Below are positions 1 through 64,000 of a stretch of DNA of 64,000 bases, in pieces (positions within the stretch are counted from its first letter, which is position 1; each line of letters begins with the position of its first letter). The translations under genes were made by a program, and so were the position numbers. Under the pieces are notes generated by a model, which had not been told where the DNA came from, did no database searches, and worked only from the letters and a program-made list of their open reading frames with translations. The DNA is taken from positions 3,352 through 67,351 of the forward strand of contig JAZKYO010000108.1 in the NCBI GenBank assembly GCA_045612185.1. Direction: 5' to 3'. Source of the stretch: Eubacteriales bacterium (GTDB taxonomy: Bacteria > Bacillota > Clostridia > Oscillospirales > CAG-272).

Positions 1-917
1 AGCGCTACTACAAGGAAGTACATCCAAGACATCGCGGTACTTACAACCTGACCGTTAATCTGTCCGTACTGTGCCGAAATAAACGACATTACCTGGTTAT
101 CTACCGTAAAGGCGTCAATAATCGTATAAACCGCATTTACCAAAATCATCGGGCTTATCATAGGAAGCGTTATCTTCCAGAAAGTTTCCCAAGCAGTAGC
201 TCCGTCAATAGAGCAGGACTCATAGATTGCGGGCGAGATAGACTGAAGACCCGCAAGGAATATAAGCATCTGTACACCCGAACGGTTAACGATATTATAA
301 ATATCATTGATCATTGCGGCAACGTACTCAACGAGTTCGGTACCGACTTTCATGTTTGCAAACAGAGCTTCGATATCCATTGCGGATACGATTTCTGCCG
401 CAGCACTTGTTCCCGAACCGTCATCAATACCCTCTGCAGAATCCATGTAGTTACCGAGAATGTTCTGCGCCTCGATACCCTCCATAATACCTGTGGAAAG
501 AATAACGGGGATAAAGAATATTGCACGGAACACACCTCGTCCTGCCATGTTCTGGTTAAGCAACACAGCCATGAACAGCGAGAAGATAATAATTGCGGGA
601 ATGTCGAAGGCAAGATCTTGAAGACCGGAAATCAAGGTCTGAACAAAGCTTGCGTTGACAAACAGCGCTTCGTGATAGTTAGCAAAGCCAACCCAAGTCA
701 GAGAGAATCCTCCGCCCTGAAGGTTATTGATCTGGTTAAAGCTGAGATAAATTGAATCCCAGATTACGGGCAGGTAAATCAGAACAAGTCCGATTATAAA
801 AGGCATTACAAAGACCCAACCCGCACGCGCCTTTCTTCTGTCAAGAGAGGCTATCTTTTTCTTTTTCTTCTTTACCGGAACGTTTGGAGTTTCGGTAATG
901 TTTTCCTGATTTGTCAT
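1..917 (-). CDS. ABC transporter permease (carbohydrate type, MalF/LplB-like); its 3' end lies beyond the window start
   Basis: Absent from the ORF track because it runs off the edge. My translation from the ATG at 917-915 gives MTNQENITETPNVPVKKKKKKIASLDRRKARAGWVFVMPFIIGLVLIYLPVIWDSIYLSF..., followed by several hydrophobic spans. A GAGAGG-like RBS lies upstream. The gene starts 17 nt after the stop of 935..4558. Confidence 0.8.
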   Translation of the reverse strand, partial: MTNQENITETPNVPVKKKKKKIASLDRRKARAGWVFVMPFIIGLVLIYLPVIWDSIYLSFNQINNLQGGGFSLTWVGFANYHEALFVNASFVQTLISGLQDLAFDIPAIIIFSLFMAVLLNQNMAGRGVFRAIFFIPVILSTGIMEGIEAQNILGNYMDSAEGIDDGSGTSAAAEIVSAMDIEALFANMKVGTELVEYVAAMINDIYNIVNRSGVQMLIFLAGLQSISPAIYESCSIDGATAWETFWKITLPMISPMILVNAVYTIIDAFTVDNQVMSFISAQYGQINGQVVSTAMSWMYFLVVA

Positions 918-934
918 TTTAGTACCTCTCTTTC

Positions 935-3900
935 TCAGATTTTATCGTGGTCGATAGATACGAATCCGTATCTATCGATCTCGTATGTTTCGCCTTCATA
1001 CTCAACCTGAATAGCGAAATAGTTGTAGTTAAGGATAAACGTTCTGTAATCCTCACCGGGCTCACCGTAGGTTACAGCCACGATTGTTCCGTCATCAACA
1101 AGATATCTGCTGTTGATACCTGTTGTTTCTTCAACGGTTTCCTCTTCCTCTTCCTCAACAACCACTATACCGTCTGTGATAGCAAGGACGTTGTTATAAA
1201 CAGCCTCCGCAGCCACAACGAGTGCGTCTATTTGAGCACAAAGTGCCTTGGAAGGAGCAACGTTCAACTGGCAATCTGCGATAAACTGCGCAGAGTATGT
1301 GCCGTCAGCAATGAAATATGCGATAGACTCGTTGATTATACGGTCCTTATCATACACGGTTTCCTTAGCCTTGTTAATTGCATTATAGGAAGAAGCTACA
1401 GAATTCACAAATGCCGCATTGATACGCTCTCTTGTAGACTTAGCGGAACTTTCAAGAACTGTAACGTCATCGTCAGCGCCGGGATTTGCGATATTAGCCT
1501 CAATAGACTTAAGGCTTTCAACAAGAGCGGTGATAGTAGGAACAGCACCTTCGAGTCTGGAAAGCGCGGTTTCAGCACTGGTAATTGCGGAACCTGCTGT
1601 AGTAAGAGCAGTTGTTCTGGATTCAAGAAGCTCACGGCGAAGAGTTGCCGCAGCAAGCTCAGCCGCCTTCTTCTCTGCCTCTATGCGTGCTATCTCTTCA
1701 GCCTCAGCGTCAGCGACAAGCTCATCCTCATCGGGAATTCTCTGACCTACAAGCATCACGTGGTTAGTGATAAGCTTATCCTGAAGGTCATGAGTAACGT
1801 CGTTAAGTCTATGATATACGTCAACAAGCTGACCTGCCTCAAACTCGCCGTTTTCATTGTAGCTACCTGCCCAGATATCATATCTTACAGAGTAGTACTG
1901 GCTGAGGAACACGTCCTCTTTAAGAACAGTAGCGTTGTCGTACGAAAGCACGAAGTAGATGGATGCGCCGTTTTCTATTGCCTTAAGAATACCGTACTGG
2001 ATATTTCCTTCCATGTTGATGGGGCTTCCGGTATACTGAACGTATCCGTGAAGAACCATGCCCGTGAAAGGAATGGTATTACTTGCGGAGAGGTAACGGC
2101 TGGAATCGATGGGCATATCAAGAATGTAGTCAACGTACTGCCACGTATAGGCATTACCGCCGTTGGTCATTACGTTTCCGTAGGTATCGGAAAGATCCTT
2201 GAACGTCTGGATTGTAAACTCCTTAGAGTCCTCACGATTGTAGGGTTCGTCCTCATCAAAGTCGGAGTTAAGGTCTGTACCTATTGTTGCGACTGAGATA
2301 TTAAGATCTGTGCCCGAACCGTCGGCACTGTACTCAAGGTATTTATCAGCAAGCTTATTATAGAATCTGCTGAAGTAAGCAGGCGAAAGTGCAAGACCGC
2401 CGTCCTGAACCTGAGTCTGGTAGGTGGCGCTATAAGATGACTTTCCTATATAACGGTCGTCAATTGTCTTAACGGCGTGCTTCTTAAGAGAAAGTCCGTC
2501 AAACGCACCGATGTTGTTTACGTAAGCAAAGTCAAAGTCGGGGAAAATACCAAGGTTGTTTCCGTCTGTGGAAGAAACCTTATTGATGTTGTTAGCAAAT
2601 TCAAGAAGCTCCTTAAAGCCGTTCTTTCCGCCAACAGCCTTTTCCCACTTAAGTCCGTAAGGAACCGTGGAATACATTCCTCCGTTCGCATAACCTGTGA
2701 GCTTAAGGTTGATATTTGTAATATCAACACCTGCCTGCGAAAGATCCTTGTAGATCTGCTGGATATCCTCAAAGGTTGTAAGAGGAGTCATTACGTTTAC
2801 GGGAACAGAAAGTACTTTCTCGATAGTCTCTACTGTACCGAAGGTTTCAAGATACAGAGGAATCTGACTCTCAAACTTATCGGCAGCGATTCTCTCAAGA
2901 ACTGTGGTCTGGTTAGACGCGCTTTCGTTCTGTGTTCCTGTGGAATAGGGGCTGGTAAGGTAATCACGGTATGCGTAAGCCATACCTGTGTAATCAGCGG
3001 GATAGTAATCAGTAATTCCCTTTTCTGCCGCTACTGCGTCATCGGTAAGCATAATGTAACGCACCTTATAGTTTCCAAGATACTTTCTATCCGAAACAAC
3101 TGTCCAGGTAGAGTTACTTCCTACCGAGATAGAATCCGCGATATTGTACGTATCGGAAGGTCTGGGGTTAACCGAAAGCTGAACCGAGTGATACTCGCCC
3201 TTTGTTCCCAAGTGTGTAGACTTGATTTCGGCAAGAGCGTCACCCTCTTCGATAATTGCGAAGAAGCCGCTTGTTGTGGGAGTTTCATTCTCCACGATAG
3301 AGTACGTACCTGTTGCGCTCTTCTCGTAGACGTATGTATTATCCTTAACAACGCCGAAAATAGGCATTTTGAAAACTTCCTGGTACTTACTTGTTATAGT
3401 ATGATACGCGAAGTCATCACCGTAGATTTTACCGCCAACGGTAGTCATACCGGAATTGGCGAGGTCCTCAAATCTAAAGATCGCACCCGATCCGTCGGGA
3501 ATGAATGTATAACCCTGATTGGGACGTGCGGTACTGTACTGACCTGCTCCCATAAAGGGAAGGATTGAAATGTAAGAAAGCTGGTAGATAGACTCATCGA
3601 AACGGATACCGTTTGCGGGAAGAGTTACCGTAACTCCCATATCGTCAAGAATGTACTCAAGAGCCATCTTGAACACAGCGGGGTTCTGGTCTTCGCTTTC
3701 ATACTCTGTCTCGGTATGGTCCATATCGAGTTCCTCGTAGGTATACGCGGGACAGTGGGTTTTAATAAGTTCCTCAAGCATCTGAAGCTCTGCGGGAGCG
3801 ATATTGACGTCGATCATGTATACCGCGCCGAGCGTTGCCGTAATCGGAACCTCATTGTAAAGGTCGGCAAGAGCTCTGTCAGACGTCATCTTTGAGGGAT

Positions 3901-4558
3901 CTCTGAGCGTAAACAGAGACATGAACTTATTATTAAGAGTGAACTTCCAGTTTCTGTCACCGCTTGCCTCAAGTCCTGCTGCAAGAGGTTCGTAAATCTG
4001 AGTTCTGAAGCGCTCCTCAGTAATAAGTCTGGGAACGAGGTACTTTGTTTCCTCACGACCGATGGTATACTCAACACGCATACCGTTTTTAATGCTCTTA
4101 ACCTTAATCTGGTTATTCTTAGCGGCATCGGTATAGCTTGTGAATACGTTTGTACCTGTAAGCTCGTTTCCTGTATATCCTACGATAATCTGGGAAAGAA
4201 GCTCTGCCTTTACGGAAGCGGCAGCGGTACTGAGTCCAACGTCATAGGGGTTAGTCAGGAGAAGTTCTCCCGTTTTGGTATTTTTAACAGCTACCTCACC
4301 GGTAAACTCGTTAATCCAAAGCTGATAGTCGCCTTTTTCAAAGCGCATCGTCATTGTAGCGAGCTTTTCCTCAGCTGTGTAGTACACCTGAGTAAGGTAG
4401 TCTATTTTGGAAAGATCGATCTCTTCAACAGTTGTATCGGTTGTAGCGGTATCCGCTGTTTCCTCAGCGGACGTCTGCAACACGAACAGACCGGACAATG
4501 AACCGAGCAGCATGCAAACAGTCAAGAGCGTCGATATTATTCTTTTTGTAAATTTCAT
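935..4558 (-). CDS. Large secreted protein (1207 aa) of unknown function; possibly glycoside-hydrolase-like or DUF5696-like, with a C-terminal Ala/Glu-rich helical insertion
   Basis: N-terminal signal peptide MKFTKRIISTLLTVCMLLGSLSGLFVLQTSA|EE, with a GGAG RBS upstream. The body carries blocks such as GYTFIPDGSGAIFRFEDL, IPLYLETFGTVE and FPDFDFAYV. The tail is helical (AEAEEIARIEAEKKAAELAAATLRRELL...) and ends with a VVVEEEEEETVEE run. The family assignment is from memory only. Confidence 0.75.
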   Translation of the reverse strand: MKFTKRIISTLLTVCMLLGSLSGLFVLQTSAEETADTATTDTTVEEIDLSKIDYLTQVYYTAEEKLATMTMRFEKGDYQLWINEFTGEVAVKNTKTGELLLTNPYDVGLSTAAASVKAELLSQIIVGYTGNELTGTNVFTSYTDAAKNNQIKVKSIKNGMRVEYTIGREETKYLVPRLITEERFRTQIYEPLAAGLEASGDRNWKFTLNNKFMSLFTLRDPSKMTSDRALADLYNEVPITATLGAVYMIDVNIAPAELQMLEELIKTHCPAYTYEELDMDHTETEYESEDQNPAVFKMALEYILDDMGVTVTLPANGIRFDESIYQLSYISILPFMGAGQYSTARPNQGYTFIPDGSGAIFRFEDLANSGMTTVGGKIYGDDFAYHTITSKYQEVFKMPIFGVVKDNTYVYEKSATGTYSIVENETPTTSGFFAIIEEGDALAEIKSTHLGTKGEYHSVQLSVNPRPSDTYNIADSISVGSNSTWTVVSDRKYLGNYKVRYIMLTDDAVAAEKGITDYYPADYTGMAYAYRDYLTSPYSTGTQNESASNQTTVLERIAADKFESQIPLYLETFGTVETIEKVLSVPVNVMTPLTTFEDIQQIYKDLSQAGVDITNINLKLTGYANGGMYSTVPYGLKWEKAVGGKNGFKELLEFANNINKVSSTDGNNLGIFPDFDFAYVNNIGAFDGLSLKKHAVKTIDDRYIGKSSYSATYQTQVQDGGLALSPAYFSRFYNKLADKYLEYSADGSGTDLNISVATIGTDLNSDFDEDEPYNREDSKEFTIQTFKDLSDTYGNVMTNGGNAYTWQYVDYILDMPIDSSRYLSASNTIPFTGMVLHGYVQYTGSPINMEGNIQYGILKAIENGASIYFVLSYDNATVLKEDVFLSQYYSVRYDIWAGSYNENGEFEAGQLVDVYHRLNDVTHDLQDKLITNHVMLVGQRIPDEDELVADAEAEEIARIEAEKKAAELAAATLRRELLESRTTALTTAGSAITSAETALSRLEGAVPTITALVESLKSIEANIANPGADDDVTVLESSAKSTRERINAAFVNSVASSYNAINKAKETVYDKDRIINESIAYFIADGTYSAQFIADCQLNVAPSKALCAQIDALVVAAEAVYNNVLAITDGIVVVEEEEEETVEETTGINSRYLVDDGTIVAVTYGEPGEDYRTFILNYNYFAIQVEYEGETYEIDRYGFVSIDHDKI

Positions 4559-4583
4559 TCTATCAATCTCCTTTTCTGTTATT

Positions 4584-6767
4584 TTACAGTCGGTATCCGA
4601 TTTCGATAAAGATATTGGAAATAAATCCGACGATCTTACCGAGAAGTGTTGTAAACAAGAGTGCGATGAACATAATGAATACCATTCCGACGATAGAGCC
4701 GATTACGGTAATTATGTTCTTACCAAGCGAATAGTCGTGTGTAACCTGAACACCGAACAGAATAAGGAATCCTGCCCAGATGAACGCCAACGAGATGAAG
4801 AGGTTTACGATATCCATTTCGCTACCCGTTACCATATTGGAAACGATAGTCATAGGAATTATGAACAAAGGAAGGGGGATAAGCGCGTAAGATGTTGCCA
4901 CAAACACGTCCTTAAAGCTTCCTTCACCTTCAAACAGTGTGGTAAGACACCAGTTTGCGATTACGAACAGCATTACGGGCATTACAACACCGATAAGCTG
5001 AACGAAAATTGTGGAATACTGACCCTGAGGATTGAAAAGGTAACCCTGACCGATTGCCTGATAGTAGAAAGCAACAACGGTAACCGCGATATAAACAAGT
5101 GCGGCACGGACAGATCCTCTCTTTTCATGCTTCAAATCCCAGAATCCGTCAAAGGGATGGGTCATAAGATGGAAGCCGAAGAGAAGCTCTTTACCGAAGG
5201 TAATCTTTTCACCCGACGTAGCAGCTCTGATATTGATCTTGGAAATCTTCTTAGACAACCATCCGAAGAGAACGCAAATTGCGATAATCGCGATGGGTAT
5301 AAGCACGAAAATATTTTCAATCGTCTGCTTACGTATTTCGGCATAAGCAATTGAGTAGTTGTCGGTATCGTAAGCGGCTTTGTAGTGCTCGATAGCAGCC
5401 TCGTACTGACCGCTTCTGTAAAGAGCCTGACCTATACCGATATACGCGGCGTCAAAGTTAGAGTTTCTCATAAGAATCTCTGTCCAGTTATCTATAGCCT
5501 TATCGTATTCACGGTTAATCTGGTCTGTAACAGCCTGGTAAAGGATATCACCGTACTCTGTTCTCTCGTATACTGTAATACTCTTACTTGTACCAGAGTC
5601 AAGAACGAGAAGCTTTTCGCCCTGATACGCAAGAGCCTTAATGGTACTTACGTTACCAAGCTGAAGATTACCTCTGTCACCGAAAGCGAAGAGAAGATTA
5701 CCTTCGTTATCGTACGTAAATACTTTACTACGCTTTGTATCGGATATAGACCAAGTTCCCGATTCACCTACCGCAACGTCACCTACCGTGGAAACGCCCT
5801 TGATAGCGTTGGGGTCGTGGCTTGCGTTGGTAAATGCTATCTCACCTACGGGAGGATAGAAACCGTTACGTCTCATGATTTCGCTACCTGCGTTGTTAAG
5901 GAGCTTAACCTGAGAGTTTGATGCGGATCCGGTTTTACTTCTGATTGCAGACTCAACCTTAGCGGTGTCAATTTTATCAGAGGAAGCGTAAACGAAGCCG
6001 TCATCGGTTACCGTAATGTTACTGAAGGTTACGGGAACGAAGATAGTAGAAAGCTTTTTCTGCTCGTCAGTCTGGAATCGTCTCCAGATAATCTGCCAAA
6101 GCGAAATACTTACTTCCTGAGCACCGATAAATCCGGTAAATTCACCATCCTCGGTAAGAACGATAATACCCTGCGTTGTCTGAGAAGATACAACGTAAAT
6201 TCTGTTGTACTGGTCAACGGCAACAGCTACGGGGTAATAAACCGATCCTTCCTCGAAAAGTTCTGATTCGGGTGCATCAAGAACATAAAGGAAATTACCG
6301 CTGCGGTCAAATACTACGATACGGTATTTCTGAGTATCGCACACGTAGATTCTTCCCTCTTCAACAATATCGCCGTAACCGTTATACTTATTATCGGTTA
6401 CGTAAACGCCTCTGGGAGAAGCAAAGCTATCGGGTGCTCCAATTTCATTGGTAAATCCTGAGATTGTGAACTTATGCTTATAGTATCTGTCCAACACGAT
6501 TACCGAGTTAGAACCGGCATCAGCGATGTACACGTTAAGGTCATCATCGACAACCATATCGTAGGGATCGGAGATAGTAGCCCCTTCGGGAAGTCCCATA
6601 TAGGAAGAATTATATGTACCTACGGGAATATACGCATCGGGAGAATACAAGGGGTCTCCATTAATGGAGTAGGTATAAGTCTGGAACGAGTTGAATGCTC
6701 CAACCGGTACGGAAAGCAGCATTATGAGGGCAAATGCCAAAACTAAAATTTTTACTGATTTTTTCAT
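4584..6767 (-). CDS. Membrane protein with an extracytoplasmic NHL-repeat beta-propeller, a TPR segment and a C-terminal Yip1-type multi-pass domain
   Basis: Signal peptide MKKSVKILVLAFALIMLLSVPVGA. NHL-like repeats include IYVADAGSNSVIVLD, IYVCDTQKYRIVVFDRSGNF and IYVVSS. A TPR-like segment reads AAYIGIGQALYRSGQYEAAIEHYKAAYD. A TM helix follows, then HPFDGFWDLKHEKRGS plus about 5 TM helices typical of bacterial Yip1 domains. An AGGAGG RBS is present. Confidence 0.8.
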   Translation of the reverse strand: MKKSVKILVLAFALIMLLSVPVGAFNSFQTYTYSINGDPLYSPDAYIPVGTYNSSYMGLPEGATISDPYDMVVDDDLNVYIADAGSNSVIVLDRYYKHKFTISGFTNEIGAPDSFASPRGVYVTDNKYNGYGDIVEEGRIYVCDTQKYRIVVFDRSGNFLYVLDAPESELFEEGSVYYPVAVAVDQYNRIYVVSSQTTQGIIVLTEDGEFTGFIGAQEVSISLWQIIWRRFQTDEQKKLSTIFVPVTFSNITVTDDGFVYASSDKIDTAKVESAIRSKTGSASNSQVKLLNNAGSEIMRRNGFYPPVGEIAFTNASHDPNAIKGVSTVGDVAVGESGTWSISDTKRSKVFTYDNEGNLLFAFGDRGNLQLGNVSTIKALAYQGEKLLVLDSGTSKSITVYERTEYGDILYQAVTDQINREYDKAIDNWTEILMRNSNFDAAYIGIGQALYRSGQYEAAIEHYKAAYDTDNYSIAYAEIRKQTIENIFVLIPIAIIAICVLFGWLSKKISKINIRAATSGEKITFGKELLFGFHLMTHPFDGFWDLKHEKRGSVRAALVYIAVTVVAFYYQAIGQGYLFNPQGQYSTIFVQLIGVVMPVMLFVIANWCLTTLFEGEGSFKDVFVATSYALIPLPLFIIPMTIVSNMVTGSEMDIVNLFISLAFIWAGFLILFGVQVTHDYSLGKNIITVIGSIVGMVFIMFIALLFTTLLGKIVGFISNIFIEIGYRL

Positions 6768-6779
6768 TTGCTACCTCCT

Positions 6780-7652
6780 TTAGTCCTTCATACCGCTGGA
6801 ACCCATTGTCTCAATAATGTTCGACTGAGAAATGACGAATACTATAATAGGTACCATCATCATAATAACCGTCGAAGCCGCGCCCGCGCCCGCACGCTTA
6901 ATACCACCTGCCATAACCTGCTGGATAGCATAGTTGAAGGATTTAAGCTGCTCGGACTGGATATATACAGACGCTCCTGCGTTCCAAAGGTCCTTAAACG
7001 AGTAAATAATAAGTGTAAGCCAAGCGGGCTTAACCATGGGCATTGCTATTGTCCAATAGGTTCTAAGCTCGCTCGCACCGTCAAGACGTGCGCTTTCAAG
7101 CACCGCGTCGGTAACGTTGGTCTCCATGAACTGCTTCATAAGATAAAGACCAAGGGACGTTGCCCATGCGGGAATGATTCTTGACCAATATGTATCGATC
7201 CAACCAAGCTTACTCATGATAAGGAAGCTGGTGATAGCGGTAACTGTTGCGTGGAACATAAGAGAAGTTCTTACAAGTTTGAACATTCCCTTTCCGCCCG
7301 GGAACTTGATCTTAGCCATTGCGTATGCCGCAAGAGACGAGAAGAAAAGGTTACCGGTTGTACCGACGATAGATACGAATACTGTGTTGAATATGTATCT
7401 GGAGAAAGGCACCAGCGACGTATTCATAAGTGTAAACAGATCTGTAAAGTTTTTAAGTGTGGGGTTTACAACGAAGAATCTCGGGGGGAACATCCAAAGC
7501 TCGTCAAGAGGCTTCAACGACTGGCTTATAACGTAAACCATGGGAAGGAACATGAAGAGTCCGAGGATACCGAGTACAAAGGTAATACCCGCGTCACCGC
7601 CGCGAGAACGGTTAAGTACGACTTTATGATTTCTTGTTCTTAATTTTGCCAT
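6780..7652 (-). CDS. Carbohydrate ABC transporter permease (MalG-type)
   Basis: 290 aa and multi-TM. Its length and topology, with a conserved cytoplasmic loop region, resemble binding-protein-dependent transport inner-membrane components. It lies 1 nt downstream of the preceding permease. Confidence 0.9.
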   Translation of the reverse strand: MAKLRTRNHKVVLNRSRGGDAGITFVLGILGLFMFLPMVYVISQSLKPLDELWMFPPRFFVVNPTLKNFTDLFTLMNTSLVPFSRYIFNTVFVSIVGTTGNLFFSSLAAYAMAKIKFPGGKGMFKLVRTSLMFHATVTAITSFLIMSKLGWIDTYWSRIIPAWATSLGLYLMKQFMETNVTDAVLESARLDGASELRTYWTIAMPMVKPAWLTLIIYSFKDLWNAGASVYIQSEQLKSFNYAIQQVMAGGIKRAGAGAASTVIMMMVPIIVFVISQSNIIETMGSSGMKD

Positions 7653-7653
7653 A

Positions 7654-8601
7654 TTACGTACCTACCTTTGCAATAATATTCTTTACAAGCATATTGGAGC
7701 CTACCATTACAAGGAACAGGATAACCGCAATAGCCGAAGAATAACCTATCTCGAAACGCTGTCCGCCGTAGTCGTCAAGGTGGTGCATTATCGTATGCGC
7801 CGCATAGTCAACCGACGGGAATCCACAAAGTGCTGTAACGACACCGCCGAAGCCGAACGCGCCGGTAATAGCCATGATAGCACCGAACATAAGCTGAGGT
7901 CCCATATTGGGAAGTGTGATATACCAAAGCTCCTGCCATCTGTTCTTAACGCCGTCAACCGCGCCTGCCTCAAACTGAGACTTATCTACGCCCTGAAGAC
8001 CTGCGATGAACGCAAGGAAGGACGTACCAAGCGAGGTCCAAAGTGCAACCACGATACACAAAGGCATTACGTAGGATGCGTTCTGAAAGAACTGAATAGG
8101 CTCTGTTACAAGTCCCATTTCAAGAAGTTTGGAGTTTACCCAACCGTAAGCGTCACCCGAGAAGAGGGTCTGCCAGATAAGGTAAACCTGACCCGAAATG
8201 GAGGGAGCGTAGAATACAAGAGTAACCACAGCTCTGATTTTGGGAGGAAGCTCGTTGATAAACCAAGCAACCAGGAAAGACATAAGGTAGGATACAGGAC
8301 CTACTATGATAGCGAAAATAAATGTATTCTTAACCGCTGTGAGGAATATGTCGTCATCAAGGAAGAGACGCACATAGTTGTCAACGAACACAAAGTTCGG
8401 CCACTCAAGCAAGTTAAAGTCCGTAAAGCTGAACACGATTGACAGTACAACCGGCGCGATGGTGAACAAGGTGAAAATGAGCATAAAGGGAGCGACCATT
8501 ACATATGCTACCCAGTTGCGCTTCATTTCCTTCCAAGTCCACTGCGCCATTGTCATGTCTTTACGCGAAACAGCTTTCTTTTCTGCTGTTTTCTTTGACA
8601 T
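7654..8601 (-). CDS. Sugar ABC transporter permease (MalF-type)
   Basis: 315 aa. The N-terminus KEMKRNWVAYVMVAPFMLIFTLFTIAPVVLSIVFSFTDF is typical of CUT1-family permeases, and the protein has 6 TM segments. Confidence 0.9.
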   Translation of the reverse strand: MSKKTAEKKAVSRKDMTMAQWTWKEMKRNWVAYVMVAPFMLIFTLFTIAPVVLSIVFSFTDFNLLEWPNFVFVDNYVRLFLDDDIFLTAVKNTFIFAIIVGPVSYLMSFLVAWFINELPPKIRAVVTLVFYAPSISGQVYLIWQTLFSGDAYGWVNSKLLEMGLVTEPIQFFQNASYVMPLCIVVALWTSLGTSFLAFIAGLQGVDKSQFEAGAVDGVKNRWQELWYITLPNMGPQLMFGAIMAITGAFGFGGVVTALCGFPSVDYAAHTIMHHLDDYGGQRFEIGYSSAIAVILFLVMVGSNMLVKNIIAKVGT

Positions 8602-8651
8602 TACTTTTCTCCTTAATTAATAGAATAGATTTTTATTTCTGATTAAGCAAA

Positions 8652-11600
8652 TTAGTTCTGGTAAGAGACAAGTGCGTTATACGCGTCTTTCATAAGCTCG
8701 ATTGCTTTTTCAAGACCTGTCTTATCAGCAGAATTAAGGGTGGATCCTGCAAGCTCGCCCTCAAGCTGAGCGATTGCGTCTACAAGAATTTCCATCTGTT
8801 GTTCTTCACTAATCTTAACGTCGACGTCAGCAGCTCTTCTGATATTATTTATCATATCAGCATACTTGCCCGTCACCGCGGAGCTGAGAGTATAATCAAG
8901 ATCTTTCATCTTGATTTCTTCTACGCCCTTAACAGTTTCATATACACCCTTATTGATAGTAAGTTCTCCTTCAGAAAGAAGTGTATATACCTGAGCCAAT
9001 CTCTTTTCAGAAAGCTTCTGACCTACGTAATCAAGAGTTTCAAGATCGAACTCACTGCGTTTTCTGGTAATTTCTTTATTGATTGTATTGATGTACGACA
9101 GCAACTCCTCAACGGGGTCCGCGTCGTTGTTGATCGCAGCCATGTAAGCGAACTTAGCATAACGCTCAATGATGTACGAACCGGGATAGTTGGGAATCGA
9201 TGCAAGGTTGTTGAACTGAAGCTGGATCTGCTTGATCTCATCAGCTGTCCAAGGCAAGCTCTCAAGCGCGTTAAGGTTTGCGGTGGGATGCTTTGCGGAA
9301 GGACCGAGAATAGATACCATTTCGTTAGAGTATTTCTCCTGGCAGTCCGCACCGGAGTGCCATCTCATAAAGTCCCAAGCGCCCTCAACGTTTTCACAGC
9401 CCGTAATCATAACGATTGCGGATACGCCGGAAACAGAGCAGTTGTTGATATTACCGAACTCGTCCTCGATACCGGGCATAGGATAGAAGCCCCACAAGCC
9501 TTCGATTTCGGTTGCAAATACCTTCAATTTATTATATGTATCTGTATAACCGGCAAATCCGATAGGCATTTCACCTGTTCTGAAACGGTTAGCAAAGTCG
9601 TATGAAAGCGGGAAAGAGTACATAGTAAACATGTTGGTCATCTTTTCAAACGCCTCAAGCGAAGTATTTGCGTCAAGGTTAATTCTCATACCGTTATCTG
9701 CGAAGAGGTCTCCGCCCATCTGGTATATGAACATTCTGTACTCAACGTGCATACCGATCTGCATGTTGTTAGCCTGAAGAACGGGAATTGCGGAATAGAT
9801 ATCGTCCCAAGTCTTGGGAATATCAAGGTCAAGCTCCGCAAGGATGTCCTTTCTTACGAACATCATATTAAAGGACTGTGTTTCGGGAAGTCCGTAGTAG
9901 TGCATTGTACCAACCGAGTCCTCAATACCAAGAACGATCATCGCCGCCTCGTTGAACTCTCTTGTCTCGGGATTTGTAACGAGATCTTCAAAGTCAGCGC
10001 AATTCTCTATGGGCATAAGCGCTCCACGGATAGCATAGTTAATTACGTCAGCCTGACCAAGACCGATATAAACATCGGGGCCCGTCTGAGAAAGTATGGA
10101 AGGAAGAAGTGTACCGCCCGCAACGAGCTTAAGGTTTACAGCCGTTCCATACTGAGGAGTAAAGTCGTTATTTACAAGGTTTCTGATAACCTGTGTCTGG
10201 TCACGACCGTATGCAAGCCAAACTTCAACGATTTCAGAATCTTCATCGTCGTACTCTTCGGTTGCACCCATTCTATCGTAATTTCTAATGAAGGACTGGA
10301 AGAAGCTTCCCATTTCATGACCGAAGGACTGGAAGAAGTTAGCCTCAGCCTTAGGAAGTTTGTTTCCTTTACCCTGAACAAGAAGATAGTCTATCTGAAG
10401 GGGTTGCGTTTTTGCGTCACTAATCCAAGTACCGAGCGAACCGATATAGGATTTAAGCTGTGTAAGGTTCTTAGCGATTTCGTTCTCGGGGTCGCCGCCC
10501 ATTCTCTCAAGAAGCCAAGCAACCTGATCAAGGGTAGCTACCATCGAGCCCTTAATTCCCGCCATAGCCTGAAGCTTTGCGGAAATATCATAAATAAGGA
10601 TCGACTGCTCCATAAGGTCCTTAACCACATTGGGAAGAACTCGCTTAAAGCCGTAGTCACGGTAATCGTCGGGCTCAGCGCCTGTAAGCTTAAGAATAGA
10701 AAGATAGTCAGAGTTTATAGACTCAAGCGCGCCTTCTATCTGGCTTACAAGGTCACCCATAGAACCAAGTGTAACGGTAAACTCAACGGTATATACAACG
10801 CCTTCCTTGAAATAGAAATCAAAGTCGGTATTGCCGTCGGAAAGTATCTTAGTCTGCCACTCGGAAGAATAGTCGAATCTGAGTTTTGCAGCCTCTGCAA
10901 ACGGAGTACCGTTGTAGTATCCCTCAAGGTTGCCAAATTTAGCCTTATACTCTTCCTCAGTGTAGTTTGTATAGATAGCCAAAGATCTTGAAGCATACAT
11001 ACCGTCAAGAACCGATTGGCTGAATCTTGCTACAATATTATATACGCCACTGTTATCCACAGAAAAGTTCCAAGTAAGTGCCTGACCGGCGGTCTGCCAC
11101 TTGTCACCGCCCACACCGCCGATGGTGTTAAGCATAGTGTTCTTAGTGGTGATGGGGCTTGTTATAGCGCTTCTTGTATCCTCAATGGGATAAATAGTCT
11201 GCGACGTTGTGGACGTAAGATACTCACCCTCTACCTTAACGCTGCTTGTCCCCGCGGGAGCAGACGCATAATACGCACTTGCCTCTGCATAAGGTACGTA
11301 ACTTGCGTGAGGAACGAGCTTAATGCTCTTAATAGCCATAGGCTCGCTGACACCGGTGAGAGAAATTACGGTATTATCGGATTTTTCGAATACGAACTCG
11401 AAAGACTCGGAATAATAACCGTCGGTGTCGTGAATCTCATATGTCATCCATTTGGGAGACTGAACTATGGGAGAACGAATTTCATTGTGGTCGATATCAG
11501 AGCTAAAGAATCTCACCTTAAGCTCCTCGCAAAGATAGTTGTATCTCTCCGCAGTCCAATACTCAGGCATTTCATATTTAATGAGAGTTGCGTTGTCAAC

Positions 11601-12293
11601 CGTTTCGCTGGTAGCAACAATACCAAGCTCTCTCGCCTTATTCAAGTGGTATTCAGCGGTTTCGCCCTTGCCAAGTTTATACACCGCATTTACGTAATCA
11701 TTGGTATAAATCTTTTGAAGGGTAAGATATCTCGCCTCGAGGAAAGGAATTGCCGAATCAATACGGAAGATACGCTCAACAGCAGTTGATTTACCTACCG
11801 AATTTCCCGCAGCATCCACCTGAGTGGGATAATACTCAATTACCACGCTGTATCTTGCGGTTTCGGGGATCGACACATTCCACGAAACAGTACCTGTGGC
11901 GGGGGTGTAGAGAGCCTCTACTCCGTCAAAGGTTCCGACCGCGTACTCCGCGTCGCTCTGCTCGGCATTGACGTCCTTAACAGCGTCAATAACGATCTCC
12001 TCGGTTGCCGCGTCAACCGTCCAGACTCTTTCTACGATTTCTTTTCCGTCCGCGTCAACCGCACCGGTATACTTAGAATACTTTCTGAAGTACTCGTCGT
12101 AAGAAATCGAATTAAGAATCTCTCGTACATCGTCGATGGTCGCATCTGTAACCGATGTGTTCTGATTACCTGCCGGCTTCGGTGAAATCAGTATCGTGTC
12201 ATCGGCAGCATACGCCGCGATTCCGGCACTTGAAAGCACACAGAGCAGAGCAAGTACCAAAGAAAGGAATCTTTGGAATTTCTTCTTGTTCAT
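8652..12293 (-). CDS. Giant extracellular solute-binding protein (1213 aa): N-terminal beta-sandwich/CBM-like modules, a helical linker, a family-1 SBP domain and a helical tail
   Basis: The track ORF 8652..12533 is trimmed to the ATG at 12293, which sits 7 nt after AGGAGG (12301-12306). The trimmed protein starts MNKKKFQRFLSLVLALLCVLSSAGIAAYA|ADD, a signal peptide. The C-terminal half is SBP-like (IVEVWLAYGRDQTQVIRNLVNNDFTPQYGTAVNLKLV..., PVLQANNMQIG, LWGFYPMPG). The N-terminal ~700 aa hold two similar modules (TVSWNVSIPETARYSVVIEYYP and ALTWNFSVDNSGVYNIVARFSQ). Confidence 0.85.
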   Translation of the reverse strand: MNKKKFQRFLSLVLALLCVLSSAGIAAYAADDTILISPKPAGNQNTSVTDATIDDVREILNSISYDEYFRKYSKYTGAVDADGKEIVERVWTVDAATEEIVIDAVKDVNAEQSDAEYAVGTFDGVEALYTPATGTVSWNVSIPETARYSVVIEYYPTQVDAAGNSVGKSTAVERIFRIDSAIPFLEARYLTLQKIYTNDYVNAVYKLGKGETAEYHLNKARELGIVATSETVDNATLIKYEMPEYWTAERYNYLCEELKVRFFSSDIDHNEIRSPIVQSPKWMTYEIHDTDGYYSESFEFVFEKSDNTVISLTGVSEPMAIKSIKLVPHASYVPYAEASAYYASAPAGTSSVKVEGEYLTSTTSQTIYPIEDTRSAITSPITTKNTMLNTIGGVGGDKWQTAGQALTWNFSVDNSGVYNIVARFSQSVLDGMYASRSLAIYTNYTEEEYKAKFGNLEGYYNGTPFAEAAKLRFDYSSEWQTKILSDGNTDFDFYFKEGVVYTVEFTVTLGSMGDLVSQIEGALESINSDYLSILKLTGAEPDDYRDYGFKRVLPNVVKDLMEQSILIYDISAKLQAMAGIKGSMVATLDQVAWLLERMGGDPENEIAKNLTQLKSYIGSLGTWISDAKTQPLQIDYLLVQGKGNKLPKAEANFFQSFGHEMGSFFQSFIRNYDRMGATEEYDDEDSEIVEVWLAYGRDQTQVIRNLVNNDFTPQYGTAVNLKLVAGGTLLPSILSQTGPDVYIGLGQADVINYAIRGALMPIENCADFEDLVTNPETREFNEAAMIVLGIEDSVGTMHYYGLPETQSFNMMFVRKDILAELDLDIPKTWDDIYSAIPVLQANNMQIGMHVEYRMFIYQMGGDLFADNGMRINLDANTSLEAFEKMTNMFTMYSFPLSYDFANRFRTGEMPIGFAGYTDTYNKLKVFATEIEGLWGFYPMPGIEDEFGNINNCSVSGVSAIVMITGCENVEGAWDFMRWHSGADCQEKYSNEMVSILGPSAKHPTANLNALESLPWTADEIKQIQLQFNNLASIPNYPGSYIIERYAKFAYMAAINNDADPVEELLSYINTINKEITRKRSEFDLETLDYVGQKLSEKRLAQVYTLLSEGELTINKGVYETVKGVEEIKMKDLDYTLSSAVTGKYADMINNIRRAADVDVKISEEQQMEILVDAIAQLEGELAGSTLNSADKTGLEKAIELMKDAYNALVSYQN

Positions 12294-12515
12294 AAGTTTT
12301 CCTCCTGAAAAATTGCTGAGCATAATGGTCGCCACGAAGCCCGAAGGGGTTAACCGCGGTATAACACGAACGTCATAAGACGAGGTGGGGTGTTCTGCAC
12401 GGAATCCAATAGGCTTATCCGAAGACAAAGCCCTCGTATCCCCCGAAAAAAGACTATTGATTTTCACCAAAAGCCGTTCAAACGAGAAACGGGCGCAAAA
12501 ATGCCATATTTCAAT
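12294..12515 (-). promoter_or_regulatory. Long (~220 nt) structured 5' leader of the SBP operon
   Basis: It lies between the predicted TSS (about 12515) and the ATG at 12293. A UUCG-capped hairpin GGCUUUGUC-UUCG-GAUAAGCC spans 12412-12432. A long-range helix pairs ACGAGG with CCUCGU (12432-12437 with 12380-12385). A second UUCG hairpin is UAUGACG-UUCG-UGUUAUA. A 5'-proximal hairpin (12473-12494) is followed by UUUU. Confidence 0.45.
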
Positions 12516-12521
12516 GACATT

Positions 12522-12550
12522 ATAATACCACACAACAACCGAAATGTCAA
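12522..12550 (-). promoter_or_regulatory. Sigma-A-type promoter of the SBP operon
   Basis: On the minus strand: TTGACA (12550-12545), a 17-nt spacer, then TGgTATTAT, an extended -10 (12527-12522). Confidence 0.6.
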
Positions 12551-13280
12551 GATTTTGAAGAGATGAAAATTTTGTGTGTTTATATTATGAAGGAGTTTTG
12601 CACAAAGACAAAACGCATAAATAACGCCCATCAAGTCCAAACGCAAAAAAAGCAACACCGTATTATGGTAAATACAATTTACCTCTGCTTCGGTGATTTT
12701 GTCAGATACACCTCTTGTTTTGTGCAATTTGACAATGCCATTTTTTCGACAAAACACTCCCACTTCCGCAAGGTAAACCACATTTACCTGAATTGAACCC
12801 AATTTTTCGCATCTCAGAACTTTCGGTTCATGTTACGCCAAATAATTTTTGTGCAATTTCAACAATTTCCCGCTTCTTTTTTCTACACTAAAATTTCACA
12901 CCGTTTTTTGAATATTATTTTCAGCGACAGTTTGTTTTTCTACTTTCCAAGCCAAATAATAACATAAAATTACAATTATACCTTTAATTTACTTTTACAC
13001 CTTTTATTTCTCGGAATAAGCATTTGCGCTTGTGAAACACAAACAAAATGAATTTTACCACCAATCAGAACGCGAACAAACGACATTCGTTTGACAACGG
13101 AGTGAACAAGAGAACACTTATTTATGGGAGTGTTATACAATACGGTAAGTTGCCAATTCCCTATTGTGAGCGTTTGTGTTACCGCGAACCTACTCGCACT
13201 TACACATGCATATTGTTGTCAAAGATTAACGCACCGCAAATGTCACCTTGCGATGCGCGCAACATCCGTTTTGGGGTGAT

Positions 13281-13319
13281 AAAAAATACGCCGACCGATG
13301 TAAAACTCGGTCGGCGTAT
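13281..13319 (-). terminator. Rho-independent terminator downstream of nifU
   Basis: A 13-bp stem pairs ATACGCCGACCGA with TCGGTCGGCGTAT (13286-13298 with 13307-13319). A U-run follows on the minus strand (plus-strand A-run 13281-13286). Confidence 0.8.
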
Positions 13320-13394
13320 AGCCCATTCTGTTGAAATTGGCCCGCAAAACAACAAACTTCTCACGTCAAGCAATCGCTCACCCACACATGGAAA

Positions 13395-13829
13395 TTAGTG
13401 TCCGCCTTCTCCCACTTCACAGTCATGGCAGTGTGCAGGAGCAGGTATTTCCTTGTCAATTCCATTCTTTTTGTAATAATCCGCAACAGCAGCTTTTATA
13501 GCCTCCTCGGCAAGAACTGAGCAGTGAACCTTTACAGGCGGAAGCCCTTCAAGAGCTTCTACAACCGCAGCATTGGTAAGTTCGAGCGCCTCGTCGATAC
13601 TCTTCCCTTTTACAAGCTCGGTAGCCATGGAAGAAGTTGCGATAGCGGCACCGCAACCGAAGGTCTTGAATTTAACATCAACGATAATGTCATTTTCAAC
13701 CTTAATGAACATCTGCATTATATCTCCGCATTTTGCGTTGCCCACTGTTCCCACGCCGTCCGCGTTCTCAATTTCTCCCACGTTTCTGGGATTTTTGAAA
13801 TGATCCATTACTTTTTCTGTATATACCAT
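13395..13829 (-). CDS. nifU: Fe-S cluster assembly scaffold protein NifU/IscU
   Basis: MDHFKNPRNVGEIENADGVGTVGNAKCGDIM...FKTFGCGAAIATSS...VHCSVLAEEAI carries the three conserved Cys motifs of U-type scaffolds. Confidence 0.95.
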   Translation of the reverse strand: MVYTEKVMDHFKNPRNVGEIENADGVGTVGNAKCGDIMQMFIKVENDIIVDVKFKTFGCGAAIATSSMATELVKGKSIDEALELTNAAVVEALEGLPPVKVHCSVLAEEAIKAAVADYYKKNGIDKEIPAPAHCHDCEVGEGGH

Positions 13830-13860
13830 ATCTTTTTTACCTCTCTTACAGTTTGATTTT

Positions 13861-15027
13861 TCAGTTTCCGGGATATATAGGACTCATGGCGCGAAGCCTC
13901 TCTACGCTTTCCCTGACAGCCTTAATAATATTCTCAACATCTTCCTCGGTGTTATCCTTGGAAAGCGAGAAACGGAGCGAGCCGTGGGCGTCCTCGATAT
14001 CAACACCTATGGACAAAAGAACATGAGATGCCTCAAGCGAATTTGAGGAGCAAGCCGATCCGGTAGACGCGCTTATTCCACTCATGTCAAGCCAAAGCAA
14101 AAGACTTTCGCCCTCAACGTAGGAAAACGACACGTTGGCATTTCCCGGAAGTCTGTTTTCTCGGTCTCCGTTAAGCCTGGAATACGGAATTTCAAGCAAG
14201 CCATCGATAAGCTTATTTCTGAGAGCTCTGACCTTCTCCATGCCGTCAAGACTCTTTACAGCCGATTCAACAGCCACGCCAAGCCCGCAAATGTAAGGCA
14301 CGTTTTCGGTTCCTCCGCGTTTTCTGCGTTCCTGACCGCCACCGTCGATGAGGTTCTTTATTCTTACACCCTTTCGAATATAAAGAGCACCAATTCCCTT
14401 TGGCGTGTGGATCTTATGTCCCGAAAGGCTAAGCATATCAACGCCTAATTCTTTGACGTTTACAGGAATATTTCCCACCGCCTGAACAGCGTCGGTAAAC
14501 ATAAGCGCTCCGTTTGCGTGCGCGATTTCGGAAATTTCGGAAATAGGCTCTATTGTGCCTATTTCGTTATTCGCCATCATGATGGCTACCAAAGCAGTAT
14601 TATCATCAACGGCGTCACGAAGCTCGTCCATCTTGATAAATCCACCTTCGTCTACGCCAACGTAAACAACCTCAAAGCCCTCCTTGGCAAGCGCTTCGCA
14701 AGTGTGAAGCACCGCGTGGTGTTCAATTTTACTCGTTACTATCTTACGGCGTTTTTTGGAGGCGTAAGCCGCGCCCTTTATAGCCCAGTTATCTGACTCC
14801 GAGCCGCAAGACGTGAAATATATTTCCTCGGGCAGGCAACCAAGTGCCTCCGCTATTTTTGCGCGCGCATCATCGACGACAGCCCTTGCCTTCTGTCCGT
14901 CTTCGTGAAGGCTTGACGGATTACCCCAAAAATCTGTAAAGCAAGGCATCATCGCGTCAATAACCTCTTGCGAAACCGGTGTTGTCGCTGCGTTATCGGC
15001 ATATATTCTCTTATTTGATTCGCTCAT
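13861..15027 (-). CDS. nifS: Cysteine desulfurase NifS (PLP-dependent)
   Basis: YADNAATTP, the PLP-lysine motif [21 protein letters not shown], and the active-site loop STGSACSS. It sits upstream of nifU. Confidence 0.95.
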
Positions 15028-15280
15028 CTAAAATATTTTTCCCTTCAAAAAATGAATTAACAAAACATCATTGTTTTTTAACAGGTATATTGTATACCTT
15101 TTTCGTCCAAATTGCAACAGCACAAGCAAAGTTTATTTGTTAATTTTCTATGAACGCAGCGTTTGGCTTCTCTCAAAGGCATATTACAACTCGGTGCGTC
15201 ATATATTTTTCAGAAGCGAGACTTTGAAATTCCGCCTCGACAAAAAGCGATTTTCCATGTGAAACGGAGGACTTATTACG

Positions 15281-15892
15281 GTGTTTAACAAAATTAAGCG
15301 TTTTACCATGATTATTTTCCTTATAGAATTCGCTGTTTGGATTTTAATGTCTCGAAGCGCCGTTCCGATTCTCATCGTATTGGCAATTATAATTCATGAG
15401 GTGGGGCATATAGCCGTATCATTTATCGTGGGAAATCTACTGAGCAGCATTTCCCTACGCGTCGGTGGGCTTGCTCTTTCGGGAAGAAACGCTTTCCCAT
15501 CGTACAAATCCGAAATATTTATAGCACTTGGCGGACCGTTATCCAATCTCATTTTCGCGGTGTTGGTTTTGGTTGCTTTCAATTCGCCCACAGCCGAATA
15601 TTTCGCAAAGCTGTCGTTTGCCTTGGCGTTATTAAATTTGCTTCCGATAAAGGCGTTTGACGGAGGGCGGATTTTTAAAGCGCTTCTCGCCTCGTTTCTC
15701 CCCGAGAAACTATCAGTAAAGATATGCGAATTGATTTCTTTTTTTACGCTTTTTTCGCTTTGGAGCGTATCGATATATCTGCTTTTGAGGACCGGAAGGA
15801 ACTTAACTTTTTTTCTTTTTTCCTTCTCGGTGTTTCTAAGATTGTTTGCTGAGCAGACCGAAGTCCGAATTTGCAAGATTATAGAAGAATAA
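15281..15892 (+). CDS. Site-2 protease family (M50) membrane metalloprotease, short form
   Basis: HExxH motif IIHEVGHIAVSF and a second motif LLNLLPIKAFDGGRIF; the protein is multi-TM. The GTG start lies 10 nt after GGAGG (15266-15270). Confidence 0.75.
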   Translation: MFNKIKRFTMIIFLIEFAVWILMSRSAVPILIVLAIIIHEVGHIAVSFIVGNLLSSISLRVGGLALSGRNAFPSYKSEIFIALGGPLSNLIFAVLVLVAFNSPTAEYFAKLSFALALLNLLPIKAFDGGRIFKALLASFLPEKLSVKICELISFFTLFSLWSVSIYLLLRTGRNLTFFLFSFSVFLRLFAEQTEVRICKIIEE

Positions 15893-16004
15893 ACGAGCTT
15901 ATCCGAGATTTTAAGGTGATAAATCCATTTTATCACCTATAACTCGGTTTAATTCAAAATAATCTTGTTTTTTCAAAAAAATTAAAGTTTTTTATCAAAA
16001 TATA

Positions 16005-16033
16005 TTGCAATTTGCACGCATATATGGTAGAAT
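16005..16033 (+). promoter_or_regulatory. Promoter of the potABCD operon
   Basis: TTGCAA (16005-16010), a 17-nt spacer, then TGgTAGAAT with the -10 at 16028-16033. Confidence 0.5.
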
Positions 16034-16133
16034 TATTCTCGAAACTGTGCATCATCCGTTTTTTCGGTGGATCTTGCGCGGTTTCCGCAGTTTTGCGACT
16101 TATTCTGCAAATACGAAGGAGTATTTATGCCAA

Positions 16134-17252
16134 ATGGAAAAAAAGCTTATAGAGCTGAAGGGTATCTGCAAACAGTTTGACGGCACGCAGATTCTTAATT
16201 CAATTGACCTTGACATTTTTGACAAAGAATTCGTCACGCTTCTCGGCCCTTCCGGATGCGGAAAAACCACATTGCTCAGAATCATCAGCGGTTTCGAGCA
16301 GCCCGACAGCGGAGACGTAGTTTTTGACGGAGTTATTATAAATGATATTCCCCCGCACAAGCGTAACGTAAACACCGTGTTCCAGAAGTATGCGCTGTTT
16401 CCTCATCTGAACGTTTTTGACAACATAGCTTTCGGGCTTCGTCTCAAAAAGGTTCCCGACGCCGAGCTCCGCACGAGGGTGAAGGAAATGCTGGCGCTTG
16501 TTAACCTTAAAGGGTTTGAACGCAAAAACGTTAACTATCTTTCGGGCGGTCAGCAGCAGCGCGTGGCAATAGCCCGCGCGCTTATCAACACCCCCAAGGT
16601 GCTGTTGCTTGACGAGCCTCTCGGTGCGCTTGACCTAAAACTCCGCAAGGATATGCAAAATGAGTTAAAAAACATTCAGAAGAAAACAGGAATTACATTT
16701 ATATACGTAACCCACGACCAGGAAGAAGCTCTTTCCATGTCTGACAAGGTAGTGGTTGTTGCTGACGGCTGCATACAACAGATCGGCACTCCTACCGATA
16801 TATATAACGAGCCTGTCAACGCTTTTGTCGCGGACTTTATCGGAGAATCAAACATAATCGACGGCGTTATGCTTGATGACTACCGCGCGAGATTTTCGGG
16901 TCACACATTCGAATGTCTTGACAGCGGATTTGAAAAAGGCGAAAAGGTTGATATAGTCGTCCGTCCCGAGGACGTTGACGTTGTAAGTCCCGAAAAAGGA
17001 ATGCTCCAGGGCGTAACAACATCGGTTACTTTCAAGGGCGTTCATTACGAAATCATCGTAGATATCGGTGGTTTCAAGTGGATGATACAGACTACCGACT
17101 ACGTAGGTCCTAACGAAAAGATCGGTCTTTACATAGAGCCCGACGCTATCCACGTTATGAAGAAATCCGAATTCTCGGATATGTTTGGCGATTACTCATC
17201 CTTCAGTGACGAAATGGACAGGCTTTCAGACGCCACGGAGGTAGAAGAATAA
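16134..17252 (+). CDS. potA: Spermidine/putrescine ABC transporter ATP-binding protein
   Basis: The track ORF is trimmed to the ATG at 16134 ([17 protein letters not shown]). Walker [10 protein letters not shown], signature [15 protein letters not shown], Walker [12 protein letters not shown], and a C-terminal TOBE-like domain. Confidence 0.93.
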
Positions 17253-18076
17253 TGAACAAAAAGCCTTCATTGCTCTATCGCATGGCGGCAGCTCCTCACG
17301 TCGTGTGGTCTGTTATGTTCATTATCGCGCCGCTTATCTTCGTTATTTATTACGCTTTTACCGACTATGAGGGAAATTTCACGTTCGATAACATTTTTGC
17401 GCTCTCCGAGCATACAGAAACCTTCTTTCTCTCAATAGCCTTCTCGCTTATAGCTACTGTTGTTTGCCTGCTTATAGGCTATCCTTTAGCTTACGCGCTT
17501 ACAAAGATGAAGCCGAGAAACCAGAAAATCCTTATTATGTTGCTTATGCTCCCCATGTGGATGAATCTGCTTATACGCACCTACTCCATGATGGCTATAC
17601 TTGACGACGGAGGATTTATCAACTCGATTCTCTCAATGCTTGGTCTTGGGGAGATTCACGTTATCGGTACTTCCGGTGCGGTTATCTTCGGTATGGTGTA
17701 CAACTTTTTGCCGTACATGGTGCTTCCCATTCACTCTATAATGTCCAAGCTTGACAAAAGGTGCATTGAAGCGGCTGCCGACCTTGGTTGTACCCCTTTC
17801 CAGACCATTACCGAGGTTATTATTCCCCTTACGGTTCCGGGCATTATATCGGGAATAACCATGGTTTTCGTGCCTTCCATAAGCACTTTCTATATTTCAC
17901 AAAAGCTTGGCGGAGGTACGTTTGACCTTATAGGAGACACTATTGAGCGCCAATTCATGAACCCGTCCACCTACAACGTGGGTGCGGCTATTTCCTTGGT
18001 TATGATGATACTTATTCTTATTTCCGTGGGAATAATGAACAAGTTCTCAGACGGTGAAGGAGGTGTAATGCCGTGA
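17252..18076 (+). CDS. potB: Spermidine/putrescine ABC transporter permease
   Basis: 274-aa multi-TM permease. Its start overlaps the potA stop (TAATG). The operon order is potA-B-C-D. Confidence 0.9.
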   Translation: MNKKPSLLYRMAAAPHVVWSVMFIIAPLIFVIYYAFTDYEGNFTFDNIFALSEHTETFFLSIAFSLIATVVCLLIGYPLAYALTKMKPRNQKILIMLLMLPMWMNLLIRTYSMMAILDDGGFINSILSMLGLGEIHVIGTSGAVIFGMVYNFLPYMVLPIHSIMSKLDKRCIEAAADLGCTPFQTITEVIIPLTVPGIISGITMVFVPSISTFYISQKLGGGTFDLIGDTIERQFMNPSTYNVGAAISLVMMILILISVGIMNKFSDGEGGVMP

Positions 18077-18918
18077 AGCACATTTCAAAAATTTACACAA
18101 CCATCATATTCGCGATACTTTACGCGCCTATTCTCGTTCTTATTCTTTTCTCGTTCAACAATACCGCCAATACCGGCAAGTTCACAGGCTTTTCTCTGTA
18201 TTGGTACAAGGAGCTGTTCAGCAGTGCTACAACCTTTGTGGCGTTAAAGAACACGCTTATTCTTGCCGTAGCATCGGCGATTATAGCTACGGTAATAGGA
18301 ACCGCTGCGGCTGTGGGCATAGCTAAAATGAAAAACAAATACGTAAAGACTGCTATTATGTCTACAACCAACATTCCTATGATGAACCCGGACATCGTTA
18401 CCGGTGTTTCAATGATGTTGCTTTTCGTTTTTGTGGGAACGCTTATAGGAACTACCGAAAAGCTGAGCTTTTTCACGCTTCTTATAGCTCACATAACCTT
18501 TAATATTCCTTACGTAATCCTGTCGGTTCTGCCGAAAATACGAATGATGGATAAGCATTTGTCCGAGGCGGCGCTTGACTTGGGTTGCACACCTTTGCAG
18601 GCATTCTTCAAGGTAGAGCTTCCCGCCATTATGTCGGGGGTTATAACGGGCTTTATCATGGCGTTTACACTCTCGCTTGATGACTTTGTTATAAGTTATT
18701 TTACAAGCGGAAGCGATTTCCAAACACTTCCTATTCTTATTTATTCAATGACTAAAAAGGAAGTAAAGCCTGATATTTATGCTTTGTCCACGCTTATGAT
18801 CGTAGCTATTTTGGCGCTTTTGATTCTTTCCAATCTGCACAGTGAAAGAGACGTCAAAATACAAAAGAAAAGCGCAAACAGCAAGAAAGTCAAAGAGATC
18901 GGAGGCAAGGTATATTGA
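18073..18918 (+). CDS. potC: Spermidine/putrescine ABC transporter permease
   Basis: 281-aa multi-TM permease with a 4-nt overlap with potB. It includes the EAALDLGCTPLQAFFKVELP loop. Confidence 0.9.
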   Translation: MKHISKIYTTIIFAILYAPILVLILFSFNNTANTGKFTGFSLYWYKELFSSATTFVALKNTLILAVASAIIATVIGTAAAVGIAKMKNKYVKTAIMSTTNIPMMNPDIVTGVSMMLLFVFVGTLIGTTEKLSFFTLLIAHITFNIPYVILSVLPKIRMMDKHLSEAALDLGCTPLQAFFKVELPAIMSGVITGFIMAFTLSLDDFVISYFTSGSDFQTLPILIYSMTKKEVKPDIYALSTLMIVAILALLILSNLHSERDVKIQKKSANSKKVKEIGGKVY

Positions 18919-20129
18919 AAAAATCAGCTATTGTTATCCTTCTTGGGCTTCTTGCGATACTTGTGCTTTCGTCCTGCTCATCTGAAAAAGCTCTCACTCT
19001 CAACGTTTATAACTGGGGTGAGTACATATCAGACGGTTCAGAAGGCACGCTTGACGTAAACCAAGCCTTTGAGGAGTATTATTACGAAACTCACGGAGTT
19101 AAGTTAAACGTCAACTACACAACCTACGCATCCAACGAGGATATGTACGCGAAGCTTGTAAGCGGAGCGACGTCTTATGACATAGTTATTCCCTCAGAGT
19201 ACATGATTGAGAGAATGATAAACGAAGGTATGCTTGAAAAGCTTGACTTTAACAACATTCCCAACTATCAGTATATTGCGGAGGAGTTTAAAACTCAGTA
19301 CAACTATTACGACCCGAACAACGAATACACAGTCCCCTACACCTTCGGTCTGGTTGGCGTGATGTACAACGTTGAACGCATAGACGAGGCTGACGTTGGA
19401 AGCTGGGACCTCCTGTGGAATGAGAAATACACAGGTAAGATTCTTCAGTTCAACAACTCCCGCGATGCTTTCGGAACGGCACTTTACCGCGAAGGCTTAA
19501 GCGTAAACACCACGAAAAGAGCTGATTGGGAAAAGGCACTTGAACAGTTGAAGCTTCAAAAGCCCTTGATTCAAAGCTACGTAATGGATGAGATCTTCAA
19601 CAAGATGAAGACAAATTCCGCACTGATTGCGCCATATTACGCAGGTGATTTTCTTTCGATATATGAGGAAAATGACGAGTTGGCTTTCTTCTTTCCAAAA
19701 GAAGGAACAAACATTTTCGTTGATGCTATGTGTATCCCCAAAGGCTCTCCAAACAAGGCTATTGCTGAGGAATACATCAACTTTATGTTGAGCGAAGAAG
19801 TCGCTGTAGCAAACGCTGAGTATACCTATTACGCGTCCCCAAATACTCTCGTCCAAAACAACAAGGGCTATCAGGAAACTATGAGTGAGATTCACGAGGA
19901 TGCCATGGATATTCTCTACGGCTCTATTGGTACGATAAAAGCCGAATTTTATGAGAACATGGACCCCGAAACTCTTATTATGGTAAACGAGCTTTGGGAA
20001 CAGTTAAAAATCGAAAGTTCGGTTGGCGGAACGGTATACACCATCTGCTATGTCATCATCGGAGTTATAGTGGCAGGTTTTATTTATCACTATATCAAGA
20101 AGAAAAAGCGCGAGGCGCTTTACGATTAA
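18915..20129 (+). CDS. potD: Spermidine/putrescine-binding lipoprotein with an extra C-terminal TM anchor
   Basis: Lipobox LVLSSC|SS. PotD-like body (LNVYNWGEYISD..., IVIPSEYMIERM). The C-terminal hydrophobic helix VYTICYVIIGVIVAGFIYHYI is followed by KKKKRE. Confidence 0.88.
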   Translation: MKKSAIVILLGLLAILVLSSCSSEKALTLNVYNWGEYISDGSEGTLDVNQAFEEYYYETHGVKLNVNYTTYASNEDMYAKLVSGATSYDIVIPSEYMIERMINEGMLEKLDFNNIPNYQYIAEEFKTQYNYYDPNNEYTVPYTFGLVGVMYNVERIDEADVGSWDLLWNEKYTGKILQFNNSRDAFGTALYREGLSVNTTKRADWEKALEQLKLQKPLIQSYVMDEIFNKMKTNSALIAPYYAGDFLSIYEENDELAFFFPKEGTNIFVDAMCIPKGSPNKAIAEEYINFMLSEEVAVANAEYTYYASPNTLVQNNKGYQETMSEIHEDAMDILYGSIGTIKAEFYENMDPETLIMVNELWEQLKIESSVGGTVYTICYVIIGVIVAGFIYHYIKKKKREALYD

Positions 20130-20136
20130 CTAAAAA

Positions 20137-20162
20137 ATCCGCCGAAAATCGGCGGATTTTTT
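20137..20162 (+). terminator. Rho-independent terminator after potD
   Basis: Stem ATCCGCCG/CGGCGGAT (20137-20144 with 20150-20157) followed by a T-run. Confidence 0.8.
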
Positions 20163-20241
20163 ACATATGCTATTGCAAAATATTTTGAAATGTGGTAAAA
20201 TAATAAAATGTACAGAATGTAACACAAGGAGAACATAGATT

Positions 20242-21441
20242 ATGGAATACAATTTTTCAGACAGCTTTAAAAATCTTCAGCCCTCGGCTATCCGTGAGAT
20301 TTTTAAAAGCCTTACCGACCCAACTATAATTTCTTTCGCAGCGGGGAATCCTTCCCCCGAATCTTTCCCCGTAAAGGAGCTTTCAAAGCTTGCGGCTGAT
20401 ATATTCGCAAATACGTCCTCTCAGGCGCTTCAGTACGGAATTACCGAGGGCTTTCCCGGTCTTCGCGAGGAAATAGCAAAGAGACAAAAATCACGCTTCG
20501 GAATCGGACGCGATTTTGATATGACCATCGTTACGTCGGGCGGTCAGCAGGGGCTTGAGCTTTGCTGCAGAGTCCTCTGCAACCCCGGTGATGTGGTGCT
20601 TTGCGAAAATCCCAGCTTTATAGGCGCACTTAACGCGTTCCGCGCTTGCGGTGCTAAAACCGTAGGCATTCCCATGGACGAGGACGGAGTCAACGTCGCG
20701 GCACTCGAAGAACTTGTAAAAAACACGGCAAACGTAAAGCTTATATACGTTATTCCTACTTTCCAGAATCCTCGAGGTTCTTCCACGTCTCTCGCAAAGA
20801 GAAAAGAAATTTACAGAATCGCCAAGGAAAACGGAATAGTTATTCTTGAGGACAACCCCTACGGAGAGCTTCGCTTTGCGGGAGCGGAGATTCCCACCAT
20901 CAAGAGCTTTGACGAGGACGGAATTGTGGTTTACTGCTCTTCTTTCTCAAAGATTCTTTCGGCGGGTATGCGTGTTGGCTTTGTTATCGGCCCTGCAGAC
21001 CTTCTCCAAAAAATGGTTGTCGCAAAGCAGTGCGAGGACGTTCATACCAACAATTTCTTCCAGATGCTTTGCTACAAATACGTTACCGAGTGCGACCTTG
21101 ACGCGCACATCGAAAAGATTCGCGCAATTTATCGCCACAAGTGTAATCTCATGCTTGATACACTTGACAAGGAGATGCCGAAGGAAGTTAAATACACACG
21201 TCCTGAGGGAGGCTTGTTTATTTGGTGTACTCTTCCCGACGGTCTTGACTCGGGTGAGTTTGCTAAATTTGCTATCAGCAAAAAGATAGCGGTAGTTCCC
21301 GGCTCTACCTTTAACTGCGATACAAAAGCCCCCTCCGATTCTTTCAGAATCAACTACTCCACACCTTCGGACGAACAAATAGTCAATGGTGTTAAAATAC
21401 TTGCGGAAGCAGCACGCGAATACATCGCTTCCAAGAGATAA
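20242..21441 (+). CDS. PLP-dependent aminotransferase, class I/II (2-aminoadipate/aromatic aminotransferase-like)
   Basis: FAAGNPSPESFP, IYVIPTFQNPRG, and the PLP-lysine motif SSFSKILSAGMRVGF. Confidence 0.88.
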   Translation: MEYNFSDSFKNLQPSAIREIFKSLTDPTIISFAAGNPSPESFPVKELSKLAADIFANTSSQALQYGITEGFPGLREEIAKRQKSRFGIGRDFDMTIVTSGGQQGLELCCRVLCNPGDVVLCENPSFIGALNAFRACGAKTVGIPMDEDGVNVAALEELVKNTANVKLIYVIPTFQNPRGSSTSLAKRKEIYRIAKENGIVILEDNPYGELRFAGAEIPTIKSFDEDGIVVYCSSFSKILSAGMRVGFVIGPADLLQKMVVAKQCEDVHTNNFFQMLCYKYVTECDLDAHIEKIRAIYRHKCNLMLDTLDKEMPKEVKYTRPEGGLFIWCTLPDGLDSGEFAKFAISKKIAVVPGSTFNCDTKAPSDSFRINYSTPSDEQIVNGVKILAEAAREYIASKR

Positions 21442-21456
21442 GAAAGGATTTTTACT

Positions 21457-22452
21457 ATGTTAGACGGAAAAAAGGTATCTTATTCCGGTGTTCAGCCCAG
21501 CGGAAACCTCACAATAGGAAATTATCTCGGAGCTATCAAGAATTTTTCGGCGTACTCCGACGAATACAAATGCTTTTACTGCGTAGTTGACTCGCACGCC
21601 ATTACCGTGCGCCAAGTTCCCGCAGAGCTTCGCAGACGCACATACGAGACGCTCGCGCTTTATATGGCTTGCGGTCTTGACCCCGAGAAAAACACGCTTT
21701 ACGTACAGTCTCACGTTCCCGCTCACACAGAGCTTGCTTGGATTCTCAACTGCTTTACCATGTTTGGAGAACTTTCGAGAATGACACAGTTCAAGGACAA
21801 AAGCGAGCGCCACGCAGACAACGTAAACGCGGGACTTTTCACATACCCCGTACTTATGGCATCAGACATTATGCTTTATCAGACCGACGTCGTTCCGGTA
21901 GGTATTGACCAAAAGCAACACGTTGAGCTTTGCAGAAATATAGTTGCAAGATTCAACCAGCTCTACCCCGACACCTTTACCATGCCCGAACCTATTATTT
22001 CAAAGGACAGCATGAAGATTGCCTCTCTTCAGGAACCCACGAAAAAGATGAGCAAATCGGACGAAAACGTAAACGCTGTGGTATATATTCTTGATGACAA
22101 GGACACAATAATAAGGAAATTCAAACGTGCCGTTACCGATTCGGACACCTGCGTTAAATTTGCGCCCGAAAAGCACGGAATTAACAACCTTATGACGATT
22201 TATTCTTGCTTTACGGGCAAGAGCTTTGAAGAAATTGAACGCGAATTTGACGGACGCGGCTACGGCGATTTCAAGCTTGCCGTAGGTGAGGCTTGCGCTG
22301 ACGCGCTTGCCCCCGTTCAACAGAGATTCGCTGAGCTTATTGCCGACAAGGCTTACCTTGAAACGCTTATGAAAAAAGGCGCTGACGAGGCGGCATACTA
22401 TGCTCGCAAGACGCTTTCCAAAGTTAAGAGAAAGCTTGGATTCGTTCAATAA
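21457..22452 (+). CDS. trpS: Tryptophan--tRNA ligase
   Basis: GVQPSGNLTIGNYLGA (HIGH-region equivalent), VPVGIDQKQHVEL, and KMSKS. Confidence 0.95.
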   Translation: MLDGKKVSYSGVQPSGNLTIGNYLGAIKNFSAYSDEYKCFYCVVDSHAITVRQVPAELRRRTYETLALYMACGLDPEKNTLYVQSHVPAHTELAWILNCFTMFGELSRMTQFKDKSERHADNVNAGLFTYPVLMASDIMLYQTDVVPVGIDQKQHVELCRNIVARFNQLYPDTFTMPEPIISKDSMKIASLQEPTKKMSKSDENVNAVVYILDDKDTIIRKFKRAVTDSDTCVKFAPEKHGINNLMTIYSCFTGKSFEEIEREFDGRGYGDFKLAVGEACADALAPVQQRFAELIADKAYLETLMKKGADEAAYYARKTLSKVKRKLGFVQ

Positions 22453-22488
22453 AAACCAATGAGGTAACGGCGGAATTGGAGAGCTGTA

Positions 22489-23397
22489 TTGATTTTGGAA
22501 ATGTCCAAGGCTCTTGTTTATACCGCCGTTTTCTCTTTGCTTATCACTCCTGCTGATTTCAGGCTTGCCAAGTCGGTGGGGGCTATAGATATCCCTAAAG
22601 ACGCTCGGCGAATGCATACAAGACCGATACCCAGGCTTGGTGGGATTTCTATATTTGCGTCCTTCGTTATTCTCTGCTTGTTTTTACAAAAAGAAATCGC
22701 ACCCGACTTTTTATTTGTCTTATCGGGTGCGTTTTTTATTACAGTTTTGGGAGTAACTGACGACGCTTTAGGTCTATCGGCAAAATTCAAGCTTACCGCG
22801 CAAGTATTAATATCGGCAACAGTTGCATTTGGAATAAGTTATTTCGAAGATTGGAATCCGATTCTAATACCGCTTGGTATTGTTTGGCTGTTAACACTTA
22901 TCAACGCCCACAATTTTATAGACGGACTTAACGGGCTGTGCGCGGGAATCGCTATAATTGAATCATTTGCTTTAGGCGTTTTATTCATTTTGGGCGGCAA
23001 CACGCTTGAGGCGCTCGTTTGCTTTATTCTCTGTGGAGCTTGCGTAGGCTTTCTTCCCTACAACTCTCCAAAAGCCAAGCTTTTTATGGGAGACACCGGC
23101 TCTACGTTTATAGGTTTTACCTTGGGAGTACTTTCTCTTGAGCTCCTTAACGGTAGCAACGGTTTTGCCGATTTTTGCTCTGTAATCTTGATTCTGATAT
23201 TTCCATTGATCGATATTTCTTTTGCCGTCACCCGAAGAATTTTGAAAGGTCAAAGCCCCTTTGTGTCCGACCGTTCTCACATTCACCATTTCATTGCCGA
23301 CAGAGTGGGACACCGTCAAGCCTCCGTTTTAATCAGAATATCTGCATTGATTTCAGCGACCTTGGGAATATTGCTATACCTTACTTTTTCCTCTTAG
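22489..23397 (+). CDS. Polyprenyl-phosphate N-acetylhexosamine-1-phosphate transferase (MraY/WecA/TagO family), short
   Basis: RRMHTRPIPRLGGISIF, NAHNFIDGLNGLCAG and FMGDTGSTFIGF; multi-TM. The TTG start lies after GGAGAG. Confidence 0.85.
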   Translation: MILEMSKALVYTAVFSLLITPADFRLAKSVGAIDIPKDARRMHTRPIPRLGGISIFASFVILCLFLQKEIAPDFLFVLSGAFFITVLGVTDDALGLSAKFKLTAQVLISATVAFGISYFEDWNPILIPLGIVWLLTLINAHNFIDGLNGLCAGIAIIESFALGVLFILGGNTLEALVCFILCGACVGFLPYNSPKAKLFMGDTGSTFIGFTLGVLSLELLNGSNGFADFCSVILILIFPLIDISFAVTRRILKGQSPFVSDRSHIHHFIADRVGHRQASVLIRISALISATLGILLYLTFSS

Positions 23398-24208
23398 ATT
23401 TGCGGTATTCCCGCGGGCTGATTCCGTACGTTCGCTTGAATATTTTTGAAAAATAATTGTAGTCCGGAACACCGCACCGTCTACCTATTTCATTTACAGG
23501 CAAGGCGGTGCTTTCCAGATACTCGCAAGCCTTACCAAGCCTGCGCGATTTGATATACTCCGCAGGAGTTGCTCTGAAATATCGTTTAAAAATAGAATAT
23601 ATTTCGCTGTGGGAAAGGTGAAAGACCGAACAAAGCTTTGGTACTGACAAGTCATCTGCCATGTTATTGTTTATGTATTTTCCAATGGCGACGTCTATTC
23701 TGTTTTCCGAATAATCTATCAGATTTTTCAAATATTCGTAGCTTGTGCATGCGTCAAGAATCCGCATGGCTGAATGCAACTTTTCAAGCTCAATGGTGGG
23801 AAGATTGTCATACCTCTCCCTAAGCTTGTCAAGCTTATCCTGTGGAAGTCTGTGGGAAATGCCGTCAAAATCGGCATTTCCCTTTAGTTTTATCTGTCCG
23901 AGAACCATATATCCAATAATTTTTTGGTCGTATACAATAGGCGACATACACTCTAAAAGTCCAGCGTGGCAAGTATAAAAATACTGCTTGTAGTTTTTTC
24001 TGCACTCATCAAAGGCGTGGCGGTCGCACTGTTTGCATCTTTTATCCATTTCTCCGTCCTGCCTCAAAAGCTCGCAAAAGGGAGACAGCTTTTCGGGATA
24101 GAAAGACAGTTCTTCTTCGTCGCTGTCATAAATACACACTTTTAAACCGACAAGATTATAAAAGTCGCGCAACAATTCGCGCATTTGGGCTAAGTTATAA
24201 ATTTCCAT
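23381..24208 (-). CDS. AraC-family transcriptional regulator with an N-terminal PocR sensor domain
   Basis: The N-terminus FYNLVGLKVCIYDSDEEELSFYPEKLSPFCELL...CKQCDRHAFDE...YTCHAGLLE is PocR-like. The C-terminus has an AraC HTH (LSVPKLCSVFHLSHSEIYSIFK..., RCGVPDYNYFSKIFKRTYGISPREY). Confidence 0.88.
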   Translation of the reverse strand: MEIYNLAQMRELLRDFYNLVGLKVCIYDSDEEELSFYPEKLSPFCELLRQDGEMDKRCKQCDRHAFDECRKNYKQYFYTCHAGLLECMSPIVYDQKIIGYMVLGQIKLKGNADFDGISHRLPQDKLDKLRERYDNLPTIELEKLHSAMRILDACTSYEYLKNLIDYSENRIDVAIGKYINNNMADDLSVPKLCSVFHLSHSEIYSIFKRYFRATPAEYIKSRRLGKACEYLESTALPVNEIGRRCGVPDYNYFSKIFKRTYGISPREYRKSKRKK

Positions 24209-24307
24209 ATTGGTATTCCTCTGTACAAAATCACCATATTTATATATAAATTATACTATACCCGAAAAGAAAAATCAAGTACAATTAGAATATAAGGAGG
24301 GGATTTT

Positions 24308-25780
24308 TTGAATTATTTATCTATTGACGTAGGAACCACCTGTTGCAAATGTCAACTTTTTTCAGAGCGCGGTGAAATTCTCGAATATTTTTCCGAGGAA
24401 TACGGCTTTTTAACTGTTGACGGAAGAAACTACATAGACACGGCTAAAATCCTGAGCTGTCTCAAATCCATGATATCCAAAATCGCTGAAAAGCACGAAA
24501 TTTCTTCTTTCTGCGTTTCATCGTTGGGCGAATCCTTTGTTTTGCTTGACAAAGACGACAAACTGATTTTTCCGCCCATGCTGTACACCGATGAGCGAGG
24601 CAGCGACGAGGTTGAGCTAATCTCAAGCAAAATCGGAGCTGAAAAAGCCTTTGAGATTACCGGTGTATTTCCGCACAGTATGTATTCCCTTTCTAAACTG
24701 TTGTGGATAAAAAACAATCACGGTGAGATTTATGAAAAAGCCGACAAGCTGATGTTAGTTGGCGAATACGTAGGTTACCTGCTTTCGGGCAAGCGCGTTA
24801 TTGACTATTCACTTGCTTCAAGAACAGGGGCGTTTGATATTGAAAAGCTCGAATTTTCAAAAGAGATTTTGGACGAGTTTAATATTCCGATTTCGCTCTT
24901 CTCGCGACCGATGCGCGCAGGAGCCGTGGTAGGAGAAATCAGGCAAGAGCTAAAGAATGAGCTTAATATCAAGGGAAATCCGGTGCTTGTACTCGGTTCT
25001 CACGATCAAATCTGCGCCTCGCTTGGCGCGGGCGCGTTAAAAGACGGAGACGCGGTTGACGGAATGGGAACGGTTGAGTGCATAACCGCACTTTTTTCCA
25101 AAAAGGCTGACAATCACGCAATGGGACGTCAGGGATATCCTTGTGTACCTTACGCGGTTGAGGGTATGTACTGCACGTACATTCTTAATTTCTCATGCGG
25201 CTCGGTAATTAATTGGTTTAAAAAGAAAATCATGCACTCCCACAAAGGCGATGATGCGGATTTCTTTACCTATATTGAGAAGAATATACCAAGCACCCCC
25301 TCGGGGCTTTTGGTTCTTCCCTATTTTGGCGGTGCTGCCACACCTTATCAGGATATTTTGGCGCGCGGTGCAATTTGGGGATTGACTTCAGAGACGGAGG
25401 ATTCGGTACTTTACAAGGCGTTAATGGAGGGCTTGGCTATGGAAATGCGCCTTAACGCGGAAACTGTAAAGAATTACTCAATAGAGCTCTCAAACCTCAT
25501 AGCCACGGGTGGAGGCGCAAATTCCGAAAAATGGTTACAGATAAAAGCCGATATTCAAGGGCTTCCAATTAAAGTTCTCCGTTCAAGCGAGGGCGGTCTT
25601 TGCGGATGCGCCATGCTTTCTGCGGTAGCTCTCGGTGGGGCTGAAAGTATTGAAACAGCCAAGGATATATTTGTGAAATACACAAAAGAGTTTTACACAA
25701 ATGAAGAATCGCGCGAGAAATACGCGCCCTATTACGAAAAGTACAAAAAATTATATCATATAACAAAGGAGCTGTATTAA
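24308..25780 (+). CDS. FGGY-family carbohydrate kinase
   Basis: LSIDVGTTCCKCQLF (N-terminal ATPase motif) and ATGGGANSEKWLQIKADIQGLPI. The TTG start lies 7 nt after AAGGAGG. Substrate cannot be assigned by eye. Confidence 0.88.
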   Translation: MNYLSIDVGTTCCKCQLFSERGEILEYFSEEYGFLTVDGRNYIDTAKILSCLKSMISKIAEKHEISSFCVSSLGESFVLLDKDDKLIFPPMLYTDERGSDEVELISSKIGAEKAFEITGVFPHSMYSLSKLLWIKNNHGEIYEKADKLMLVGEYVGYLLSGKRVIDYSLASRTGAFDIEKLEFSKEILDEFNIPISLFSRPMRAGAVVGEIRQELKNELNIKGNPVLVLGSHDQICASLGAGALKDGDAVDGMGTVECITALFSKKADNHAMGRQGYPCVPYAVEGMYCTYILNFSCGSVINWFKKKIMHSHKGDDADFFTYIEKNIPSTPSGLLVLPYFGGAATPYQDILARGAIWGLTSETEDSVLYKALMEGLAMEMRLNAETVKNYSIELSNLIATGGGANSEKWLQIKADIQGLPIKVLRSSEGGLCGCAMLSAVALGGAESIETAKDIFVKYTKEFYTNEESREKYAPYYEKYKKLYHITKELY

Positions 25781-25781
25781 A

Positions 25782-27176
25782 ATGAAATTTGCTTTGTATT
25801 TTGGAAACAGAGGCTTTATGCCTGCAGAACTTATTGAAGGCGCAAGAGTTGACATGATTAAGGCTGTTACCGACGCTGGACACGAATATCTCGTTATGGA
25901 CGAAAAGGCTACCCGTTACGGTGCGGTTGAGACACGTGACGAAGGCAGACTTTATCACGACTGGCTTAAAAGTCACGAGGGTGAATATGACGGCGTTATT
26001 CTTTGTATGCCTATTTTCATTGATGAAAACGGGGCTATAGCCGCGCTTCAGGATGCGGGTGTTCCGATTCTTATGCAAGCTTATCCCGACGAGATCGGAA
26101 AAATGGATTTCAAGCACCGCCGCGACGCGTACTGCGGAAAATTCTCGGCAACCGACGTTTTCTATCAGTACAAAGTTCCATTTACCGTTATGAAGCCTCA
26201 CGTTGTTCACCCTTTGAGCGACGCATTCAAGCAAAATCTTGCGGATTTCGCCGCTATCTGCCGAGTTGTTAAGGGTATGAAGCGCTTTAATCTCGGTTGT
26301 ATCGGCGCAAGAACAACCGCTTTCAAGACCGTTAGATTTGACGAAGTAACTCTTCAGAGATACGGCATAAATCTTGAAAGTTTTGACCTTTCGGAGCTTA
26401 TTTTCAAGGTTGGTCAAAAGGCTGATGACGATGCGGCTGTCATAGCTAAACAGAAGAGACTTGAGGCTTACACAGACTTCTCGCTCGTTCCCGAAAAAAG
26501 CAAGACCATGCTTGCGAAAATTTCAGTAGTTATTGACGAGTACATAGAAGAATATCACCTTGACGCCATTGCATTAAGATGCTGGAACGAAATGGAGACC
26601 ATTCTTCGCGTTTGTCCTTGCGTACTCATTTCTGAGCTTAACGACAGAGGTATTGTATGCTCTTGCGAAATTGACATCACAAGCGCTATCACCATGAGAG
26701 CTATGGCACTCGCTTCTGAAAAGCCTACCGCCTGCCTTGACTGGAACAACAACTACGGTGATGACGAGAACAAGGTTATTCTTTTCCACTGCGGTCCTGT
26801 GGCGCAGTCGCTTATGGCAGGAAAAGGACAGGTTACCGAACATAAAATGTTCGCCAAAAACGATCCCGGCTGCGGTTGGGGTACAAACGAGGGACGCATT
26901 GCGGCGTTCGACATGACCTTCTCCAACGGATTTACCGAGGACGGCAAGCTTAAGGTTTACGTAAGCGAAGGAAAATTCACGGACGAGCCTATCGAAAAAG
27001 CATACTTTGGATGCGGCGGCGTAGCTGAGATTCCCGACCTTCAGAATAAGCTTATAAAACTTGCCAAGGGTGGATTTAAACACCATACAACGGTAGGCAT
27101 GGGACACATGAAATACGTTCTTGAGGAAGCATTTACCACTTATCTCGGCTACGAGCTGATAGATATTGAAAATTAA
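25782..27176 (+). CDS. L-fucose/L-arabinose isomerase family protein
   Basis: 464 aa starting MKFALYFGNRGFMPAELIEGAR, with ...ALRCWNEMETILRVCPCVLISELND... This is a FucI/AraA-like architecture. The gene starts 1 nt after the kinase stop. Confidence 0.8.
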   Translation: MKFALYFGNRGFMPAELIEGARVDMIKAVTDAGHEYLVMDEKATRYGAVETRDEGRLYHDWLKSHEGEYDGVILCMPIFIDENGAIAALQDAGVPILMQAYPDEIGKMDFKHRRDAYCGKFSATDVFYQYKVPFTVMKPHVVHPLSDAFKQNLADFAAICRVVKGMKRFNLGCIGARTTAFKTVRFDEVTLQRYGINLESFDLSELIFKVGQKADDDAAVIAKQKRLEAYTDFSLVPEKSKTMLAKISVVIDEYIEEYHLDAIALRCWNEMETILRVCPCVLISELNDRGIVCSCEIDITSAITMRAMALASEKPTACLDWNNNYGDDENKVILFHCGPVAQSLMAGKGQVTEHKMFAKNDPGCGWGTNEGRIAAFDMTFSNGFTEDGKLKVYVSEGKFTDEPIEKAYFGCGGVAEIPDLQNKLIKLAKGGFKHHTTVGMGHMKYVLEEAFTTYLGYELIDIEN

Positions 27177-27187
27177 GGAGAATAAAA

Positions 27188-28033
27188 ATGTTAGTAGGAT
27201 TAAAAGAAATAACCGCAGAGGGTAAAAAAAGAGGAATTGCCATAGGCAACTTCAACACTCCCAACCTTGAGTGTCTTATTGCGATACTTGATGCTGCTGA
27301 AGAACTTAACGTTCCGATTATCATTGCTCACGCTCAATGCCACGAGGATGTTGCACCTCTTGACAAAATAGGCCCTGTTATGGTAGAATTGGCTAAGAGA
27401 AGCAAGGTAAAGGTTTGCGTTCATCTTGACCACGGCGAGGATTTTGAATACTGCAAACGCGCCATAGCGCTTGGGTTCACGTCTATAATGATTGACTTTT
27501 CCACACTTTCTTACGAGGACAACGTAAAGGGCACAGCCGAAGTTGTAAAGTACGCTCACGAAAGGGGCGTTGACGTTGAGGCTGAGCTTGGTTGCATGCC
27601 TGCGAGAGAAGGTGGCGGTGAGGAAACAGCTTCAAAGGAGTCACTCTACACAGACCCTGAGTTGGTTCCCGATTACGTTGGTCGCACGGGCGTTGATGCG
27701 CTTGCGATAGCATTTGGAACAGCTCACGGAATCTACAAGGAAAAGCCCGTCCTCAACATGGACATAATAACAAAAGTAGTTGAAAAGACCGCCCTTCCCT
27801 TGGTTATGCACGGGGGAAGCGGAATTTCTCACGACGAATACCGCGAGGTAATCAAGCGCGGTATTGCCAAAATCAACTACTACTCCTACATGTCCTACGC
27901 CGGTTACGCAGCGGCAAAGGCAACAGTTGAAAGCAAGGCTGCCGATTTCTATCACAATCTTGCGCTGAACGCGCAAACGGCTATGAAGGAAAACGCTATT
28001 ACCACGCTTAAAGTATTTTCAAACATAAAATAA
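27188..28033 (+). CDS. Class II ketose-bisphosphate aldolase family (FBA/tagatose-bisphosphate aldolase-like)
   Basis: GIAIGNFNTPNLE, VHLDHG, VEAELG and LVMHGGSGIS are the metal and phosphate motifs of FBA class II. Confidence 0.88.
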   Translation: MLVGLKEITAEGKKRGIAIGNFNTPNLECLIAILDAAEELNVPIIIAHAQCHEDVAPLDKIGPVMVELAKRSKVKVCVHLDHGEDFEYCKRAIALGFTSIMIDFSTLSYEDNVKGTAEVVKYAHERGVDVEAELGCMPAREGGGEETASKESLYTDPELVPDYVGRTGVDALAIAFGTAHGIYKEKPVLNMDIITKVVEKTALPLVMHGGSGISHDEYREVIKRGIAKINYYSYMSYAGYAAAKATVESKAADFYHNLALNAQTAMKENAITTLKVFSNIK

Positions 28034-28044
28034 GGAGCGTTACA

Positions 28045-28953
28045 ATGAACGGAAAAATTTCTAATTTTTCACAAGTAGCAAGTATCAGAAGATACGAGTA
28101 CACAACGGGAAAAGAAAAGGGACTTGAGGTTATTGACTGTGATAACGGCAAAATCAGATTTTTGCTTAACGTGTCAAAAGCACTTGACGTTATGCAGCTC
28201 TATCACGAAGGGCAAAATATGTCGTTCGTTTCAAAAAACGGATTTACCGCAAGGGAGATTCCTTTCGGCAACCGTTTTGAAGGCGGTATGGTCTACACAT
28301 GCGGACTTGACAGCCTTGGGCGCAGAGACGGATTTGAGCTTCACGGCACGCTTCACAACACACCCGCGCGTGTAACTATTGCGGAATGTGACGAAAACGG
28401 AATAAGAGTAGAGGCTGTTATTGAGGCAACCGAGTTATTCGGAAAAAATCTCGTTCTTCACCGCACGGTTTCGTCGGCACTCGGAAGTGACAAAGTAACG
28501 ATTGAGGACACACTTACAAACAACGGCTTTCTCAGCGAGGATTACTGTATTCTTTACCACGTTAACATGGGTTACCCGATGCTTGACGAAGGTGCGAAAA
28601 TAGAAGCAGACATTTCGGAATTTGAAACCCGAACCGAATGGGCAAAGCAAAACGCTGACGGCAAATTTTACATTACCGACTCGATTCCCGGTAACCTCGA
28701 AACCTGTTATTTCCTTAAAATGAACAAGCCCGAGATATCGCTTATCAATGAAAATATCGGAAAGCGTTTTACCGTAAAGTATTCCAAAGACACACTTCCC
28801 TGTTTTATTGAATGGCACAGCATGGCAAGCGGCGACTACGCCCTTGGCTTTGAGCCTGCCTCCACGACGCTTGACGCTAATTTTGCTTACACCAAAATAG
28901 ACGCCGGTGAAAAGGTAAATTTCAAAATAGAGCTTTCGGTAAACAAAATATAA
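28045..28953 (+). CDS. Aldose-1-epimerase-like protein (DUF4432-type)
   Basis: 302 aa with ...IRRYEYTTGKEKGLEVIDCDNGKIRFLLNVSKALDV...FELHGTLHNTPA..., resembling DUF4432 mutarotase-fold proteins. It is the last gene of the kinase-isomerase-aldolase operon. Confidence 0.65.
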   Translation: MNGKISNFSQVASIRRYEYTTGKEKGLEVIDCDNGKIRFLLNVSKALDVMQLYHEGQNMSFVSKNGFTAREIPFGNRFEGGMVYTCGLDSLGRRDGFELHGTLHNTPARVTIAECDENGIRVEAVIEATELFGKNLVLHRTVSSALGSDKVTIEDTLTNNGFLSEDYCILYHVNMGYPMLDEGAKIEADISEFETRTEWAKQNADGKFYITDSIPGNLETCYFLKMNKPEISLINENIGKRFTVKYSKDTLPCFIEWHSMASGDYALGFEPASTTLDANFAYTKIDAGEKVNFKIELSVNKI

Positions 28954-28962
28954 AAATATTAC

Positions 28963-28996
28963 AACCACGCTGAGTTATGCCTCGGCGTGGTTTTTG
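28963..28996 (+). terminator. Rho-independent terminator
   Basis: Stem CCACGCTGAG/CTCGGCGTGG (28965-28974 with 28981-28990, one G-U pair) followed by TTTTTGTTT. Confidence 0.75.
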
Positions 28997-29128
28997 TTTG
29001 AATAATCAGGCAAGCTTGCCATAGTGTTTGCAAAATTTTCAATATAGTCAACCAAATATTGCATTTACAAATACAAAAATATAATGTAAAATATACTTAA
29101 AGAATTCATTTTAACGTAGGTATAAAAA

Positions 29129-30313
29129 ATGAAAACACTAATAAAAAACGTTAATGTTGTAACTCGCGACTCGATTCTCGATAATTCAACTTGCACAATT
29201 GAAAACGGAATTATAACCAATATAGGAACACCCGAAAAATGCGAGCTTGTTATAGACGGTAACGGCGGATATCTTTTCCCCGGATTTATAGATATTCATT
29301 GCCACGGCGCCGATGGCTTTGATTTTATGGACGCAGACGCTGAGGGCATGAAGCGGATTGCCGATTATCACCTTTCGCACGGTACAACCACTGTGGTTGC
29401 CACCACTCTTGCCGACAAGCCCGAGGCGGTTGAGAAAAGCCTTGAGATTTTCGCGAATCACAAGGCGCTTTATCCCCAAAGCACGCTTGTGGGCGTTCAC
29501 CTTGAGGGACCTTGGTTCAGCGCCGAGCAGTGCGGTGCTCAGCCTGCCGAGTTTTTCAGAAATCCCGATGCGAGCGAGCTTGCCGAGTTAAAAAGAAAAT
29601 TCCCGCATATCCTCCGTGTCAGCGCAGCTCCAGAGCTTGAAGGCGCATTCGCTTTTGGCAGAAAGGCGGTTGAACTTGGAGTGATAGCGGCTGTGGCGCA
29701 CACCGACGCGGATTTTTCCACGGTAGAGCAAGCCGCGCAAAATGGCTATAAGCTGATGACGCATCTTTATTCGGGTATGAAGGGTGTAACCAGAAAAAAT
29801 GCCTACCGCATAGCGGGTGCAGTGGAGGCTGGGCTTTATTTTGACGATATATTCGTTGAGATAATAGCCGACGGAAAGCATCTTCCTCCTGAGTTACTCA
29901 AATTTATATATAAGTGCAAGGGCGCGGACAAAATCTGTTTTGTAACCGACGCGTCTCGCGCGTGCGGTATGCCCGAGGGCACTCGCTCCAAGATAGGAAG
30001 CCTTGAGCGCGGAACCGATATTATAGTTGAAGACGGTGTTGCAAAGCTCCCCGACCGAACCTCGTTTGGCGGAAGCGTGGCAACCTTCGACCGACTTGTA
30101 AAAACGGTGGCGCGAGCTATCGGGGACGACCGCATAGCACTTGCAAAAATGGCTTCCACCACTCCTGCGGAGATAATGGGACTTGGCGATCGAGGCGAAA
30201 TCGCACTCGGAAAAAAAGCTGATTTTGTAATAGTTGACGGTGAATATAACGTCAAAAGTGTTATCCTTAACGGAAATACTATTTATGGAGGGAACGATAA
30301 TGGAAAAAGTTAG
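29129..30313 (+). CDS. nagA: N-acetylglucosamine-6-phosphate deacetylase
   Basis: PGFIDIHCHGADGFDFMD, GVHLEGPW, AHTDA and IIADGKH are the amidohydrolase metal ligands in NagA arrangement. Confidence 0.9.
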   Translation: MKTLIKNVNVVTRDSILDNSTCTIENGIITNIGTPEKCELVIDGNGGYLFPGFIDIHCHGADGFDFMDADAEGMKRIADYHLSHGTTTVVATTLADKPEAVEKSLEIFANHKALYPQSTLVGVHLEGPWFSAEQCGAQPAEFFRNPDASELAELKRKFPHILRVSAAPELEGAFAFGRKAVELGVIAAVAHTDADFSTVEQAAQNGYKLMTHLYSGMKGVTRKNAYRIAGAVEAGLYFDDIFVEIIADGKHLPPELLKFIYKCKGADKICFVTDASRACGMPEGTRSKIGSLERGTDIIVEDGVAKLPDRTSFGGSVATFDRLVKTVARAIGDDRIALAKMASTTPAEIMGLGDRGEIALGKKADFVIVDGEYNVKSVILNGNTIYGGNDNGKS

Positions 30314-31493
30314 ACTTGCGATAGTGGGCTTGGGGCTTAGAGGAACCGGTCTTACTAAATCTGTTTTTCTTGAAAACGATCGTTGCGAGATAGTTGCTCT
30401 TTGCGATCTCTACCAAGACAGAATTGACGCTATCGCGCAGCTTGTGAAAGAAAAGAAAAACAAGAATGTATCTATTCAAACCACAGACTTTGGCGTTCTT
30501 TTGGATAAAAAGAATGAAATTGACGCAATTGTAGTCGCATCCTCTTGGGAATCTCACGTTGAGCTTGCCGTTAAGTCTATGAAAGCGGGAATTCCCGTAG
30601 CCATTGAGGTTGGCGGCGCGTATTCGGTAGAGGACTGCCATAACCTTGTGCGTACTCAAGTAGAAACGGGCACTAAATTTATGTTCCTTGAAAACTGCTG
30701 TTACGGACGTGTGGAGCTGGCGGTGCTTAACATGGTTCGTCAAGGGCTGTTTGGCGAACTAAACCACTGTGAGGGCGGATACGAGCACGATCTCCGCAAT
30801 CAGGTTCTTCTTGGTGAAGAAAACCGTCATTACAGACTGAGAAATTATCTTGCGAGGAATTGCGACAACTATCCCATGCACGCCTTGGGGCCAATTGCAA
30901 AAATACTCAATATAAACAACGGAAACCGAATGCTTTATCTTACTTCTATGGCGTCAAAGTCTGTGGGGCTTAACGATTACGCAAGCCTTCACCGTGACTT
31001 GTACCAAGAAAAATACGTCAACGAGAAATTCAATCAGGGTGACGTGGTTATGACAAACATTATGTGTGCCGACGGGACTACCGTAACACTCAGGCTCAAC
31101 ACCACAAGCGCGCGTCCGTACAGCCGAAACTTCTCCGTACAGGGTACTCGCGCCTGCTATTTTGAAAACGGCGCGTTCTTCCACTTTGATACGGAATACG
31201 GAAAGCATGAAATGGAGCATCCGAGAGAATATTATAACAACCAAGACAAGTATCTTGAAAAATACGACCACCCCATATGGAAAAAATTTCTGAGTGACGG
31301 AGTACGCGGAGGACATGGCGGTATGGACTGGCTGTTGTTTGAAGCCTTCTTTGATTATATCATTGACGGTGGAAAGTCGCCTATTGACGTGTACGATGCG
31401 GCGGCTTGGATGGCTATTACTCCCCTTTCGGCAAAATCTATTGAGCTTGGCAGTATGCCCGTAGAAATTCCGGATTTTACCCTTATCAAATAG
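30300..31493 (+). CDS. Gfo/Idh/MocA-family NAD-binding oxidoreductase (possibly GH109-like)
   Basis: The track ORF is trimmed to the ATG at 30300, giving MEKVRLAIVGLGLRGTG (Rossmann GxGxxG). The start overlaps the nagA 3' end by 14 nt. My GH109 suggestion rests on the C-terminal region containing GGHGGMDWLLFEAF and is low confidence. Confidence 0.8.
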   Translation: MEKVRLAIVGLGLRGTGLTKSVFLENDRCEIVALCDLYQDRIDAIAQLVKEKKNKNVSIQTTDFGVLLDKKNEIDAIVVASSWESHVELAVKSMKAGIPVAIEVGGAYSVEDCHNLVRTQVETGTKFMFLENCCYGRVELAVLNMVRQGLFGELNHCEGGYEHDLRNQVLLGEENRHYRLRNYLARNCDNYPMHALGPIAKILNINNGNRMLYLTSMASKSVGLNDYASLHRDLYQEKYVNEKFNQGDVVMTNIMCADGTTVTLRLNTTSARPYSRNFSVQGTRACYFENGAFFHFDTEYGKHEMEHPREYYNNQDKYLEKYDHPIWKKFLSDGVRGGHGGMDWLLFEAFFDYIIDGGKSPIDVYDAAAWMAITPLSAKSIELGSMPVEIPDFTLIK

Positions 31494-31498
31494 AACAA

Positions 31499-31525
31499 CC
31501 CCTTAGGAAATAATTTCCTAAGGGG
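31499..31525. terminator. Bidirectional hairpin between convergent genes
   Basis: 12-bp stem CCCCTTAGGAAA/TTTCCTAAGGGG (31499-31510 with 31514-31525). Confidence 0.7.
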
Positions 31526-31531
31526 AAGTAA

Positions 31532-32380
31532 TTATTTTTTACCGATTGACGGAGCAAATCCGATTATCTGCTTATAGTTATGATAGAAAGTCGTGTAATG
31601 CTCATACCCAACCGAGCTTGAAGCCTCATAAGCGCTCATGCCGTTTTCCATAAGGCGCTTGGCGTAATATATCTTTTTTATTGCGATATATCGGTTTACG
31701 CTGATGTTCATATACTCACGGAATCGGTGACAAAGCGTTGATTTGCTAACGTGAAGCGCATCGGCAATACAGTCAAGCGTCACTCTATCGGTTACGTGTT
31801 CACCAATATAAGCTACCGCGCCTTTGACTATTGAATCTGATGACACCTTAAATACCGGTTCTCGCGATTCGTTTGAAAATAATTTACTAAGTGCGGCTAC
31901 CAATGACATAATAGCTGAAATGAAGAGAAAAGGAAATTCGGGATTCTCGCTTTGAAGCGCGCCTATTTCTTGCATTATCCCCTTTATTTTGTACTTTTCC
32001 ACAAGAGACACGGGAATAATCCTATGCACCGTATTCTTCATTTCCAAAAAAGAGCTGTCAACGGAAAAATTTCCATGCTCAAGCATATCTTTTATGGTAT
32101 TTAGCTCAAAGGATACAACCACTCGTTCGTATTTCATAGCACCGTTTCTTTGTAGGGCGTGTATTTCGTTGGGGAGAATGAATATCAAATCACCGGTTCT
32201 CGCAAGATATTCGTCCCCCTCGATAAAATATCGAACCTCCCCTTCGACAAGATAGATCATTTCAAAGCCCCTATGTGATTCGGGACCGTACAAGGGCGGC
32301 GTATCCTGCATTTTCTCGCTGACGGTATGATGAAAATACAAATCTCCGTTAGTTGATGAATAATTCGTTATAATAGCCAT
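31532..32380 (-). CDS. AraC-family transcriptional regulator (cupin sensor plus HTH)
   Basis: N-terminal cupin (FEMIYLVEGEVRYFIEGDEYLARTGDLIFILPNEIH). C-terminal AraC HTH (LDCIADALHVSKSTLCHRFREY..., GYEHYTTFYHNYKQIIGFAPS). Confidence 0.9.
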   Translation of the reverse strand: MAIITNYSSTNGDLYFHHTVSEKMQDTPPLYGPESHRGFEMIYLVEGEVRYFIEGDEYLARTGDLIFILPNEIHALQRNGAMKYERVVVSFELNTIKDMLEHGNFSVDSSFLEMKNTVHRIIPVSLVEKYKIKGIMQEIGALQSENPEFPFLFISAIMSLVAALSKLFSNESREPVFKVSSDSIVKGAVAYIGEHVTDRVTLDCIADALHVSKSTLCHRFREYMNISVNRYIAIKKIYYAKRLMENGMSAYEASSSVGYEHYTTFYHNYKQIIGFAPSIGKK

Positions 32381-32386
32381 GGCTTT

Positions 32387-32415
32387 ATTATATCATTATA
32401 TATGTTTTTATTCAA
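32387..32415 (-). promoter_or_regulatory. Promoter placed so that the AraC mRNA would be leaderless
   Basis: On the minus strand: TTGAAT (32415-32410), 17 nt, TATAAT (32392-32387), 6 nt, then the ATG at 32380. No Shine-Dalgarno is present. Confidence 0.45.
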
Positions 32416-32520
32416 GTTCAAATTTACACAAAAAATGAAACCATAAATTGTACACTTTATCAACAAGATTTTGCATATATCAGCAAAACATTACAAAAAC
32501 AAGCAATTGGAGGAAAAGAA

Positions 32521-33276
32521 ATGAAACTTATTTTATGCAAAGACCAAAAAGACCTTGGAAGCAGATCCGCTATTCACGCATCAAAGCTTATTACAGAGGC
32601 AATCAGCGAAAAAGGAAATGCGCGCATTCTTCTCTCGACCGGCGCATCACAGTTCCCCTTTTTTGAGGAATTTATTAAGTGCGACATTGATTGGAGCAAG
32701 GTAGAAATGTTTCACCTCGACGAGTACGTGGGCATTTCAAAAGATCATCCCGCAAGCTTTAATTACTATTTGAAAACAAGATTTGTAAACAAGGTCGGAA
32801 TTAAAAAGTACCATCTTATCGATGGCACAAAACCTGCCGATGAAACAATATCCGAGCTTACCAAGCTCCTTGACGAATCGCCGATAGACGTTGGGCTTAT
32901 CGGCATCGGTGAAAACGCTCACATTGCCTTTAACGATCCGCCCGCTAACTTTGACGATAAGGAAGCGTACAGAGTAGTTACACTTGCGGAGCGTTGTCTC
33001 CAGCAACAGATTGGTGAAGGCTGGTTCAAAGATAAAGACGAGTGCTTCAAGCAAGCGATAAGCATGACCTGCGACAGAATTATGCAAAGCAAGCATATTA
33101 TTTCTGTGGTTCCATACAGTGTAAAAGCCGAGGCTATTTTTAACACGTTAGCAAATGAAGTCACACCCGATATTCCCGCTACCCTTTTGAAAAGACACAA
33201 AGATGCCACCGTTTACGTAGACCCTGACTCAGCAGCTCTGCTCACAAGTGAATTAATAGATAAATATTCGATGTAA
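32521..33276 (+). CDS. nagB: Glucosamine-6-phosphate deaminase
   Basis: ILLSTGASQFPFF, FHLDEYVGI and GIGENAHIAFNDPP are NagB/6-phosphogluconolactonase-family motifs. Confidence 0.88.
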   Translation: MKLILCKDQKDLGSRSAIHASKLITEAISEKGNARILLSTGASQFPFFEEFIKCDIDWSKVEMFHLDEYVGISKDHPASFNYYLKTRFVNKVGIKKYHLIDGTKPADETISELTKLLDESPIDVGLIGIGENAHIAFNDPPANFDDKEAYRVVTLAERCLQQQIGEGWFKDKDECFKQAISMTCDRIMQSKHIISVVPYSVKAEAIFNTLANEVTPDIPATLLKRHKDATVYVDPDSAALLTSELIDKYSM

Positions 33277-33284
33277 CGCAAAAG

Positions 33285-33315
33285 AAAGCCCGCGGTTTTA
33301 CCGCGGGCTTTTTCC
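33285..33315. terminator. Bidirectional terminator between nagB and the AraC gene
   Basis: Stem AAAGCCCGCGG/CCGCGGGCTTT (33285-33295 with 33301-33311) followed by a T-run. Confidence 0.8.
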
Positions 33316-33316
33316 G

Positions 33317-34084
33317 TTAAAAACTTGTTTGATACTGACTGGGAGTCATCCCCATAACCTTTTTGAAGTTCCTGTTAAATGTTCTGAGCGAATCAAACCC
33401 GCATTCATACGCCGTTTGAAGGATTGTCTTTTTGATATCGTTTCTAAGCAAATAACAAGCCTCGTTTACACGGTAACGGTTTACGTAATCCGTATAAGCG
33501 ATACCGGTGCAACTCTTGAAATACTTGGATAAGTACACGTAGTGATAAGATGTATACTCAGAAAGATCCGACAAGGAACATTCTTTAGCGTAATTTGCCT
33601 CTACAAAGGTAAATACCTTTGCCAAAAGCTCGTCCTTGTTTTCCTCACGCACCCTATACTCAGCCTGGCGGTCAAACTCACCGCAAATTGAGTAAAGCAC
33701 GCCCTTTAACTGTACAACGCTGTGGTCCTCCCAAAGAGACATCAGCTTTTCCACATAATACTCATCAACCTTGAACTTGTTATTTATGGGCAACCTCTCG
33801 GTAAACAACGTGCTGTATGCCTGCACAAGCTTGGGCGAAAAAATACATAGAAAATGTTTACTGTGCTCTCGCGTTACAAAGTCATGCACTTGATTTGGAA
33901 ATACAAGCAGGCTTTCCCCCTGCTTCAATGAGTAAAGATGCTTGTCTACGGTAACGTCCATTTCACCTTCAAGCACAGTAATAAACTCAAAGTTGTTATG
34001 CAAGTGTGCCGGAAAGTTAAAATCAATATTACTCTCGAATTTTACGCCCTCGGCGTTAAACGAGTGTTGTGATTGGTAAAACAT
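33317..34084 (-). CDS. AraC-family transcriptional regulator (cupin sensor plus HTH)
   Basis: Cupin segment FEFITVLEGEMDVTVDKHLYSLKQGESLLVFPNQVH. HTH segments LSDLSEYTSYHYVYLSKYFK... and CGFDSLRTFNRNFKKVMGMTPSQY. Confidence 0.9.
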   Translation of the reverse strand: MFYQSQHSFNAEGVKFESNIDFNFPAHLHNNFEFITVLEGEMDVTVDKHLYSLKQGESLLVFPNQVHDFVTREHSKHFLCIFSPKLVQAYSTLFTERLPINNKFKVDEYYVEKLMSLWEDHSVVQLKGVLYSICGEFDRQAEYRVREENKDELLAKVFTFVEANYAKECSLSDLSEYTSYHYVYLSKYFKSCTGIAYTDYVNRYRVNEACYLLRNDIKKTILQTAYECGFDSLRTFNRNFKKVMGMTPSQYQTSF

Positions 34085-34121
34085 ACGACCTCCATAATTT
34101 TTCTACTTTCTGACTTCAATA

Positions 34122-34150
34122 ATTATACACCATACAAGTTGCTTTGTCAA
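34122..34150 (-). promoter_or_regulatory. Consensus sigma-A promoter of the AraC gene 33317..34084
   Basis: On the minus strand: TTGACA (34150-34145), 17 nt, TGtTATAAT (34127-34122). Confidence 0.65.
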
Positions 34151-34393
34151 CAAGATTATTTCAACTCGCTAAAAAGTTAGCAGAACTTTGTCGAGTTAGA
34201 TTATTTTTGACCTGAAAAAATTTTCGTCACCAACTGAATAAATATTGTCTATGTATTTTAAAGCTTTTGTCTTGATATATCAACCTAAATTTTGTAAAAT
34301 ATATATGAATAATCAATTACATTCAGGAGGTTGTATATGACTTTTTCCGAAAAAACAGCTTATATTGTAAAACGACTTTTTTACAAAACCCTC

Positions 34394-34422
34394 TTGACAA
34401 ATTTGTCAAAATGGAGTATAAT
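34394..34422 (+). promoter_or_regulatory. Consensus sigma-A promoter of tRNA-Thr
   Basis: TTGACA (34394-34399), 17 nt, TATAAT (34417-34422). The tRNA 5' end lies 10 nt downstream. Confidence 0.7.
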
Positions 34423-34431
34423 GTTAAAGTC

Positions 34432-34507
34432 GCTGGTATAGCACAGTCGGTAGTGCAGCTGATTCGTAATCAGCAGGTCGTGTGTTCGAGTCACATTACC
34501 AGCTCCA
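34432..34507 (+). tRNA. tRNA-Thr (anticodon CGU)
   Basis: 76-nt cloverleaf. Acceptor stem GCTGGTA/TACCAGC; D-arm GCAC/GTGC; anticodon stem GCTGA/TCAGC with loop TTCGTAA (CGT at 34465-34467); T-arm GTGTG-TTCGAGT-CACAT; encoded CCA. Confidence 0.93.
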
Positions 34508-34510
34508 AAA

Positions 34511-34537
34511 AGCCCCGTCTTATGACGGGGCTTTTTC
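34511..34537. terminator. Bidirectional terminator (tRNA-Thr / glycerophosphodiesterase gene)
   Basis: Stem AGCCCCGTC/GACGGGGCT (34511-34519 with 34524-34532), flanked by an A-run and a T-run. Confidence 0.8.
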
Positions 34538-34540
34538 GTT

Positions 34541-35287
34541 TTATTTAAGCTGATCAAGAACTCGGTCGGGGTAGTTGGTAATAATTGCGTCGCAGCCCGC
34601 GGCTATCATATCGGCAATCGCGGTTTCGCCATTTACCGTCCATGGGTTTACCCATATTCCCTTGCTATGACACTTTTCCACAAGGTCGGGGAAAACCAAT
34701 ATCTGACTCTGCACCGGGTGTATAGCAAATGCGCCCATATCCTCCGCGTACTTATCCATATTAAGCCAGTTTCCGCTATAAAGCGGCGCTATGCGAGCCG
34801 TCTTATCAATATCCGAAATGCGTTTAAGCTGAAGGTGATTAAAAGAAGAATATACTATTTGGTCGCTTATTCCAAACTCTTTTGCTTTTTTTACAAGCGC
34901 AAGCGGCATTTCCTCGCTTCCACTCTTAACCTCAACGTTTATTATCATGTTGGTTGTCTTATAGAGAGAATAAAGTTCGTCAAGCGTGGCTATCTTTATT
35001 CCTTTTCTCTCGCCGTTATAGAATTTACAGCCAAAATCAAAATTTTTAAGTTCTTGTAGCGTATATTCGGTAACGTTTCCCTGCCCATTTGAAACGCGGT
35101 CCATTTTCTCATCGTGGCAAATTACTATCTGACCGTCAAGCGAAAAATAAACGTCTATCTCGATTCCGTCAGCGTTCATTTCAATAGCCTTTTCGAAGGC
35201 TTCCATCGTGTTTTCGGGGGCGTAACCCGAAGCTCCTCTGTGCGCCCATACAAGCGGTCTTTTTCCCGACAGTGTTTTGTATTCCAT
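34541..35287 (-). CDS. Glycerophosphodiester phosphodiesterase
   Basis: VWAHRGASGYAPENTMEAFEKAIEMNADGIEIDVYFSLDGQIVICHD is the GDPD catalytic motif set. Confidence 0.92.
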   Translation of the reverse strand: MEYKTLSGKRPLVWAHRGASGYAPENTMEAFEKAIEMNADGIEIDVYFSLDGQIVICHDEKMDRVSNGQGNVTEYTLQELKNFDFGCKFYNGERKGIKIATLDELYSLYKTTNMIINVEVKSGSEEMPLALVKKAKEFGISDQIVYSSFNHLQLKRISDIDKTARIAPLYSGNWLNMDKYAEDMGAFAIHPVQSQILVFPDLVEKCHSKGIWVNPWTVNGETAIADMIAAGCDAIITNYPDRVLDQLK

Positions 35288-35311
35288 AATAAACCTCCGA
35301 ACGTTTTTTTA

Positions 35312-35340
35312 ATTATATCACTAATTACATATTTTGTCAA
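35312..35340 (-). promoter_or_regulatory. Consensus sigma-A promoter of the glycerophosphodiesterase gene
   Basis: On the minus strand: TTGACA (35340-35335), 17 nt, TATAAT (35317-35312). Confidence 0.65.
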
Positions 35341-35344
35341 CAAT

Positions 35345-35372
35345 AAAAAAGCAACCCAAGGGTTGCTTTTTT
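35345..35372 (-). terminator. Terminator downstream of the Na/Pi cotransporter gene
   Basis: Stem GCAACC/GGTTGC (35351-35356 with 35361-35366), flanked by A- and T-runs. Confidence 0.65.
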
Positions 35373-35378
35373 ATTATA

Positions 35379-37163
35379 TTAGAGAGCGTATTTACTTGAA
35401 TATTCCTTATACTTTTCTCTGTATTCCCTGTTATCACCGTTCTTAATTGCGTTAAGATACTCGTGCATATCAAGCGCGTCGTATCTGGAAATTTCAATTA
35501 CGCAGCCCGCGATATTGGAGCAGTGGTCGGAAACTCTCTCAAGGTTATTGAGAAGGTCGGAAAGTATAAATCCGTGCTCTATGGTACACTCGCTGTTTTT
35601 GAGTCTCTTTATATGGTTAGCCTTAATCTTATCCTTAAGGTTATCTATAACCTGTTCAAGGGGCTCTACGAGCGCCGCTGATTCAATATCACCGTTTACA
35701 AACGACTTATAGGTTATTTCCAAAATCTCGTTTACAGCTCCGCAAAGCACCGAAAGCTCTCTCGTTGCCTCATTTGAGAAGTTCAGCTTCTTATCGCGCA
35801 TTTCCTCTGCCGACTCAATAATATTTACTGCGTGGTCGGATATACGCTCAAAGTCTCCTATAAGGTGAAGCAGCTTTGTTACCTCGTGGCTATCTCGCTC
35901 ACTCATAGCGCGTCCCGAAAGCTTTACAAGGTAAGTGCCCAACATATCCTCATATCCGTCAGCCTTGTCCTCGTATGCGCGAACCGCATCTGCGTCCTTG
36001 GGATTAAATTCTTTAAGCATATTAAGCGACATAAGCAAAGAGTTATAAGATATCTCAGCCATCTCCAAGGTAGCGGTTCTCGCACTTTCCACCGCAACAG
36101 TAGGAGTATCGAGAAGTCGCTCATCAAGCATATTGACTTTTTCTTCCTCTTTAGAGGACTTTACAGTAAGACAAGCAAGCTTTTCAAGCCACTTCATAAA
36201 GGGTGCAAAAAGAATAACGCAGAGAATCTTAAATATTGTATGGATGCTTGCGATTGCCCAGGTGTTTACCGCAGGGGCAACTCCCGCCTCGTTGGCGTTA
36301 AGGAACGGGAAATCAACAAACAGGTCGACGAGATAGAACAGTGAAAGCCATACCACAACACCGATAATGTTGAAATAGAGATGCACTATGGCAGCTCGCT
36401 TACCGTTTTTGGTAGCGCCGATAGATGACAGAAGCGCAGTAACGCAAGTACCTATGTTTTGACCCATAATAATCGGAATCGCCGCGCCGTAGCTGATAGC
36501 TCCCGTCATTGAAAGCGACTGAAGAATACCGACAGAAGCGGACGAGGACTGAACGATAGCTGTAAGGATAGTTCCCGCAAGAACACCGAGAATAGGATTC
36601 TCAAACATAGTGAAGATGGGGGCTAAGGTTTCTTTAAGACCGCTTACGGAATCGGACATATACTCCATTCCCACCATAAGAACCGAGAAGCCAAGCAGGA
36701 TAACGCCCACGTTTTTCTGTCTTTCGCGCTTACCGAACATCGAAAGGCCAATACCTATAACGGCAAGGATAGGCATCCACGCATCGGGTTTAAGATATTC
36801 TATAAACTGAAGGAAGTTCGACGCTGATTCAGCACCGCCTTCAATGCCCGCAAGAGCTGTAATCCACGAAGTTACCGCCGTACCGACGTTAGCGCCCATT
36901 ATAACGCCTACCGCCTGAGACAGCAACATAGTTCCCGAGTTTACAAAGCCCACTACCATAACGGTAGTTGCCGACGAGGACTGAATTATCGCCGTTACTC
37001 CAAGCCCGAGCAAGAAGCCCTTCCACGGGTTTGATGTAAGATTTGCCAATATCGCCTTTAGTTTGTTGCCTGCGCTCTGTTTAAGCGCATCGCCCATAAC
37101 GTTCATTCCGAAAAGGAAGAGCGCAAGTCCGCACAAAAGCTGAAGTACATTAAAATCACCCAT
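35379..37163 (-). CDS. Na+/phosphate cotransporter family protein with C-terminal PhoU-like domains
   Basis: The track ORF is trimmed to the ATG at 37163 (MGDFNVLQLLCGLALFLFGMNVMGDALK), 9 nt after AGGAGG. Duplicated Na_Pi_cotrans motifs (QSSSATT and QSSSASV) are present. The C-terminal helical PhoU repeats include ERISDHAVNI and ERVSDHCSNI. Confidence 0.9.
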   Translation of the reverse strand: MGDFNVLQLLCGLALFLFGMNVMGDALKQSAGNKLKAILANLTSNPWKGFLLGLGVTAIIQSSSATTVMVVGFVNSGTMLLSQAVGVIMGANVGTAVTSWITALAGIEGGAESASNFLQFIEYLKPDAWMPILAVIGIGLSMFGKRERQKNVGVILLGFSVLMVGMEYMSDSVSGLKETLAPIFTMFENPILGVLAGTILTAIVQSSSASVGILQSLSMTGAISYGAAIPIIMGQNIGTCVTALLSSIGATKNGKRAAIVHLYFNIIGVVVWLSLFYLVDLFVDFPFLNANEAGVAPAVNTWAIASIHTIFKILCVILFAPFMKWLEKLACLTVKSSKEEEKVNMLDERLLDTPTVAVESARTATLEMAEISYNSLLMSLNMLKEFNPKDADAVRAYEDKADGYEDMLGTYLVKLSGRAMSERDSHEVTKLLHLIGDFERISDHAVNIIESAEEMRDKKLNFSNEATRELSVLCGAVNEILEITYKSFVNGDIESAALVEPLEQVIDNLKDKIKANHIKRLKNSECTIEHGFILSDLLNNLERVSDHCSNIAGCVIEISRYDALDMHEYLNAIKNGDNREYREKYKEYSSKYAL

Positions 37164-37176
37164 TATTTTAAACCTC

Positions 37177-38031
37177 CTATATTTCGGTTGCAAGATGTCG
37201 AGCTACATGACAGCAGATATTTACCGCAACCGGCAACCCCGCAATATGTGTGGGGTAACTTTCAATCTTTACGGCAAGCGCCGTAGTACGTCCGCCAAAT
37301 CCTTGTGGACCTATACCGAGAGTGTTTATCCGTTCAAGTATTTCACTCTCAAGCTCCGCGTACTCATTTTTGGGATTTACGTCCTCTAAGTCACGCGCCA
37401 ATGCTTTTTTTGAAAGCACGCAGGAATAATCAAACGTGCCACCCATTCCTATTCCCACAACGATTGGTGGGCATGGATTTGAGCCTGCTTTATTTACCGT
37501 GTCGACTACAAAGCTAATTATATCTTCTTTGGTTGCCGACGGAGTAAACATTTTAACGGCGCTCATATTTTCACTTCCAAAGCCTTTTGGGAGTGCCGTT
37601 ATCCTTATTTTATCTCCGTCTGTAAAGCTTGTATATATTATTGCAGGTGTATTATCGTCGGTGTTTTTTCGGTTGAAAAAAGGATCTTCCACTACGGAGC
37701 ATCTGAGCTTTCCTTCAAGATAAGCTTCCCTGACGCCTTTATTAACAGCCATGTCAAAGCTATCTCCCGCAATATGCACGTCCTTGCCTATTTCAGCAAA
37801 AACCACCGCCATACCTGTATCCTGACACACGGGAACGTCACATTTTTCCGCTATGCCGATATTCTCCGACAGCCGTTCCATAACGGAGCGTGCAAGCGGC
37901 AGTTCTTCGGCTTCCGCCGCCTTATCCAGCGCTTTTTTTACGCTTGGCGGCAATATGTGATTTGCCCTTATGAAAAGCTCCTTCACCGCGTTTTTTACCG
38001 TCGACGAGCTTACAATTCTGATGTTTTCCAA
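37177..38031 (-). CDS. Fe-S-dependent (class I) fumarate/tartrate hydro-lyase, alpha subunit
   Basis: [17 protein letters not shown] and ...GIGMGGTFD... are typical of the alpha/N-terminal domain. TTG start. No beta-subunit gene is adjacent. Confidence 0.85.
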
Positions 38032-38467
38032 TTTTAAACGCCTCTTTGATTTTTATTATTCGTTTCTTCAGCAATTGCTTTATTCTTTTTAACTTTCTTG
38101 ACAAAAAGCCTTTGATTTTTGCCGTTAGCTTATGCAAGCATAAAAAGAGCTTTTTTGACAATCCGACTATCAGCACGCCGAAGCTAACTCTGTAAGCCGC
38201 AAAGCCTGAAATCGCCCCCAAGGCTGCAAAAGAACGAAATCTTCCCTCGTTTCCGTAATAAAGCATTACCGAAAACAAACAGCCTGACAGAATACAAAAC
38301 ACAACGTCCTGAAAAAAGACAATTACAAAATGCGCGCCCCGACAACTCGGTCCGTCATTTGTTGAAAAAGCTATCCTGAGTATCTTAAAAAAGTCCCACA
38401 AGACACCGCACACCGCGCCACAGGCTACCGACATGGCTATCAATTTTACAATCGTTTGCTGCCACAT
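37922..38467 (-). CDS. yabQ: YabQ-like spore cortex biosynthesis membrane protein with a Lys-rich tail
   Basis: It overlaps the yabP stop by 1 nt. The N-terminal ~110 aa hold about 4 TM helices. Its position matches B. subtilis yabP-yabQ. The tail overlaps the fumarate hydratase start by 110 nt. Confidence 0.6.
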   Translation of the reverse strand: MWQQTIVKLIAMSVACGAVCGVLWDFFKILRIAFSTNDGPSCRGAHFVIVFFQDVVFCILSGCLFSVMLYYGNEGRFRSFAALGAISGFAAYRVSFGVLIVGLSKKLFLCLHKLTAKIKGFLSRKLKRIKQLLKKRIIKIKEAFKIGKHQNCKLVDGKKRGEGAFHKGKSHIAAKRKKSAG

Positions 38468-38769
38468 CAGCCAAACAGCCTTGCCAAGAATCCGTGTTTC
38501 TTTTCCGCGAAAGCTTTTTCGTCAGAGTAAAACAGCGCGTCAACCTCGCCGTCAAGCTCCACTCTGCCGTTTTCGAGATTCAGCACTCCTATATGAATTC
38601 CTTTTCCCTCAACAATCATTTCGCCGCACGCCGTAACAAGCGTCACCTGACTTTCGTCAAAGCTCACCACCTCGGTTACACCGTCTATGCTCATTCTTTT
38701 TCTTGACACAAGAACTATCTCGTGTTTAGGTCTTTGCTGTGTTTTTGTCTCGGTCATAACGCCCTCCAA
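38467..38769 (-). CDS. yabP: Sporulation protein YabP
   Basis: 100 aa with HEIVLVSRKRMSIDGVTEVVSFDESQVTLVTACGEMIVEGKGIHIGVLNLENGRVELDGEVDALFY, the YabP family pattern. Confidence 0.85.
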   Translation of the reverse strand: MEGVMTETKTQQRPKHEIVLVSRKRMSIDGVTEVVSFDESQVTLVTACGEMIVEGKGIHIGVLNLENGRVELDGEVDALFYSDEKAFAEKKHGFLARLFG

Positions 38770-38813
38770 AAAATTTATTACTAAATTTTATGAAGGCTTT
38801 GTTTTTTATATTC

Positions 38814-39059
38814 CTACTGCTCAATTACCTCATACAACTCTGCCGCGGTATCTTTTTTTACTACTTCCTTTACGTCGGTAACCCTCACCTTGAGCGTTCG
38901 CTGACCGAAAGACACCTCTATTATATCTCCGACCTTTACGTTGTACGAAGCTTTTACCACTCTGCCGTTTACCGCTATTCTCTCGGTATCGCAGGCATCG
39001 TTGGCAACAGTTCTTCTTTTTATTATTCTCGATACCTTTAAAAACTTATCAAGTCTCAT
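38814..39059 (-). CDS. yabO: S4-domain RNA-binding protein (YabO/Hsp15-like)
   Basis: MRLDKFLKVSRIIKRRTVANDACDTERIAVNGRVVKASYNVKVGD is an S4 domain. Confidence 0.88.
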   Translation of the reverse strand: MRLDKFLKVSRIIKRRTVANDACDTERIAVNGRVVKASYNVKVGDIIEVSFGQRTLKVRVTDVKEVVKKDTAAELYEVIEQ

Positions 39060-39069
39060 TAGTTACCTC

Positions 39070-39105
39070 AAAAAATAGGCGGACAAGTTATTCCCTGTCC
39101 GCCTA
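39070..39105 (-). terminator. Terminator downstream of hup
   Basis: Stem TAGGCGGACA/TGTCCGCCTA (39076-39085 with 39096-39105), followed by a U-run on the minus strand (39070-39075). Confidence 0.75.
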
Positions 39106-39118
39106 CAATCCTAAAAAA

Positions 39119-39391
39119 TTAGTTAATGGAATCCTTAAGTCCCTTACCAGCAACGAATGCGGGAGTCTTGGAAGCTGCGATCTGGATTGCAGCGCCTGTC
39201 TTGGGGTTGCGGCCTGTTCTTGCAGCCTTTTCTCTTACCTTAAATGTACCAAAGCCGATAAGCTGTACGGAATCACCGTTCTTAAGAGCCTCTGCGATTG
39301 CTGCTGTTGTAGCGTTGAGCGCTGCCTCAGCATCCTTCTTCTTAAGGTTAGCTGCCTTTGCGATAGCGTCGATAAGCTGTGTCTTGTTCAT
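39119..39391 (-). CDS. hup: DNA-binding protein HU
   Basis: [11 protein letters not shown]...[46 protein letters not shown]. Confidence 0.96.
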
Positions 39392-39516
39392 AGTGTTTCT
39401 ACCTTTCTAAATTATATTTTGCTATTCCTTAGAGCGGAACAACATCTCTACTATATTATACCATTACAATTTACAAAAATCAAGTGATTTTCCACAATTT
39501 TTTCGTGTTTTTGCAA

Positions 39517-40332
39517 TTATTTTTCACTTTTTTTCTTAATTTCGTCCCAAATCGAGTCAAGTTCCCCCACCGAACACTCTTCTATTGCTTTATTTTGCTT
39601 CAAAACCCAGTTTTCGACCGCCTCAAATCGGGAGATAAACTTGTTGGTAGCGTCGAAAAGCGCCTTCTCGGCGTCCACTCCCAGCTTGCGGCAAAGACTG
39701 GTAATCGAAAGCAAAAGATCTCCAATTTCCTCGGAAATATGCTCGCCGTTTCCCTCGCCGATGGCCTCGGACACTTCAACAAGCTCTTCGGAGATTTTAT
39801 CCATTACATCCTCGGCAGTCGGAAAGTCAAAGCACTTTGCCTTTTTTCCCACTTTTGTGGCGCGCATGAGGGCAGGCAACATCGGAGGAATCGCTTTAAG
39901 CTTATCTGTTACCGTCTCGCGGCTTTTTTCCACGCTCTTTATTGCATCCCAATTTTTCAGCACTTCCTCGGGTGTTTCGGCAACCACGCTTCCAAAAACG
40001 TGTGGATGGCGGTGTATAAGCTTGGCGCAGATATCATTTGACACATCACCAATATCAAACTCTTTATCCTCGCGCGAAATCTGAGCATGAAAAACCACCT
40101 GAAGCATCACATCTCCAAGCTCTTCACGAAGAAGGGCGGGGTCCTCGGTATCTATCGCCTCTATCACCTCGTAGGTTTCTTCGATAAAATCGTTTCTTAT
40201 GCTTTGGTGGGTCTGCTCAATATCCCAAGGGCAGCCGCCCTCGCCTCTAAGCAATTCTACAATTGTCACAAGATCATCAAATAAATACTTTTCTTTACTC
40301 AAAAGCGATTTTATTTTTTCTTCTTTGTTCAT
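39517..40332 (-). CDS. mazG: Nucleoside triphosphate pyrophosphohydrolase MazG (YabN-like)
   Basis: Tandem MazG domains: CPWDIEQTHQSIRNDFIEETYEVIEAI...ELGDVMLQVVFHA and EELVEVSEAI...EEIGDLLLSI. Confidence 0.92.
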   Translation of the reverse strand: MNKEEKIKSLLSKEKYLFDDLVTIVELLRGEGGCPWDIEQTHQSIRNDFIEETYEVIEAIDTEDPALLREELGDVMLQVVFHAQISREDKEFDIGDVSNDICAKLIHRHPHVFGSVVAETPEEVLKNWDAIKSVEKSRETVTDKLKAIPPMLPALMRATKVGKKAKCFDFPTAEDVMDKISEELVEVSEAIGEGNGEHISEEIGDLLLSITSLCRKLGVDAEKALFDATNKFISRFEAVENWVLKQNKAIEECSVGELDSIWDEIKKKSEK

Positions 40333-41929
40333 AACGTCTGTCCTCTTTTTTATTCTTCCTTATATTAATATTTCCAAGGTGAAGCATTTCCAACTCTTCA
40401 GAGTCAAGCAAGTCTCCAAAAATCACCGATACAAGATACGATAGCGCGCATACCGAAACCGCAACAACAAAGGCTACGTTTTCACTGCTATGCACGCGAT
40501 TCGCAACTCCGTGCGACGCGACCGACAGGGCTATTGAAATAACGGAACACGCCATAGGCTTCACAAGCATTCTGCCAAGCTCTATACTATGGCTCATACA
40601 TTTGTTCAAAAGCCACAAATTTAAAACTACCGCCACGGTATTACACAAAAGCGTGCTGATAGGCGCTCCCATTGCGCCTATCTCGGGGGTTCCCACGAGC
40701 AAATACGCTGACACAGCTTTAACCGCAAGACCGAAAAACATTGAAAATATTGGATACAAAATTTTGCCGTTTGCCTGCAAAACTGAATTTGTAACCTGAA
40801 CTATACAAGAGGCAAAAACCGACGCCCCCAGCGCTGACAAAAGCGGTGACGAAAGCGCTATTGCTTCGGTTTCGCCGACGAAAAGCAAGTCCAAAATTTG
40901 TTCCGCGTAAACACCTGTTCCCAAAGCTACCGGCAAAGCTATAAGCGCGCAGAGCTTTACGCCCGACGCCACAAGTTGCTTTTCCCTCTCCCGCTGTCCC
41001 GCCTCGATAGCGCCCGCTATTGACGGCACAAGCGCCAAAGATATTCCCGCCACAAGTGACGACGGAAGATTGTATATAGGAAGTGCCATAGTGCTGTAAC
41101 TTCCGTACAGTGCTACTCTGTCGGTTTCCTCGGGCAACCGTTCAAGCAACACAGACATATCTATAATTCTTGTCAGACTTACAAGCACCGAGCTAAGGGT
41201 AACGGGAACGGCAAGCTTGAAAAGTCGTGAAACGGTGTTCCCCGTTTTATCAAGGTTGGTTACTGTTGAGATACATTCAAGCGTAAGCTTTGAGCGTGCG
41301 CGTACCGCGCAAAGATACAAAGTTGACACCGCAGTACCTACACTGAGACCCAAAATAGCAAATGCAGCAATTTTTTCTACCGAACATCCCCTTGATTTTG
41401 CTATTGCCGCAAACACCAAGCCCAACACAAGTTTGCCGATTGACTCTATAATTTGCGACACCGCGGTATGTCGCATATTGCGGCAACCTTGGAAATATCC
41501 GCGTATTGCCCCCGAAATACTTATCAAAAAAACTGTAGGAGATACGAAAACCAGCGAAAGAGTTGCACCGCGGTTTTCTATTGATTCGGCAAGAAAATCC
41601 GCGCCAAAGCACATAACAACAGTTCCCACAAAGCCTATTCCAAGCAAAATCCACAAGGAGGTTTTATATATCTTTTCGGCGTTTTTCAGTCTGCCCGACG
41701 CTATATTTTCTGATATCATTATTGATATTGCAACGGGAATACCCGCTGTTGATATTACAAAGAAAAGCGTATAAAGCTCGTATGCCGAGTTAAAATATCC
41801 CATTCCCTCTGCGCCCAGAATACGCATCAAGGGAATTTTATAAACCATTCCTATTATTTTAACAAGTACCGTGGACAAGGTAAGCGCCATGGCGCCGTCA
41901 AGAAACTGCCGTTTTGAGAGTGTGCTCAT
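40295..41929 (-). CDS. MOP-superfamily flippase (SpoVB/YabM-like polysaccharide biosynthesis protein)
   Basis: 544 aa with about 14 TM helices. The N-terminus FLDGAMALTLSTVLVKIIGMVYKIPLMRILGAEGMGYFNSAYELY is typical of SpoVB/MurJ-like proteins. The 3' end overlaps mazG by 38 nt. Confidence 0.85.
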   Translation of the reverse strand: MSTLSKRQFLDGAMALTLSTVLVKIIGMVYKIPLMRILGAEGMGYFNSAYELYTLFFVISTAGIPVAISIMISENIASGRLKNAEKIYKTSLWILLGIGFVGTVVMCFGADFLAESIENRGATLSLVFVSPTVFLISISGAIRGYFQGCRNMRHTAVSQIIESIGKLVLGLVFAAIAKSRGCSVEKIAAFAILGLSVGTAVSTLYLCAVRARSKLTLECISTVTNLDKTGNTVSRLFKLAVPVTLSSVLVSLTRIIDMSVLLERLPEETDRVALYGSYSTMALPIYNLPSSLVAGISLALVPSIAGAIEAGQREREKQLVASGVKLCALIALPVALGTGVYAEQILDLLFVGETEAIALSSPLLSALGASVFASCIVQVTNSVLQANGKILYPIFSMFFGLAVKAVSAYLLVGTPEIGAMGAPISTLLCNTVAVVLNLWLLNKCMSHSIELGRMLVKPMACSVISIALSVASHGVANRVHSSENVAFVVAVSVCALSYLVSVIFGDLLDSEELEMLHLGNINIRKNKKEDRRYEQRRKNKIAFE

Positions 41930-41944
41930 AAATCCTCCGACAAA

Positions 41945-43231
41945 TCAGTCAAAATAGTGATTTATAACTTCCTTTGCCTCAAATTTCAGTTTTTCAATAT
42001 CTATTGTTTTATATTCTCCGTTATTATAAAGGATCTTTCCGTCCACCATTGTCATAAGCACGTCGGAGGACTTTGCGCTGTGCGCAAGTGTAGTATAATA
42101 ATCATACGACGGAATGTTATTTACCGAATCAAGGTTTAAAAGCACTGCGTCGGCTTTATATCCCACCTTTATCTCACCGCAACCTGTTCTTCCCTGCGCC
42201 AAGGCTCCGTTTTTGGTAGCCAACGGAAACAGCTCTTCCGCAGTTACACTTTCGGGCTTTCCGCTCAAGCCTTTTCCCAAAAGTGCGGCAAACTGCAATT
42301 CCTTCATAACGTCAAGGTTATTATTTGAAGCGACGCCATCCGTACCAAGCGTAACATTTACGCCGGCATCAAGCATTTTTCTGAGCGGCATTACTCCGCT
42401 TCCGAGCTTAAGGTTACTGATGGGGTTATTTGCCACTGTAACACCTTTTTCTCTGAATATGGCTATATCGTTATCAGTCGCATATACGCAATGCGCCGCG
42501 GTTGTTCTCGCATCAAACAATCCGCAATCACAGAAGAACTCTGTCGGAGTTTTTCCACCTCTGCGCTCCATTGCTTCAAGATGTTCTTTTTCGGTCTCGG
42601 AGATATGCACTTGCATACCAAGGTTGTTCTCTTTTGTATACTCAGCCAAGAATCTTACCATTTGCTCGGTATTCGTATACTCGGCGTGTATACTCATATC
42701 CACGAGAAGCCTACCGTCACCCGCATTGTGAAAATTTTTTACAAGCTCAACCGCCTCAAGGAATCTGCTATCTGCGCTTATATTATCACTTTCGGAGAAA
42801 GAGACTATGCTTCTTGAAATATTCGCTTTTATTCCCGTATCAAGGACTGCTTTTGCCACCTCGTCCATAAACATATACATATCCGAAAAGGAACAGATTC
42901 CGTTTGCCAACATTTCGGCTATCGCAAGACGTGTAGCTATATTTACCGATTTTGCGGTAAGTTTATCCTCGGCGGGAAAGATTTTTTCGTTGAGCCAACG
43001 GTGAAGCGGCAAATTTTCGCCGTAGCCGCGAAACAGTGTCATGGCGGCGTGGCAATGCGCATTATAAAAAGCAGGAATCAAAAGATTTCCGTTTCCCTCT
43101 ATCACTTCGTCGACTTTGATTCTCGGCTCGGCTTCGCCTATATAGGAAAACTTTCCGTCATTTACGATTACCGACACGCTGTTTTTTCCAAAGCCGTCAA
43201 TAAGCTTTACGTTTCTTATTAAAGTTGTCAT
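41945..43231 (-). CDS. mtaD: Amidohydrolase: 5'-methylthioadenosine/S-adenosylhomocysteine deaminase-like
   Basis: IPAFYNAHCHAAMTLFRGYGENLPLHRWL, HISET and GTDGVASNN. Confidence 0.85.
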   Translation of the reverse strand: MTTLIRNVKLIDGFGKNSVSVIVNDGKFSYIGEAEPRIKVDEVIEGNGNLLIPAFYNAHCHAAMTLFRGYGENLPLHRWLNEKIFPAEDKLTAKSVNIATRLAIAEMLANGICSFSDMYMFMDEVAKAVLDTGIKANISRSIVSFSESDNISADSRFLEAVELVKNFHNAGDGRLLVDMSIHAEYTNTEQMVRFLAEYTKENNLGMQVHISETEKEHLEAMERRGGKTPTEFFCDCGLFDARTTAAHCVYATDNDIAIFREKGVTVANNPISNLKLGSGVMPLRKMLDAGVNVTLGTDGVASNNNLDVMKELQFAALLGKGLSGKPESVTAEELFPLATKNGALAQGRTGCGEIKVGYKADAVLLNLDSVNNIPSYDYYTTLAHSAKSSDVLMTMVDGKILYNNGEYKTIDIEKLKFEAKEVINHYFD

Positions 43232-43246
43232 TTCTATCCTTTCGTT

Positions 43247-44740
43247 TTACAGCAAGTCTTTTTGCGTATAGTAATCAATTATCGCTTTATTGATTTTCTC
43301 GCTTTCATTCTCGCTGAGGTATTCGTAGGGGTATTTGGCGTTAAACACGCGGTCGATGTCTATTTTTCCGTTATTATCGGAATTATAGTCTACAAGCTTG
43401 GTTACAGCGCCCGCGCCGGCGGCGAGGATACTGTGGACCTCCTCCATCATATAGACGTTATACAGTCCTTCCGCGCCATCAAGGGCAAAGCCCACGTTTT
43501 CAAAGTTACCTACGGTATTCTTCTGTCTGTACATATAATACGGCGTATACCCGGCCTGCGAGGCTTTAAGCTGAGAGTAGTCCACACATTTTCCAACGTC
43601 TCCGCCGGTTATAGAATATATATGACTGTCCTGTCTGAGAATCTCAGCTGATTTTTTTACGCAGAATGTATGTACGGTTATATTGTGGGGACGAAGCTCA
43701 AGGATTTTATCCATAGTTGCCGAAAAGCTGGCAAACTTATCCTTAGGAAGCCCCGCAATAAGGTCGGTATTGATATATTGTATTCCAGATTCAGCCGCAA
43801 TATTATAAGCCCTGAAGAAATCCTCAGCAGAGTGGTCTCTGCCTATTCCCCGAAGAACCTCCTCTGAAAGCGACTGAGTATTAACGCTTATTCTGTTTAC
43901 TCCGTATTTTTTTGCGATACGAAGCTTTTCCGCGGTTATGGTATCGGGTCTGCCGCCCTCAAAGGTATATTCCTCAAGCTTGCTTACGTCATAACACTCG
44001 CTGACTGTGGAAAGAAGAGCCTCTAACTGTTGCTCACTAAGGATAGTGGGTGTGCCACCCCCTATGTAGATCGTTTTCACGTTAAGGTCAAGGGCCTTTA
44101 CTGTATTAAAGATATTTCTGACGTCCGCGCAGAGTCTTTCAACGTATTCAGGAATAAGTGAAAGAAGTCTTTTGGAGGTATAAGAAACAAACGAGCAATA
44201 CGCGCATCTAGTGGGGCAAAATGGTATGGAAATATAAACGCTGCAATCCTTTTTGGACGGCGTTCCTATTATTTCTTTCTCTTTTCTTGCCACATCAACC
44301 GCAAGTCCCGCCTTTTTGGGGGTGACGAGAAAGTCACCTACAAGGGTACGCTTTACCTTGCTTTTGCTCATACCCGCGTTAAGCAATTCCATTGCCACCT
44401 TTGACGGTCTTACGCCCACAAGCATTCCCCAAGTAGGCTTATACTTTACAAGCTCGCCAAGCGCAGCAATAACCGCCGCTCCCACCGCAAGCTTACGCGT
44501 ACGCTCCTCGCTGGGTCTGTCGGCAAAAAGGTAATCCCTCTCAGCGCTTGTTCTCTTTTCGCCCTTGCTCGCCTCAACGTATGCAACGGCTTTTTCCTCA
44601 TCGCAAGTGAGTTTAAGGCTGAGAACGGGAGTATTTTCGGTTACTTCCTCATCCTCGGGGAATTTTTCCCCCGGGAAAAATATCATACAAAGGGTCTGAA
44701 CGTAGTATCTGTTTATATTTCCTTCAACGTACAGTTTCAT
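43247..44740 (-). CDS. hemZ: Radical SAM coproporphyrinogen-III oxidase-like protein (HemZ-type)
   Basis: N-terminus MKLYVEGNINRYYVQTLCMIFFPGEKF, and the radical SAM motif IPFCPTRCAYCSF. Confidence 0.78.
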   Translation of the reverse strand: MKLYVEGNINRYYVQTLCMIFFPGEKFPEDEEVTENTPVLSLKLTCDEEKAVAYVEASKGEKRTSAERDYLFADRPSEERTRKLAVGAAVIAALGELVKYKPTWGMLVGVRPSKVAMELLNAGMSKSKVKRTLVGDFLVTPKKAGLAVDVARKEKEIIGTPSKKDCSVYISIPFCPTRCAYCSFVSYTSKRLLSLIPEYVERLCADVRNIFNTVKALDLNVKTIYIGGGTPTILSEQQLEALLSTVSECYDVSKLEEYTFEGGRPDTITAEKLRIAKKYGVNRISVNTQSLSEEVLRGIGRDHSAEDFFRAYNIAAESGIQYINTDLIAGLPKDKFASFSATMDKILELRPHNITVHTFCVKKSAEILRQDSHIYSITGGDVGKCVDYSQLKASQAGYTPYYMYRQKNTVGNFENVGFALDGAEGLYNVYMMEEVHSILAAGAGAVTKLVDYNSDNNGKIDIDRVFNAKYPYEYLSENESEKINKAIIDYYTQKDLL

Positions 44741-44752
44741 TTTAACAAACCT

Positions 44753-45205
44753 TTACTTTATAAGAATTTTACTATCCATTACTATTGTCACCGGTCCGTC
44801 ATTGGAAATTTCCACCGCCATATCAGCGCCAAAAATTCCCTTTTCCACCGATTTGAGCTTTGCGGAAAGCAACGAGCAAAAATGCTCGTACAGTCTATCG
44901 GCCTCCGCGGGCTTTGCCGCATTCATATAGTCGGGACGGTTTCCGTGAGCGTAGTTGGCAAGCAACGTAAAATTTGAAATAACAAGCGCTTCGCCGTCAA
45001 TATCCATTATCGACAGGTTCATTTTATCGTTTTCATCAGTAAATATCCTCAGCTTGGATATTTTCTCGGCAAGAACGGTTGCGTCCTTTTCGCTGTCACC
45101 ATCGGCTACGCCGAGCAGGATTGCAAGTCCTTTTTCGCACTTGCCCACAACAGCTCCACCAACGCTTACCGAGGCTTTACTTACTCTTTGAAGTACAGCT
45201 ATCAT
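44753..45205 (-). CDS. dtd: D-aminoacyl-tRNA deacylase
   Basis: MIAVLQRVSKASVSVGG..., SNFTLLA and GPVTI. Confidence 0.95.
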   Translation of the reverse strand: MIAVLQRVSKASVSVGGAVVGKCEKGLAILLGVADGDSEKDATVLAEKISKLRIFTDENDKMNLSIMDIDGEALVISNFTLLANYAHGNRPDYMNAAKPAEADRLYEHFCSLLSAKLKSVEKGIFGADMAVEISNDGPVTIVMDSKILIK

Positions 45206-45217
45206 AAAAGTCCTTTC

Positions 45218-47431
45218 TTAAACGTATCCTCTGACCACGCTTATAACGTCTTTAAGTGAGTTAAGTCTTGAGACTATTGACGAGAAGTGGTCAACGTTTT
45301 TACAGCTTATTTTAAGATTAATGATTGTTGTTTGAGTATCGGGACGATTTTGGGTATTGATTTGAAGAATAGATACTCTCATATCCGCAAGAGCCACCGA
45401 AATATCCGCAAGCATACCTATACGGTCATAGGTGGTTATCTGCAGCATTGCCTCGTATTCATCATTGCTTCTTCCTGCGTTTTCCCAATGGGCATCCACC
45501 CATCTTGTGGCATCTGTTCCGTTTTTACGCGCCGACTCAACGTTGGGGCAGTCGCATTTGTGGATTGATATTCCGTATCCCTTTGTAATAAATCCGATAA
45601 CATTATCACCCGGAAGCGGATTACAACATTTAGCAAATTTAACCAGACATCCGCTTTCACCGTCAACGATAATTCCGCTGTTGGATTTAAGGTTTTTGGG
45701 CTTTTCAACCACCTGAATAGTTTCTTCGGGAGTCTTTTCCTCAACAAGATCCTCAGCTTTGACAATTTTGTCAAACTCACCTTTAAGTCTGTAAAAGACC
45801 TTGGAGACCGTAACACCGCCGTAGCCTATGGCGTTATAGAAATCATCCACGTTATTAAATCCGAATTTTGACGCCACGTTAAGAACGATTTCGGTTCTCT
45901 GGGCTTCTGTAGAGCTACGGGAATACTTTTTAAACTCCGCCTCGACCATAGATTTACCCATAAGAATATTATCATCACGCTTCTCTTTTTTGAACCACTG
46001 TCTTATCTTATTGCGCGCCTCGCTGGTCTTGACAATTTTCAGCCAATCGCGGCTTGGTCCTTTAGAGCTTTGCGAAGTAATTATTTCCACTATCTCGCCG
46101 TTTTGCGGTATTTTATCTATGGGCACTATCATTCCGTTTATCTTTGCGCCCGTCATTTTATTACCCACTGCGGTATGAATTGCATAGGCAAAATCAATGA
46201 CAGTTGAACCCGATGGCAACTGAATAACGTCACCCTTGGGGGTGAAAACAAATATCTCGTCGTGGAAAATATCGGTTTTTATGGCACTGATAAACTCGTC
46301 GGGGTCGCGGGTCTCGTTTTCGGTTTCAATAAGTCTGGAAACCCACTCAAGCTTCTTATCCATTTCCTCTTTCGAGCGTCCGCCCGACTTATATTTCCAA
46401 TGCGCGGCGATACCATACTCGGCTATGTGGTGCATATCCCAGGTCCTTATCTGAACCTCGAAAGGAATACCGTCGCGTCCGATAACGGTGGTATGAAGCG
46501 AGCTGTACATGTTGGGTTTGGGCGTAGATATATAATCTTTAAAGCGTCCGGGAATAGACCTGAACATTTCGTGTATAAGACCAAGCACTGTGTAACAGTC
46601 AAGCTCCGTATCAACGATTACGCGAAGCGCGTAAAAGTCGTATATCTCGTCAAAGCTCTTGTTTTGGGTGTACATTTTTTTATAGATACTGTACACCGAT
46701 TTGATTCTTCCCTCAAGGGTGTGCTTTATTCCGCACTCGTCAAGCTTATTTACTACCATTGAGCGCACACCGTCGATAAAGTTCTGATTCAAGCCGTAGC
46801 GCTTCTCAATATCGTCCTTTACCTCGGCAAAGCCAAACGGATCAAGATACTCAAGGCTGAGATTTTCAAGCTCCTGCTTGATTTTCTGCATACCGAGACG
46901 GTGTGCAAGCGGGGCGTAAACCTGCATGGTTTCAAGCGCGGTTATACGACGCTTATTATCAGCTTTTACGCCAAGAGTGCGCATATTATGAAGTCTGTCG
47001 CAAAGCTTTATGAATATTACTCTGATATCCTTGGACATAGCGAGGAGCATTTTTCTTATACTCTCTATATGCGCTTCCTCTTTGTCCTCTATCTTCATCA
47101 TAACGATCTTTGTAAGACCGTCCACAAGCATTGCCACGTCCTCGCCGAATTTCTTTTTAATTATGTCAAGGTCGGTTTTTGTTCCGCAATCCTCCACTGT
47201 ATCGTGAAGCAATGCCGCGCATATCGAATCTGTATCAAGACCAAGCTCGGCGACTATTTCAGCAACCGCGATAGGGTGCGAAATATACGGATCTCCGCTT
47301 ATACGGAACTGCCCTTCATGCAGACTTTTGGCATATTCGTAACAACCGATTATTTTATCTATATCGTATCTTTCTTCGTTCTTTGAAAGAATTTCCAAAA
47401 GGCGTTTGAGTTCTCCCGCGTTTTGTATCAT
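45218..47431 (-). CDS. relA: Bifunctional (p)ppGpp synthetase/hydrolase
   Basis: HD domain (HPIAVAEIV...LLHDTVED), synthetase domain (YSSLHTTV, YGIAAHWKYK), and TGS and ACT regions. Confidence 0.96.
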   Translation of the reverse strand: MIQNAGELKRLLEILSKNEERYDIDKIIGCYEYAKSLHEGQFRISGDPYISHPIAVAEIVAELGLDTDSICAALLHDTVEDCGTKTDLDIIKKKFGEDVAMLVDGLTKIVMMKIEDKEEAHIESIRKMLLAMSKDIRVIFIKLCDRLHNMRTLGVKADNKRRITALETMQVYAPLAHRLGMQKIKQELENLSLEYLDPFGFAEVKDDIEKRYGLNQNFIDGVRSMVVNKLDECGIKHTLEGRIKSVYSIYKKMYTQNKSFDEIYDFYALRVIVDTELDCYTVLGLIHEMFRSIPGRFKDYISTPKPNMYSSLHTTVIGRDGIPFEVQIRTWDMHHIAEYGIAAHWKYKSGGRSKEEMDKKLEWVSRLIETENETRDPDEFISAIKTDIFHDEIFVFTPKGDVIQLPSGSTVIDFAYAIHTAVGNKMTGAKINGMIVPIDKIPQNGEIVEIITSQSSKGPSRDWLKIVKTSEARNKIRQWFKKEKRDDNILMGKSMVEAEFKKYSRSSTEAQRTEIVLNVASKFGFNNVDDFYNAIGYGGVTVSKVFYRLKGEFDKIVKAEDLVEEKTPEETIQVVEKPKNLKSNSGIIVDGESGCLVKFAKCCNPLPGDNVIGFITKGYGISIHKCDCPNVESARKNGTDATRWVDAHWENAGRSNDEYEAMLQITTYDRIGMLADISVALADMRVSILQINTQNRPDTQTTIINLKISCKNVDHFSSIVSRLNSLKDVISVVRGYV

Positions 47432-47452
47432 TTGCTGTCCTCCTTCCGAAGT

Positions 47453-49582
47453 TTATCTCTGTTGTGCTCTCAGTCTTTTAAGTTGAGGCGAGTCATCAAG
47501 GTTTACCTTTGCCGCCACATTTTCAACAGAATATTCTATAAGTTCATCTGAGTTTCTTTTTATTTTGCAAAGTCCCATTTCGTCAAGCACGTCAAGTATT
47601 ATCAAAAGCTTGACGCGGTTAATATTTTCTCCCGCAAGCTTTTGCAGGCGGCTTTCGGATATACAGCCGTCGTCACCGAATTTTAGGGCTTTATAAACTG
47701 TCGCAAAATCCTCTCTCTGAGGAATGATATTTTCTTTTTCCGAAAAGCGCGCGCCGCCGATTATTTCGGCATAACGGCTTTTTTCAGCCTCGATTTTATG
47801 TACCACGCTTTCGGCAAGTCTTACCTCGCGCACGATAAGCTGAACGCTTCTGTATCCGTTATATTCGTTTATGTCAAGGTTGAATATTATGTCAAGAAGC
47901 TCTCCGACGTTGTAATTAAACACCGAATAATCAGCTCCGAACATAATAGCGTTAAAGGTTACGCCGTCCTTTTCAAAAATGAATTTAACATGCTTTCCGC
48001 CCTTAAGAGGCGTGGTTTTAACAATCCCCACATCTCTCATATAGAAAACGGGAGTGGGGTTAGACATGCCAAATGGCTCAAGCAAGGCAATTTCCTCAGC
48101 GCAACGCATGGTAATATCCTTTGAGCAAAGCTCAAGGTCAGCCTCAACCGACGTTACCCACATATCTTCGGTTTCAATGCTTCTTACATAGTCGTTTATC
48201 GTTTTTCTGAAATCGTCCACGTCGGCTCTTGTGAGCGAAAGCCCCGCCGCAAGCTCATGACCTCCGAATTTAACGAGATACTCACTTGATGCCTCAAGCG
48301 CTTCCACAAGGTTTACACCGCTTACGCTTCGTCCCGATCCGCGCCCCATATCAAAGCCGCCTCCCGTATTATCGCTATCCTCAAAGGTTACAAGTATAGA
48401 CGGAAGTCCGTATTTTTCCACTACCTTTGAGGCGACGATTCCTATAACACCGGGGTGCCACGAGTCTCCCGCAACCACAATGACTCTGTCATTTTCAAAA
48501 TCGTGGGTTTCCTCGATTTTTTTATAAACTTCATCAAGTATTCTCTGCTCCTCGTCCTGACGGGATTTGTTGTATTCACAAAGCAGCTCCGCAAGAGAGT
48601 CCGCTACGCTTTCATCGTCACCTTCTGACAAAAGCATAAGCTCAAGCGCGCGAGAGGCATGGGTCATACGCCCTGCCGCGTTTATTCTCGGCGCGATATT
48701 AAAGCTTATCGCATTCGTATTGCATTTTTCAGCCGACGAGCCCGACTTTTCAAGAAGCACTTTTATACCGGGACGCGGATTGCGTCTTATTTTCATAAGA
48801 CCGAAGTGAATAATGTTTCTATTTTCGTCCACCATAGGCATAACGTCGGCTATTGTGCCGAGAGTTGCCAAGTCGGCGTACTTTTCATAAACCGTTCTTA
48901 TAGCCGCATTTCGGTCTCCCTGACGAATCATTTCAATGGCGGTTATAAGCTTAAACGCAACACCGACTCCCGCAAGCTCAGCAAAAGGGTATTCCGAGTC
49001 TTTTCTGTGCGGATTTACCACGGCATAAGCATCGGGAATCTCCTCACGGCATTCGTGGTGGTCTGTTACGACAACGTCGACACCAAGCGCTTTTGCGTGT
49101 TCTATCTCGTCGATTGCGGTTATTCCCGTATCAACGGTTACTATAAGCGTAACACCTTTTTCGGCAAGCATATCTATCGCCGCGCTACTCATTCCGTACC
49201 CCTCGGCAAATCTGTCGGGGATGTAATACCCCAACTCCATATCGGGGTTAAGCTCTTCCAAATAGAGAAAAAGAGTTGCCGTTGCCGACACTCCGTCAAC
49301 GTCATAGTCTCCGTATATAGCCACACTTTCACTGTTTTCCACCGCCTCAAGAATACGCTCGACGGCTTTTCTCATGTCGGGAAGTCTGAAAGGGTCGTAT
49401 ATACTAAGTCCGTTTTTCTGTATAAAATCCTCAGCTTTTTTTACGGTATCGCAACCGCGCTGATAAAGAAGCTTGGCGCAAACCGACGAAACTCCGAGCG
49501 AAGCGGAGATTTCGCCTACCGCGGCAAGCGCGTCGGCATTTTCACCGATTCCGCCGACCTTCCATATTTTTTTGATTTCCAT
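47453..49582 (-). CDS. recJ: Single-stranded-DNA-specific exonuclease RecJ
   Basis: DHH motifs (IYGDYDVDGVSA, TVDTGI, VTDHHE) and DHHA1 (GGHELAAG). Confidence 0.94.
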   Translation of the reverse strand: MEIKKIWKVGGIGENADALAAVGEISASLGVSSVCAKLLYQRGCDTVKKAEDFIQKNGLSIYDPFRLPDMRKAVERILEAVENSESVAIYGDYDVDGVSATATLFLYLEELNPDMELGYYIPDRFAEGYGMSSAAIDMLAEKGVTLIVTVDTGITAIDEIEHAKALGVDVVVTDHHECREEIPDAYAVVNPHRKDSEYPFAELAGVGVAFKLITAIEMIRQGDRNAAIRTVYEKYADLATLGTIADVMPMVDENRNIIHFGLMKIRRNPRPGIKVLLEKSGSSAEKCNTNAISFNIAPRINAAGRMTHASRALELMLLSEGDDESVADSLAELLCEYNKSRQDEEQRILDEVYKKIEETHDFENDRVIVVAGDSWHPGVIGIVASKVVEKYGLPSILVTFEDSDNTGGGFDMGRGSGRSVSGVNLVEALEASSEYLVKFGGHELAAGLSLTRADVDDFRKTINDYVRSIETEDMWVTSVEADLELCSKDITMRCAEEIALLEPFGMSNPTPVFYMRDVGIVKTTPLKGGKHVKFIFEKDGVTFNAIMFGADYSVFNYNVGELLDIIFNLDINEYNGYRSVQLIVREVRLAESVVHKIEAEKSRYAEIIGGARFSEKENIIPQREDFATVYKALKFGDDGCISESRLQKLAGENINRVKLLIILDVLDEMGLCKIKRNSDELIEYSVENVAAKVNLDDSPQLKRLRAQQR

Positions 49583-50038
49583 TTATTCTCCTACGTCCTC
49601 ACCGTCGTTTGACACAAGAACTCCGATTATTTCTATATCACATCTTTTTTTGCCGACAAGGTGGGAATACAACCACACTGCGGCAAAAGAAACCGCAAAC
49701 CCAACGATAAGCGCAATATAGCTGTAAAGCTCGGTATTCCATATACCGTTTGCTATAAAATAGAAAGCGATTCCTATTACGACAGGCAACAAAAAAACAA
49801 GCGCGGAATAAGCAAGTACACGGGACGACGATGACTCTATTTCCACGGTATCCCCTGTTTTAGCCCCTATTTTATTAAGTGCCTTAGCGCTGAATTTTCG
49901 TTTTCCACCGGTAAGAGAGCATATACTGCATCCCTCACCCTTTTCGTTTTTATGACAACCGTCACAAGCCGACTTCCTTTCGACCTCAACCACGGCAGTT
50001 TCTCCGTCAACGCTTATAACTTTAGCTTTGGTAAGCAT
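49583..50038 (-). CDS. RseC/MucC-family (SoxR-reducing system) membrane protein
   Basis: AVVEVERKSACDGCHKNEKGEGCSICS followed by two TM helices. Confidence 0.8.
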   Translation of the reverse strand: MLTKAKVISVDGETAVVEVERKSACDGCHKNEKGEGCSICSLTGGKRKFSAKALNKIGAKTGDTVEIESSSSRVLAYSALVFLLPVVIGIAFYFIANGIWNTELYSYIALIVGFAVSFAAVWLYSHLVGKKRCDIEIIGVLVSNDGEDVGE

Positions 50039-50052
50039 AGTTCCTCCAAAAT

Positions 50053-51672
50053 TTACAACTGTTTATTTGAGAAGCGCGCCATTAAGGTCTTGGCCACCTT
50101 TACGCCGTCAACAGCCGCGCTGGTTATTCCGCCCGCGTAGCCCGCTCCCTCTCCCGCGGGATAAATTCTATCGTTGCCAAATGCGGTCATTGCCTCACCG
50201 CGTTTTATTGTAAGCGGTGCAGAAGTTCTCGTCTCTACAGCCGTAAGCACGACATCACAAGCATCAAATCCCGATATTTTTTTGCCAAAATCAGCGAATC
50301 CGATTTTAAGGCTGTCGACAATATGTGACGGAAAAATTTGAGCTATATCGGCAACCTTACAAGCTCCTCCCATATATGTGGGAAGAACTCTTGCAGGCTC
50401 GGTCACCGCTTTTCCATCAAAGAAATCGCCCATAGTCTGGCAAGGAGCAGTATAGTCTCCGCCACCAAGCCAAAAGGCTTTTCTTTCAAGGCTTCGCTGA
50501 AACTCGATTGCCGCCCTTACGTCCCGACCGAAATCATCCGGAGAAACCGAGACAGCCACCGCTGAATTGGCGTTTTTCCCGTCTCTCGCGTAACGGCTCA
50601 TACCGTTTACAACAACTCCGCCCTCCTCGGACGCCGCCGCCACGACCTCACCACCGGGGCACATACAAAAAGTATAAACGCCTCTATCGCCCTTGGTGTA
50701 GGAAAGATTATACTCCCCTTTCCCAAGTTTTGCGTGTCCCGCAAAGTCTCCGAAAAGAGCCTTATCTATATCCTCCTGTAAATGCTCCACACGCACGCCC
50801 ACCGAAAAGGGCTTTGGTGCGATATCAAAGCCTTGGCTCATAAGCATTTCGTAGGTATCCCTTGCGCTGTGACCTACTGCCAGAACACAAGCTCCGCACT
50901 CGATGTCACCAAACGTGGTTTTGGCTACCAGATTTTTGCCTTTCGTTTCAAAAGAGTCAAGTCGGCAATTATACACAAGTCTGCCGCCAAGTCGCTCTAT
51001 TTCGTGTAAAACCGCGGACACCACTCCGCGAAGCACGTCTGTACCGATATGCGGCTTTGCCTTGGTAAGAATATCATCGGGCGCGCCGAATTTATGGAAG
51101 GTTTCGAGAACGAAGTCGCAGTTTGCGTCATTTATTCTTGTCACAAGCTTTCCGTCCGAGAAAGTTCCCGCTCCGCCCGCTCCGAACTGAATATTCGTAG
51201 CGGTATTAAGGACCTTTGTCTTATAAAATTTATCCACCTCGGCAACTCTATCCTCAACCGAGCCGCCACGATCGATAAGTATGGGCTTGTATCCGTTTTG
51301 CGCCAACAAAAGTGCCGCAAACATTCCGCAAGGCCCCATTCCGACCACCAAAGGGGGGGCAAACAGTGTTTCATCCCCCTGCTTTATTTCAAACTCTTGA
51401 TGACCGCAGATTCTTACAGAATTGCGTTCAAGATTTGCCTTGTTTACCAAAACAGGCTCATCTGAGGTTGCCATAACCGAGCATACCGTCTTTATATCCT
51501 GCTTTTTTCTGGCATCTATCGACTTTTTATAAAGTCGAAAATGAAGCGGCGACGGGTTAACCCCCGCGCGCTTCATTCTCTGCTCCGCTGTTTTTATTAT
51601 TTCCCCATCGTCACAAGTAAACGGCAAGGAAATATTTGATATTATGAATTTTGAAGCCTTGATTTTCTCCAT
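50053..51672 (-). CDS. FAD-dependent oxidoreductase (COG2509-like)
   Basis: The track ORF is trimmed to the ATG at 51672 (MEKIKASKFIISNISLPF). Dinucleotide-binding motif VVGMGPCGMFAALLLAQNG, plus GAGGAGTFSDGKL. Confidence 0.85.
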   Translation of the reverse strand: MEKIKASKFIISNISLPFTCDDGEIIKTAEQRMKRAGVNPSPLHFRLYKKSIDARKKQDIKTVCSVMATSDEPVLVNKANLERNSVRICGHQEFEIKQGDETLFAPPLVVGMGPCGMFAALLLAQNGYKPILIDRGGSVEDRVAEVDKFYKTKVLNTATNIQFGAGGAGTFSDGKLVTRINDANCDFVLETFHKFGAPDDILTKAKPHIGTDVLRGVVSAVLHEIERLGGRLVYNCRLDSFETKGKNLVAKTTFGDIECGACVLAVGHSARDTYEMLMSQGFDIAPKPFSVGVRVEHLQEDIDKALFGDFAGHAKLGKGEYNLSYTKGDRGVYTFCMCPGGEVVAAASEEGGVVVNGMSRYARDGKNANSAVAVSVSPDDFGRDVRAAIEFQRSLERKAFWLGGGDYTAPCQTMGDFFDGKAVTEPARVLPTYMGGACKVADIAQIFPSHIVDSLKIGFADFGKKISGFDACDVVLTAVETRTSAPLTIKRGEAMTAFGNDRIYPAGEGAGYAGGITSAAVDGVKVAKTLMARFSNKQL

Positions 51673-51676
51673 CTGA

Positions 51677-51943
51677 TTACTCTGCGCTTCCCGAAACTGT
51701 GCCCTGGTCGCCACTGAAAGCAGGCAACGGAGCGGGTGTTGCCGCATCCATATTTATGTTTGATATGATAAGCCAGATTACAAAAGCGATCACCACGCAA
51801 ATGATAATTGCGATAAGATTCTGTTTCTTTGCCGATTTTTCCGAATAGTTATCGTTCTGAGCATCCGAATTTTCCGCCGCTCTTATTTCGGAGGTGTCGG
51901 TTGGTCTGAATTCGGCTGTATTTTGAGGATATTCCTTTTCCAT
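51677..51943 (-). CDS. Small single-pass membrane protein (88 aa), unknown function
   Basis: It sits between cdaA and the FAD protein. It has an acidic N-terminus, one TM helix (LIAIIICVVIAFVIWLIISNI) and a short Pro/Ala tail. I recognise no family. Confidence 0.45.
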   Translation of the reverse strand: MEKEYPQNTAEFRPTDTSEIRAAENSDAQNDNYSEKSAKKQNLIAIIICVVIAFVIWLIISNINMDAATPAPLPAFSGDQGTVSGSAE

Positions 51944-51963
51944 GGTTCTATCTCCGTTCGGTA

Positions 51964-52848
51964 TTACTTGTTTTTGTTTTGAGATGCTCCGTTTTTCTGG
52001 AGATTCTTATAGTTAGGACCTACAAGAATATTAAGTAGCTCCTGCTTGAGAGTGAGTCTTTTATAATTGCGCTTAAGCGTACCGTTGACTGCCATTGAAA
52101 CTATTCCTGTTTCTTCAGAAACCACAACCACCACAGCGTCACTGACCTCACTGATACCAAGCGCCGCTCTGTGTCTCGTTCCCAGCGACGAGGTTATCTC
52201 CTCGCTGTTGGAAAGCGGCAGCATACAGGAAGCCGCGTATATACGGTAATCTCTGATTATCACCGCTCCGTCGTGAAGGGGCGCGCGGTTAAAGAATATG
52301 TTACCGATAAGACGGCGCGAAATATGGGCGTTAAGAACAACTCCGCTCTTGGTAAACTCACCAAGCTTTGTCGTACGTTCAAACACTATAAGAGCACCTG
52401 TTTTGGAGCGAGCCATTTCAAAAACGGCATCGCAAACCGAGTCAATCGACTCCATAATATTCGCCTGCTCACCGCTGTCAGACGAGAAACGTTTTGCGCC
52501 CAGAGAAAGAGGTGTATTTCCCACTTTTTCGAGAGCGGCGCGCAGTTCGGGTTGGAACAGTATGATAAGCGCTGTTAATCCTACCTGGAAGAAATTTTGG
52601 AAAATGAAGGTTATTGAATTGAGGTGAAAGGCGTAGCTGAACACCAATATGCCGACCACAATAGCGAGACCTATAAGCAACTGGCTTGCGCGTCTGTCTC
52701 TGATAAACTTATACACGTAGTAAAGCATCAGCGAAAGCAAGGCAATATCTATTATATCGTTTAAGCCGAACACCAGCTTTCCGTTGTTGAAAAAGTGTAT
52801 CCAGACTCGATTGGTCCAGAAATTGGCAACAGCATCAATTATATTCAT
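51964..52848 (-). CDS. cdaA: Diadenylate cyclase CdaA
   Basis: The track ORF is trimmed to the ATG at 52848, after GGAGGTGG. Three N-terminal TM helices. DAC domain with TGALIVFER, APLHDGAVIIR, LGTRHRAALGISEVSDAVVVVVSEETG. Confidence 0.94.
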   Translation of the reverse strand: MNIIDAVANFWTNRVWIHFFNNGKLVFGLNDIIDIALLSLMLYYVYKFIRDRRASQLLIGLAIVVGILVFSYAFHLNSITFIFQNFFQVGLTALIILFQPELRAALEKVGNTPLSLGAKRFSSDSGEQANIMESIDSVCDAVFEMARSKTGALIVFERTTKLGEFTKSGVVLNAHISRRLIGNIFFNRAPLHDGAVIIRDYRIYAASCMLPLSNSEEITSSLGTRHRAALGISEVSDAVVVVVSEETGIVSMAVNGTLKRNYKRLTLKQELLNILVGPNYKNLQKNGASQNKNK

Positions 52849-53209
52849 TTGGGCCACCTCCGTACAAAGCAATAAATATTCGAAATCGAGGCAAAATAAT
52901 ATGCTCCGTTACATTCTTATTTAATTATATCATACATCTACTGAAATTTCAAACATTTTCGAAAAAAAATTCAAAAAAATTGTTAATTTTTTTAGAACAA
53001 TCCTCATGATTTTCGTTGTTTTTATTATTTTTTGATTTTTTACCGTTTTTGGGGCGTGGAAACGAGGCGTATTTCGGTAAAATTTGTTTTCAATTAGTCA
53101 ATAGTTGCTTTCTTTTCCAAGTTTTTTCCAAAAAATTTCAAAGTCCTTGATTTTTTGAAAGTTATGTGCTATACTGAGAATACATCTTTTATTTAAGAAA
53201 GGAATAGAC

Positions 53210-54691
53210 ATGAGAAATCTTATCAAAGCACTCGCGCTTGTGTTGGCGTTGCTTACAGTTCTCTCCTGCTTTGCCGCTTGTGGCGGAAACGGAGACGACA
53301 CCACTCTCCCCCAAGCATCGGGAGAAAACACTAACGTAGACAAATACGGTCGTGATTACATCGCAGACTCAATCCCCGCGGATCTCCGCTTCGACGGTGA
53401 AACCGTAACTTTCTTTACAAGAAGTGATAACGCTTATCACGCTATCGAAATGGACACCGACAACACTATCAACGATACTGTTAACGATGCTATATTTTAC
53501 AGAAACGCTACCGTTGAACAGCGTCTCGGCATCACAATAGACCAAATTTCTCAGCCCGGATCGTGGGGCGCTCATACCGAGTGGCTTCAAGCGCTCAGAA
53601 ATACGGTTCTTACCAAGACCGGAGACTACGACTGCGCGGCTATCTACGCATCGCAGGGATCCGCTCTCGCGACAGAGGGTATTTACTACAACGTAAAGAA
53701 CATTGAGCATCTCGACCTCAAAAAGCCTTGGTGGAATCAGACTCTTCTTGACGAGCTTGAAATATTTGATACCATTTATTTCCTCGGCGGTGATATAGCG
53801 ATTTCGCAGATTACAAGAGCAGGTCTTACCGTTTACAACAAAAGGCTGTTCAACGAATATTTCAAAGAGTTGAGCGTTTATGAGCTTGTTGACAACTACG
53901 ATTGGACCATTGACAAGCTTTACGAGCTTTCCTCCCAAGTATGGGTTGATGAAAACGGCTCGGGTGTTGCTGACGACGGCGACCTTGTTGGCTTTCTTGA
54001 CTATGGGGGCGATGGCTGGCTTGACATTTGGATTGCCGCTCTCGGTGTAAACATCACCGAAAAAGACAGTGAGGGATATCCCTACATAGCCATATACAAC
54101 GAGAGATCGGTTGACGCATTTGAGAAGCTTCAGCGCTTAAATTATGACAACCCCGGTGCAATTCCGACGGCAATCCCCCGCGTTGACACTACGTTCAACA
54201 AAGGAAACGTTCTCTTCGCTTCTTCTTATCTTGAGGCTTGCGAGGAATACAGAAATATGACAGATTCCTACGGAGCCCTTCCCATGCCTATGTATGACAA
54301 AGAGCAGGGGCATTACGCGTCATATCCCCAAAACGGTTGCTCGCTTATAACCGTTCTTTCCACATGCCAGAACACAGAACTTATAGGCGCGACCCTTGAG
54401 CTTATGGCGGCAGAGTCTTACAGACAGGTCATCCCCGAATATTATCAGGTTTGTCTACAGGGTAAATACTCCGCTGACGCTGACGACGCAAGAATGTACG
54501 ACAAAATCACCCAGGGTATAAAGCTTGATTTTGGATTTATATACGCCACCGCAAGTATCGCTTCCGTAAACGCTCTTTTCAGAGACCTTGACGGAGATAT
54601 TGCGCAGTCTTATCAATCCAACAAGGTTAAGTACGAAACGGCTCTTGAAGATCTTATAACCGCGCTTGACGATATATCCTTTATGTCTTAA
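53210..54691 (+). CDS. Lipoprotein, extracellular solute-binding-protein-like (LplA-type), with no adjacent permease genes
   Basis: Lipobox LSCFAAC|GG. 493 aa with an SBP-like alternation (VTFFTRSD..., DCAAIYASQG..., LPMPMYD...). Monocistronic, with its own promoter (TTGATT-17-TATACT) and terminator. Confidence 0.7.
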   Translation: MRNLIKALALVLALLTVLSCFAACGGNGDDTTLPQASGENTNVDKYGRDYIADSIPADLRFDGETVTFFTRSDNAYHAIEMDTDNTINDTVNDAIFYRNATVEQRLGITIDQISQPGSWGAHTEWLQALRNTVLTKTGDYDCAAIYASQGSALATEGIYYNVKNIEHLDLKKPWWNQTLLDELEIFDTIYFLGGDIAISQITRAGLTVYNKRLFNEYFKELSVYELVDNYDWTIDKLYELSSQVWVDENGSGVADDGDLVGFLDYGGDGWLDIWIAALGVNITEKDSEGYPYIAIYNERSVDAFEKLQRLNYDNPGAIPTAIPRVDTTFNKGNVLFASSYLEACEEYRNMTDSYGALPMPMYDKEQGHYASYPQNGCSLITVLSTCQNTELIGATLELMAAESYRQVIPEYYQVCLQGKYSADADDARMYDKITQGIKLDFGFIYATASIASVNALFRDLDGDIAQSYQSNKVKYETALEDLITALDDISFMS

Positions 54692-54701
54692 GCTTTTCAG
54701 C

Positions 54702-54741
54702 AATCGGTTGGAACGTGAAATCACGTTCCAACCGATTTTTA
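54702..54741 (+). terminator. Strong rho-independent terminator
   Basis: Perfect 16-bp stem AATCGGTTGGAACGTG/CACGTTCCAACCGATT (54702-54717 with 54722-54737) followed by a T-run. Confidence 0.85.
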
Positions 54742-54851
54742 CTTTGTAAAATACACAAAAAGCCTTTGCTTTTTTTGGTAATAAATACGCTTGATTTTTC
54801 GATGTCTGTGTAGTATAATGAATGTATATTCTAAAAATGAGGAAGCTTATT

Positions 54852-56369
54852 ATGACAAAAACTCAAAAACTTTTATCACTTATTCTTGCGGCAATTATGC
54901 TGCTTTCCTGCCTTTCGGCATGCGGGGAACCCAAAGAACCTGTTGACACAGACCCCACAGACTACACCGAAAAAACCTTTCAAACTTACTCGGAAAACGG
55001 AGACTATTTTTTCAATACTACCGAGATTTTGAACTTCACAGACCTTCCAACAAAAGATATTAAGGGTCTCAGGCTTACAAGTCTCAACTCAAAATTTACT
55101 TTTGCGGCGCAGTGCGAGGGTAAGGTAAAACTTTATATATGGACGGATTCGGTTTCCGCGCCCTATCGTGACGTCGCGGTTAAAATAACGGTTGACGGAG
55201 CAAACGAAAAAACCGAAAGATGGCTGTCAAGCGGCGGCAACGCGCTTATCGCCGAAGTCCAAAAAGGAAATCACACCTTTACAATCGAAAAGCTTTCGGG
55301 CGGTGCCAACCTTTACATAGGTGCGGTCACCCTTTGCGGTGAGCTGACCGAAGCGCCGAGAGTCAACGTCGAAAACGGCGTATTTGTAGAAGTGTTCAAG
55401 CCAGCGGGCGGTGACGACGAATTCTGCTCATTCAACGTTTACACCCAAACCACGCATCCTTCAGGCGAGTATTACATCAGATACAATTTCGTGTACGAAT
55501 ATGATGATATAGACGAAACGCTTACTTGGGGTACCGGCTCCAACACCGGATCGAACCGAATGAACTACCGTATCAAGACCGCGCAGATAGTTAAGAAAAC
55601 CGGCAACCCGGGATTCCTTAACATACACAACATCCTTCAATCCGGAGAAATTTCTCTTGCAATTAAAGAGCGCAACTTGGAAACAGGCAAAAACGCCGGT
55701 GATTTCGTAGGCGGTTTCCACGGAGACGAAAATCTTAAAAACGCCTCTCTTGTACTTGACGGAAACAAAGAAATAGATCTTTATCAGGGAGAAGCAGGAT
55801 TCTACAACTGTTCCACCGTGGAATTCAAGCAATTCTCCACGATATGCCGTTGCCACACTCCGCTTGAGGCGGTAATGGACCACAACCAACACTATCTTAT
55901 CGACACAAACGGAATAAGACTCGATCAGCAGGTCGTATGGCTTTCGGGTGATTTCGCACCCACTCTTGACCAGACTTACCTTCAAATGTTCACGTTAGTA
56001 AGAACCAACCCCGACAAAACAGGTGATTTCCTTACAGACACCGTCACACTTCTTGATGAAAACGGCGGATTCCTTGCAAAATCAAAAGTTTCGGAAATCG
56101 ACCCAGGTGAAAAGGAAGGAATAATCGCATTGCAAAGATCCGACGCAAGATACGCCGAATATACGGGGGAGGAAAAAGGTATTTACGCAAAGGTAGGTTT
56201 CCAGTTCCCTGATTCAAACTGCACCATTCACACGGCGAGAATTTCGGTAAGAAAATACGGCGACAGCAAGTGGTATCCTTCATTCAAGGGTAAAACCGAC
56301 ACCCCAACCGTAGGCGAAGAGTGGAACGTATGCAGCTTCTACTACATTGACTACAATCCCGCTGAATAA
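54852..56369 (+). CDS. Uncharacterised lipoprotein: N-terminal beta-sandwich/CBM-like module plus a domain paralogous to 57872..58972
   Basis: The track ORF is trimmed to the ATG at 54852, 6 nt after GAGGAAG. Lipobox LLSCLSAC|GE. Blocks shared with the paralog: NYRIKTA, LQSGEIS, AGDFVGGFHGDEN, TYLQM, GDSKWY, YYIDYN. Confidence 0.8.
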   Translation: MTKTQKLLSLILAAIMLLSCLSACGEPKEPVDTDPTDYTEKTFQTYSENGDYFFNTTEILNFTDLPTKDIKGLRLTSLNSKFTFAAQCEGKVKLYIWTDSVSAPYRDVAVKITVDGANEKTERWLSSGGNALIAEVQKGNHTFTIEKLSGGANLYIGAVTLCGELTEAPRVNVENGVFVEVFKPAGGDDEFCSFNVYTQTTHPSGEYYIRYNFVYEYDDIDETLTWGTGSNTGSNRMNYRIKTAQIVKKTGNPGFLNIHNILQSGEISLAIKERNLETGKNAGDFVGGFHGDENLKNASLVLDGNKEIDLYQGEAGFYNCSTVEFKQFSTICRCHTPLEAVMDHNQHYLIDTNGIRLDQQVVWLSGDFAPTLDQTYLQMFTLVRTNPDKTGDFLTDTVTLLDENGGFLAKSKVSEIDPGEKEGIIALQRSDARYAEYTGEEKGIYAKVGFQFPDSNCTIHTARISVRKYGDSKWYPSFKGKTDTPTVGEEWNVCSFYYIDYNPAE

Positions 56370-56373
56370 GCAA

Positions 56374-56403
56374 ACAGCCGCGCACCGCGCGGCTGTTTTT
56401 TTG
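56374..56403 (+). terminator. Rho-independent terminator
   Basis: Stem ACAGCCGCGC/GCGCGGCTGT (56374-56383 with 56387-56396) followed by TTTTTTT. Confidence 0.85.
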
Positions 56404-56513
56404 AAAACCACATCAAAATATTGGCTTTGTAAGAAAAACGGACTTACAATTTTGTTTTTAAAAAAATCTTTGCTTTTAAGGGTTGTTTAAGCGGAAATCT
56501 TTTGTAAAAAGTA

Positions 56514-56542
56514 TTGCATTTTGAGAAAATTTATTGTATAAT
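56514..56542 (+). promoter_or_regulatory. Promoter of rhaA
   Basis: TTGCAT (56514-56519), 17 nt, TGTATAAT with the -10 at 56537-56542. Confidence 0.6.
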
Positions 56543-56579
56543 GATGTTGTAAAATTTTAGTTCAATAAGGAGAAATGTT

Positions 56580-57830
56580 ATGCAAAATATGTATTCTTAC
56601 GCTCGCGAAAAGTATGCTGCTATCGGAGTTGATACCGAGGCGGCTATCGCAAAGCTTTCTTCCATGCCCATTTCGCTTCACTGCTGGCAGGGCGACGACA
56701 TAAAAGGCTTTGATAACAAGAGCGAGCTTTCAGGCGGTATTCAGACCACAGGTAATTATCCCGGCGCAGCACGCAATCCCGAAGAGCTTCTTGCCGACCT
56801 TGACAAGGCGTTTTCTCTTATGCCCGGAAAGCAGAGACTTAACATTCACGCTTGCTACCCCATCTTCGCTGAAGGCGAGTGGGCTGACAGAGACGCGCTT
56901 GAACCCAAGCACTTCGCTAAATGGGTAGAGTTTGCAAAGGAAAGAGGACTTGGACTTGACTTTAACCCCTCTTACTTCTCTCACCCCCTCGCGGCTGACG
57001 GTCTTACACTTTCTCACCCCGATGAAAAAATCAGAAAATTCTGGATAAGACACGGTATTGCTTGTATCAGAATTTCCGAGTATTTCGCAAAAGAAACAGG
57101 AACGCCCTGTCTCATGAACATTTGGATTCCCGACGGATACAAAGATATTCCCGCTGACAGACTTGGTCCAAGAAAGAGATTTGCCGAGTCGCTTGACGAA
57201 ATTCTCGCTTGCGGTTACGACAAAAATCTCGTTTACGTAGCTCTGGAGTCCAAGGTTTTCGGAATTGGCGTTGAGTCTTATACCGTCGGATCTGCTGAAT
57301 TTGGCTTGAACTATGCCGCTTCCCGCGGAATTATGAGCCTTATGGACAACGGACACTATCACCCCACCGAGGTGGTTTCCGACAAGCTTTCTTCTATGCT
57401 TCTCTTCAACGAGAAGGTAGCGCTTCACGTAACCCGCGCTGTTCGTTGGGACAGTGACCACGTTGTTCTTCTTGACGATGAAACAAAGGAAATCGCCAAC
57501 GAGATAGTTCGCAACGACGCTTGTGACCGCGTACTTATCGCGCTTGACTACTTTGACGCGAGCATCAACCGTCTTTCGGCTTGGATTGTTGGTATGAGAA
57601 ACATGCAAAAGGCGCTTCTCTGCGCTCTTCTTACACCTCACGCTTGCTACACAAAGATGCAGGACGAGGGCAACACCACCGAGCTTATGGCTAAGCGCGA
57701 GGAGCTTAAGAGCTATCCTTGGGGCGAGGTCTGGGCAGAGTTCTGCCGCAGAAACGGCGTTATCGAGGACGAAAAGTGGTTCGACGAGATTAAGACCTAC
57801 GAAAAAGAGGTTCTTTCCAAGAGAGTTTAA
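56580..57830 (+). CDS. rhaA: L-rhamnose isomerase
   Basis: Collinear with E. coli RhaA as I remember it: HCWQGDD, GGIQTTGNYPG, LDFNPSYFSHPLAADG, NIWIPDG, ESKVFGIGVESYTVGS, HYHPTE, VRWDSDHVVLLDDET, DYFDASINR. Confidence 0.95.
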   Translation: MQNMYSYAREKYAAIGVDTEAAIAKLSSMPISLHCWQGDDIKGFDNKSELSGGIQTTGNYPGAARNPEELLADLDKAFSLMPGKQRLNIHACYPIFAEGEWADRDALEPKHFAKWVEFAKERGLGLDFNPSYFSHPLAADGLTLSHPDEKIRKFWIRHGIACIRISEYFAKETGTPCLMNIWIPDGYKDIPADRLGPRKRFAESLDEILACGYDKNLVYVALESKVFGIGVESYTVGSAEFGLNYAASRGIMSLMDNGHYHPTEVVSDKLSSMLLFNEKVALHVTRAVRWDSDHVVLLDDETKEIANEIVRNDACDRVLIALDYFDASINRLSAWIVGMRNMQKALLCALLTPHACYTKMQDEGNTTELMAKREELKSYPWGEVWAEFCRRNGVIEDEKWFDEIKTYEKEVLSKRV

Positions 57831-57840
57831 ACCTACATAA

Positions 57841-57872
57841 AAACGGCTGTCCGTTTGGACAGCCGTTTTCTT
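57841..57872. terminator. Bidirectional terminator between rhaA and the convergent paralog
   Basis: 12-bp stem AAACGGCTGTCC/GGACAGCCGTTT (57841-57852 with 57857-57868). Confidence 0.85.
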
Positions 57873-58972
57873 TATCTTTCTGAATTATAGTCGATGTAAT
57901 AGAGCAAGTCAAGATCCCACTCGTCGCCGTATTTGGGCTGTGACGTGGAATTCTTGGATTTGAAGGTGCAGTACCATTTATTGTCACCATGGGTTCTTAT
58001 CATGATTTTTGCCGACTGACATTCTGCCGAGTCGTTCAGAATTTTGAAGCCGACAAGACCGTAAACGCCCATATCACCGTTATACTCAACGGTGCGGTTT
58101 ATCTTCTCGGTTTCAACACCTGCCCAACCGAAATCACCCGAATTATAGTTCGAGGTATTAGCCTCATTTACAAGCTTTCCGCTTTCATCAAAGAACTTGA
58201 GATTATCGCAAATTCTTCCATCCTTTACGCCGTTATTAACGCGCCAGAAGGTACACATCTGCAAATATGTTCCATCATTATCAAGTGCGTATTTGCCGCC
58301 ATCCTCATAATCAAAGGTAACAAATTTAGCCTTTTGTCTATTGTGAACGCCAAAGGTATCAAATGTATAGCTTTGGCTATGCTCGATAATATTAACACCG
58401 GGAGTGTTGCAACGGTTTATAAACGTAGTTTGCTCAAAGGTTGCAACGTCACCGATATATTCCTTTTCCTCTTTTCCGTCGAGGGAAATCTCTACACCGT
58501 CAACGGTCAGTCTGACCATAGGCTTTCCGTCTGTGTATTTGATATTTTCGTCACCGTGGAAACCGCCTACGAAATCCCCTGCTCTGGCGCTTCTGTCAGC
58601 GAACATTTCCTTTGCCGCCATAGATATTTCGCCCTGTTGGAGAACGTCGCAAATCTTATCGTATCCATTTCCGTTCCATTTGCAAACGCACGCGGTTTTT
58701 ATGCGGTAATTGCTTCTGTTAAAGCCTCCGTTTGAGCCGTTGTACCAAGTAAGCGGAACGGCTTCATCTCCTTTGCCCCAAATCTCTCCGATAGCATTTT
58801 TTTCATAAATCAAGCAGTATTTAACGTAGCAACAGCCGCTTTTATCCGACGATTTTACATATACGTCGAAGCTACCGAAGTCCTGTCCCTCCTGTGCTTT
58901 ATGTAAAACCACCCTAATTGCCGATTTCTTTGCCGTAAGTTCTGTTCTTACTGAATATTCCTTCATAGTCAT
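57872..58972 (-). CDS. Uncharacterised cytoplasmic protein, paralog of the C-terminal domain of 54852..56369
   Basis: 366 aa with no signal peptide. It shares the NYRIKTA, LQQGEIS, AGDFVGGFHGDEN, TYLQM, GDNKWY and YYIDYN blocks with the lipoprotein. Confidence 0.8.
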   Translation of the reverse strand: MTMKEYSVRTELTAKKSAIRVVLHKAQEGQDFGSFDVYVKSSDKSGCCYVKYCLIYEKNAIGEIWGKGDEAVPLTWYNGSNGGFNRSNYRIKTACVCKWNGNGYDKICDVLQQGEISMAAKEMFADRSARAGDFVGGFHGDENIKYTDGKPMVRLTVDGVEISLDGKEEKEYIGDVATFEQTTFINRCNTPGVNIIEHSQSYTFDTFGVHNRQKAKFVTFDYEDGGKYALDNDGTYLQMCTFWRVNNGVKDGRICDNLKFFDESGKLVNEANTSNYNSGDFGWAGVETEKINRTVEYNGDMGVYGLVGFKILNDSAECQSAKIMIRTHGDNKWYCTFKSKNSTSQPKYGDEWDLDLLYYIDYNSER

Positions 58973-58983
58973 TCTCCTAAAAT

Positions 58984-59003
58984 GCCCCGACCGAGGTCGG
59001 GGC
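58984..59003 (-). terminator. Hairpin downstream of the SPFH gene
   Basis: GC-rich stem GCCCCGAC/GTCGGGGC, followed on the minus strand by AUUUUA. Confidence 0.6.
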
Positions 59004-59011
59004 TTATTTTG

Positions 59012-59983
59012 TTATTTTGTTTCTTTGGTTTCTTTTGCGATTTCGGTCAAGCCCGTTACCAAGCCCGCGAGAGACTGTATCTCTGAGGGAATGATGATCT
59101 TGGTCGCCTTTCCGTCTGCAGCCTTAGCGAAGGCTTCAAGGCTCTTTATCATAATAACCGCCTGCGAGGGATCAGCCTCATTTATCATTCTGATACCAGC
59201 CGCGTTAGCTTCCTGCACCTTAAGAATAGCTTCTGCCTCACCTTCAGCCTCGCGGATAGTTGCTTCTCTTACAGCCTCTGCCTTAAGAATAGCCGCCTGC
59301 TTTTCAGCCTCAGCTTCAAGAATCATGGACTGCTTACGGCCTTCGGCTACGAGGATAGCCGAGTTTCTTTCACCCTCAGCACGAAGGATAGACTCGCGGC
59401 GCTCACGCTCAGCCTTCATCTGCTTTTCCATCGCATCCTGAATTTCCTTGGGGGGAATAATATTTTTAAGCTCAACGCGAGTTACCTTAATTCCCCAAGA
59501 GTCGGTTGCTTCGTCAAGAATAGCACGCATCTTGGTGTTAATTATGTCTCTTGACGTAAGCGTTCCGTCAAGCTCAAGCTCACCAATAATGTTACGAAGT
59601 GTGGTAGAAGTAAGATTCTCAATAGCCGCCATGGGATTTGCATGTCCGTAAGCAAAGAGCTTACAGTCGGTAATCTGATAGAACACCACGGTATCTATCT
59701 GCATACGCACGTTATCTCGGGTAATAACCGGCTGAGGCGGGAAATCAACAACCTGCTCCATAAGGTTTATCTTAAGAGCTACTCTTTCAAAGAAAGGTAT
59801 TTTAAGGTGGAAACCGGTCTTCCACGTATCGTGATAAGTTCCGAGTCTTTCAACTACGTAAGCTCTCGCCTGCGGAACAATGTTAATGCAGGAAACGAGA
59901 ATAGCCAACGCGATAACAACCATCACTCCGATACCGAAAATAACCGGAGATGCCGCAAGGGGCGCCAATAATGCAAGTTTCAT
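59012..59983 (-). CDS. SPFH/Band-7 (stomatin-like) membrane protein
   Basis: N-terminal TM helix. SPFH core (IVPQARAYVVERLGTYHDTWKTGFHLKIPF...TRDNVRMQIDTVVFYQI). Ala/Glu-rich coiled coil. Confidence 0.93.
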   Translation of the reverse strand: MKLALLAPLAASPVIFGIGVMVVIALAILVSCINIVPQARAYVVERLGTYHDTWKTGFHLKIPFFERVALKINLMEQVVDFPPQPVITRDNVRMQIDTVVFYQITDCKLFAYGHANPMAAIENLTSTTLRNIIGELELDGTLTSRDIINTKMRAILDEATDSWGIKVTRVELKNIIPPKEIQDAMEKQMKAERERRESILRAEGERNSAILVAEGRKQSMILEAEAEKQAAILKAEAVREATIREAEGEAEAILKVQEANAAGIRMINEADPSQAVIMIKSLEAFAKAADGKATKIIIPSEIQSLAGLVTGLTEIAKETKETK

Positions 59984-60007
59984 AAAAACTCCTCCTGAAA
60001 TAAAATT

Positions 60008-60442
60008 TTATTTTTTGCGGCAAATAAGCTTAACGCCCGACACCGCAGTAATTTCAACAATAGCTCCGTCCTCGATAGGCTCTCCGTCCTCTGAACGTGC
60101 GCTCCAATATTTTCCGTCAACCTTTACGCATCCATCACCGCTTACATTGTCGATTTTCTCAACAACCACGGCGCTTGATCCTACAACAAGATCCAAATTG
60201 GTTGCTTTGGTCTTATCATTTGACAGTTTCTTTTTGAAAAAGAGCTGAGACATTATGATAAGTACAACGGACAATACGAAGAATATAAGCACCTGAACCC
60301 AAATCTCAAGCTGTAAAGACGCAAAAATCATACCCAACACTGCGCCGGGAACAAACCAGATTGATACCAACGCGGTAGTTGCGCCTTCGCACACAAGAGC
60401 GAGAACAATAACGGCCAGCCACACCCAAATCATAACCTCCAT
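60008..60442 (-). CDS. NfeD-family membrane protein (partner of the SPFH protein)
   Basis: The track ORF is trimmed to the ATG at 60442, after GGGAGG. TM helices are followed by a C-terminal OB-fold (VKVDGKYWSARSEDGEPIEDGAIVEITAVSGVKL). Confidence 0.88.
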   Translation of the reverse strand: MEVMIWVWLAVIVLALVCEGATTALVSIWFVPGAVLGMIFASLQLEIWVQVLIFFVLSVVLIIMSQLFFKKKLSNDKTKATNLDLVVGSSAVVVEKIDNVSGDGCVKVDGKYWSARSEDGEPIEDGAIVEITAVSGVKLICRKK

Positions 60443-60535
60443 AAGTATACCTCCCAATTCGATTAGGCTCTCCGTTTCCGGCTAAAAACGGAGGCAAGAC
60501 GCCACACATCAAAAAACTCTCCGCGCCTTTAATTA

Positions 60536-60564
60536 ATTATACCATACAGACTCAGAGTTGTCAA
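60536..60564 (-). promoter_or_regulatory. Consensus sigma-A promoter of the nfeD-SPFH operon
   Basis: On the minus strand: TTGACA (60564-60559), 17 nt, TATAAT (60541-60536). Confidence 0.65.
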
Positions 60565-60909
60565 CAAAAAGTATATTAATTTAATGTAAACATAACCGTT
60601 TTTTCAAGCAAGAAAAAGTGCTTTTGGGTGGCTGCTTCAAGTGTACTTCAAATTACCGCAAATGTCAAGCAAATATTACTTGACACTGTCAAGCACAGCT
60701 TGCGAAGCAAGAAATAACAATGTTTTACGGTGCTTTTTCCGAGCATTTTTCAGCCCACCGCACACGCTTAACATCAAAATAAATAATTTTCTTCTTTCAA
60801 GTTGTCGAAAATTTTACATTTCAACTATTGTATAATGTAGAAAAGTATGTTATAATAATATGTCAAAGTATAATCTGTTATACAATAACGCGAAAGAAAG
60901 GTGACTTAA

Positions 60910-62118
60910 ATGAAATATCTCGTTCTTATTCCCGACGGAATGGCAGATGAAAAAATAGAGGCATTGGGTAACGTTACACCAATGCAAAAAGCAAACAAAC
61001 CCTGCATGGACGCTTTGGCGAAGCACTCGCTTGTGGGTACTGTTTCCAACGTCCCCCAAGGTATGGTGCCCGAAAGCGACACAGCCAACATGGCTATTCT
61101 ATCCTTCGACCCCAAGATTTTTTCAAAAGGTCGTTCCCCTCTTGAAGCCATGAGCATGGGACTTGAAATGACCCCCACGCAGACGGCATACAGATGCAAC
61201 GTGGTAACACTCACCGAGGGCGGTGAGTACGAGGACAAGATAATCCTCGACCACTCGGCTGACGAGATCACCACGTCAGAGGCTGACGAGCTTATCAAAA
61301 CTCTTGATAAGGAGCTTGGCACGGATTACAGAAGATTTTACACGGGTGTCAGCTACCGACACTGCATACTCTGGGAAAACGGTGACGACAAGTACAACTT
61401 TATGCGCCCTCACGATATCCTCGGAAAGCGAATTGGAGAGTATCTTCCTAAATCAGAAAACGGAGGCGCTGAGTTCCTTGAGATAATGAAAAAGAGCTAT
61501 GATATTCTCAACAACCACCCCGTCAACGAGGCACGTCGCGCTCGCGGACTCAAGCCCGCAAACTCGATTTGGCTCTGGAGTCCCGGAAAGAAGCCGCAGC
61601 TTCCCTCTTTCGCTGACAAGTGGGGACTTAAAGGCGCCGTTATTTCCGCAGTTGACCTTATAAAAGGCATTGGTATTTGCGCGGGCATGAAATCCTTTGA
61701 CGTAGAGGGCGCAACGGGTAATGTTCACACCAACTACGAGGGCAAGGCACAGGCGGCGATTGATGCGTTTAAGGATGGCTACGAATACGTTTACGTCCAC
61801 GTTGAAGGTCCCGACGAGTGCGGTCACCGTGCAGAGCTTGAAAACAAGGTGCTTTCGGTTGAACTTATCGACAAAAAAATTCTCGCCCCCGTATATGAAT
61901 ATCTCACGGGTTGCGGCGAGGACTTCAAGATTATGATTCTTCCCGATCACCCCACACCTATTCGTATAAGAACCCATTCCATAGACCCCGTTCCGTTTAT
62001 GATATACGATTCACGCAAGGGTGGGGACGGCGTAGAGCAGTTCTGCGAAGAAAGTGCTGAATCAAAGAAATATTACATAGAAAACGGATACACACTCATG
62101 GATATTCTTGTTAAATAA
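60910..62118 (+). CDS. apgM: Cofactor-independent phosphoglycerate mutase, archaeal-type (ApgM family)
   Basis: MKYLVLIPDGMADE, VHVEGPDECGH and ILPDHPTP are alkaline-phosphatase-superfamily metal motifs in ApgM arrangement. Confidence 0.88.
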   Translation: MKYLVLIPDGMADEKIEALGNVTPMQKANKPCMDALAKHSLVGTVSNVPQGMVPESDTANMAILSFDPKIFSKGRSPLEAMSMGLEMTPTQTAYRCNVVTLTEGGEYEDKIILDHSADEITTSEADELIKTLDKELGTDYRRFYTGVSYRHCILWENGDDKYNFMRPHDILGKRIGEYLPKSENGGAEFLEIMKKSYDILNNHPVNEARRARGLKPANSIWLWSPGKKPQLPSFADKWGLKGAVISAVDLIKGIGICAGMKSFDVEGATGNVHTNYEGKAQAAIDAFKDGYEYVYVHVEGPDECGHRAELENKVLSVELIDKKILAPVYEYLTGCGEDFKIMILPDHPTPIRIRTHSIDPVPFMIYDSRKGGDGVEQFCEESAESKKYYIENGYTLMDILVK

Positions 62119-62130
62119 ATCTCTAAGGGT

Positions 62131-62724
62131 TTGAACATGAACAACGAAACAATCACAAAAAAATCAAACGGAATCTTATCTGCTGTTTTTGACATATTTG
62201 AGCTTTTCGTCATTGCAATTTGCATCGTCATCCTGTTTTTCACGTTTGGCGCAAGGCTTTGCAGGGTTAACGGAGACTCTATGCTTCAAACGCTTCACCA
62301 CTCCGAAATGCTTGTGGTTTCTGACTTTGCTTACACGCCAAAGCAGGGGGACATAGTTGTCTTTCATCAGACACACGAAACCAACGCGCGTCTTAACGAG
62401 CCTATTGTAAAGCGTGTTATTGCCACCGAGGGGCAGCACGTGTATATTGATTTTGCAACAGCAGAGGTTTACGTGTCAGATGACGATGCGTTTGACGAGT
62501 CGGACATAATTGAAGAAGATTATGATTATATCGACAACTCGCAAGGGGTTATCACGGAGCCGTACTACGCCCGTAACAAGACTTACGTTGTTCCCGATGG
62601 TTGTGTTTTCGTTCTCGGAGACAACCGAAACAATTCGCTTGACAGCCGCAGTTACGAAATTGGAATGGTGGATGAAAGGCGTATTCTCGGAAGAGTTATA
62701 TTCAAACTTCCAACTCTAAAATAA
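62131..62724 (+). CDS. lepB: Signal peptidase I
   Basis: N-terminal TM helix. Catalytic Ser box VNGDSMLQTL, Lys box VKRVIATEGQ, and GDNRNNSLDSR. Confidence 0.93.
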   Translation: MNMNNETITKKSNGILSAVFDIFELFVIAICIVILFFTFGARLCRVNGDSMLQTLHHSEMLVVSDFAYTPKQGDIVVFHQTHETNARLNEPIVKRVIATEGQHVYIDFATAEVYVSDDDAFDESDIIEEDYDYIDNSQGVITEPYYARNKTYVVPDGCVFVLGDNRNNSLDSRSYEIGMVDERRILGRVIFKLPTLK

Positions 62725-62741
62725 ACATCAAGGAGGACGTT

Positions 62742-63638
62742 ATGCCTTCGGAAAACATACAGTGGTTTCCCGGTCATATGGCGAAAACCCGCCGTCTTAT
62801 AACCGAAAATCTCAAAAACGTAGACATTGTAATAGAAATTCTTGACGCGCGTATTCCGTACAGCTCAAGAAATCCCGAAATCAACAGACTTACTGCGCAA
62901 AAGCCGCGCTTGGTTCTTTTGAACAAGGCATCTCTTGCCGACCCAAAACAAACCGAATATTGGTGTAGGCGGCTTTCGGGGGAAAACGTGCTTTGTATAG
63001 CCACCGACTGTATTGGCGGAAACGGTATTCAAAAAATAATGCCTGCTGTCCGAGAAATTCTTGCAGACAAGCTTGAACGCTATGAAAACAAGGGTATGAC
63101 TCGTAGGCTAAAGGCTATGGTGTTGGGCATTCCCAACGTAGGTAAGTCGTCACTTATCAACAAAATCTCGGGCAACGGCAAGGCAAAGGTTGAAAACCGC
63201 CCCGGAGTTACGCTTAACAAACAGTGGTTCTCTACAGGAATCGGGCTTGATATCATGGATATGCCCGGTATTCTTTGGCCCAAGTTTGACAACAGGAAGG
63301 TTGGAGAAAACCTTGCGATTACCGGTGCTATCAAGGACGCAGTGGTTGACATTGAGGCTCTCGCAGTTACGCTGTGCGGACGCCTCAGACAGCTTTACCC
63401 AGAGCTTCTTTGCGCCCGCTACAAGCTTGACAGCATCGAAAATTACGACGATCTTGACGATTACGACCTTTTCTGCCTTATAGGAAAAAAGCGCGGATTT
63501 CTCGTATCGGGCGGCGATATAAACACAGAGAGAACGGCAAACATGCTTCTTGATGAGTTCCGTTCAGCAAAAATCGGACGGATAACTCTTGACGGAATCT
63601 TTATAAAATACGACAACGTGGAGGACGAAAATGCTTGA
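62742..63638 (+). CDS. rbgA: Ribosome biogenesis GTPase A (YlqF/RbgA)
   Basis: [11 protein letters not shown]. Circularly permuted GTPase motifs LNKASL (NKxD-like), [12 protein letters not shown] and DMPG. Confidence 0.94.
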
Positions 63639-64000
63639 GTTTACTCTTGAAAAAGAATACGCCGAAAAAGGCTATCTTCACGTCTGCGGAGTAGACGAGG
63701 CGGGCAGAGGCCCTTTGTGCGGTCCCGTGGTTGCGGCAGCTTGTATTCTTCCCATCGACTGCGAAATAGAGGGGCTTAATGACTCCAAAAAGCTTAGTGA
63801 GAAAAAGCGCGAAGCGTTGTTTGACATAATAAAAGAAAAGGCTGTTTCGTACTGCATTGCCGAATCATCGGTTGAGGAAATCAACGTGCTTAACATTCTT
63901 GAAGCTACGCTTCTTGCTATGAGGCGCGCCATAGAAGGACTTTCGGTAAAGGCGGATTTCGCGCTCATCGACGGAAATATCTGTCGCGACTTCTCGCTTG
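63631..64000 (+). CDS. rnhB: Ribonuclease HII; its 3' end lies beyond the window end
   Basis: Absent from the track because it runs off the edge. My translation is [40 protein letters not shown]...[14 protein letters not shown]...ALIDGN. The start overlaps the rbgA stop by 8 nt. Confidence 0.9.

Follow-up and report, generated by a model that had tools for sequence, protein, structure and literature searches.

At the left edge of the 64,000-nucleotide stretch of DNA analysed here (the window), an operon joins ABC importer permeases to three very large proteins, and the question raised by this locus is what such a combination does for the cell. The reading put forward here, with about an even chance of being correct, is that the operon would encode a cell-surface apparatus with which a single-membraned gut Clostridium takes hold of a glycan, trims it and imports it, a Yip1-domain protein being the scaffold of this apparatus. 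A glycan machine had already been suggested in the first-pass annotation, and the large proteins do prove to be carbohydrate-related: they include a CBM6/35-like region, a CUT1 core and a GH129/GH101-like head. The same annotation counted roughly 3100 codons as unassignable. This holds at the level of sequence only, where the three large proteins do not all match well-characterised families of known substrate; structure prediction now assigns folds to most of these codons.

The minus-strand unit had been described as a 1213-aa solute-binding protein (SBP), two permeases, a 727-aa protein, a 1207-aa protein and a third permease, separated by gaps of 1-50 nt. The gene calls and their coordinates bear out both points (Table 1): the window copy comprises five complete genes plus permC, truncated at the left window edge, with intergenic gaps of 50, 1, 12, 25 and 17 nt in order from SBP to permC. 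A start for the SBP at GTG 12533, given by a mechanical open reading frame of 1293 aa, was rejected, since the homologues all begin MNKKKFQR. Of the further set of genes expected beyond the window, more genes do exist, but these are just permC and permD, followed by a terminator, as read in the closest relative (L001), whose permC is 91% identical to that of the window. The full seven-gene order, as shown by the relatives, is SBP, permA, permB, Yip1, DUF5696, permC, permD and then the terminator, with the accessory genes Yip1 and DUF5696 located between two permease pairs. Neither a second binding protein nor a regulator was found within the seven-gene unit, in the window or in relatives. Elsewhere in the window, 17 kb from the operon, lies an amino-sugar catabolic cluster with a GH109 gene.

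Table 1. Coordinates of the operon's genes, protein regions and upstream elements in the window.
Feature	Position	Strand	Description
Promoter	12522..12550	-	sigma-70-type; TTGACA, 17 nt, TATTAT, extended TG
5' leader	12294..12521	-	~230 nt, no recognisable regulatory RNA
SBP	12293..8652	-	1213 aa, ATG, GGAGG just upstream
SBP residues 73-508	10770..12077	-	beta-sandwich region, CBM6/CBM35-like fold
SBP residues 509-630	10404..10769	-	helical bundle joining CBM region to binding core
SBP residues 631-1095	9009..10403	-	family-1 (CUT1-type) oligosaccharide-binding core
SBP residues 1096-1213	8655..9008	-	variable C-terminal tail
permA	8601..7654	-	315 aa
permB	7652..6780	-	290 aa
NHL/TPR/Yip1 protein	6767..4584	-	727 aa; NHL beta-propeller 25-405; TPR 406-482; membrane helix and cytoplasmic linker 483-552; Yip1 553-727
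DUF5696 protein	4558..935	-	1207 aa
DUF5696 head, residues 32-940	1739..4465	-	N domain, beta-sandwich, (beta/alpha)8-barrel-like region
DUF5696 stalk, residues 941-1145	1124..1738	-	Ala/Glu-rich, helical, variable length
DUF5696 foot, residues 1146-1207	938..1123	-	conserved C-terminal beta 'foot'
permC	1..917	-	first 305 of ~325 aa; start at 917, runs off left end

A relative is encoded in 492 species genomes; of these genomic relatives the closest 80 were examined, and 85 loci were fetched. The same seven-gene order and strand are seen in every one of the 85 loci whose contig reaches far enough, and this invariance extends to loci with as little as 39% DUF5696 identity and with different genes on their flanks. 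Conservation of the neighbourhood had been set beforehand as a refuting test, and gene order did not break in the relatives; the co-occurrence of Yip1, DUF5696-like and oversized SBP genes in Firmicutes, which the first-pass annotation cited, is real, with strictly conserved order among the loci examined. On this genomic evidence, hundreds of species of uncultured gut Clostridia carry the operon in fixed form, the source of the relatives being gut samples almost throughout (humans, ruminants and other animals).

Two MalF/MalG-type permease pairs are encoded in the operon. BPD_transp_1 (Pfam) is found in its permeases, and the NCBIfam matches agree with the permease type: PermA is MalF/UgpA-type (EAA motif EAGAVDG...ITLP; median identity across loci 77%), PermB is MalG/UgpE-type (ESARLDG...IAMP; 79%) and PermC is UgpA-type (ESCSIDG...ITLP), with a ~65-aa loop between membrane helices. 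The EAA motif, through which the ATPase is coupled, is kept in all four permeases. As had been remarked for the window, the operon has no ATPase gene, and the same is true of its relatives. Firmicute CUT1 systems commonly share an MsmX/MsmK-type ATPase encoded elsewhere, and a missing operon ATPase is normal. The window's sole ABC ATPase, PotA, was rejected as the partner because it is part of a potABCD operon (16005-20129).

The SBP carries a signal peptide of the signal-peptidase-I type and no lipobox (absent in 60 of 63 SBPs), and its N-terminal hydrophobic segment is the only one in the window copy. Its sole Pfam match is CBM_35 at residues 382-426 (31.4 bits against a cut-off of 28), which covers 45 residues only. 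An AF2 model of the beta-sandwich region (pLDDT 85, pTM 0.82) retrieved the CBM6/CBM35 entries 2cdo, 2w1w and 2vzp in Foldseek, each with a probability of 1.0. The helical bundle that follows (helices at model residues 481-599) has a mean identity across loci of 0.57, and the core, at 0.66, is conserved more highly than any other part of the SBP. The window SBP is assigned as a binding protein because its homologues match PF01547 and PF13416 and because its core gives a profile match of ~300 residues to the solved binding protein Lin1841 (5ysb; E = 1.5e-9); by these profiles, the core is a genuine CUT1-type sugar-binding core. The tail is far more variable (mean identity 0.17, gap fraction 0.33) and, by our own reading of its sequence, may adopt a helical fold.

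The 1207-aa protein belongs to DUF5696 (PF18952), with E = 8e-122 and 408 bits against a cut-off of 25.6 over residues 276-936, a family of 5258 clusters at 50% identity. Like the SBP, it has a cleavable signal peptide, and neither giant possesses a lipid or membrane anchor: the lipobox is absent in 82 of 83 DUF5696 proteins, and the window protein is hydrophobic only at its N-terminal segment. The head, as modelled, is of GH129/GH101-like fold. In Foldseek, the model matched GH129 (E = 4e-13) and GH101 (E = 2e-9), with GH31 and GH13 weaker; the entries 5opq (E = 4e-13), 5wzp (E = 3e-11) and 5a59 (E = 2e-9) each had a probability of 1.0, at low TM-scores of 0.25-0.36. The AF2 model itself is moderately confident (pLDDT 72) and falls below 50 at an acidic loop, and together with the low TM-scores this is why catalytic residues were not mapped. 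No glycoside hydrolase family appeared among the Pfam matches of 18 DUF5696 members up to E = 5, and no solved GH101 or GH129 chain matched DUF5696 by sequence or profile; the matches to solved structures that such searches did return were rejected as coiled-coil noise from the stalk. The stalk ranges from 56 to 980 aa (median 422 in 79 homologues), with a mean identity of 0.18. The foot is present in 143 of 144 cluster representatives, in 135 of them at most 20 aa from the C-terminus, and keeps Y1152, V1162, Y1164, G1165, L1176, N1177, N1179 and Y1192 invariant; it is proposed to be a docking module. A matched reach of the two giants is unsupported, since SBP length and DUF5696 length are only weakly correlated (r = 0.24).

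For the 727-aa protein, Pfam reproduces the NHL-TPR-Yip1 architecture called earlier from the sequence, with Yip1 (PF04893) at 56.9 bits against a gathering cut-off of 28.6 and five hydrophobic segments between residues 555 and 703. Among its 3720 homologues, the best 120 all share both the length and the Yip1 domain. The motifs HPFDGFWDLKHEKRGS and NWCLTTLFEGEGS are invariant, and the membrane and juxtamembrane motifs are strongly conserved. Another Yip1 protein, YknW, is a small membrane protein that is not known to possess an extracellular propeller or a TPR domain. In Bacillus, this Yip1-family protein modulates assembly of the ABC transporter complex YknXYZ (PMC4887032). In the present operon, too, a Yip1-family protein would be the accessory of an ABC transporter; the YknWXYZ transporter is a MacB-type exporter.

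From these parts, a working sequence of events can be proposed. The CBM region would hold a polymeric or tethered glycan, and the stalk would raise the head off the membrane. The head would then cut the glycan, probably at an alpha-linkage, which is proposed because the related GH13, GH31, GH101 and GH129 enzymes act in this way; by our own reading, the acidic loop D766-x-D768-E769, which follows predicted strand 4, lies where a nucleophile would be expected. The freed oligosaccharide would be bound by the SBP core and handed over to one or both permease pairs, with energy supplied by a shared MsmX/MsmK-type ATPase encoded elsewhere. The NHL/TPR/Yip1 protein would serve as a scaffold in the membrane, keeping hold of the enzyme's foot and of the SBP, which has no anchor of its own, and, as with YknW, could aid transporter assembly; that the foot and the SBP dock to this protein is something that we purely infer. 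The presence of two permease pairs for one SBP receives no explanation from the model. In a bolder and rather doubtful version, all seven proteins would form one supramolecular complex at the cytoplasmic membrane, the Gram-positive equivalent of a Sus-type complex of Bacteroidetes. The Yip1-propeller-TPR protein would dock, by non-covalent contacts, both the anchorless SBP with its CBM region and the foot of a stalked enzyme that represents a new family of glycoside hydrolases. Product might then pass straight from the docked enzyme to the second permease pair, with no classical binding protein in between, and the length of the stalk would be tuned to wall thickness.

Several observations count against glycan import. 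DUF5696 has no sequence link to any glycoside hydrolase family, the head model is only moderately confident, and no partner ATPase was located. The genes that flank the operon have housekeeping functions (nifSU or sufBD, alaS and secA), and neither it nor its flanks include a catabolic enzyme, a kinase or a regulator, which is unusual for a nutrient locus. This setting is also where the strongest alternative begins, namely a housekeeping role in the envelope, in which the system would trim, remodel or recycle the cell's own wall or capsular glycopolymer and re-import the fragments. This alternative, which we consider unlikely, is kept on account of the housekeeping surroundings of the locus and its lack of a regulator: no transcriptional regulator was found in the operon or the called flanks of the five loci L001-L005, regulators were not enriched among 112 flanking ORFs, and no catabolic enzyme or kinase was found in the operon or its flanks. 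Its upstream region would fit such a role as well. The promoter is strong and close to consensus: it scores 11/12, the top match within positions 1-13900 (13.9 kb). The earlier call of a promoter stands, and its description as consensus was slightly overstated. The block around it (12608-12491) is the sole upstream stretch kept in the closest relatives, and the upstream nifU gene ends in a strong terminator at 13319-13286. Neither a cre site nor a riboswitch was found when the operon's upstream region was searched, and no conserved small ORF was found in this long region; the leader gave no Rfam match at the gathering score or at E <= 1, and its folding z-score is -0.44. The invariant architecture likewise favours an envelope role, nutrient loci usually being variable, as does the high conservation of the permeases. 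Against it, CBM6/35-like modules and GH101/129-like enzymes are typical of foreign-glycan foraging, the relatives come nearly all from gut samples, the window holds the amino-sugar cluster with GH109, and the operon has no linked genes for wall synthesis.

It is less probable still that the head is a non-catalytic, lectin-like pseudo-enzyme and the system an adhesin, a sensor or a means of binding-only delivery to the ABC translocons. A long stalk with a terminal head does resemble a fibrillar surface adhesin, and both the missing hydrolase signature at the sequence level and the catalytic residues that could not be mapped in the model agree with this idea. However, conservation within the DUF5696 protein is highest in the barrel. 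Across 193 sequences, D766, D768, R775, D777, N802, H837, N848 and E862 of the head never vary, and E850 is retained in 189; the acidic residues and H837 within this set lie in the barrel, a pattern that would suit an active site better than the variable surface of a lectin. Finally, an ordinary CUT1 sugar operon beside unrelated large genes, which the standard types of the permeases and the SBP core might suggest, is highly improbable and contradicted by the conservation data, given an order and strand that persist where the flanks change, the 1-50 nt gaps and accessory genes that sit between permease pairs.

The preferred reading, a glycan capture and import machine, has partial parallels among known systems. 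As in MalEFGK2, UgpBAEC and MsmEFGK, a family-1 SBP core is combined with MalF/UgpA- and MalG/UgpE-type permeases bearing EAA loops. Unlike those CUT1 importers, the SBP is ~3 times the usual size (owing to the CBM6/35-like region, helical bundle and tail) and lacks a lipid anchor, two permease pairs accompany one SBP, and the genes for two large accessory proteins lie between those of the pairs. In the mucin route of bifidobacteria, extracellular GH101 (EngBF) or GH129 (NagBb) acts together with an ABC importer of the freed sugars. The operon shares with this route a putative extracellular enzyme, with GH129/GH101 as its top fold neighbours, and ABC import; the likeness of the enzymes is at the fold level only, and here the enzyme gene lies in the transporter operon and the protein ends in a stalk and foot rather than in a covalent wall anchor. 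Gram-positive polysaccharide utilisation loci also encode a transporter and a putative glycan-active enzyme together. A linked transcriptional regulator is a defining feature of those loci, whereas the present operon lacks both a regulator and genes for cytoplasmic catabolism, keeps a fixed architecture and has housekeeping genes next to it. With SusCDEFG of Bacteroidetes, the resemblance is a functional analogy, in that proteins binding glycans at the surface would work as a unit with an enzyme and a transporter; there is no homology, the Sus system being TonB-dependent in an outer membrane and the present one an ABC system in the cytoplasmic membrane of a single-membraned cell.

No literature on DUF5696/PF18952 was found, nor any prior description of the seven-gene system under the topics of DUF5696, Yip1/ABC, GH101/GH129, CBM-fused SBP and YknW. 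With its predicted GH129/GH101-like fold and invariant acidic loop, DUF5696 is a candidate for a new family of glycoside hydrolases. The operon offers a testable model of how anchorless binding proteins and enzymes could be kept at the surface of single-membraned bacteria and coupled to ABC import, and for bacterial Yip1 proteins it suggests a definite function that can be put to the test. For the gut Clostridia lineage in which it occurs, the operon may define a core feeding or envelope trait.

The region holds six co-oriented ORFs on the minus strand, beginning with a giant solute-binding protein (SBP) and separated, from the SBP gene to permC, by gaps of 50, 1, 12, 25 and 17 nt. The short-gapped minus-strand gene set and the promoter ahead of it, both proposed in the first-pass annotation, are borne out, and its domain calls (permeases; NHL, TPR and Yip1) are reproduced by Pfam. 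Ahead of the true ATG, the SBP frame has no stop for a further 80 codons, which cross the leader and reach the promoter. A start at the in-frame GTG at 12533, which yields a mechanical ORF of 1293 aa, was rejected, as the homologues all begin with MNKKKFQR. Automatic ORF or gene callers may report this over-long product, and the 1324-aa SBP call in one related locus (L002) is an over-extension of the same kind. The 230-nt leader matches no Rfam family and folds unremarkably, and a search for a cre site for the operon returned none. Upstream, the nifU stop and the SBP start are separated by about 1.1 kb of ORF-free sequence. A spacer of this kind also occurs in L001, L004, L005 and others, with a median of ~800 nt in 46 loci; its sequence conservation is limited to the promoter block, and neither a conserved small ORF nor an Rfam match was found in it.

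Features of the operon and its surroundings, in window positions
Feature	Position	Strand	Remarks
SBP, 1213 aa	12293..8652	-	ATG at 12293 behind GGAGG
SBP open frame	8652-12533	-	80 codons beyond the ATG
permA, 315 aa	8601..7654	-	ORF call; Pfam BPD_transp_1
permB, 290 aa	7652..6780	-	ORF call; Pfam BPD_transp_1
Yip1 fusion, 727 aa	6767..4584	-	Pfam NHL, TPR, Yip1
DUF5696 protein, 1207 aa	4558..935	-	Pfam DUF5696, E = 8e-122
permC, partial	starts 917, crosses left window edge	-	permease ORF
Promoter	12550-12522	-	TTGACA-17-TATTAT with TG extension; 11/12, top match in 13.9 kb scanned
ORF-free stretch	12551-13286		upstream of SBP gene
Terminator of upstream nifU gene	13319-13286		
potABCD-type polyamine ABC importer	16005-20129	+	complete
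Regulated sugar cluster	23381-34084		~17 kb from operon
GH109 gene of sugar cluster	30234-31493		
tRNA gene, single	34432-34504	+	Rfam, 69 bits; between AraC-type regulator and glycerophosphodiester phosphodiesterase genes

In the closest relative (L001), whose DUF5696 protein and permC are 83% and 91% identical to those of the window, the unit reads SBP, permA, permB, Yip1, DUF5696, permC, permD, and a terminator with a 15-bp stem lies 21 nt 3' of permD. The same seven genes are present in relatives at 60%, 50% and 43% identity, in which the unit contains no ATPase, second binding protein or regulator. What had been anticipated as a further set beyond the window thus amounts to a single additional permease pair (permC and permD). 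A scan of 185,579 species, with one genome per species, found a relative encoded in 492 genomes. The closest 80 of these were inspected; nearly all are uncultured Clostridia, Eubacteriales or Oscillospiraceae MAGs, sampled from human, ruminant, horse and other guts. When the seven proteins were compared by tblastn with 85 fetched loci, order and strand were identical in every locus, and each locus with absent genes stops at a contig edge, which, for these relatives, answers in the affirmative the earlier question of whether the neighborhood is conserved. Relative to the window proteins, median identity is 77% for permA, 79% for permB, 70% for permC, 65% for permD, 55% for Yip1, 51% for SBP and 47% for DUF5696. 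Permease and Yip1 lengths are almost constant across homologues; those of SBP range from 988 to 1272 aa and those of DUF5696 from 1019 to 2043 aa. The DUF5696 family comprises 5258 clusters (50% identity, E <= 1e-3), or 2480 at E <= 1e-30.

All four permeases keep an EAA-type loop, which couples to the ATPase, so that an ABC ATPase is their expected partner. As first reported, no such gene is visible in the operon: the sole ABC ATPase of the window is PotA, rejected as a partner because it belongs to potABCD. This absence is unremarkable, since Firmicutes usually share an MsmX/MsmK-type ATPase encoded elsewhere. Judging from sequence, the two permease pairs are distantly related (permA and permC, 28% identity over 108 aa; permB and permD, 23% over 243 aa), and one SBP accompanies both. 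Two modules, SBP-A-B and Yip1-DUF5696-C-D, can be discerned in the gene order, which allows the reading that the second permease pair may be served by a docked enzyme.

The flanks of the operon differ between loci, with NifU upstream in only 12 of 52. In a Pfam census of the 112 nearest flanking ORFs, housekeeping families dominate (AlaRS, 15; SufBD, 7; also NifU and methyltransferases), and no recurring regulator or CAZyme was found. Many of the relatives in the set L006-L085 have Fe-S assembly genes (nifS-nifU or sufBD) upstream and a convergent alaS downstream, a setting that may be the ancestral position; in two, a GH123 gene adjoins the operon. The main rival to glycan capture and import, which we consider unlikely, is that the unit would remodel or recycle the cell's own envelope glycan as a housekeeping function; it is favored by this housekeeping setting, by the invariance of the design and by the absence of a regulator. 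The other window genes are also mostly housekeeping, with the regulated sugar cluster as one exception. This cluster encodes a PocR/AraC regulator, an FGGY kinase, a fucose-isomerase-like protein, a class II aldolase, DUF4432, a NagA-like amidohydrolase, the GH109 protein, glucosamine-6-phosphate isomerase and two more AraC regulators; this content suggests amino-sugar (possibly GalNAc) catabolism that is not linked to the operon.

Functional statements on the operon, including the preferred reading of glycan capture and import, draw on predicted folds throughout. At the sequence level, the window SBP gives only a short CBM_35 match in Pfam. Its homologues carry SBP_bac_1 and SBP_bac_8, and the family profile matches Listeria Lin1841 (5ysb; E = 1.5e-9, ~300 residues), the ligand of which we take to be beta-1,2-glucooligosaccharides. 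A confident AF2 model of residues 30-700 (pLDDT 85, pTM 0.82) runs from a beta-sandwich region through a helical bundle into the binding core, of which it covers the first strand, and Foldseek matches its N-terminal part to CBM6 and CBM35 modules (probability 1.0). Conservation is highest in the core (0.66), followed by the bundle (0.57), the sandwich halves (0.48 and 0.38) and the C-terminal tail (0.17).

For the DUF5696 protein, residues 32-1000 were modeled with AF2 (pLDDT 72, pTM 0.56). Foldseek matches the head to GH129 (5opq/8rzk, E = 4e-13; NagBb 5wzp, E = 3e-11) and GH101 (5a59 and 2zxq, E ~1e-8 to 1e-9), and more weakly to GH31 and GH13; to our knowledge, alpha-linked sugars are the substrates of all four families. 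At the sequence level, DUF5696 showed no link to any hydrolase family. Across 193 non-identical sequences, D766, D768, R775, D777, N802, H837, N848 and E862 are invariant, and E850 is kept in 189. The D766-x-D768-E769 loop comes after predicted strand 4 of the head, presumably where the nucleophile of this superfamily is to be expected, and may map to that position; the assignment is kept provisional because the model is unreliable in this loop. A non-catalytic head is disfavored by the invariant acidic residues and appears quite improbable. Past the head, the Ala/Glu-rich, helical stalk measures 56-980 aa (median 422; ~190 aa in the window protein), and the extreme C-terminus is a ~60-aa conserved beta module, the foot, which 143 of 144 cluster representatives contain. 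Among homologues from L006-L085 and the further set P0380-P0523, head and foot are constant between species while the stalk varies, and total length reaches 2545 aa.

The Yip1 fusion consists of a signal peptide, an NHL-type propeller, TPR repeats, one membrane helix, a cytoplasmic linker and the Yip1 membrane domain. Across 21 diverse members, two motifs do not vary, HPFDGFWDLKHEKRGS of the linker and NWCLTTLFEGEGS of the membrane domain, which argues that the membrane part is more than an anchor. The window SBP and DUF5696 protein each have an N-terminal hydrophobic segment only; their homologues show Ala-x-Ala type cleavage sites, with a lipobox in just 3 of 63 SBP and 1 of 83 DUF5696 homologues. 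Unless retained by other proteins, both would escape from a single-membraned cell. Candidate holding elements would be the conserved foot of the DUF5696 protein, the bundle or tail of the SBP, and the propeller and TPR domains outside the cell. The sole precedent found for a Yip1-protein role with an ABC complex is YknW, which modulates assembly of YknXYZ (PMC4887032).

Chance adjacency of the operon genes is excluded by the conservation data. In the literature searched, no mention of DUF5696 or PF18952 and no description of this seven-gene system were found. We favor, with confidence near the midpoint, a surface machine that would capture, trim and import a glycan, built on a CUT1-class ABC sugar importer with the Yip1 fusion as its scaffold.

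Follow-up and report, generated by a model that had tools for sequence, protein, structure and literature searches.

A propeller-Yip1 membrane protein is a fixed component of a conserved Firmicutes carbohydrate-uptake cassette

We analyzed a window of 64,000 nucleotides from an Eubacteriales bacterium (contig JAZKYO010000108.1), one gene of which encodes an NHL propeller, predicted TPR repeats, a TM helix and a Yip1 domain. This NHL-Yip1 protein is a constant member of a carbohydrate-uptake cassette that is conserved in Firmicutes. At the core of this cassette are the NHL-TPR-TM and Yip1 parts, a membrane-tethered, GH129/GH101-like DUF5696 protein and the CUT1 permease pair permC/permD. Because its gene always sits beside a glycosidase-like surface protein and a permease pair, the NHL-Yip1 protein is probably an accessory part of a widespread carbohydrate-uptake machine. 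Our preferred reading, to which we give a probability of about 0.45, is that it may act as an accessory membrane organizer, coupling the GH129-like ecto-enzyme to the permC/permD importer.

The gene, its protein and its operon

The predicted gene is real. An uninterrupted 727-aa ORF on the minus strand has exactly the ends originally proposed (Table 1), and the plus-strand frame of the same region contains many stops. A strong Shine-Dalgarno sequence, AAGGAGG, lies 7 nt 5′ of the ATG, and IYVADAGSNSVIVLD, IYVCDTQKYRIVVFDRSGNF and HPFDGFWDLKHEKRGS are each found in the translation. The protein has more than 4,500 homologs, and its AlphaFold2 model has a pLDDT of 78.8. Hydropathy recovers all three hydrophobic features that had been proposed, namely a signal peptide (residues 1-24, peak 2.67, VGA|F), one TM helix (residues 485-505, 2.93) and a five-TM C-terminal domain. 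In the model, a helix at residues 3-18 is followed by a low-pLDDT stretch; we infer that the signal peptide is cleaved at VGA|F.

Table 1. Features of the operon and segments of the NHL-Yip1 protein, in window coordinates
Feature	Coordinates	Strand	Basis
permC, CUT1-type permease, 325 aa; last ~20 codons beyond the window's left edge	1..917	-	Pfam BPD_transp_1
DUF5696 protein, 1207 aa	935..4558	-	PF18952, AlphaFold2, Foldseek
NHL propeller-TPR-TM-Yip1 membrane protein P0001, 727 aa	4584..6767	-	ORF, Pfam, AlphaFold2 model
Five-TM Yip1 domain, residues 554-727	4587..5108	-	PF04893, hydropathy, model
Linker with HPFDGFWDLKHEKRGS motif, predicted cytoplasmic, residues 511-553	5109..5237	-	identity profile, invariant columns, split genes
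Single TM helix (predicted out to in), residues 485-510	5238..5315	-	hydropathy, identity profile, split homologs
~2.5 predicted TPR repeats, residues 404-484, running straight into the TM helix	5316..5558	-	consensus TPR structures, Pfam TPR_1/2/16, model
Six-bladed NHL beta-propeller, residues 27-403, predicted extracytoplasmic	5559..6689	-	Pfam NHL, PDB sequence matches, Foldseek
Sec-type signal peptide, residues 1-26 (MKKSVK + hydrophobic core, VGA|F)	6690..6767	-	hydropathy, model
permB, MalG/UgpE-like CUT1 permease, 290 aa	6780..7652	-	Pfam, NCBIfam
permA, MalF/UgpA-like CUT1 permease, 315 aa	7654..8601	-	Pfam, NCBIfam
Giant binding protein (giant SBP), 1213 aa from ATG 12293	8652..12293	-	CBM-like N-terminal extension + divergent family-1 SBP core
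Promoter-like site TTGACA-17-TG-TATTAT, operon head	12522..12550	-	11/12 consensus matches

The NHL-type propeller that had been proposed is matched significantly in three ways. The Pfam NHL model PF01436 gives 26 bits, above its cut-off of 20 (45.8 bits in orthologs), and PDB sequence matches fall on the NHL domains of Thin, Brat and TRIM71 (E 1e-8 to 1e-5). Foldseek aligns the AlphaFold2 model with six-bladed NHL propellers at E 1e-14 to 1e-12 (best quoted 3.5e-14), with TM-scores on target of 0.72-0.79 for the propellers of TRIM71, Brat, Thin and PknD. As modeled, the fold is six-bladed, and an insertion of ~110 aa, partly helical, lies between blades at residues 215-325. The single Pfam TPR models that follow score slightly below cut-off (26.5 versus 27.8 and 26.4 versus 27); residues 420-472 are matched by consensus-TPR structures (E 5e-11), and in the model residues 404-486 contain five helices, with helix pairs among them.

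By sequence, the protein is a member of the Yip1 family PF04893, as originally proposed. The match covers residues 533-702 and profile positions 2-171 of 173 at E 3.1e-15 (56.9 bits versus a cut-off of 28.6; 61.6 bits in a whole-genome scan). Five hydropathy peaks lie between residues 554 and 710, and the AlphaFold2 model contains five long helices. At E<=1e-10, the Yip1 relatives comprise 1,158 cluster representatives; among the best 150, the domain is C-terminal in all, and there is no fusion of Yip1 to DUF5696 or to a permease.

The propeller and TPR repeats are predicted to face outward, because the N terminus carries a signal peptide, a basic stretch follows TM1, and split homologs end with TPR, TM helix and a basic tail. 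This agrees with the extracellular placement in the original prediction, against which a cytoplasmic propeller would have counted. The same basic stretch and split homologs suggest that the N-terminal segment of the Yip1 part is cytoplasmic. Conservation is strikingly uneven around the membrane. Residue identity is the lowest of the protein in TM segment 485-510 (43% among close and 14.5% among deep homologs) and the highest in linker 511-553 (79% and 41%), within which the alignment columns H537-S552 are invariant. This most conserved segment is predicted to be cytoplasmic, which a purely extracellular scaffold would not explain.

The operon reads giant SBP, permA, permB, NHL-Yip1, DUF5696, permC, permD, as seen from window ORFs and the adjoining contig, where permD (348 aa) and then a GH123 gene lie beyond permC. 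The gene is thus flanked much as had been described, by two BPD_transp_1 permeases upstream and the 1207-aa DUF5696 protein downstream. The giant SBP has a signal peptide, a weak CBM_35 match and weak PDB SBP matches over residues 691-982; its orthologs match SBP_bac_1 at E 5e-31. Gaps between genes measure 12-25 nt and hold strong Shine-Dalgarno sequences. Metatranscriptome contigs from bovine gut extend over the operon, including the Yip1/DUF5696 junction, and their coverage ends at ~12516. The genome has one MalK-type ATPase, encoded away from the operon, and the ATPase for the cassette importer is supplied in trans. After permD comes GH123, and there is no small SBP, GH10 or GH43. Because this cytoplasmic GH123 follows permD, the cargo in the source organism is probably a GalNAc-containing glycan.

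Conservation of the cassette and its glycosidase-like partner

The gene order is common to the 80 genome loci of close relatives (52-88% identity), without exception wherever the contig reaches. At 25-59% identity, NHL/Yip1, DUF5696, permC and permD are kept at 14/14 distant loci from Caldicellulosiruptor-type, Paenibacillus-type and other genomes, 11 of which have the full set including giant SBP, permA and permB. Two further genomes contribute 20 paralogous loci, all with NHL-Yip1, DUF5696 and permC/permD wherever the contig allows. The giant SBP-permA-permB module is missing in ~15 of the 34 distant loci. A small SBP is usual in cassettes, and the giant CBM-bearing SBP with permA/permB is often present. 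Some genomes hold 10-17 paralogous cassettes. The linkage is kept from ~88% down to ~25% identity, also in loci whose gene order is rearranged.

A phylum survey gave the same picture from the side of DUF5696, which is present in 21/301 genomes. A Yip1-domain gene lies directly upstream, on the same strand, of 37 of the 40 strong DUF5696 genes, the other 3 being at contig ends; cassette-type Yip1 matches number 69/97 in the DUF5696-bearing genomes. The proposed tie between Yip1-domain genes and ABC permeases therefore proved very strong (80 close and 34 distant loci). The choice of partner did not fare as well: the link to permeases stands, but the tightest partners are DUF5696 and permC/permD downstream, not the upstream permeases and SBP. 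None of the outcomes named beforehand as speaking against the original prediction (weak profile matches, a cytoplasmic propeller, no association with permeases) was observed.

In Paenibacillus-type genomes, the NHL-TPR-TM and Yip1 parts are separate adjacent genes, and at six loci the two were seen as separate genes that overlap. In such split forms, the NHL gene ends at the TM helix with a basic tail, and the Yip1 gene starts with the HPFDGFWDLKHEKRGS motif. Since the parts occur both split and fused, the gene-fusion argument makes the propeller part a partner of the Yip1 part.

The DUF5696 neighbor matches PF18952 at E 8e-122. A helix that is either a signal peptide or an anchor is followed by a GH129/GH101-like body (approximately residues 50-935), then by a coiled coil and, at the C terminus, by a small domain. 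It models as a glycosidase-like, three-domain GH129/GH101 fold: its AlphaFold2 model (pLDDT 80.8) is matched in Foldseek by GH129 structures (5opq, E 3e-20; 5wzp, E 5e-18) and by GH101 (E 1e-10). Residues D355, D382, D766 and E862 are conserved down to ~25% identity. Searches of the PDB with DUF5696, by single-sequence phmmer and by profile, gave no match, and relaxed Pfam scans (E<=10) of the cassette DUF5696 proteins gave no match to GH129 or GH101; at the level of sequence, DUF5696 would not be placed in GH129. A shorter paralog in the same genome, matching DUF5696 at E 4e-33 and Glyco_hydro_101 at E 1e-4 (below cut-off), forms a weak bridge. A literature search under the name DUF5696 found no papers.

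Neither the giant SBP nor DUF5696 has a lipobox, and we considered whether the NHL-Yip1 protein is needed as their tether. This idea is weakened by the uncleaved-looking TM anchors of other lineages. In many lineages, both proteins carry N-terminal helices that resemble TM anchors, so that they appear to have no strict need of a tether.

A published relative of the cassette lies in Anaerocellum (Caldicellulosiruptor) bescii, within the xylan-induced operon xloEFG-X-GH129-axoFGE of the xylan degradation locus (XDL), where X (Athe_0177) has no assigned function (PMC8579813). Athe_0177, named there an "NHL repeat-containing protein," is co-transcribed with xloEFG, GH129 and axoFGE, is induced by xylan (log2FC 4.4), and has a transcript level that equals that of GH129 and exceeds those of the permeases (PMC8579813). 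With 716 aa, it has the same NHL-TPR-TM-Yip1 architecture as the window protein at ~27-30% identity, and its gene likewise lies between permB and DUF5696. We checked the identity of the locus by an XynR operator match and Pfam; by position, Csac_2416 is the counterpart of Athe_0177. Compared with this locus, the window cassette has the XDL-type gene order, from giant SBP to permD. The A. bescii cassette continues with a small SBP (AxoE) and then GH43 and GH10 xylanases, whereas the window cassette continues with GH123 and has no small SBP. In effect, the chassis is shared and the cargo differs, the orthologous cassette of A. bescii serving xylan. A literature search combining Caldicellulosiruptor and NHL repeat found no papers, the A. 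bescii transporter papers examined do not mention the locus, and XloE/AxoE appear in the literature searched in the mSystems paper only.

Candidate roles of the NHL-Yip1 protein

The scaffold or receptor role originally proposed is partly supported, from gene context. In our preferred reading, the NHL-Yip1 protein would be a non-transporting subunit that organizes the importer machine. Within the membrane, the Yip1 bundle would contact both the permease pair and the anchor helix at the N terminus of DUF5696, in the manner of YknW with YknXYZ. YknW, a member of the Yip1 family, is a fourth subunit of the YknXYZ ABC exporter, whose assembly it modulates, and is reported to form a composite interface with that transporter (PMC4887032). 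The propeller and TPR repeats would serve as a docking site over the translocation pore for the DUF5696 ecto-enzyme and perhaps for the binding protein, so that oligosaccharides trimmed at the surface could pass straight to the importer. The conserved cytoplasmic motif may add a contact at the inner face, with permease loops or the shared MsmK-type ATPase.

A bolder and distinctly tentative proposal is that NHL-TPR-TM plus Yip1, GH129-like DUF5696, permC/permD, the binding protein and the shared MsmK ATPase assemble, in monoderms, into an ABC importer complex of a class not described before. In it, the Yip1 protein would count as one more integral subunit in the membrane, with its propeller keeping the glycosidase over the pore and its conserved cytoplasmic motif linking events at the surface to the ATPase. 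Such a complex would be a Gram-positive counterpart of the Bacteroidota utilisome.

Several other roles can be weighed against this organizing function. First, the protein could be a surface glycan receptor or sensor, in which the propeller binds a poly- or oligosaccharide and Yip1 relays occupancy through the cytoplasmic motif, gating the importer or the shared ATPase. The peak of conservation in the cytoplasmic linker fits such a relay, as do the resemblance of the propeller to the extracellular sensor domain of PknD and the divergence of paralogs to ~30% identity, as expected with different ligands. However, the protein has no signaling output domain, its conserved propeller residues are the structural Asp and Arg of the NHL motif with no obvious ligand site, and the cassette already has one or two binding proteins. 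We regard a receptor as unlikely.

Second, it could be an assembly or maturation factor that inserts, folds or stabilizes DUF5696, permC/permD or both, and is not a stoichiometric part of the transporter. Strict adjacency to DUF5696, the frequency of TPR modules in chaperone-like proteins, and the effect of YknW on YknXYZ assembly (PMC4887032) all point this way. The A. bescii transcript level, at that of GH129 and above those of the permeases, argues weakly in the other direction, in that it is more in keeping with a structural subunit than with an assembly factor acting catalytically, and we consider this role rather improbable.

Third, the propeller could be an enzyme of the lactonase/lyase type (SMP-30/gluconolactonase, virginiamycin B lyase) with the glycan as its substrate and Yip1 merely as its membrane anchor. 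Orthologs score above the cut-off for Pfam SGL (32.8 bits), virginiamycin B lyase appears in the Foldseek list (TM-score on target ~0.6), and relatives are annotated in some sources as "sugar lactone lactonase YvrE." Yet the top-ranking structures are NHL domains without enzymatic function, no conserved His/Asp/Glu metal site is apparent outside the repeat motif, and a plain anchor would need neither a conserved five-TM Yip1 domain nor a conserved cytoplasmic motif. An enzymatic propeller is thus very unlikely. Finally, the gene could be a passenger that stays in the operon for historical reasons with no functional link to uptake, but the persistence of its linkage over the whole identity range, through order rearrangements, fission/fusion and 10-17 paralogous copies per genome, makes this scarcely credible.

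Current models of Firmicutes carbohydrate ABC importers comprise a binding protein, two permeases and a shared ATPase. In the cassette, a third and a fourth component, the propeller-Yip1 protein and the GH129-like ecto-protein, match the permeases in strictness of conservation. Hundreds of species, among them gut, rumen, soil and thermophilic ones, have them, in up to 17 copies per genome, and both belong to the chief xylan locus of A. bescii, a biofuel organism; the literature searched assigns a role to neither. If they are working importer parts, models of glycan capture in Gram-positive fiber degraders would need revision, sugar-uptake engineering would have to include both genes, and the Yip1 fold would have a second bacterial role, after YknW. 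Genetics and published expression data make the question directly testable in A. bescii.

Comparison with known systems

It is useful to set the cassette beside the SusC/D utilisome of Bacteroidota, to which it is analogous in function only. In both, genes for a transporter, one or more binding proteins and a surface glycosidase lie together, and many paralogous loci carry differing CAZymes. By comparison, the present system uses other protein families throughout, monoderm hosts and ABC importers, and its complex is a putative one.

The original prediction held the bacterial function of Yip1 domains to be unknown. This is not wholly so, as YknW of Bacillus has a described role (PMC4887032). 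Like the NHL-Yip1 protein, with which it is compared here only as a member of one Pfam family, YknW is encoded with an ABC transporter (YknWXYZ), of which it is a required accessory subunit (PMC4887032); the NHL-Yip1 gene shares with it the trait of encoding a Yip1-family protein inside a transporter operon. The analogy is loose, because the exporter belongs to a different ABC class. YknW is a small stand-alone protein acting with a MacB-type exporter and a membrane-fusion protein, whereas the window protein has a 480-aa propeller-TPR ectodomain and is encoded with type I CUT1 importers and a glycosidase-like protein.

The eukaryotic Yip1/YIPF proteins of the Golgi and ER, which interact with Rab, share with the NHL-Yip1 protein the PF04893 domain and five TM helices after a cytoplasmic N-terminal segment. 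In the latter, however, a short conserved motif replaces the N-terminal cytoplasmic domain of YIPFs, and a TM helix joins this motif to an ectodomain. To our knowledge, bacteria have no Rab GTPases and no vesicle traffic; the role of Yip1 in Rab-dependent vesicle trafficking is not applicable to the bacterial members.

Finally, the propellers of TRIM71, Brat, Thin and PknD share the fold and the repeat motif at a sequence identity of 13-19%, and PknD of M. tuberculosis also carries its propeller outside the cell on a membrane protein. The NHL-Yip1 propeller differs from them in its helical insertion of ~110 aa, and it is joined to a Yip1 domain rather than to a kinase, as in PknD, or a TRIM module.

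Architecture and predicted topology of the Yip1 fusion protein

A 727-aa ORF exactly fills positions 4584–6767 of the minus strand, the plus strand being interrupted by stops over the same interval, and its Shine-Dalgarno sequence (AAGGAGG, 7 nt upstream) overlaps the stop codon of the permease gene before it. In Pfam searches the translation matched Yip1 (PF04893) over residues 533–702 (E 3.1e-15; 56.9 bits against a cut-off of 28.6) and NHL (26 bits against 20), and several TPR models matched residues 418–474 with scores slightly below their cut-offs. A sequence search of PDB chains recovered the PknD sensor and the NHL domains of Thin, Brat and TRIM71, together with consensus TPR proteins over residues 420–472 (E 5e-11). 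An AlphaFold2 model built from 61 homologues (pLDDT 78.8, pTM 0.64) comprises a beta-propeller at ~30–403, with a partly helical insertion of lower confidence at ~215–325; five helices at 404–486 continuing directly into a long helix at 489–517; and short helices at 524–547 followed by five long helices up to the C-terminus. By Foldseek against the PDB, the model matched six-bladed NHL propellers (E 1e-14 to 1e-12; TM-score on target 0.72–0.79). Thus, the original prediction of an NHL, TPR-like and Yip1 fusion with a signal peptide is borne out.

Hydropathy marks a signal peptide at 1–24, a TM helix (TM1) at 485–505 and five more TM helices between 554 and 710. The propeller, which had been supposed extracellular, is indeed predicted to be extracytoplasmic. 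The predicted arrangement, with propeller and TPR outside, linker 511–553 inside and the C-terminus outside, follows from three features: the N-terminus is basic, TM1 is followed by a basic stretch (SKKISKINIR), and split homologues finish with TPR, TM and a basic tail. Conservation peaks in the linker (window 5109–5237, the HPFDGFWDLKHEKRGS region), at 79% identity among close homologues and 41% among deep ones, and is lowest in adjoining TM1 (43% and 14.5%). Two further invariant polar motifs, EGEGSFKD (613–620) and THDY (676–679), are also predicted to face the cytoplasm.

A conserved partnership with DUF5696 and two permeases

More than 4,500 full-length homologues occur in a large protein collection; those that carry a name are all called "YIP1 family protein" and come from Clostridia MAGs. 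When each species is represented by one genome, relatives are encoded at more than 577 loci. The best 80 of these, from gut and rumen Clostridia at 52–88% identity, have the identical order giant SBP, permA, permB, target, DUF5696, permC within contig reach. In a phylum sample of 301 genomes from 222 genera, DUF5696 was present in 21 genomes and 13 genera. Across the 20 other positive genomes, a Yip1 match lay directly upstream and on the same strand for 37 of 40 strong DUF5696 genes; the three exceptions were all at contig starts. Those genomes had 97 Yip1 matches, of which 62 fell in ORFs of 677–838 aa (fusions) and 7 were Yip1 genes of 209–222 aa adjoining DUF5696. Six loci, Paenibacillus-type and others, encode the NHL-TPR-TM part (486–510 aa) and the Yip1 part (204–213 aa) as separate, overlapping genes; the break lies in the cytoplasmic linker, with a HPFDGFWDLKHEKRGS-type motif at the start of the Yip1 gene.

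Fourteen distant loci were checked by blastp (25–59% identity). The whole set, giant SBP, permA, permB, NHL/TPR-Yip1, DUF5696, permC and permD, was kept in 11, and the remaining three had the core of NHL-TPR-Yip1, DUF5696, permC and permD alone. That core was also found at all 20 loci (L099–L118) sampled from two genomes with 10 and 17 Yip1 copies, contig-end cuts aside. A conventional SBP of 420–470 aa adjoined most of these paralogous loci, 7–8 of the 20 had the giant SBP-permA-permB module, and flanking genes varied between loci. The paralogues number 17 in G088 and 10 in G054, genomes of 2.4–3.0 Mb. The gene set also survives rearrangement: one locus (L093) reads NHL-Yip1, DUF5696, permC, permD, giant SBP, permA, permB, and another (L107) reads DUF5696, permC, permD, NHL-Yip1, SBP. 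The core partners of the target protein are therefore DUF5696 and permC/D, and the upstream SBP-permA-permB module is frequent yet optional. The association with ABC permeases on which the original prediction turned holds at 14/14 distant and 20/20 paralogous loci, contig ends aside. Linkage of the target to DUF5696 and permC/D is strict and ancient, and its propeller and Yip1 parts undergo fission and fusion.

The operon, its published counterpart and the DUF5696 protein

Features of the operon in the window and on the contig to its left (locus L098, contig C108)
Feature	Position	Strand	Remarks
Promoter-like site TTGACA-17-TG-TATTAT	12550–12522	-	
Giant binding protein, 1213 aa from ATG 12293	8652–12293	-	signal peptide, weak CBM_35, divergent SBP core
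permA, CUT1-type permease	7654–8601	-	
permB, CUT1-type permease	6780–7652	-	
Target gene, NHL-TPR-TM-Yip1	4584–6767	-	
DUF5696 protein, 1207 aa	935–4558	-	E 8e-122
permC	1–917	-	extends beyond window edge
permD, 348 aa	L098, beyond permC end	same as operon	BPD_transp_1
GH123-family gene, 551 aa	L098 504–2159	-	no signal peptide; GH123_cat E 4e-97; after permD

The binding-protein ORF from GTG 12533 (1293 aa) is almost certainly over-extended (12294–12533); the ATG start is preferred because the signal peptide begins there and the orthologue has 1212 aa. This start leaves a ~220-nt leader downstream of the promoter-like site, with a terminator-like hairpin at 12492–12474. Bovine-gut metatranscriptome contigs from four datasets span 1–12516, with zero coverage of 12517–13400, and single contigs bridge each of the Yip1/DUF5696 and DUF5696/permC junctions; as such libraries may hold DNA, this coverage is supportive of co-transcription rather than decisive. 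No ATPase gene lies in the operon; a single MalK-type (OB_MalK) ATPase is encoded in the genome, on a different contig. GH123 is a family of beta-N-acetylgalactosaminidases, and the downstream cytoplasmic member suggests, from what is known of the family, that GalNAc-containing oligosaccharides are the cargo in the source organism. A relative 83% identical (L081) lacks the GH123 gene and has convergent unknown genes there instead.

Searches with the homologue from locus L090 led to Caldicellulosiruptor proteins (C. owensensis, C. bescii, C. danielii) and to split "NHL repeat-containing proteins" of Paenibacillus. The xylan degradation locus of Anaerocellum (Caldicellulosiruptor) bescii is under the regulators XynR and AraR and is up on xylan and Avicel (Rodionov et al., PMC8579813). 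Its operon xloEFG-X-GH129-axoFGE is substrate-induced, with the target orthologue X (Athe_0177) co-transcribed and showing a log2 fold change of 4.37 on xylan versus cellobiose (PMC8579813). The supplementary tables annotate Athe_0177 as "NHL repeat-containing protein" and list neither a role nor a regulon for it, and no function is assigned to X in that paper or elsewhere in the literature searched. Genome G202 has a single copy of the XynR operator, ACTAGTAAACGCTTACGATA (PMC12285236), at 212205, directly before the gene of a 954-aa SBP_bac_1 protein. After it come a first permease pair, an NHL-TPR-Yip1 protein of 716 aa, a DUF5696 protein of 733 aa, a second permease pair and a 601-aa SBP, and then one GH43-CBM and one GH10 enzyme. 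The operator match and this gene order confirm the identity of the locus, and the target gene thus corresponds to X in a xylan-induced operon that has been characterised at the transcript level.

DUF5696 gave no match to solved structures by single-sequence or profile search, and relaxed Pfam scans gave no GH129 or GH101 match among cassette members. By Foldseek, an AlphaFold2 model of residues 1–950 (pLDDT 80.8, pTM 0.79) matched the GH129 enzymes Zobellia 3,6-anhydro-D-galactosidase (5opq, E 3e-20) and Bifidobacterium NagBb (5wzp, E 5e-18), with TM-scores on target of 0.61–0.67 for GH129; GH101 followed at E 1e-10, and GH31 and GH66 matches were weaker. D355 (in a PDGSG motif), D382, D766 and E862 are conserved across 29 DUF5696 proteins of ~25% identity, a pattern compatible with an active glycosidase. 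A shorter DUF5696-like protein elsewhere in the window's genome (578 aa; L119 5019–6755, contig C52; DUF5696 E 4e-33) also matches Glyco_hydro_101 at E 1e-4, below the cut-off, and offers a weak bridge in sequence between DUF5696 and GH101/GH129. Its gene has no Yip1 gene nearby, its neighbours being an AraC regulator and Gfo/Idh/MocA genes.

In the window's DUF5696 protein, a signal/anchor helix, which resembles an uncleaved anchor in other lineages, is followed by a disordered acidic linker and the GH-like body, and then by a long coiled coil with a small domain at the C-terminus. Residues ~940–1207 (window 935–1750) hold the Ala/Glu-rich coiled coil, a poly-Glu run and the ~60-aa C-terminal domain. 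This arm is confined to the closest relatives; alignments from other loci end near residue 942, and DUF5696 proteins of distant loci have 730–990 aa.

Possible roles and known systems

The original prediction cast the protein as a scaffold or receptor subunit. Our main reading, with a probability of roughly 0.45, is an accessory subunit that organises the importer machine. In this reading, the Yip1 bundle would touch the permease pair, the anchor helix of DUF5696, or both, within the membrane. Beta-propellers and TPR are classic protein-binding modules, and here they would dock the GH129-like ecto-enzyme, perhaps the binding protein too, above the pore. Conservation of the cytoplasmic linker does not fit a purely extracellular scaffold and points to an extra contact or signal on the cytoplasmic face. 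It also keeps alive a sensor or gating component, which we consider unlikely as the main role; an assembly factor is somewhat less probable again. Catalysis by the propeller itself seems improbable, and that the gene is a mere passenger in its operon is very hard to credit. Beside the organising role, we hold it possible, if doubtful, that the cassette is a distinct multi-protein uptake machine.

The domains of the target were known already, its family is annotated by name only, and one orthologue is an unnamed member of an operon in the literature. In the literature searched, we found neither the strict Yip1/propeller-DUF5696-permC/D partnership nor the split and fused propeller/Yip1 forms, the multiplication of the cassette into many paralogous loci, or the GH129-like DUF5696 fold as a general cassette feature. 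In bacteriocin clusters, Yip1-domain genes have been recorded beside ABC transporters (PMC11580447). For bacterial Yip1 proteins, we found a single functional precedent, YknW, the Yip1-family fourth subunit on which the Bacillus YknYZ ABC exporter depends (PMC4887032). The cassette may be viewed as a CUT1 ABC importer equipped with additional conserved parts, for which YknW provides a precedent, and its expansion in G088 and G054 resembles that of polysaccharide-utilisation loci in Bacteroidota.

Follow-up and report, generated by a model that had tools for sequence, protein, structure and literature searches.

A large undescribed domain family flanking an L-rhamnose isomerase gene, with a predicted supersandwich fold and a possible role on rhamnose-containing glycans

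Introduction

What might be the role of two related uncharacterised proteins, one a lipoprotein (A) and one cytoplasmic (B), that flank an L-rhamnose isomerase gene? Both are encoded in the window, i.e. the whole stretch of 64,000 nucleotides analysed here (Table 1), and the original prediction took them for a new carbohydrate-active family in a small polysaccharide-utilisation locus (PUL), acting on rhamnose-containing glycans outside the cell and on their oligosaccharides inside it. The family was found to be undescribed, with a sugar-type fold and rha genes among its neighbours, and the rhaA unit and the PUL layout proved to be overstated. Our observations cover the relatedness of the two proteins, the size and conservation of the family, its fold class, its modular build and the genes around its members; the substrate, the catalysis and the pocket of conserved residues we infer. 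The reading that we favour, with a confidence a little short of even, is that the family acts on L-rhamnose-containing glycans and does so by catalysis, as a glycosidase or lyase, passive binding being the less likely role.

Table 1. Coordinates of the features discussed, in window positions
Feature	Position	Strand	Basis or remark
493-aa lipoprotein, divergent ABC solute-binding protein (SBP)	53210..54691	+	Homologs; first gene of the SBP-A-rhaA module
Terminator-like hairpin after SBP gene	54702..54737	+	16-bp stem, then T-run
Protein A	54852..56369	+	505-aa lipoprotein; CBM-like jelly roll plus family core domain
Signal peptide and lipobox of A (LSCLSA-C24)	54852..54923	+	Sequence reading
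N-terminal beta jelly roll of A, ~residues 38-168	54963..55355	+	AlphaFold2 model, Foldseek
Family core domain of A, residues 174-505	55371..56366	+	All-beta supersandwich
Hallmark motif DFVGGFHGDE in A	55701..55730	+	Translation
rhaA, L-rhamnose isomerase	56580..57830	+	Pfam RhaA 5e-191
Hairpin between convergent rhaA and B	57840..57869	.	13-bp stem
Protein B	57872..58972	-	366-aa ORF, cytoplasmic, core domain alone
Hallmark motif DFVGGFHGDE in B (D133-E142)	58547..58576	-	Translation
GC-rich hairpin between band7 stop codon and B start	58984..59003	-	Then only 4 T
band7 (SPFH/HflK-like)	59012..59983	-	Conserved upstream neighbour of B
nfeD	60008..60457	-	Conserved upstream neighbour of B

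The Paralogous Pair and Its Family

Both open reading frames were recovered as predicted, and BLASTP alignment of A (residues 174-503) with B (residues 16-364) gave 37% identity and 53% positives (E 7e-64), a sequence similarity far above chance that marks them as paralogs over ~350 residues. Every collinear block that had been proposed was seen in the alignment, namely NYRIKTA, LQ(S/Q)GEIS, AGDFVGGFHGDEN, TYLQM, GD(S/N)KWY, G(E/D)EW and YYIDYN. The lipobox of A reads LSAC, its Cys24 being aligned with a cysteine that is kept in A orthologs, and the AlphaFold2 model places a helix at residues 3-22, the signal-peptide region. B is devoid of a signal peptide. Its start codon is probably the second ATG, at 58966, which gives a product of 364 aa (MKEY...) and matches P0001 and every ortholog; an AGGAG ribosome-binding site lies 7 nt 5' of this codon.

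Searches of Pfam, NCBIfam, PHROGs and PDB sequences returned no match for A, B and 10 divergent members, the source name of all family members is "hypothetical protein", and no link at the sequence level to a characterised enzyme was found. By sequence comparison, A and B belong to a large undescribed domain family of 1,075 clusters at 50% identity (468 with E<=1e-10), sharing a core of ~330 residues.

Across 133 diverse domains, 90-100% retain each of twelve polar or aromatic residues, among them E115, D133, H139, E142, H198, R244, K332 and Y334. G136, H139 and G140 are 100% conserved, D133, G137 and E142 97-98%, and this strictness holds down to ~20% identity, with the central residues retained in the phage copies as well. 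The motifs singled out in the original prediction are conserved across the family, both in the ortholog alignment and among the diverse domains. Such conservation is more usual for an active site than for the binding surface of a CBM. E115/D133/H139/D141/E142/H198/R244/K332/Y334 are proposed to line a putative pocket, and the GGFHGDEN cluster named in the original prediction is a candidate catalytic site; alternatively, the conserved residues could serve a structural purpose or form a metal-binding site instead of a catalytic one.

Modular Architectures and the Question of Binding

Of the representatives, 132 of 134 end with the core, and the commonest pairing joins it to a jelly roll, the CE2_N/CBM36-like module being found in 35 of the 134 and, in 32 of these, immediately preceding the core. 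The extra beta-sandwich-like module that had been predicted at the N-terminus of A was indeed modelled as such a beta jelly roll, with an rmsd of 3.0 Å over 138 columns to the CE2 N-terminal domain 2waa and a TMt of 0.56-0.63 in CBM36 superpositions (0.63 for 7ay3), together with further Foldseek matches to 1w0n, 8x8h and 4dev. The sole Pfam CE2_N match, in relative P0045, is sub-threshold (24.9 bits vs a cut-off of 27.9), and relative P0105 appears from its sequence to bear an extra SGNH-like segment between jelly roll and core. By analogy, a jelly roll directly before the core would fit the usual layout of CBM plus catalytic domain.

The core is also found at the C-terminus of giant secreted proteins of 1,000-2,700 aa, often accompanied by LRR-like, LamG-like or beta-helix-like regions, and no other recognisable catalytic domain was seen in any of the seven scanned. 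Phage tail fibres likewise carry it at their tip, with sequence-level relatives in prophage and IMG/VR tail fibres directly after a gpJ-like protein. Because the core occurs on these tail tips and giant surface proteins, a non-catalytic role in glycan binding, as a lectin or receptor-binding domain, should be given fair consideration, and we regard it as rather unlikely. A would then be a surface lipoprotein that captures glycans with two binding modules and hands its substrate to other enzymes and the SBP; the giant proteins would serve in adhesion and the phage copies in receptor binding at the fibre tip, with the conserved polar residues making up a sugar- or metal-binding site. The distal position on tail fibres placed after gpJ and the C-terminal position, often in huge proteins, are in keeping with such a role, as is the failure of profile searches to detect a GH, PL or CE signature. 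Yet 55 of the 134 representatives (~40%) are short stand-alone forms of <=400 aa, several of which, when read directly, lack a signal peptide and would fit an enzyme better than a lectin; a cytoplasmic lectin beside rhamnulokinase and RhaA (L028, L052), or one inside the degradative cluster L056, is hard to rationalise. In addition, the conservation of twelve charged or aromatic residues described above is unusually strict for a CBM, and a CBM-like module joined to a pure binding module would leave the commonest architecture with no catalytic part.

Predicted Fold and Structural Relatives

The AlphaFold2 models of A (pLDDT 89.5, pTM 0.84) and B (pLDDT 92.7, pTM 0.91) predict the core to be an all-beta galactose-mutarotase-like supersandwich, an assignment made at the level of fold class only because the TM-scores to PDB entries are low (0.3-0.46). 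The PDB matches returned by Foldseek (probability 0.9-1.0, E 6e-5 to 1e-2) are almost all carbohydrate-handling supersandwich domains, including aldose 1-epimerases, LacZ domain 5, OpgG/D (GH186), GH97, GH36, GH38 and the C-terminal domains of PL8, PL33 and heparinase III. In many of these enzymes the supersandwich is an accessory, non-catalytic sugar-binding domain, and the best structural matches overall are phage tail proteins in BFVD (TMq 0.68 and 0.65), two observations that also speak for the binding role. PL26 (5xqo), matched by A with E 1.6e-5 and TMq 0.35, probably reflects shared beta-sandwich accessory domains. Fold class and partner module, as modelled, are typical of carbohydrate-active proteins, in line with what had been proposed.

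The best whole-chain TM-scores in the PDB come from stand-alone aldose 1-epimerases (3mwx, TMq 0.41/TMt 0.46; others being 1l7j, 1snz, 3os7 and 3imh), which raises the prospect of an aldose-1-epimerase-type monosaccharide enzyme, such as a non-orthologous L-rhamnose mutarotase (RhaM analog) supplying the anomer used by cytoplasmic RhaA, with the extracellular and phage copies as derived binding versions. Cytoplasmic members do adjoin RhaA and rhamnulokinase-like genes in L028 and L052, where no canonical rhaM was noticed, and R90/H139/H198 plus acidic residues may follow roughly the chain order of the galactose mutarotase sugar site, which we take to be Arg/His/His/Glu. We nevertheless hold this to be decidedly improbable: the TM-scores are low, none of the family members searched has an Aldose_epim or DUF4432 match in Pfam, and the family resembles the mutarotase clan in neither sequence nor profile, hhalign of the family against the clan's own representative in the window (DUF4432) giving a probability of 0.4. 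Moreover, a mutarotase has no obvious use on a CBM lipoprotein, on secreted proteins of 1,000-2,700 aa or on phage tail fibres, all of which bear the same conserved residues, and B is transcribed apart from rhaA and also occurs where rhaA is missing.

The Locus Around rhaA

The gene between A and B encodes L-rhamnose isomerase as predicted, its product also exceeding the cut-off of the NCBIfam equivalog NF002203 (654 vs 572 bits). The lipoprotein upstream of A is without a Pfam match and belongs to a family that is multi-copy per genome; its designation as a divergent SBP is reasonable because 3 of 120 listed homologs (204 in total) carry SBP_bac_1 or SBP_bac_8. It was rightly called an orphan, no permease or ATPase gene being next to it. 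The SBP gene adjoins the A ortholog in L004, L005, L007, L016 and L019, a promoter-like site lies upstream of A at 54791-54819, and SBP-A-rhaA is the conserved module, separate from B.

B as part of the rhaA unit was considered and rejected, because the two genes are convergent, share a hairpin that is likely a bidirectional terminator, and B travels with nfeD-band7, also in genomes (L001, L018) that lack rhaA at this site. The order nfeD-band7-B is kept in L001, L007, L016 and L018; in L017 nfeD and B are kept and band7 was not detected. In the window B follows band7/nfeD at a distance of 40 bp, and the hairpin in this gap is either a weak terminator or an element for processing or stabilisation. 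The locus falls short of a conventional PUL because permease, ATPase, regulator, rhaB and rhaD are absent from it, the sole FGGY kinase nearby in the window being xylulokinase-like; the predicted layout holds only in part.

Could the proximity to rhaA be incidental, A and B being simply paralogous genes in a variable stretch of the genome that is bounded by cdaA and nfeD-band7, with a function unrelated to rhamnose, for instance on another cell-envelope polymer or in a structural role? Comparison with L001 shows SBP-A-rhaA to have been either inserted or lost, the conserved partners of B are nfeD and band7 with no sugar gene among them, and synteny of the close homologs carries little independent weight because all stem from one narrow clade. 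Stand-alone members often lie among housekeeping genes, and other neighbours include GT2, WecG, EamA, Peptidase_S11, TrkAH and UvrA. This explanation is deemed improbable in view of the MAG RGIG3927, in which A is found with rhaA (L019) though on a different contig from B (L018), and of the recurrence of rhamnose-pathway or rhamnosidase genes in six lineages whose family members are only 20-35% identical, with pectin-type CAZymes recurring as well.

RhaA, a rhamnulokinase-like kinase or GH78 was found near members in these 6 of ~26 non-phage lineages, against a rough expectation of <1; some 20 of the 26 have no rhamnose gene in the fetched flanks. The proposed linkage to rha genes holds as a recurrence in independent lineages, and most members are without such a neighbour. 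RhaA adjoins A in four genomes, and L028, with a 31%-identity relative, shows the order rhamnulokinase-like kinase, RhaA, unknown ORF, family member. Rhamnulokinase-like kinases also occur in L036/37/39 and L052, and GH78 in L013 and L029. Pectin-type CAZymes (GH28, PL9-like, GH141-like) recur too, P0321 being surrounded by Pel9A-like/GH141, CBM32-type modules and ABC permeases.

Proposed Mechanism

In the favoured enzymatic reading, A would be tethered to the membrane on its outer side, where its CBM-like jelly roll may hold a polysaccharide on which the core domain acts; A, the solute-binding lipoprotein next to it and RhaA would jointly feed L-rhamnose into catabolism. B, the cytoplasmic core-only copy, presumably transcribed separately behind nfeD-band7, may have imported oligosaccharides or an internal glycan as its substrate, and the core on giant surface proteins and phage tail tips would act on cell-surface polysaccharides.

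Comparison with Known Systems

The supersandwich superfamily resembles the core in its all-beta two-sheet build, similar size and members that all bind or process carbohydrates, aldose 1-epimerase and GH186 being catalytic with the supersandwich domain alone; it differs in that TM-scores are 0.3-0.46 and sequence or profile similarity is undetectable. To our knowledge, the hallmark motifs D-x-x-G-G-x-H-G-[DY]-E and [DY]-N-K-x-Y are not signatures of supersandwich families. With CE2 enzymes (2waa, 4dev), A shares a jelly roll immediately upstream of the main domain, but this domain is a supersandwich in A and most relatives and an SGNH esterase in CE2.

The rhamnose-directed CAZymes represent the same proposed substrate class: GH78/GH106 are alpha-L-rhamnosidases, PL4/PL11/PL26 rhamnogalacturonan lyases and PL42 an L-Rha-alpha-1,4-GlcA lyase. 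They show no sequence similarity to the family, and their catalytic folds, (alpha/alpha)6, beta-propeller, beta-helix or multi-domain, are unlike the core; the likeness is that they co-occur with rha catabolic genes, GH28 and PL9, and that some reside on phage tails. The closest structural counterparts, A0A8S5TMN5 ("distal tail protein", Siphoviridae sp. ctKgQ2, 906 aa; E 4e-15) and A0A516LKA2 (phage tail protein, 955 aa; E 2e-14), match the core with the TMq values given above, respectively, and an rmsd of 4.2-4.3 Å, but are predicted structures of 15-18% identity in which the domain is part of a larger virion protein. For such tail proteins simple receptor binding is the default expectation; tail tips that cleave rhamnosyl linkages have an established precedent in the P22 and Sf6 tailspikes, which are endorhamnosidases.

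The rhaA locus and its two paralogues

The two uncharacterised proteins flanking the L-rhamnose isomerase gene rhaA, namely a lipoprotein (A) and a cytoplasmic protein (B), and rhaA itself were found as open reading frames at the places given by the original prediction. Their paralogy was borne out by BLASTP, in which residues 174-503 of A align with residues 16-364 of B at 37% identity (E 7e-64), every motif listed beforehand being visible in the alignment; the common domain of ~330 residues is termed the core. A carries a signal peptide and a lipobox (pattern [LVI][ASTVI][GAS]C, matched by MTKTQKLLSLILAAIMLLSCLSA-C24) whose cysteine is kept in the orthologues, and is predicted from these signals to be a bacterial lipoprotein; neither signal peptide nor lipobox was detected in B. 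The true start of B is probably an internal ATG that is preceded by AGGAG and gives a 364-aa form (MKEY...) common to all orthologues. The product of rhaA is unambiguously RhaA, and the lipoprotein encoded upstream of A is predicted to be a divergent solute-binding protein (SBP). In these Clostridia, such SBP-like lipoproteins constitute a multi-copy family almost invisible to Pfam, with up to five paralogues on one 66-kb contig.

Coordinates of the features of the A/B locus and of two further sugar-related loci in the window
Feature	Position	Strand	Basis or remarks
Minus-strand cluster	935-12533	-	
Separate sugar operon	23381-28953		Regulator on minus strand
SBP lipoprotein	53210-54691	+	493 aa; no Pfam match of its own; a few of 204 homologues carry SBP_bac_1 / SBP_bac_8
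A	54852..56369	+	505 aa counted from MTKTQK start; ORF reading
DFVGGFHGDE decapeptide in A	55701-55730	+	Translation
rhaA	56580..57830	+	Pfam 5e-191; NCBIfam equivalog score above cut-off
Hairpin between rhaA and B	57840-57869		
B	57872..58972	-	ORF reading; probable real start ATG at 58966
DFVGGFHGDE decapeptide in B	58547-58576	-	Translation
GC-rich perfect palindrome GCCCCGACC-TCGG-TCGGGGC with short T-tract	58984-59003		40-bp gap between band7 and B

Between 53.2 and 59.0 kb the window holds only the SBP gene, A, rhaA and the convergent B, flanked by cdaA and by nfeD/band7, with a hairpin 3' of the SBP gene and before A. The layout of a small polysaccharide-utilisation locus (PUL), with one paralogue acting outside the cell and the other inside, had been proposed for this region and was not established, which lacks a complete co-localised and co-oriented set of transporter genes (SBP together with permeases), regulator, and genes for degradation and catabolism. 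Since no permease, ATPase, regulator, rhaB or rhaD lies next to these genes and the only FGGY kinase of the window sits elsewhere, the locus is no PUL as the term is normally understood. That kinase, at 24.3 kb, is xylulokinase-like (below the cut-off) and belongs to the separate sugar operon. Also encoded there are a PocR/AraC regulator, a Fucose_iso_C-type isomerase with a weak likeness to sulfoquinovose isomerase, a class II ketose-bisphosphate aldolase and a member of the mutarotase clan (DUF4432). The minus-strand cluster, which may be a glycan-uptake system, encodes proteins of 1,207 aa (DUF5696), 727 aa (Yip1/TPR/NHL), 290 aa (no Pfam match), 315 aa (ABC permease-like) and 1,293 aa (with a CBM35-like segment).

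The apparent arrangement of two paralogues around rhaA is that of two separate modules. The plus-strand SBP-A-rhaA module recurs in three of the loci examined for neighbouring genes (L007, L016, and L019), and in L004 and L005 the SBP gene and A are followed by the contig end. B, convergent with rhaA and separated from it by a hairpin, lies on the minus strand 40 bp downstream of band7/nfeD; the order nfeD-band7-B is kept in L001, L007, L016, and L018, and in L017 nfeD and B are present with band7 not detected. Neither rhaA, the SBP gene nor A is found at this position in L001 and L018, and the metagenome-assembled genome RGIG3927 carries SBP-A-rhaA on L019 and B on another contig, L018. The A orthologue in L007 (6193-7715) is broken into two ORFs of 133 aa and 366 aa, the latter being the C-terminal piece (P0023), through a frameshift (pseudogene) or through misassembly. 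The palindrome between band7 and B may attenuate or stabilise the transcript. A membrane-microdomain role for B, considered on the basis of the nfeD-band7-B order, was rejected as unsupported because all six instances of this order come from one narrow clade and because the hairpin and B's own ribosome-binding site part B from band7.

Size, distribution and architecture of the family

Searches of Pfam, NCBIfam, and PHROGs with A, B, the L028 member, P0031, P0036, and 10 divergent members returned only noise (E>=0.04), and nothing but noise came from PDB sequence searches in which the two proteins and the family profile served as queries; no signature of a glycoside hydrolase, polysaccharide lyase or esterase family had been recognised earlier. 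The precomputed Pfam annotation of the listed members is likewise empty. By word-indexed search, 36 clusters were found, all from uncultured gut Clostridia. An exhaustive profile search yielded 1,075 clusters (50% identity) at E<=1e-3, of which 468 lie at E<=1e-10 and 87 at E<=1e-30, and in a second profile search every returned name was “hypothetical protein”. Among species-representative genomes, nearly all cellular members come from the guts of ruminants, deer, and humans, in metagenome-assembled genomes of uncultured Eubacteriales, Oscillospiraceae, and other Clostridia, and more than one paralogue is present in several of these genomes. The literature searches found no published description; in the libraries and literature searched, the family appears to be undescribed, as do its set of motifs, its size, and its use by both gut Clostridia and phages.

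The core occupies the extreme C-terminus in 132 of the 134 representatives. Fifty-five of the 134 are at most 400 aa long and mostly stand-alone, several of them read directly and lacking a signal peptide, and 41 exceed 700 aa, the longest reaching 2,778 aa. A CBM-like module is present in 35 of the 134, and in 32 of these 35 it immediately precedes the core; L028 encodes a module-plus-core protein without a signal peptide. When seven giant homologues were scanned with Pfam for a partner catalytic domain, nothing was above threshold. Several further arrangements were noted on reading the sequences. P0037 (1,030 aa) carries two tandem units, each with a Cys-rich segment, a CBM-like module, and a core; in front of each unit are CxxC-type motifs that look like a small zinc ribbon, and Cys-rich segments of this kind stand ahead of the unit in P0030, L036, L039, L041, and L042. 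Among the giant homologues, P0105 joins the core to an apparent SGNH/CE2-like segment, and P0056 to an apparent metallophosphoesterase-like segment and LRR-like repeats.

Fold and conserved residues

AlphaFold2 models of high confidence (pLDDT 92.7 and pTM 0.91 for B; 89.5 and 0.84 for A) depict the core as an all-beta domain of ~24 strands. Almost all significant Foldseek matches in the PDB are to supersandwich domains of the galactose-mutarotase-like kind in carbohydrate enzymes, including aldose 1-epimerases, beta-galactosidase domain 5, OpgG/OpgD, GH97, GH36, GH38, and the C-terminal domains of PL8, PL33, and heparinase III; with probabilities of 0.9-1.0 and TM scores of only 0.3-0.46 (rmsd 9-14 A), they indicate the fold class only. 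Much closer matches came from BFVD, the best being two phage tail proteins (TM 0.68 and 0.65; E 4e-15 and 2e-14). No Pfam match to the aldose 1-epimerase/galactose mutarotase clan (Aldose_epim, DUF4432) was obtained for the family. No relationship to DUF4432 emerged when the family profile was aligned by hhalign to the DUF4432 protein of the window (probability 0.4; E 0.15). Homology to the “GHGHxD” motif of heparinase II/III was considered and rejected, the searches offering no more than weak fold-class matches (5jmd, E 1e-2). The fold class and modular logic of the family are familiar.

The N-terminal module of A, described as CBM-like from the outset, superposes on the N-terminal jelly roll of CE2 (2waa; rmsd 3.0 A over 138 columns) and on CBM36, which confirms that description. 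Its TMt values are 0.63 (7ay3), 0.56 (1w0n), and 0.45 (8x8h), those for CBM36 spanning 0.56-0.63, and the modelled fold is that of a beta jelly roll resembling CBM6/35/36 or CE2_N. No Pfam match placed the module in a CBM or CE2_N family, and the relative P0045 scored 24.9 bits against CE2_N, under the cut-off of 27.9.

Across 133 diverse full-length domains, Y52, R90, E115, D133, G136, G137, H139, G140, D141, E142, H198, M239, R244, K332, Y334, and W352 are each kept in 90-100%, with Y replacing D141 in one subfamily. The phage copies also keep the central conserved residues, and the conserved polar residues may together form one pocket. Aldose 1-epimerases employ a catalytic His/His/Glu set (with Arg and Asp), with which R90/H139/H198 of the family may be collinear. 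The cysteine of the “RC” motif highlighted initially is not universal; C188 (motif NRCNTP) was rejected as a catalytic residue or metal ligand, its conservation stopping at the close clade.

Neighbouring genes across the family

The L028 member (31% identity to B) follows a rhamnulokinase-like kinase, RhaA, and an ORF of no assigned function, in that order. Members in L036, L037, and L039 have in their vicinity kinases highly similar to that of L028 (E 1e-105 to 1e-124), as does the member in L052, where the kinase is directly adjacent, and GH78 rhamnosidases occur near members in L013 and L029. The window clade included, rhamnose genes neighbour the family in 6 of ~26 non-phage lineages, against a rough, order-of-magnitude expectation of fewer than one (3-5 such genes per ~2,500-gene genome, ~400 flanking genes). 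Pectin-type neighbours also recur, namely GH28 and, around P0321, a cluster of Pel9A-like/GH141-like, F5/8-type-C, SLH, and ABC-permease genes. Many other members are found among unrelated genes, such as those for DUF711, UvrA, WecG, GT2, TrkAH, Peptidase_S11, and a 5'-3' exonuclease. That the function is unrelated to rhamnose, the proximity of rhaA being incidental, is considered improbable. A mutarotase-type monosaccharide enzyme would account for the cytoplasmic forms beside rhaA and rhaB but leaves the extracellular and phage forms unexplained, and is judged slightly less probable still. The original interpretation is supported in part: a new carbohydrate-linked family and its association with rhamnose hold up.

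Phage copies of the core

One Acinetobacter prophage (L043) and eight phage contigs from IMG/VR encode the core, either as the distal part of proteins of 680-984 aa or as a stand-alone protein of 307-330 aa. The core-bearing gene lies directly 3' of a gpJ-like central tail-fibre gene in L044, L045, and L050. PHROGs has no entry for the core itself, matches being confined to the N-termini of the phage proteins, as in L050, where the N-terminus matches tail-fibre PHROGs. These relatives were found only via the IMG/VR pattern scan and BFVD; among 50,697 phage genomes of INPHARED, tblastn detected no match to B or to the tail-fibre domain from Acinetobacter. The prophage protein of Acinetobacter sp. 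ANC 4558 (NZ_NEGH01000021.1; L043:8237-10624) is a 795-aa tail-fibre protein with a C-terminal core and three internal repeats of ~120 aa each, and two ATP-grasp-like ORFs and a GH10-like ORF are unusual passengers of the same prophage between the gpJ-like and lysis genes. Were the core a pure binding domain, its phage and surface forms would be accounted for but its cytoplasmic forms would be left unexplained, and this explanation is regarded as rather unlikely.

Proposed role and significance

One function must suit the cytoplasmic stand-alone, CBM-bearing lipoprotein, giant surface, and phage-tip forms and the conserved polar residues alike; the reading that fits best is a glycan-active domain, probably catalytic, for rhamnose-containing polysaccharides and oligosaccharides, which is put forward tentatively, at a little under even confidence. 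Rhamnose-rich glycans, including pectic RG-I/RG-II, gum arabic, bacterial capsules, and wall polysaccharides, are major gut substrates, and how the uncultured Clostridia degrade them is poorly understood. The family numbers more than 1,000 clusters and is unannotated; its polar site is strictly conserved, and links to rhaA, rhaB, GH78, GH28, and PL9 recur, which makes it a concrete candidate for an enzyme or a recognition function that is still missing. It merits a Pfam/InterPro entry at minimum and possibly a CAZy entry, and the high-confidence models together with short soluble members (B, and P0141-like proteins of ~300 aa) render it directly testable.

In its more specific and more doubtful form, the glycan-active reading would make the core the catalytic module of a hitherto unrecognised CAZyme family, a hydrolase or lyase consisting of the mutarotase-like supersandwich only and specific for rhamnosyl linkages, which gut Clostridia would deploy on lipoproteins, on giant wall-associated proteins, and in the cytoplasm, and which phages would have borrowed as a tail-fibre depolymerase. 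On phage tail fibres, the core would represent a new type of receptor-binding or depolymerase module and, as such a CAZyme, a non-beta-helix counterpart of the P22/Sf6 endorhamnosidases.
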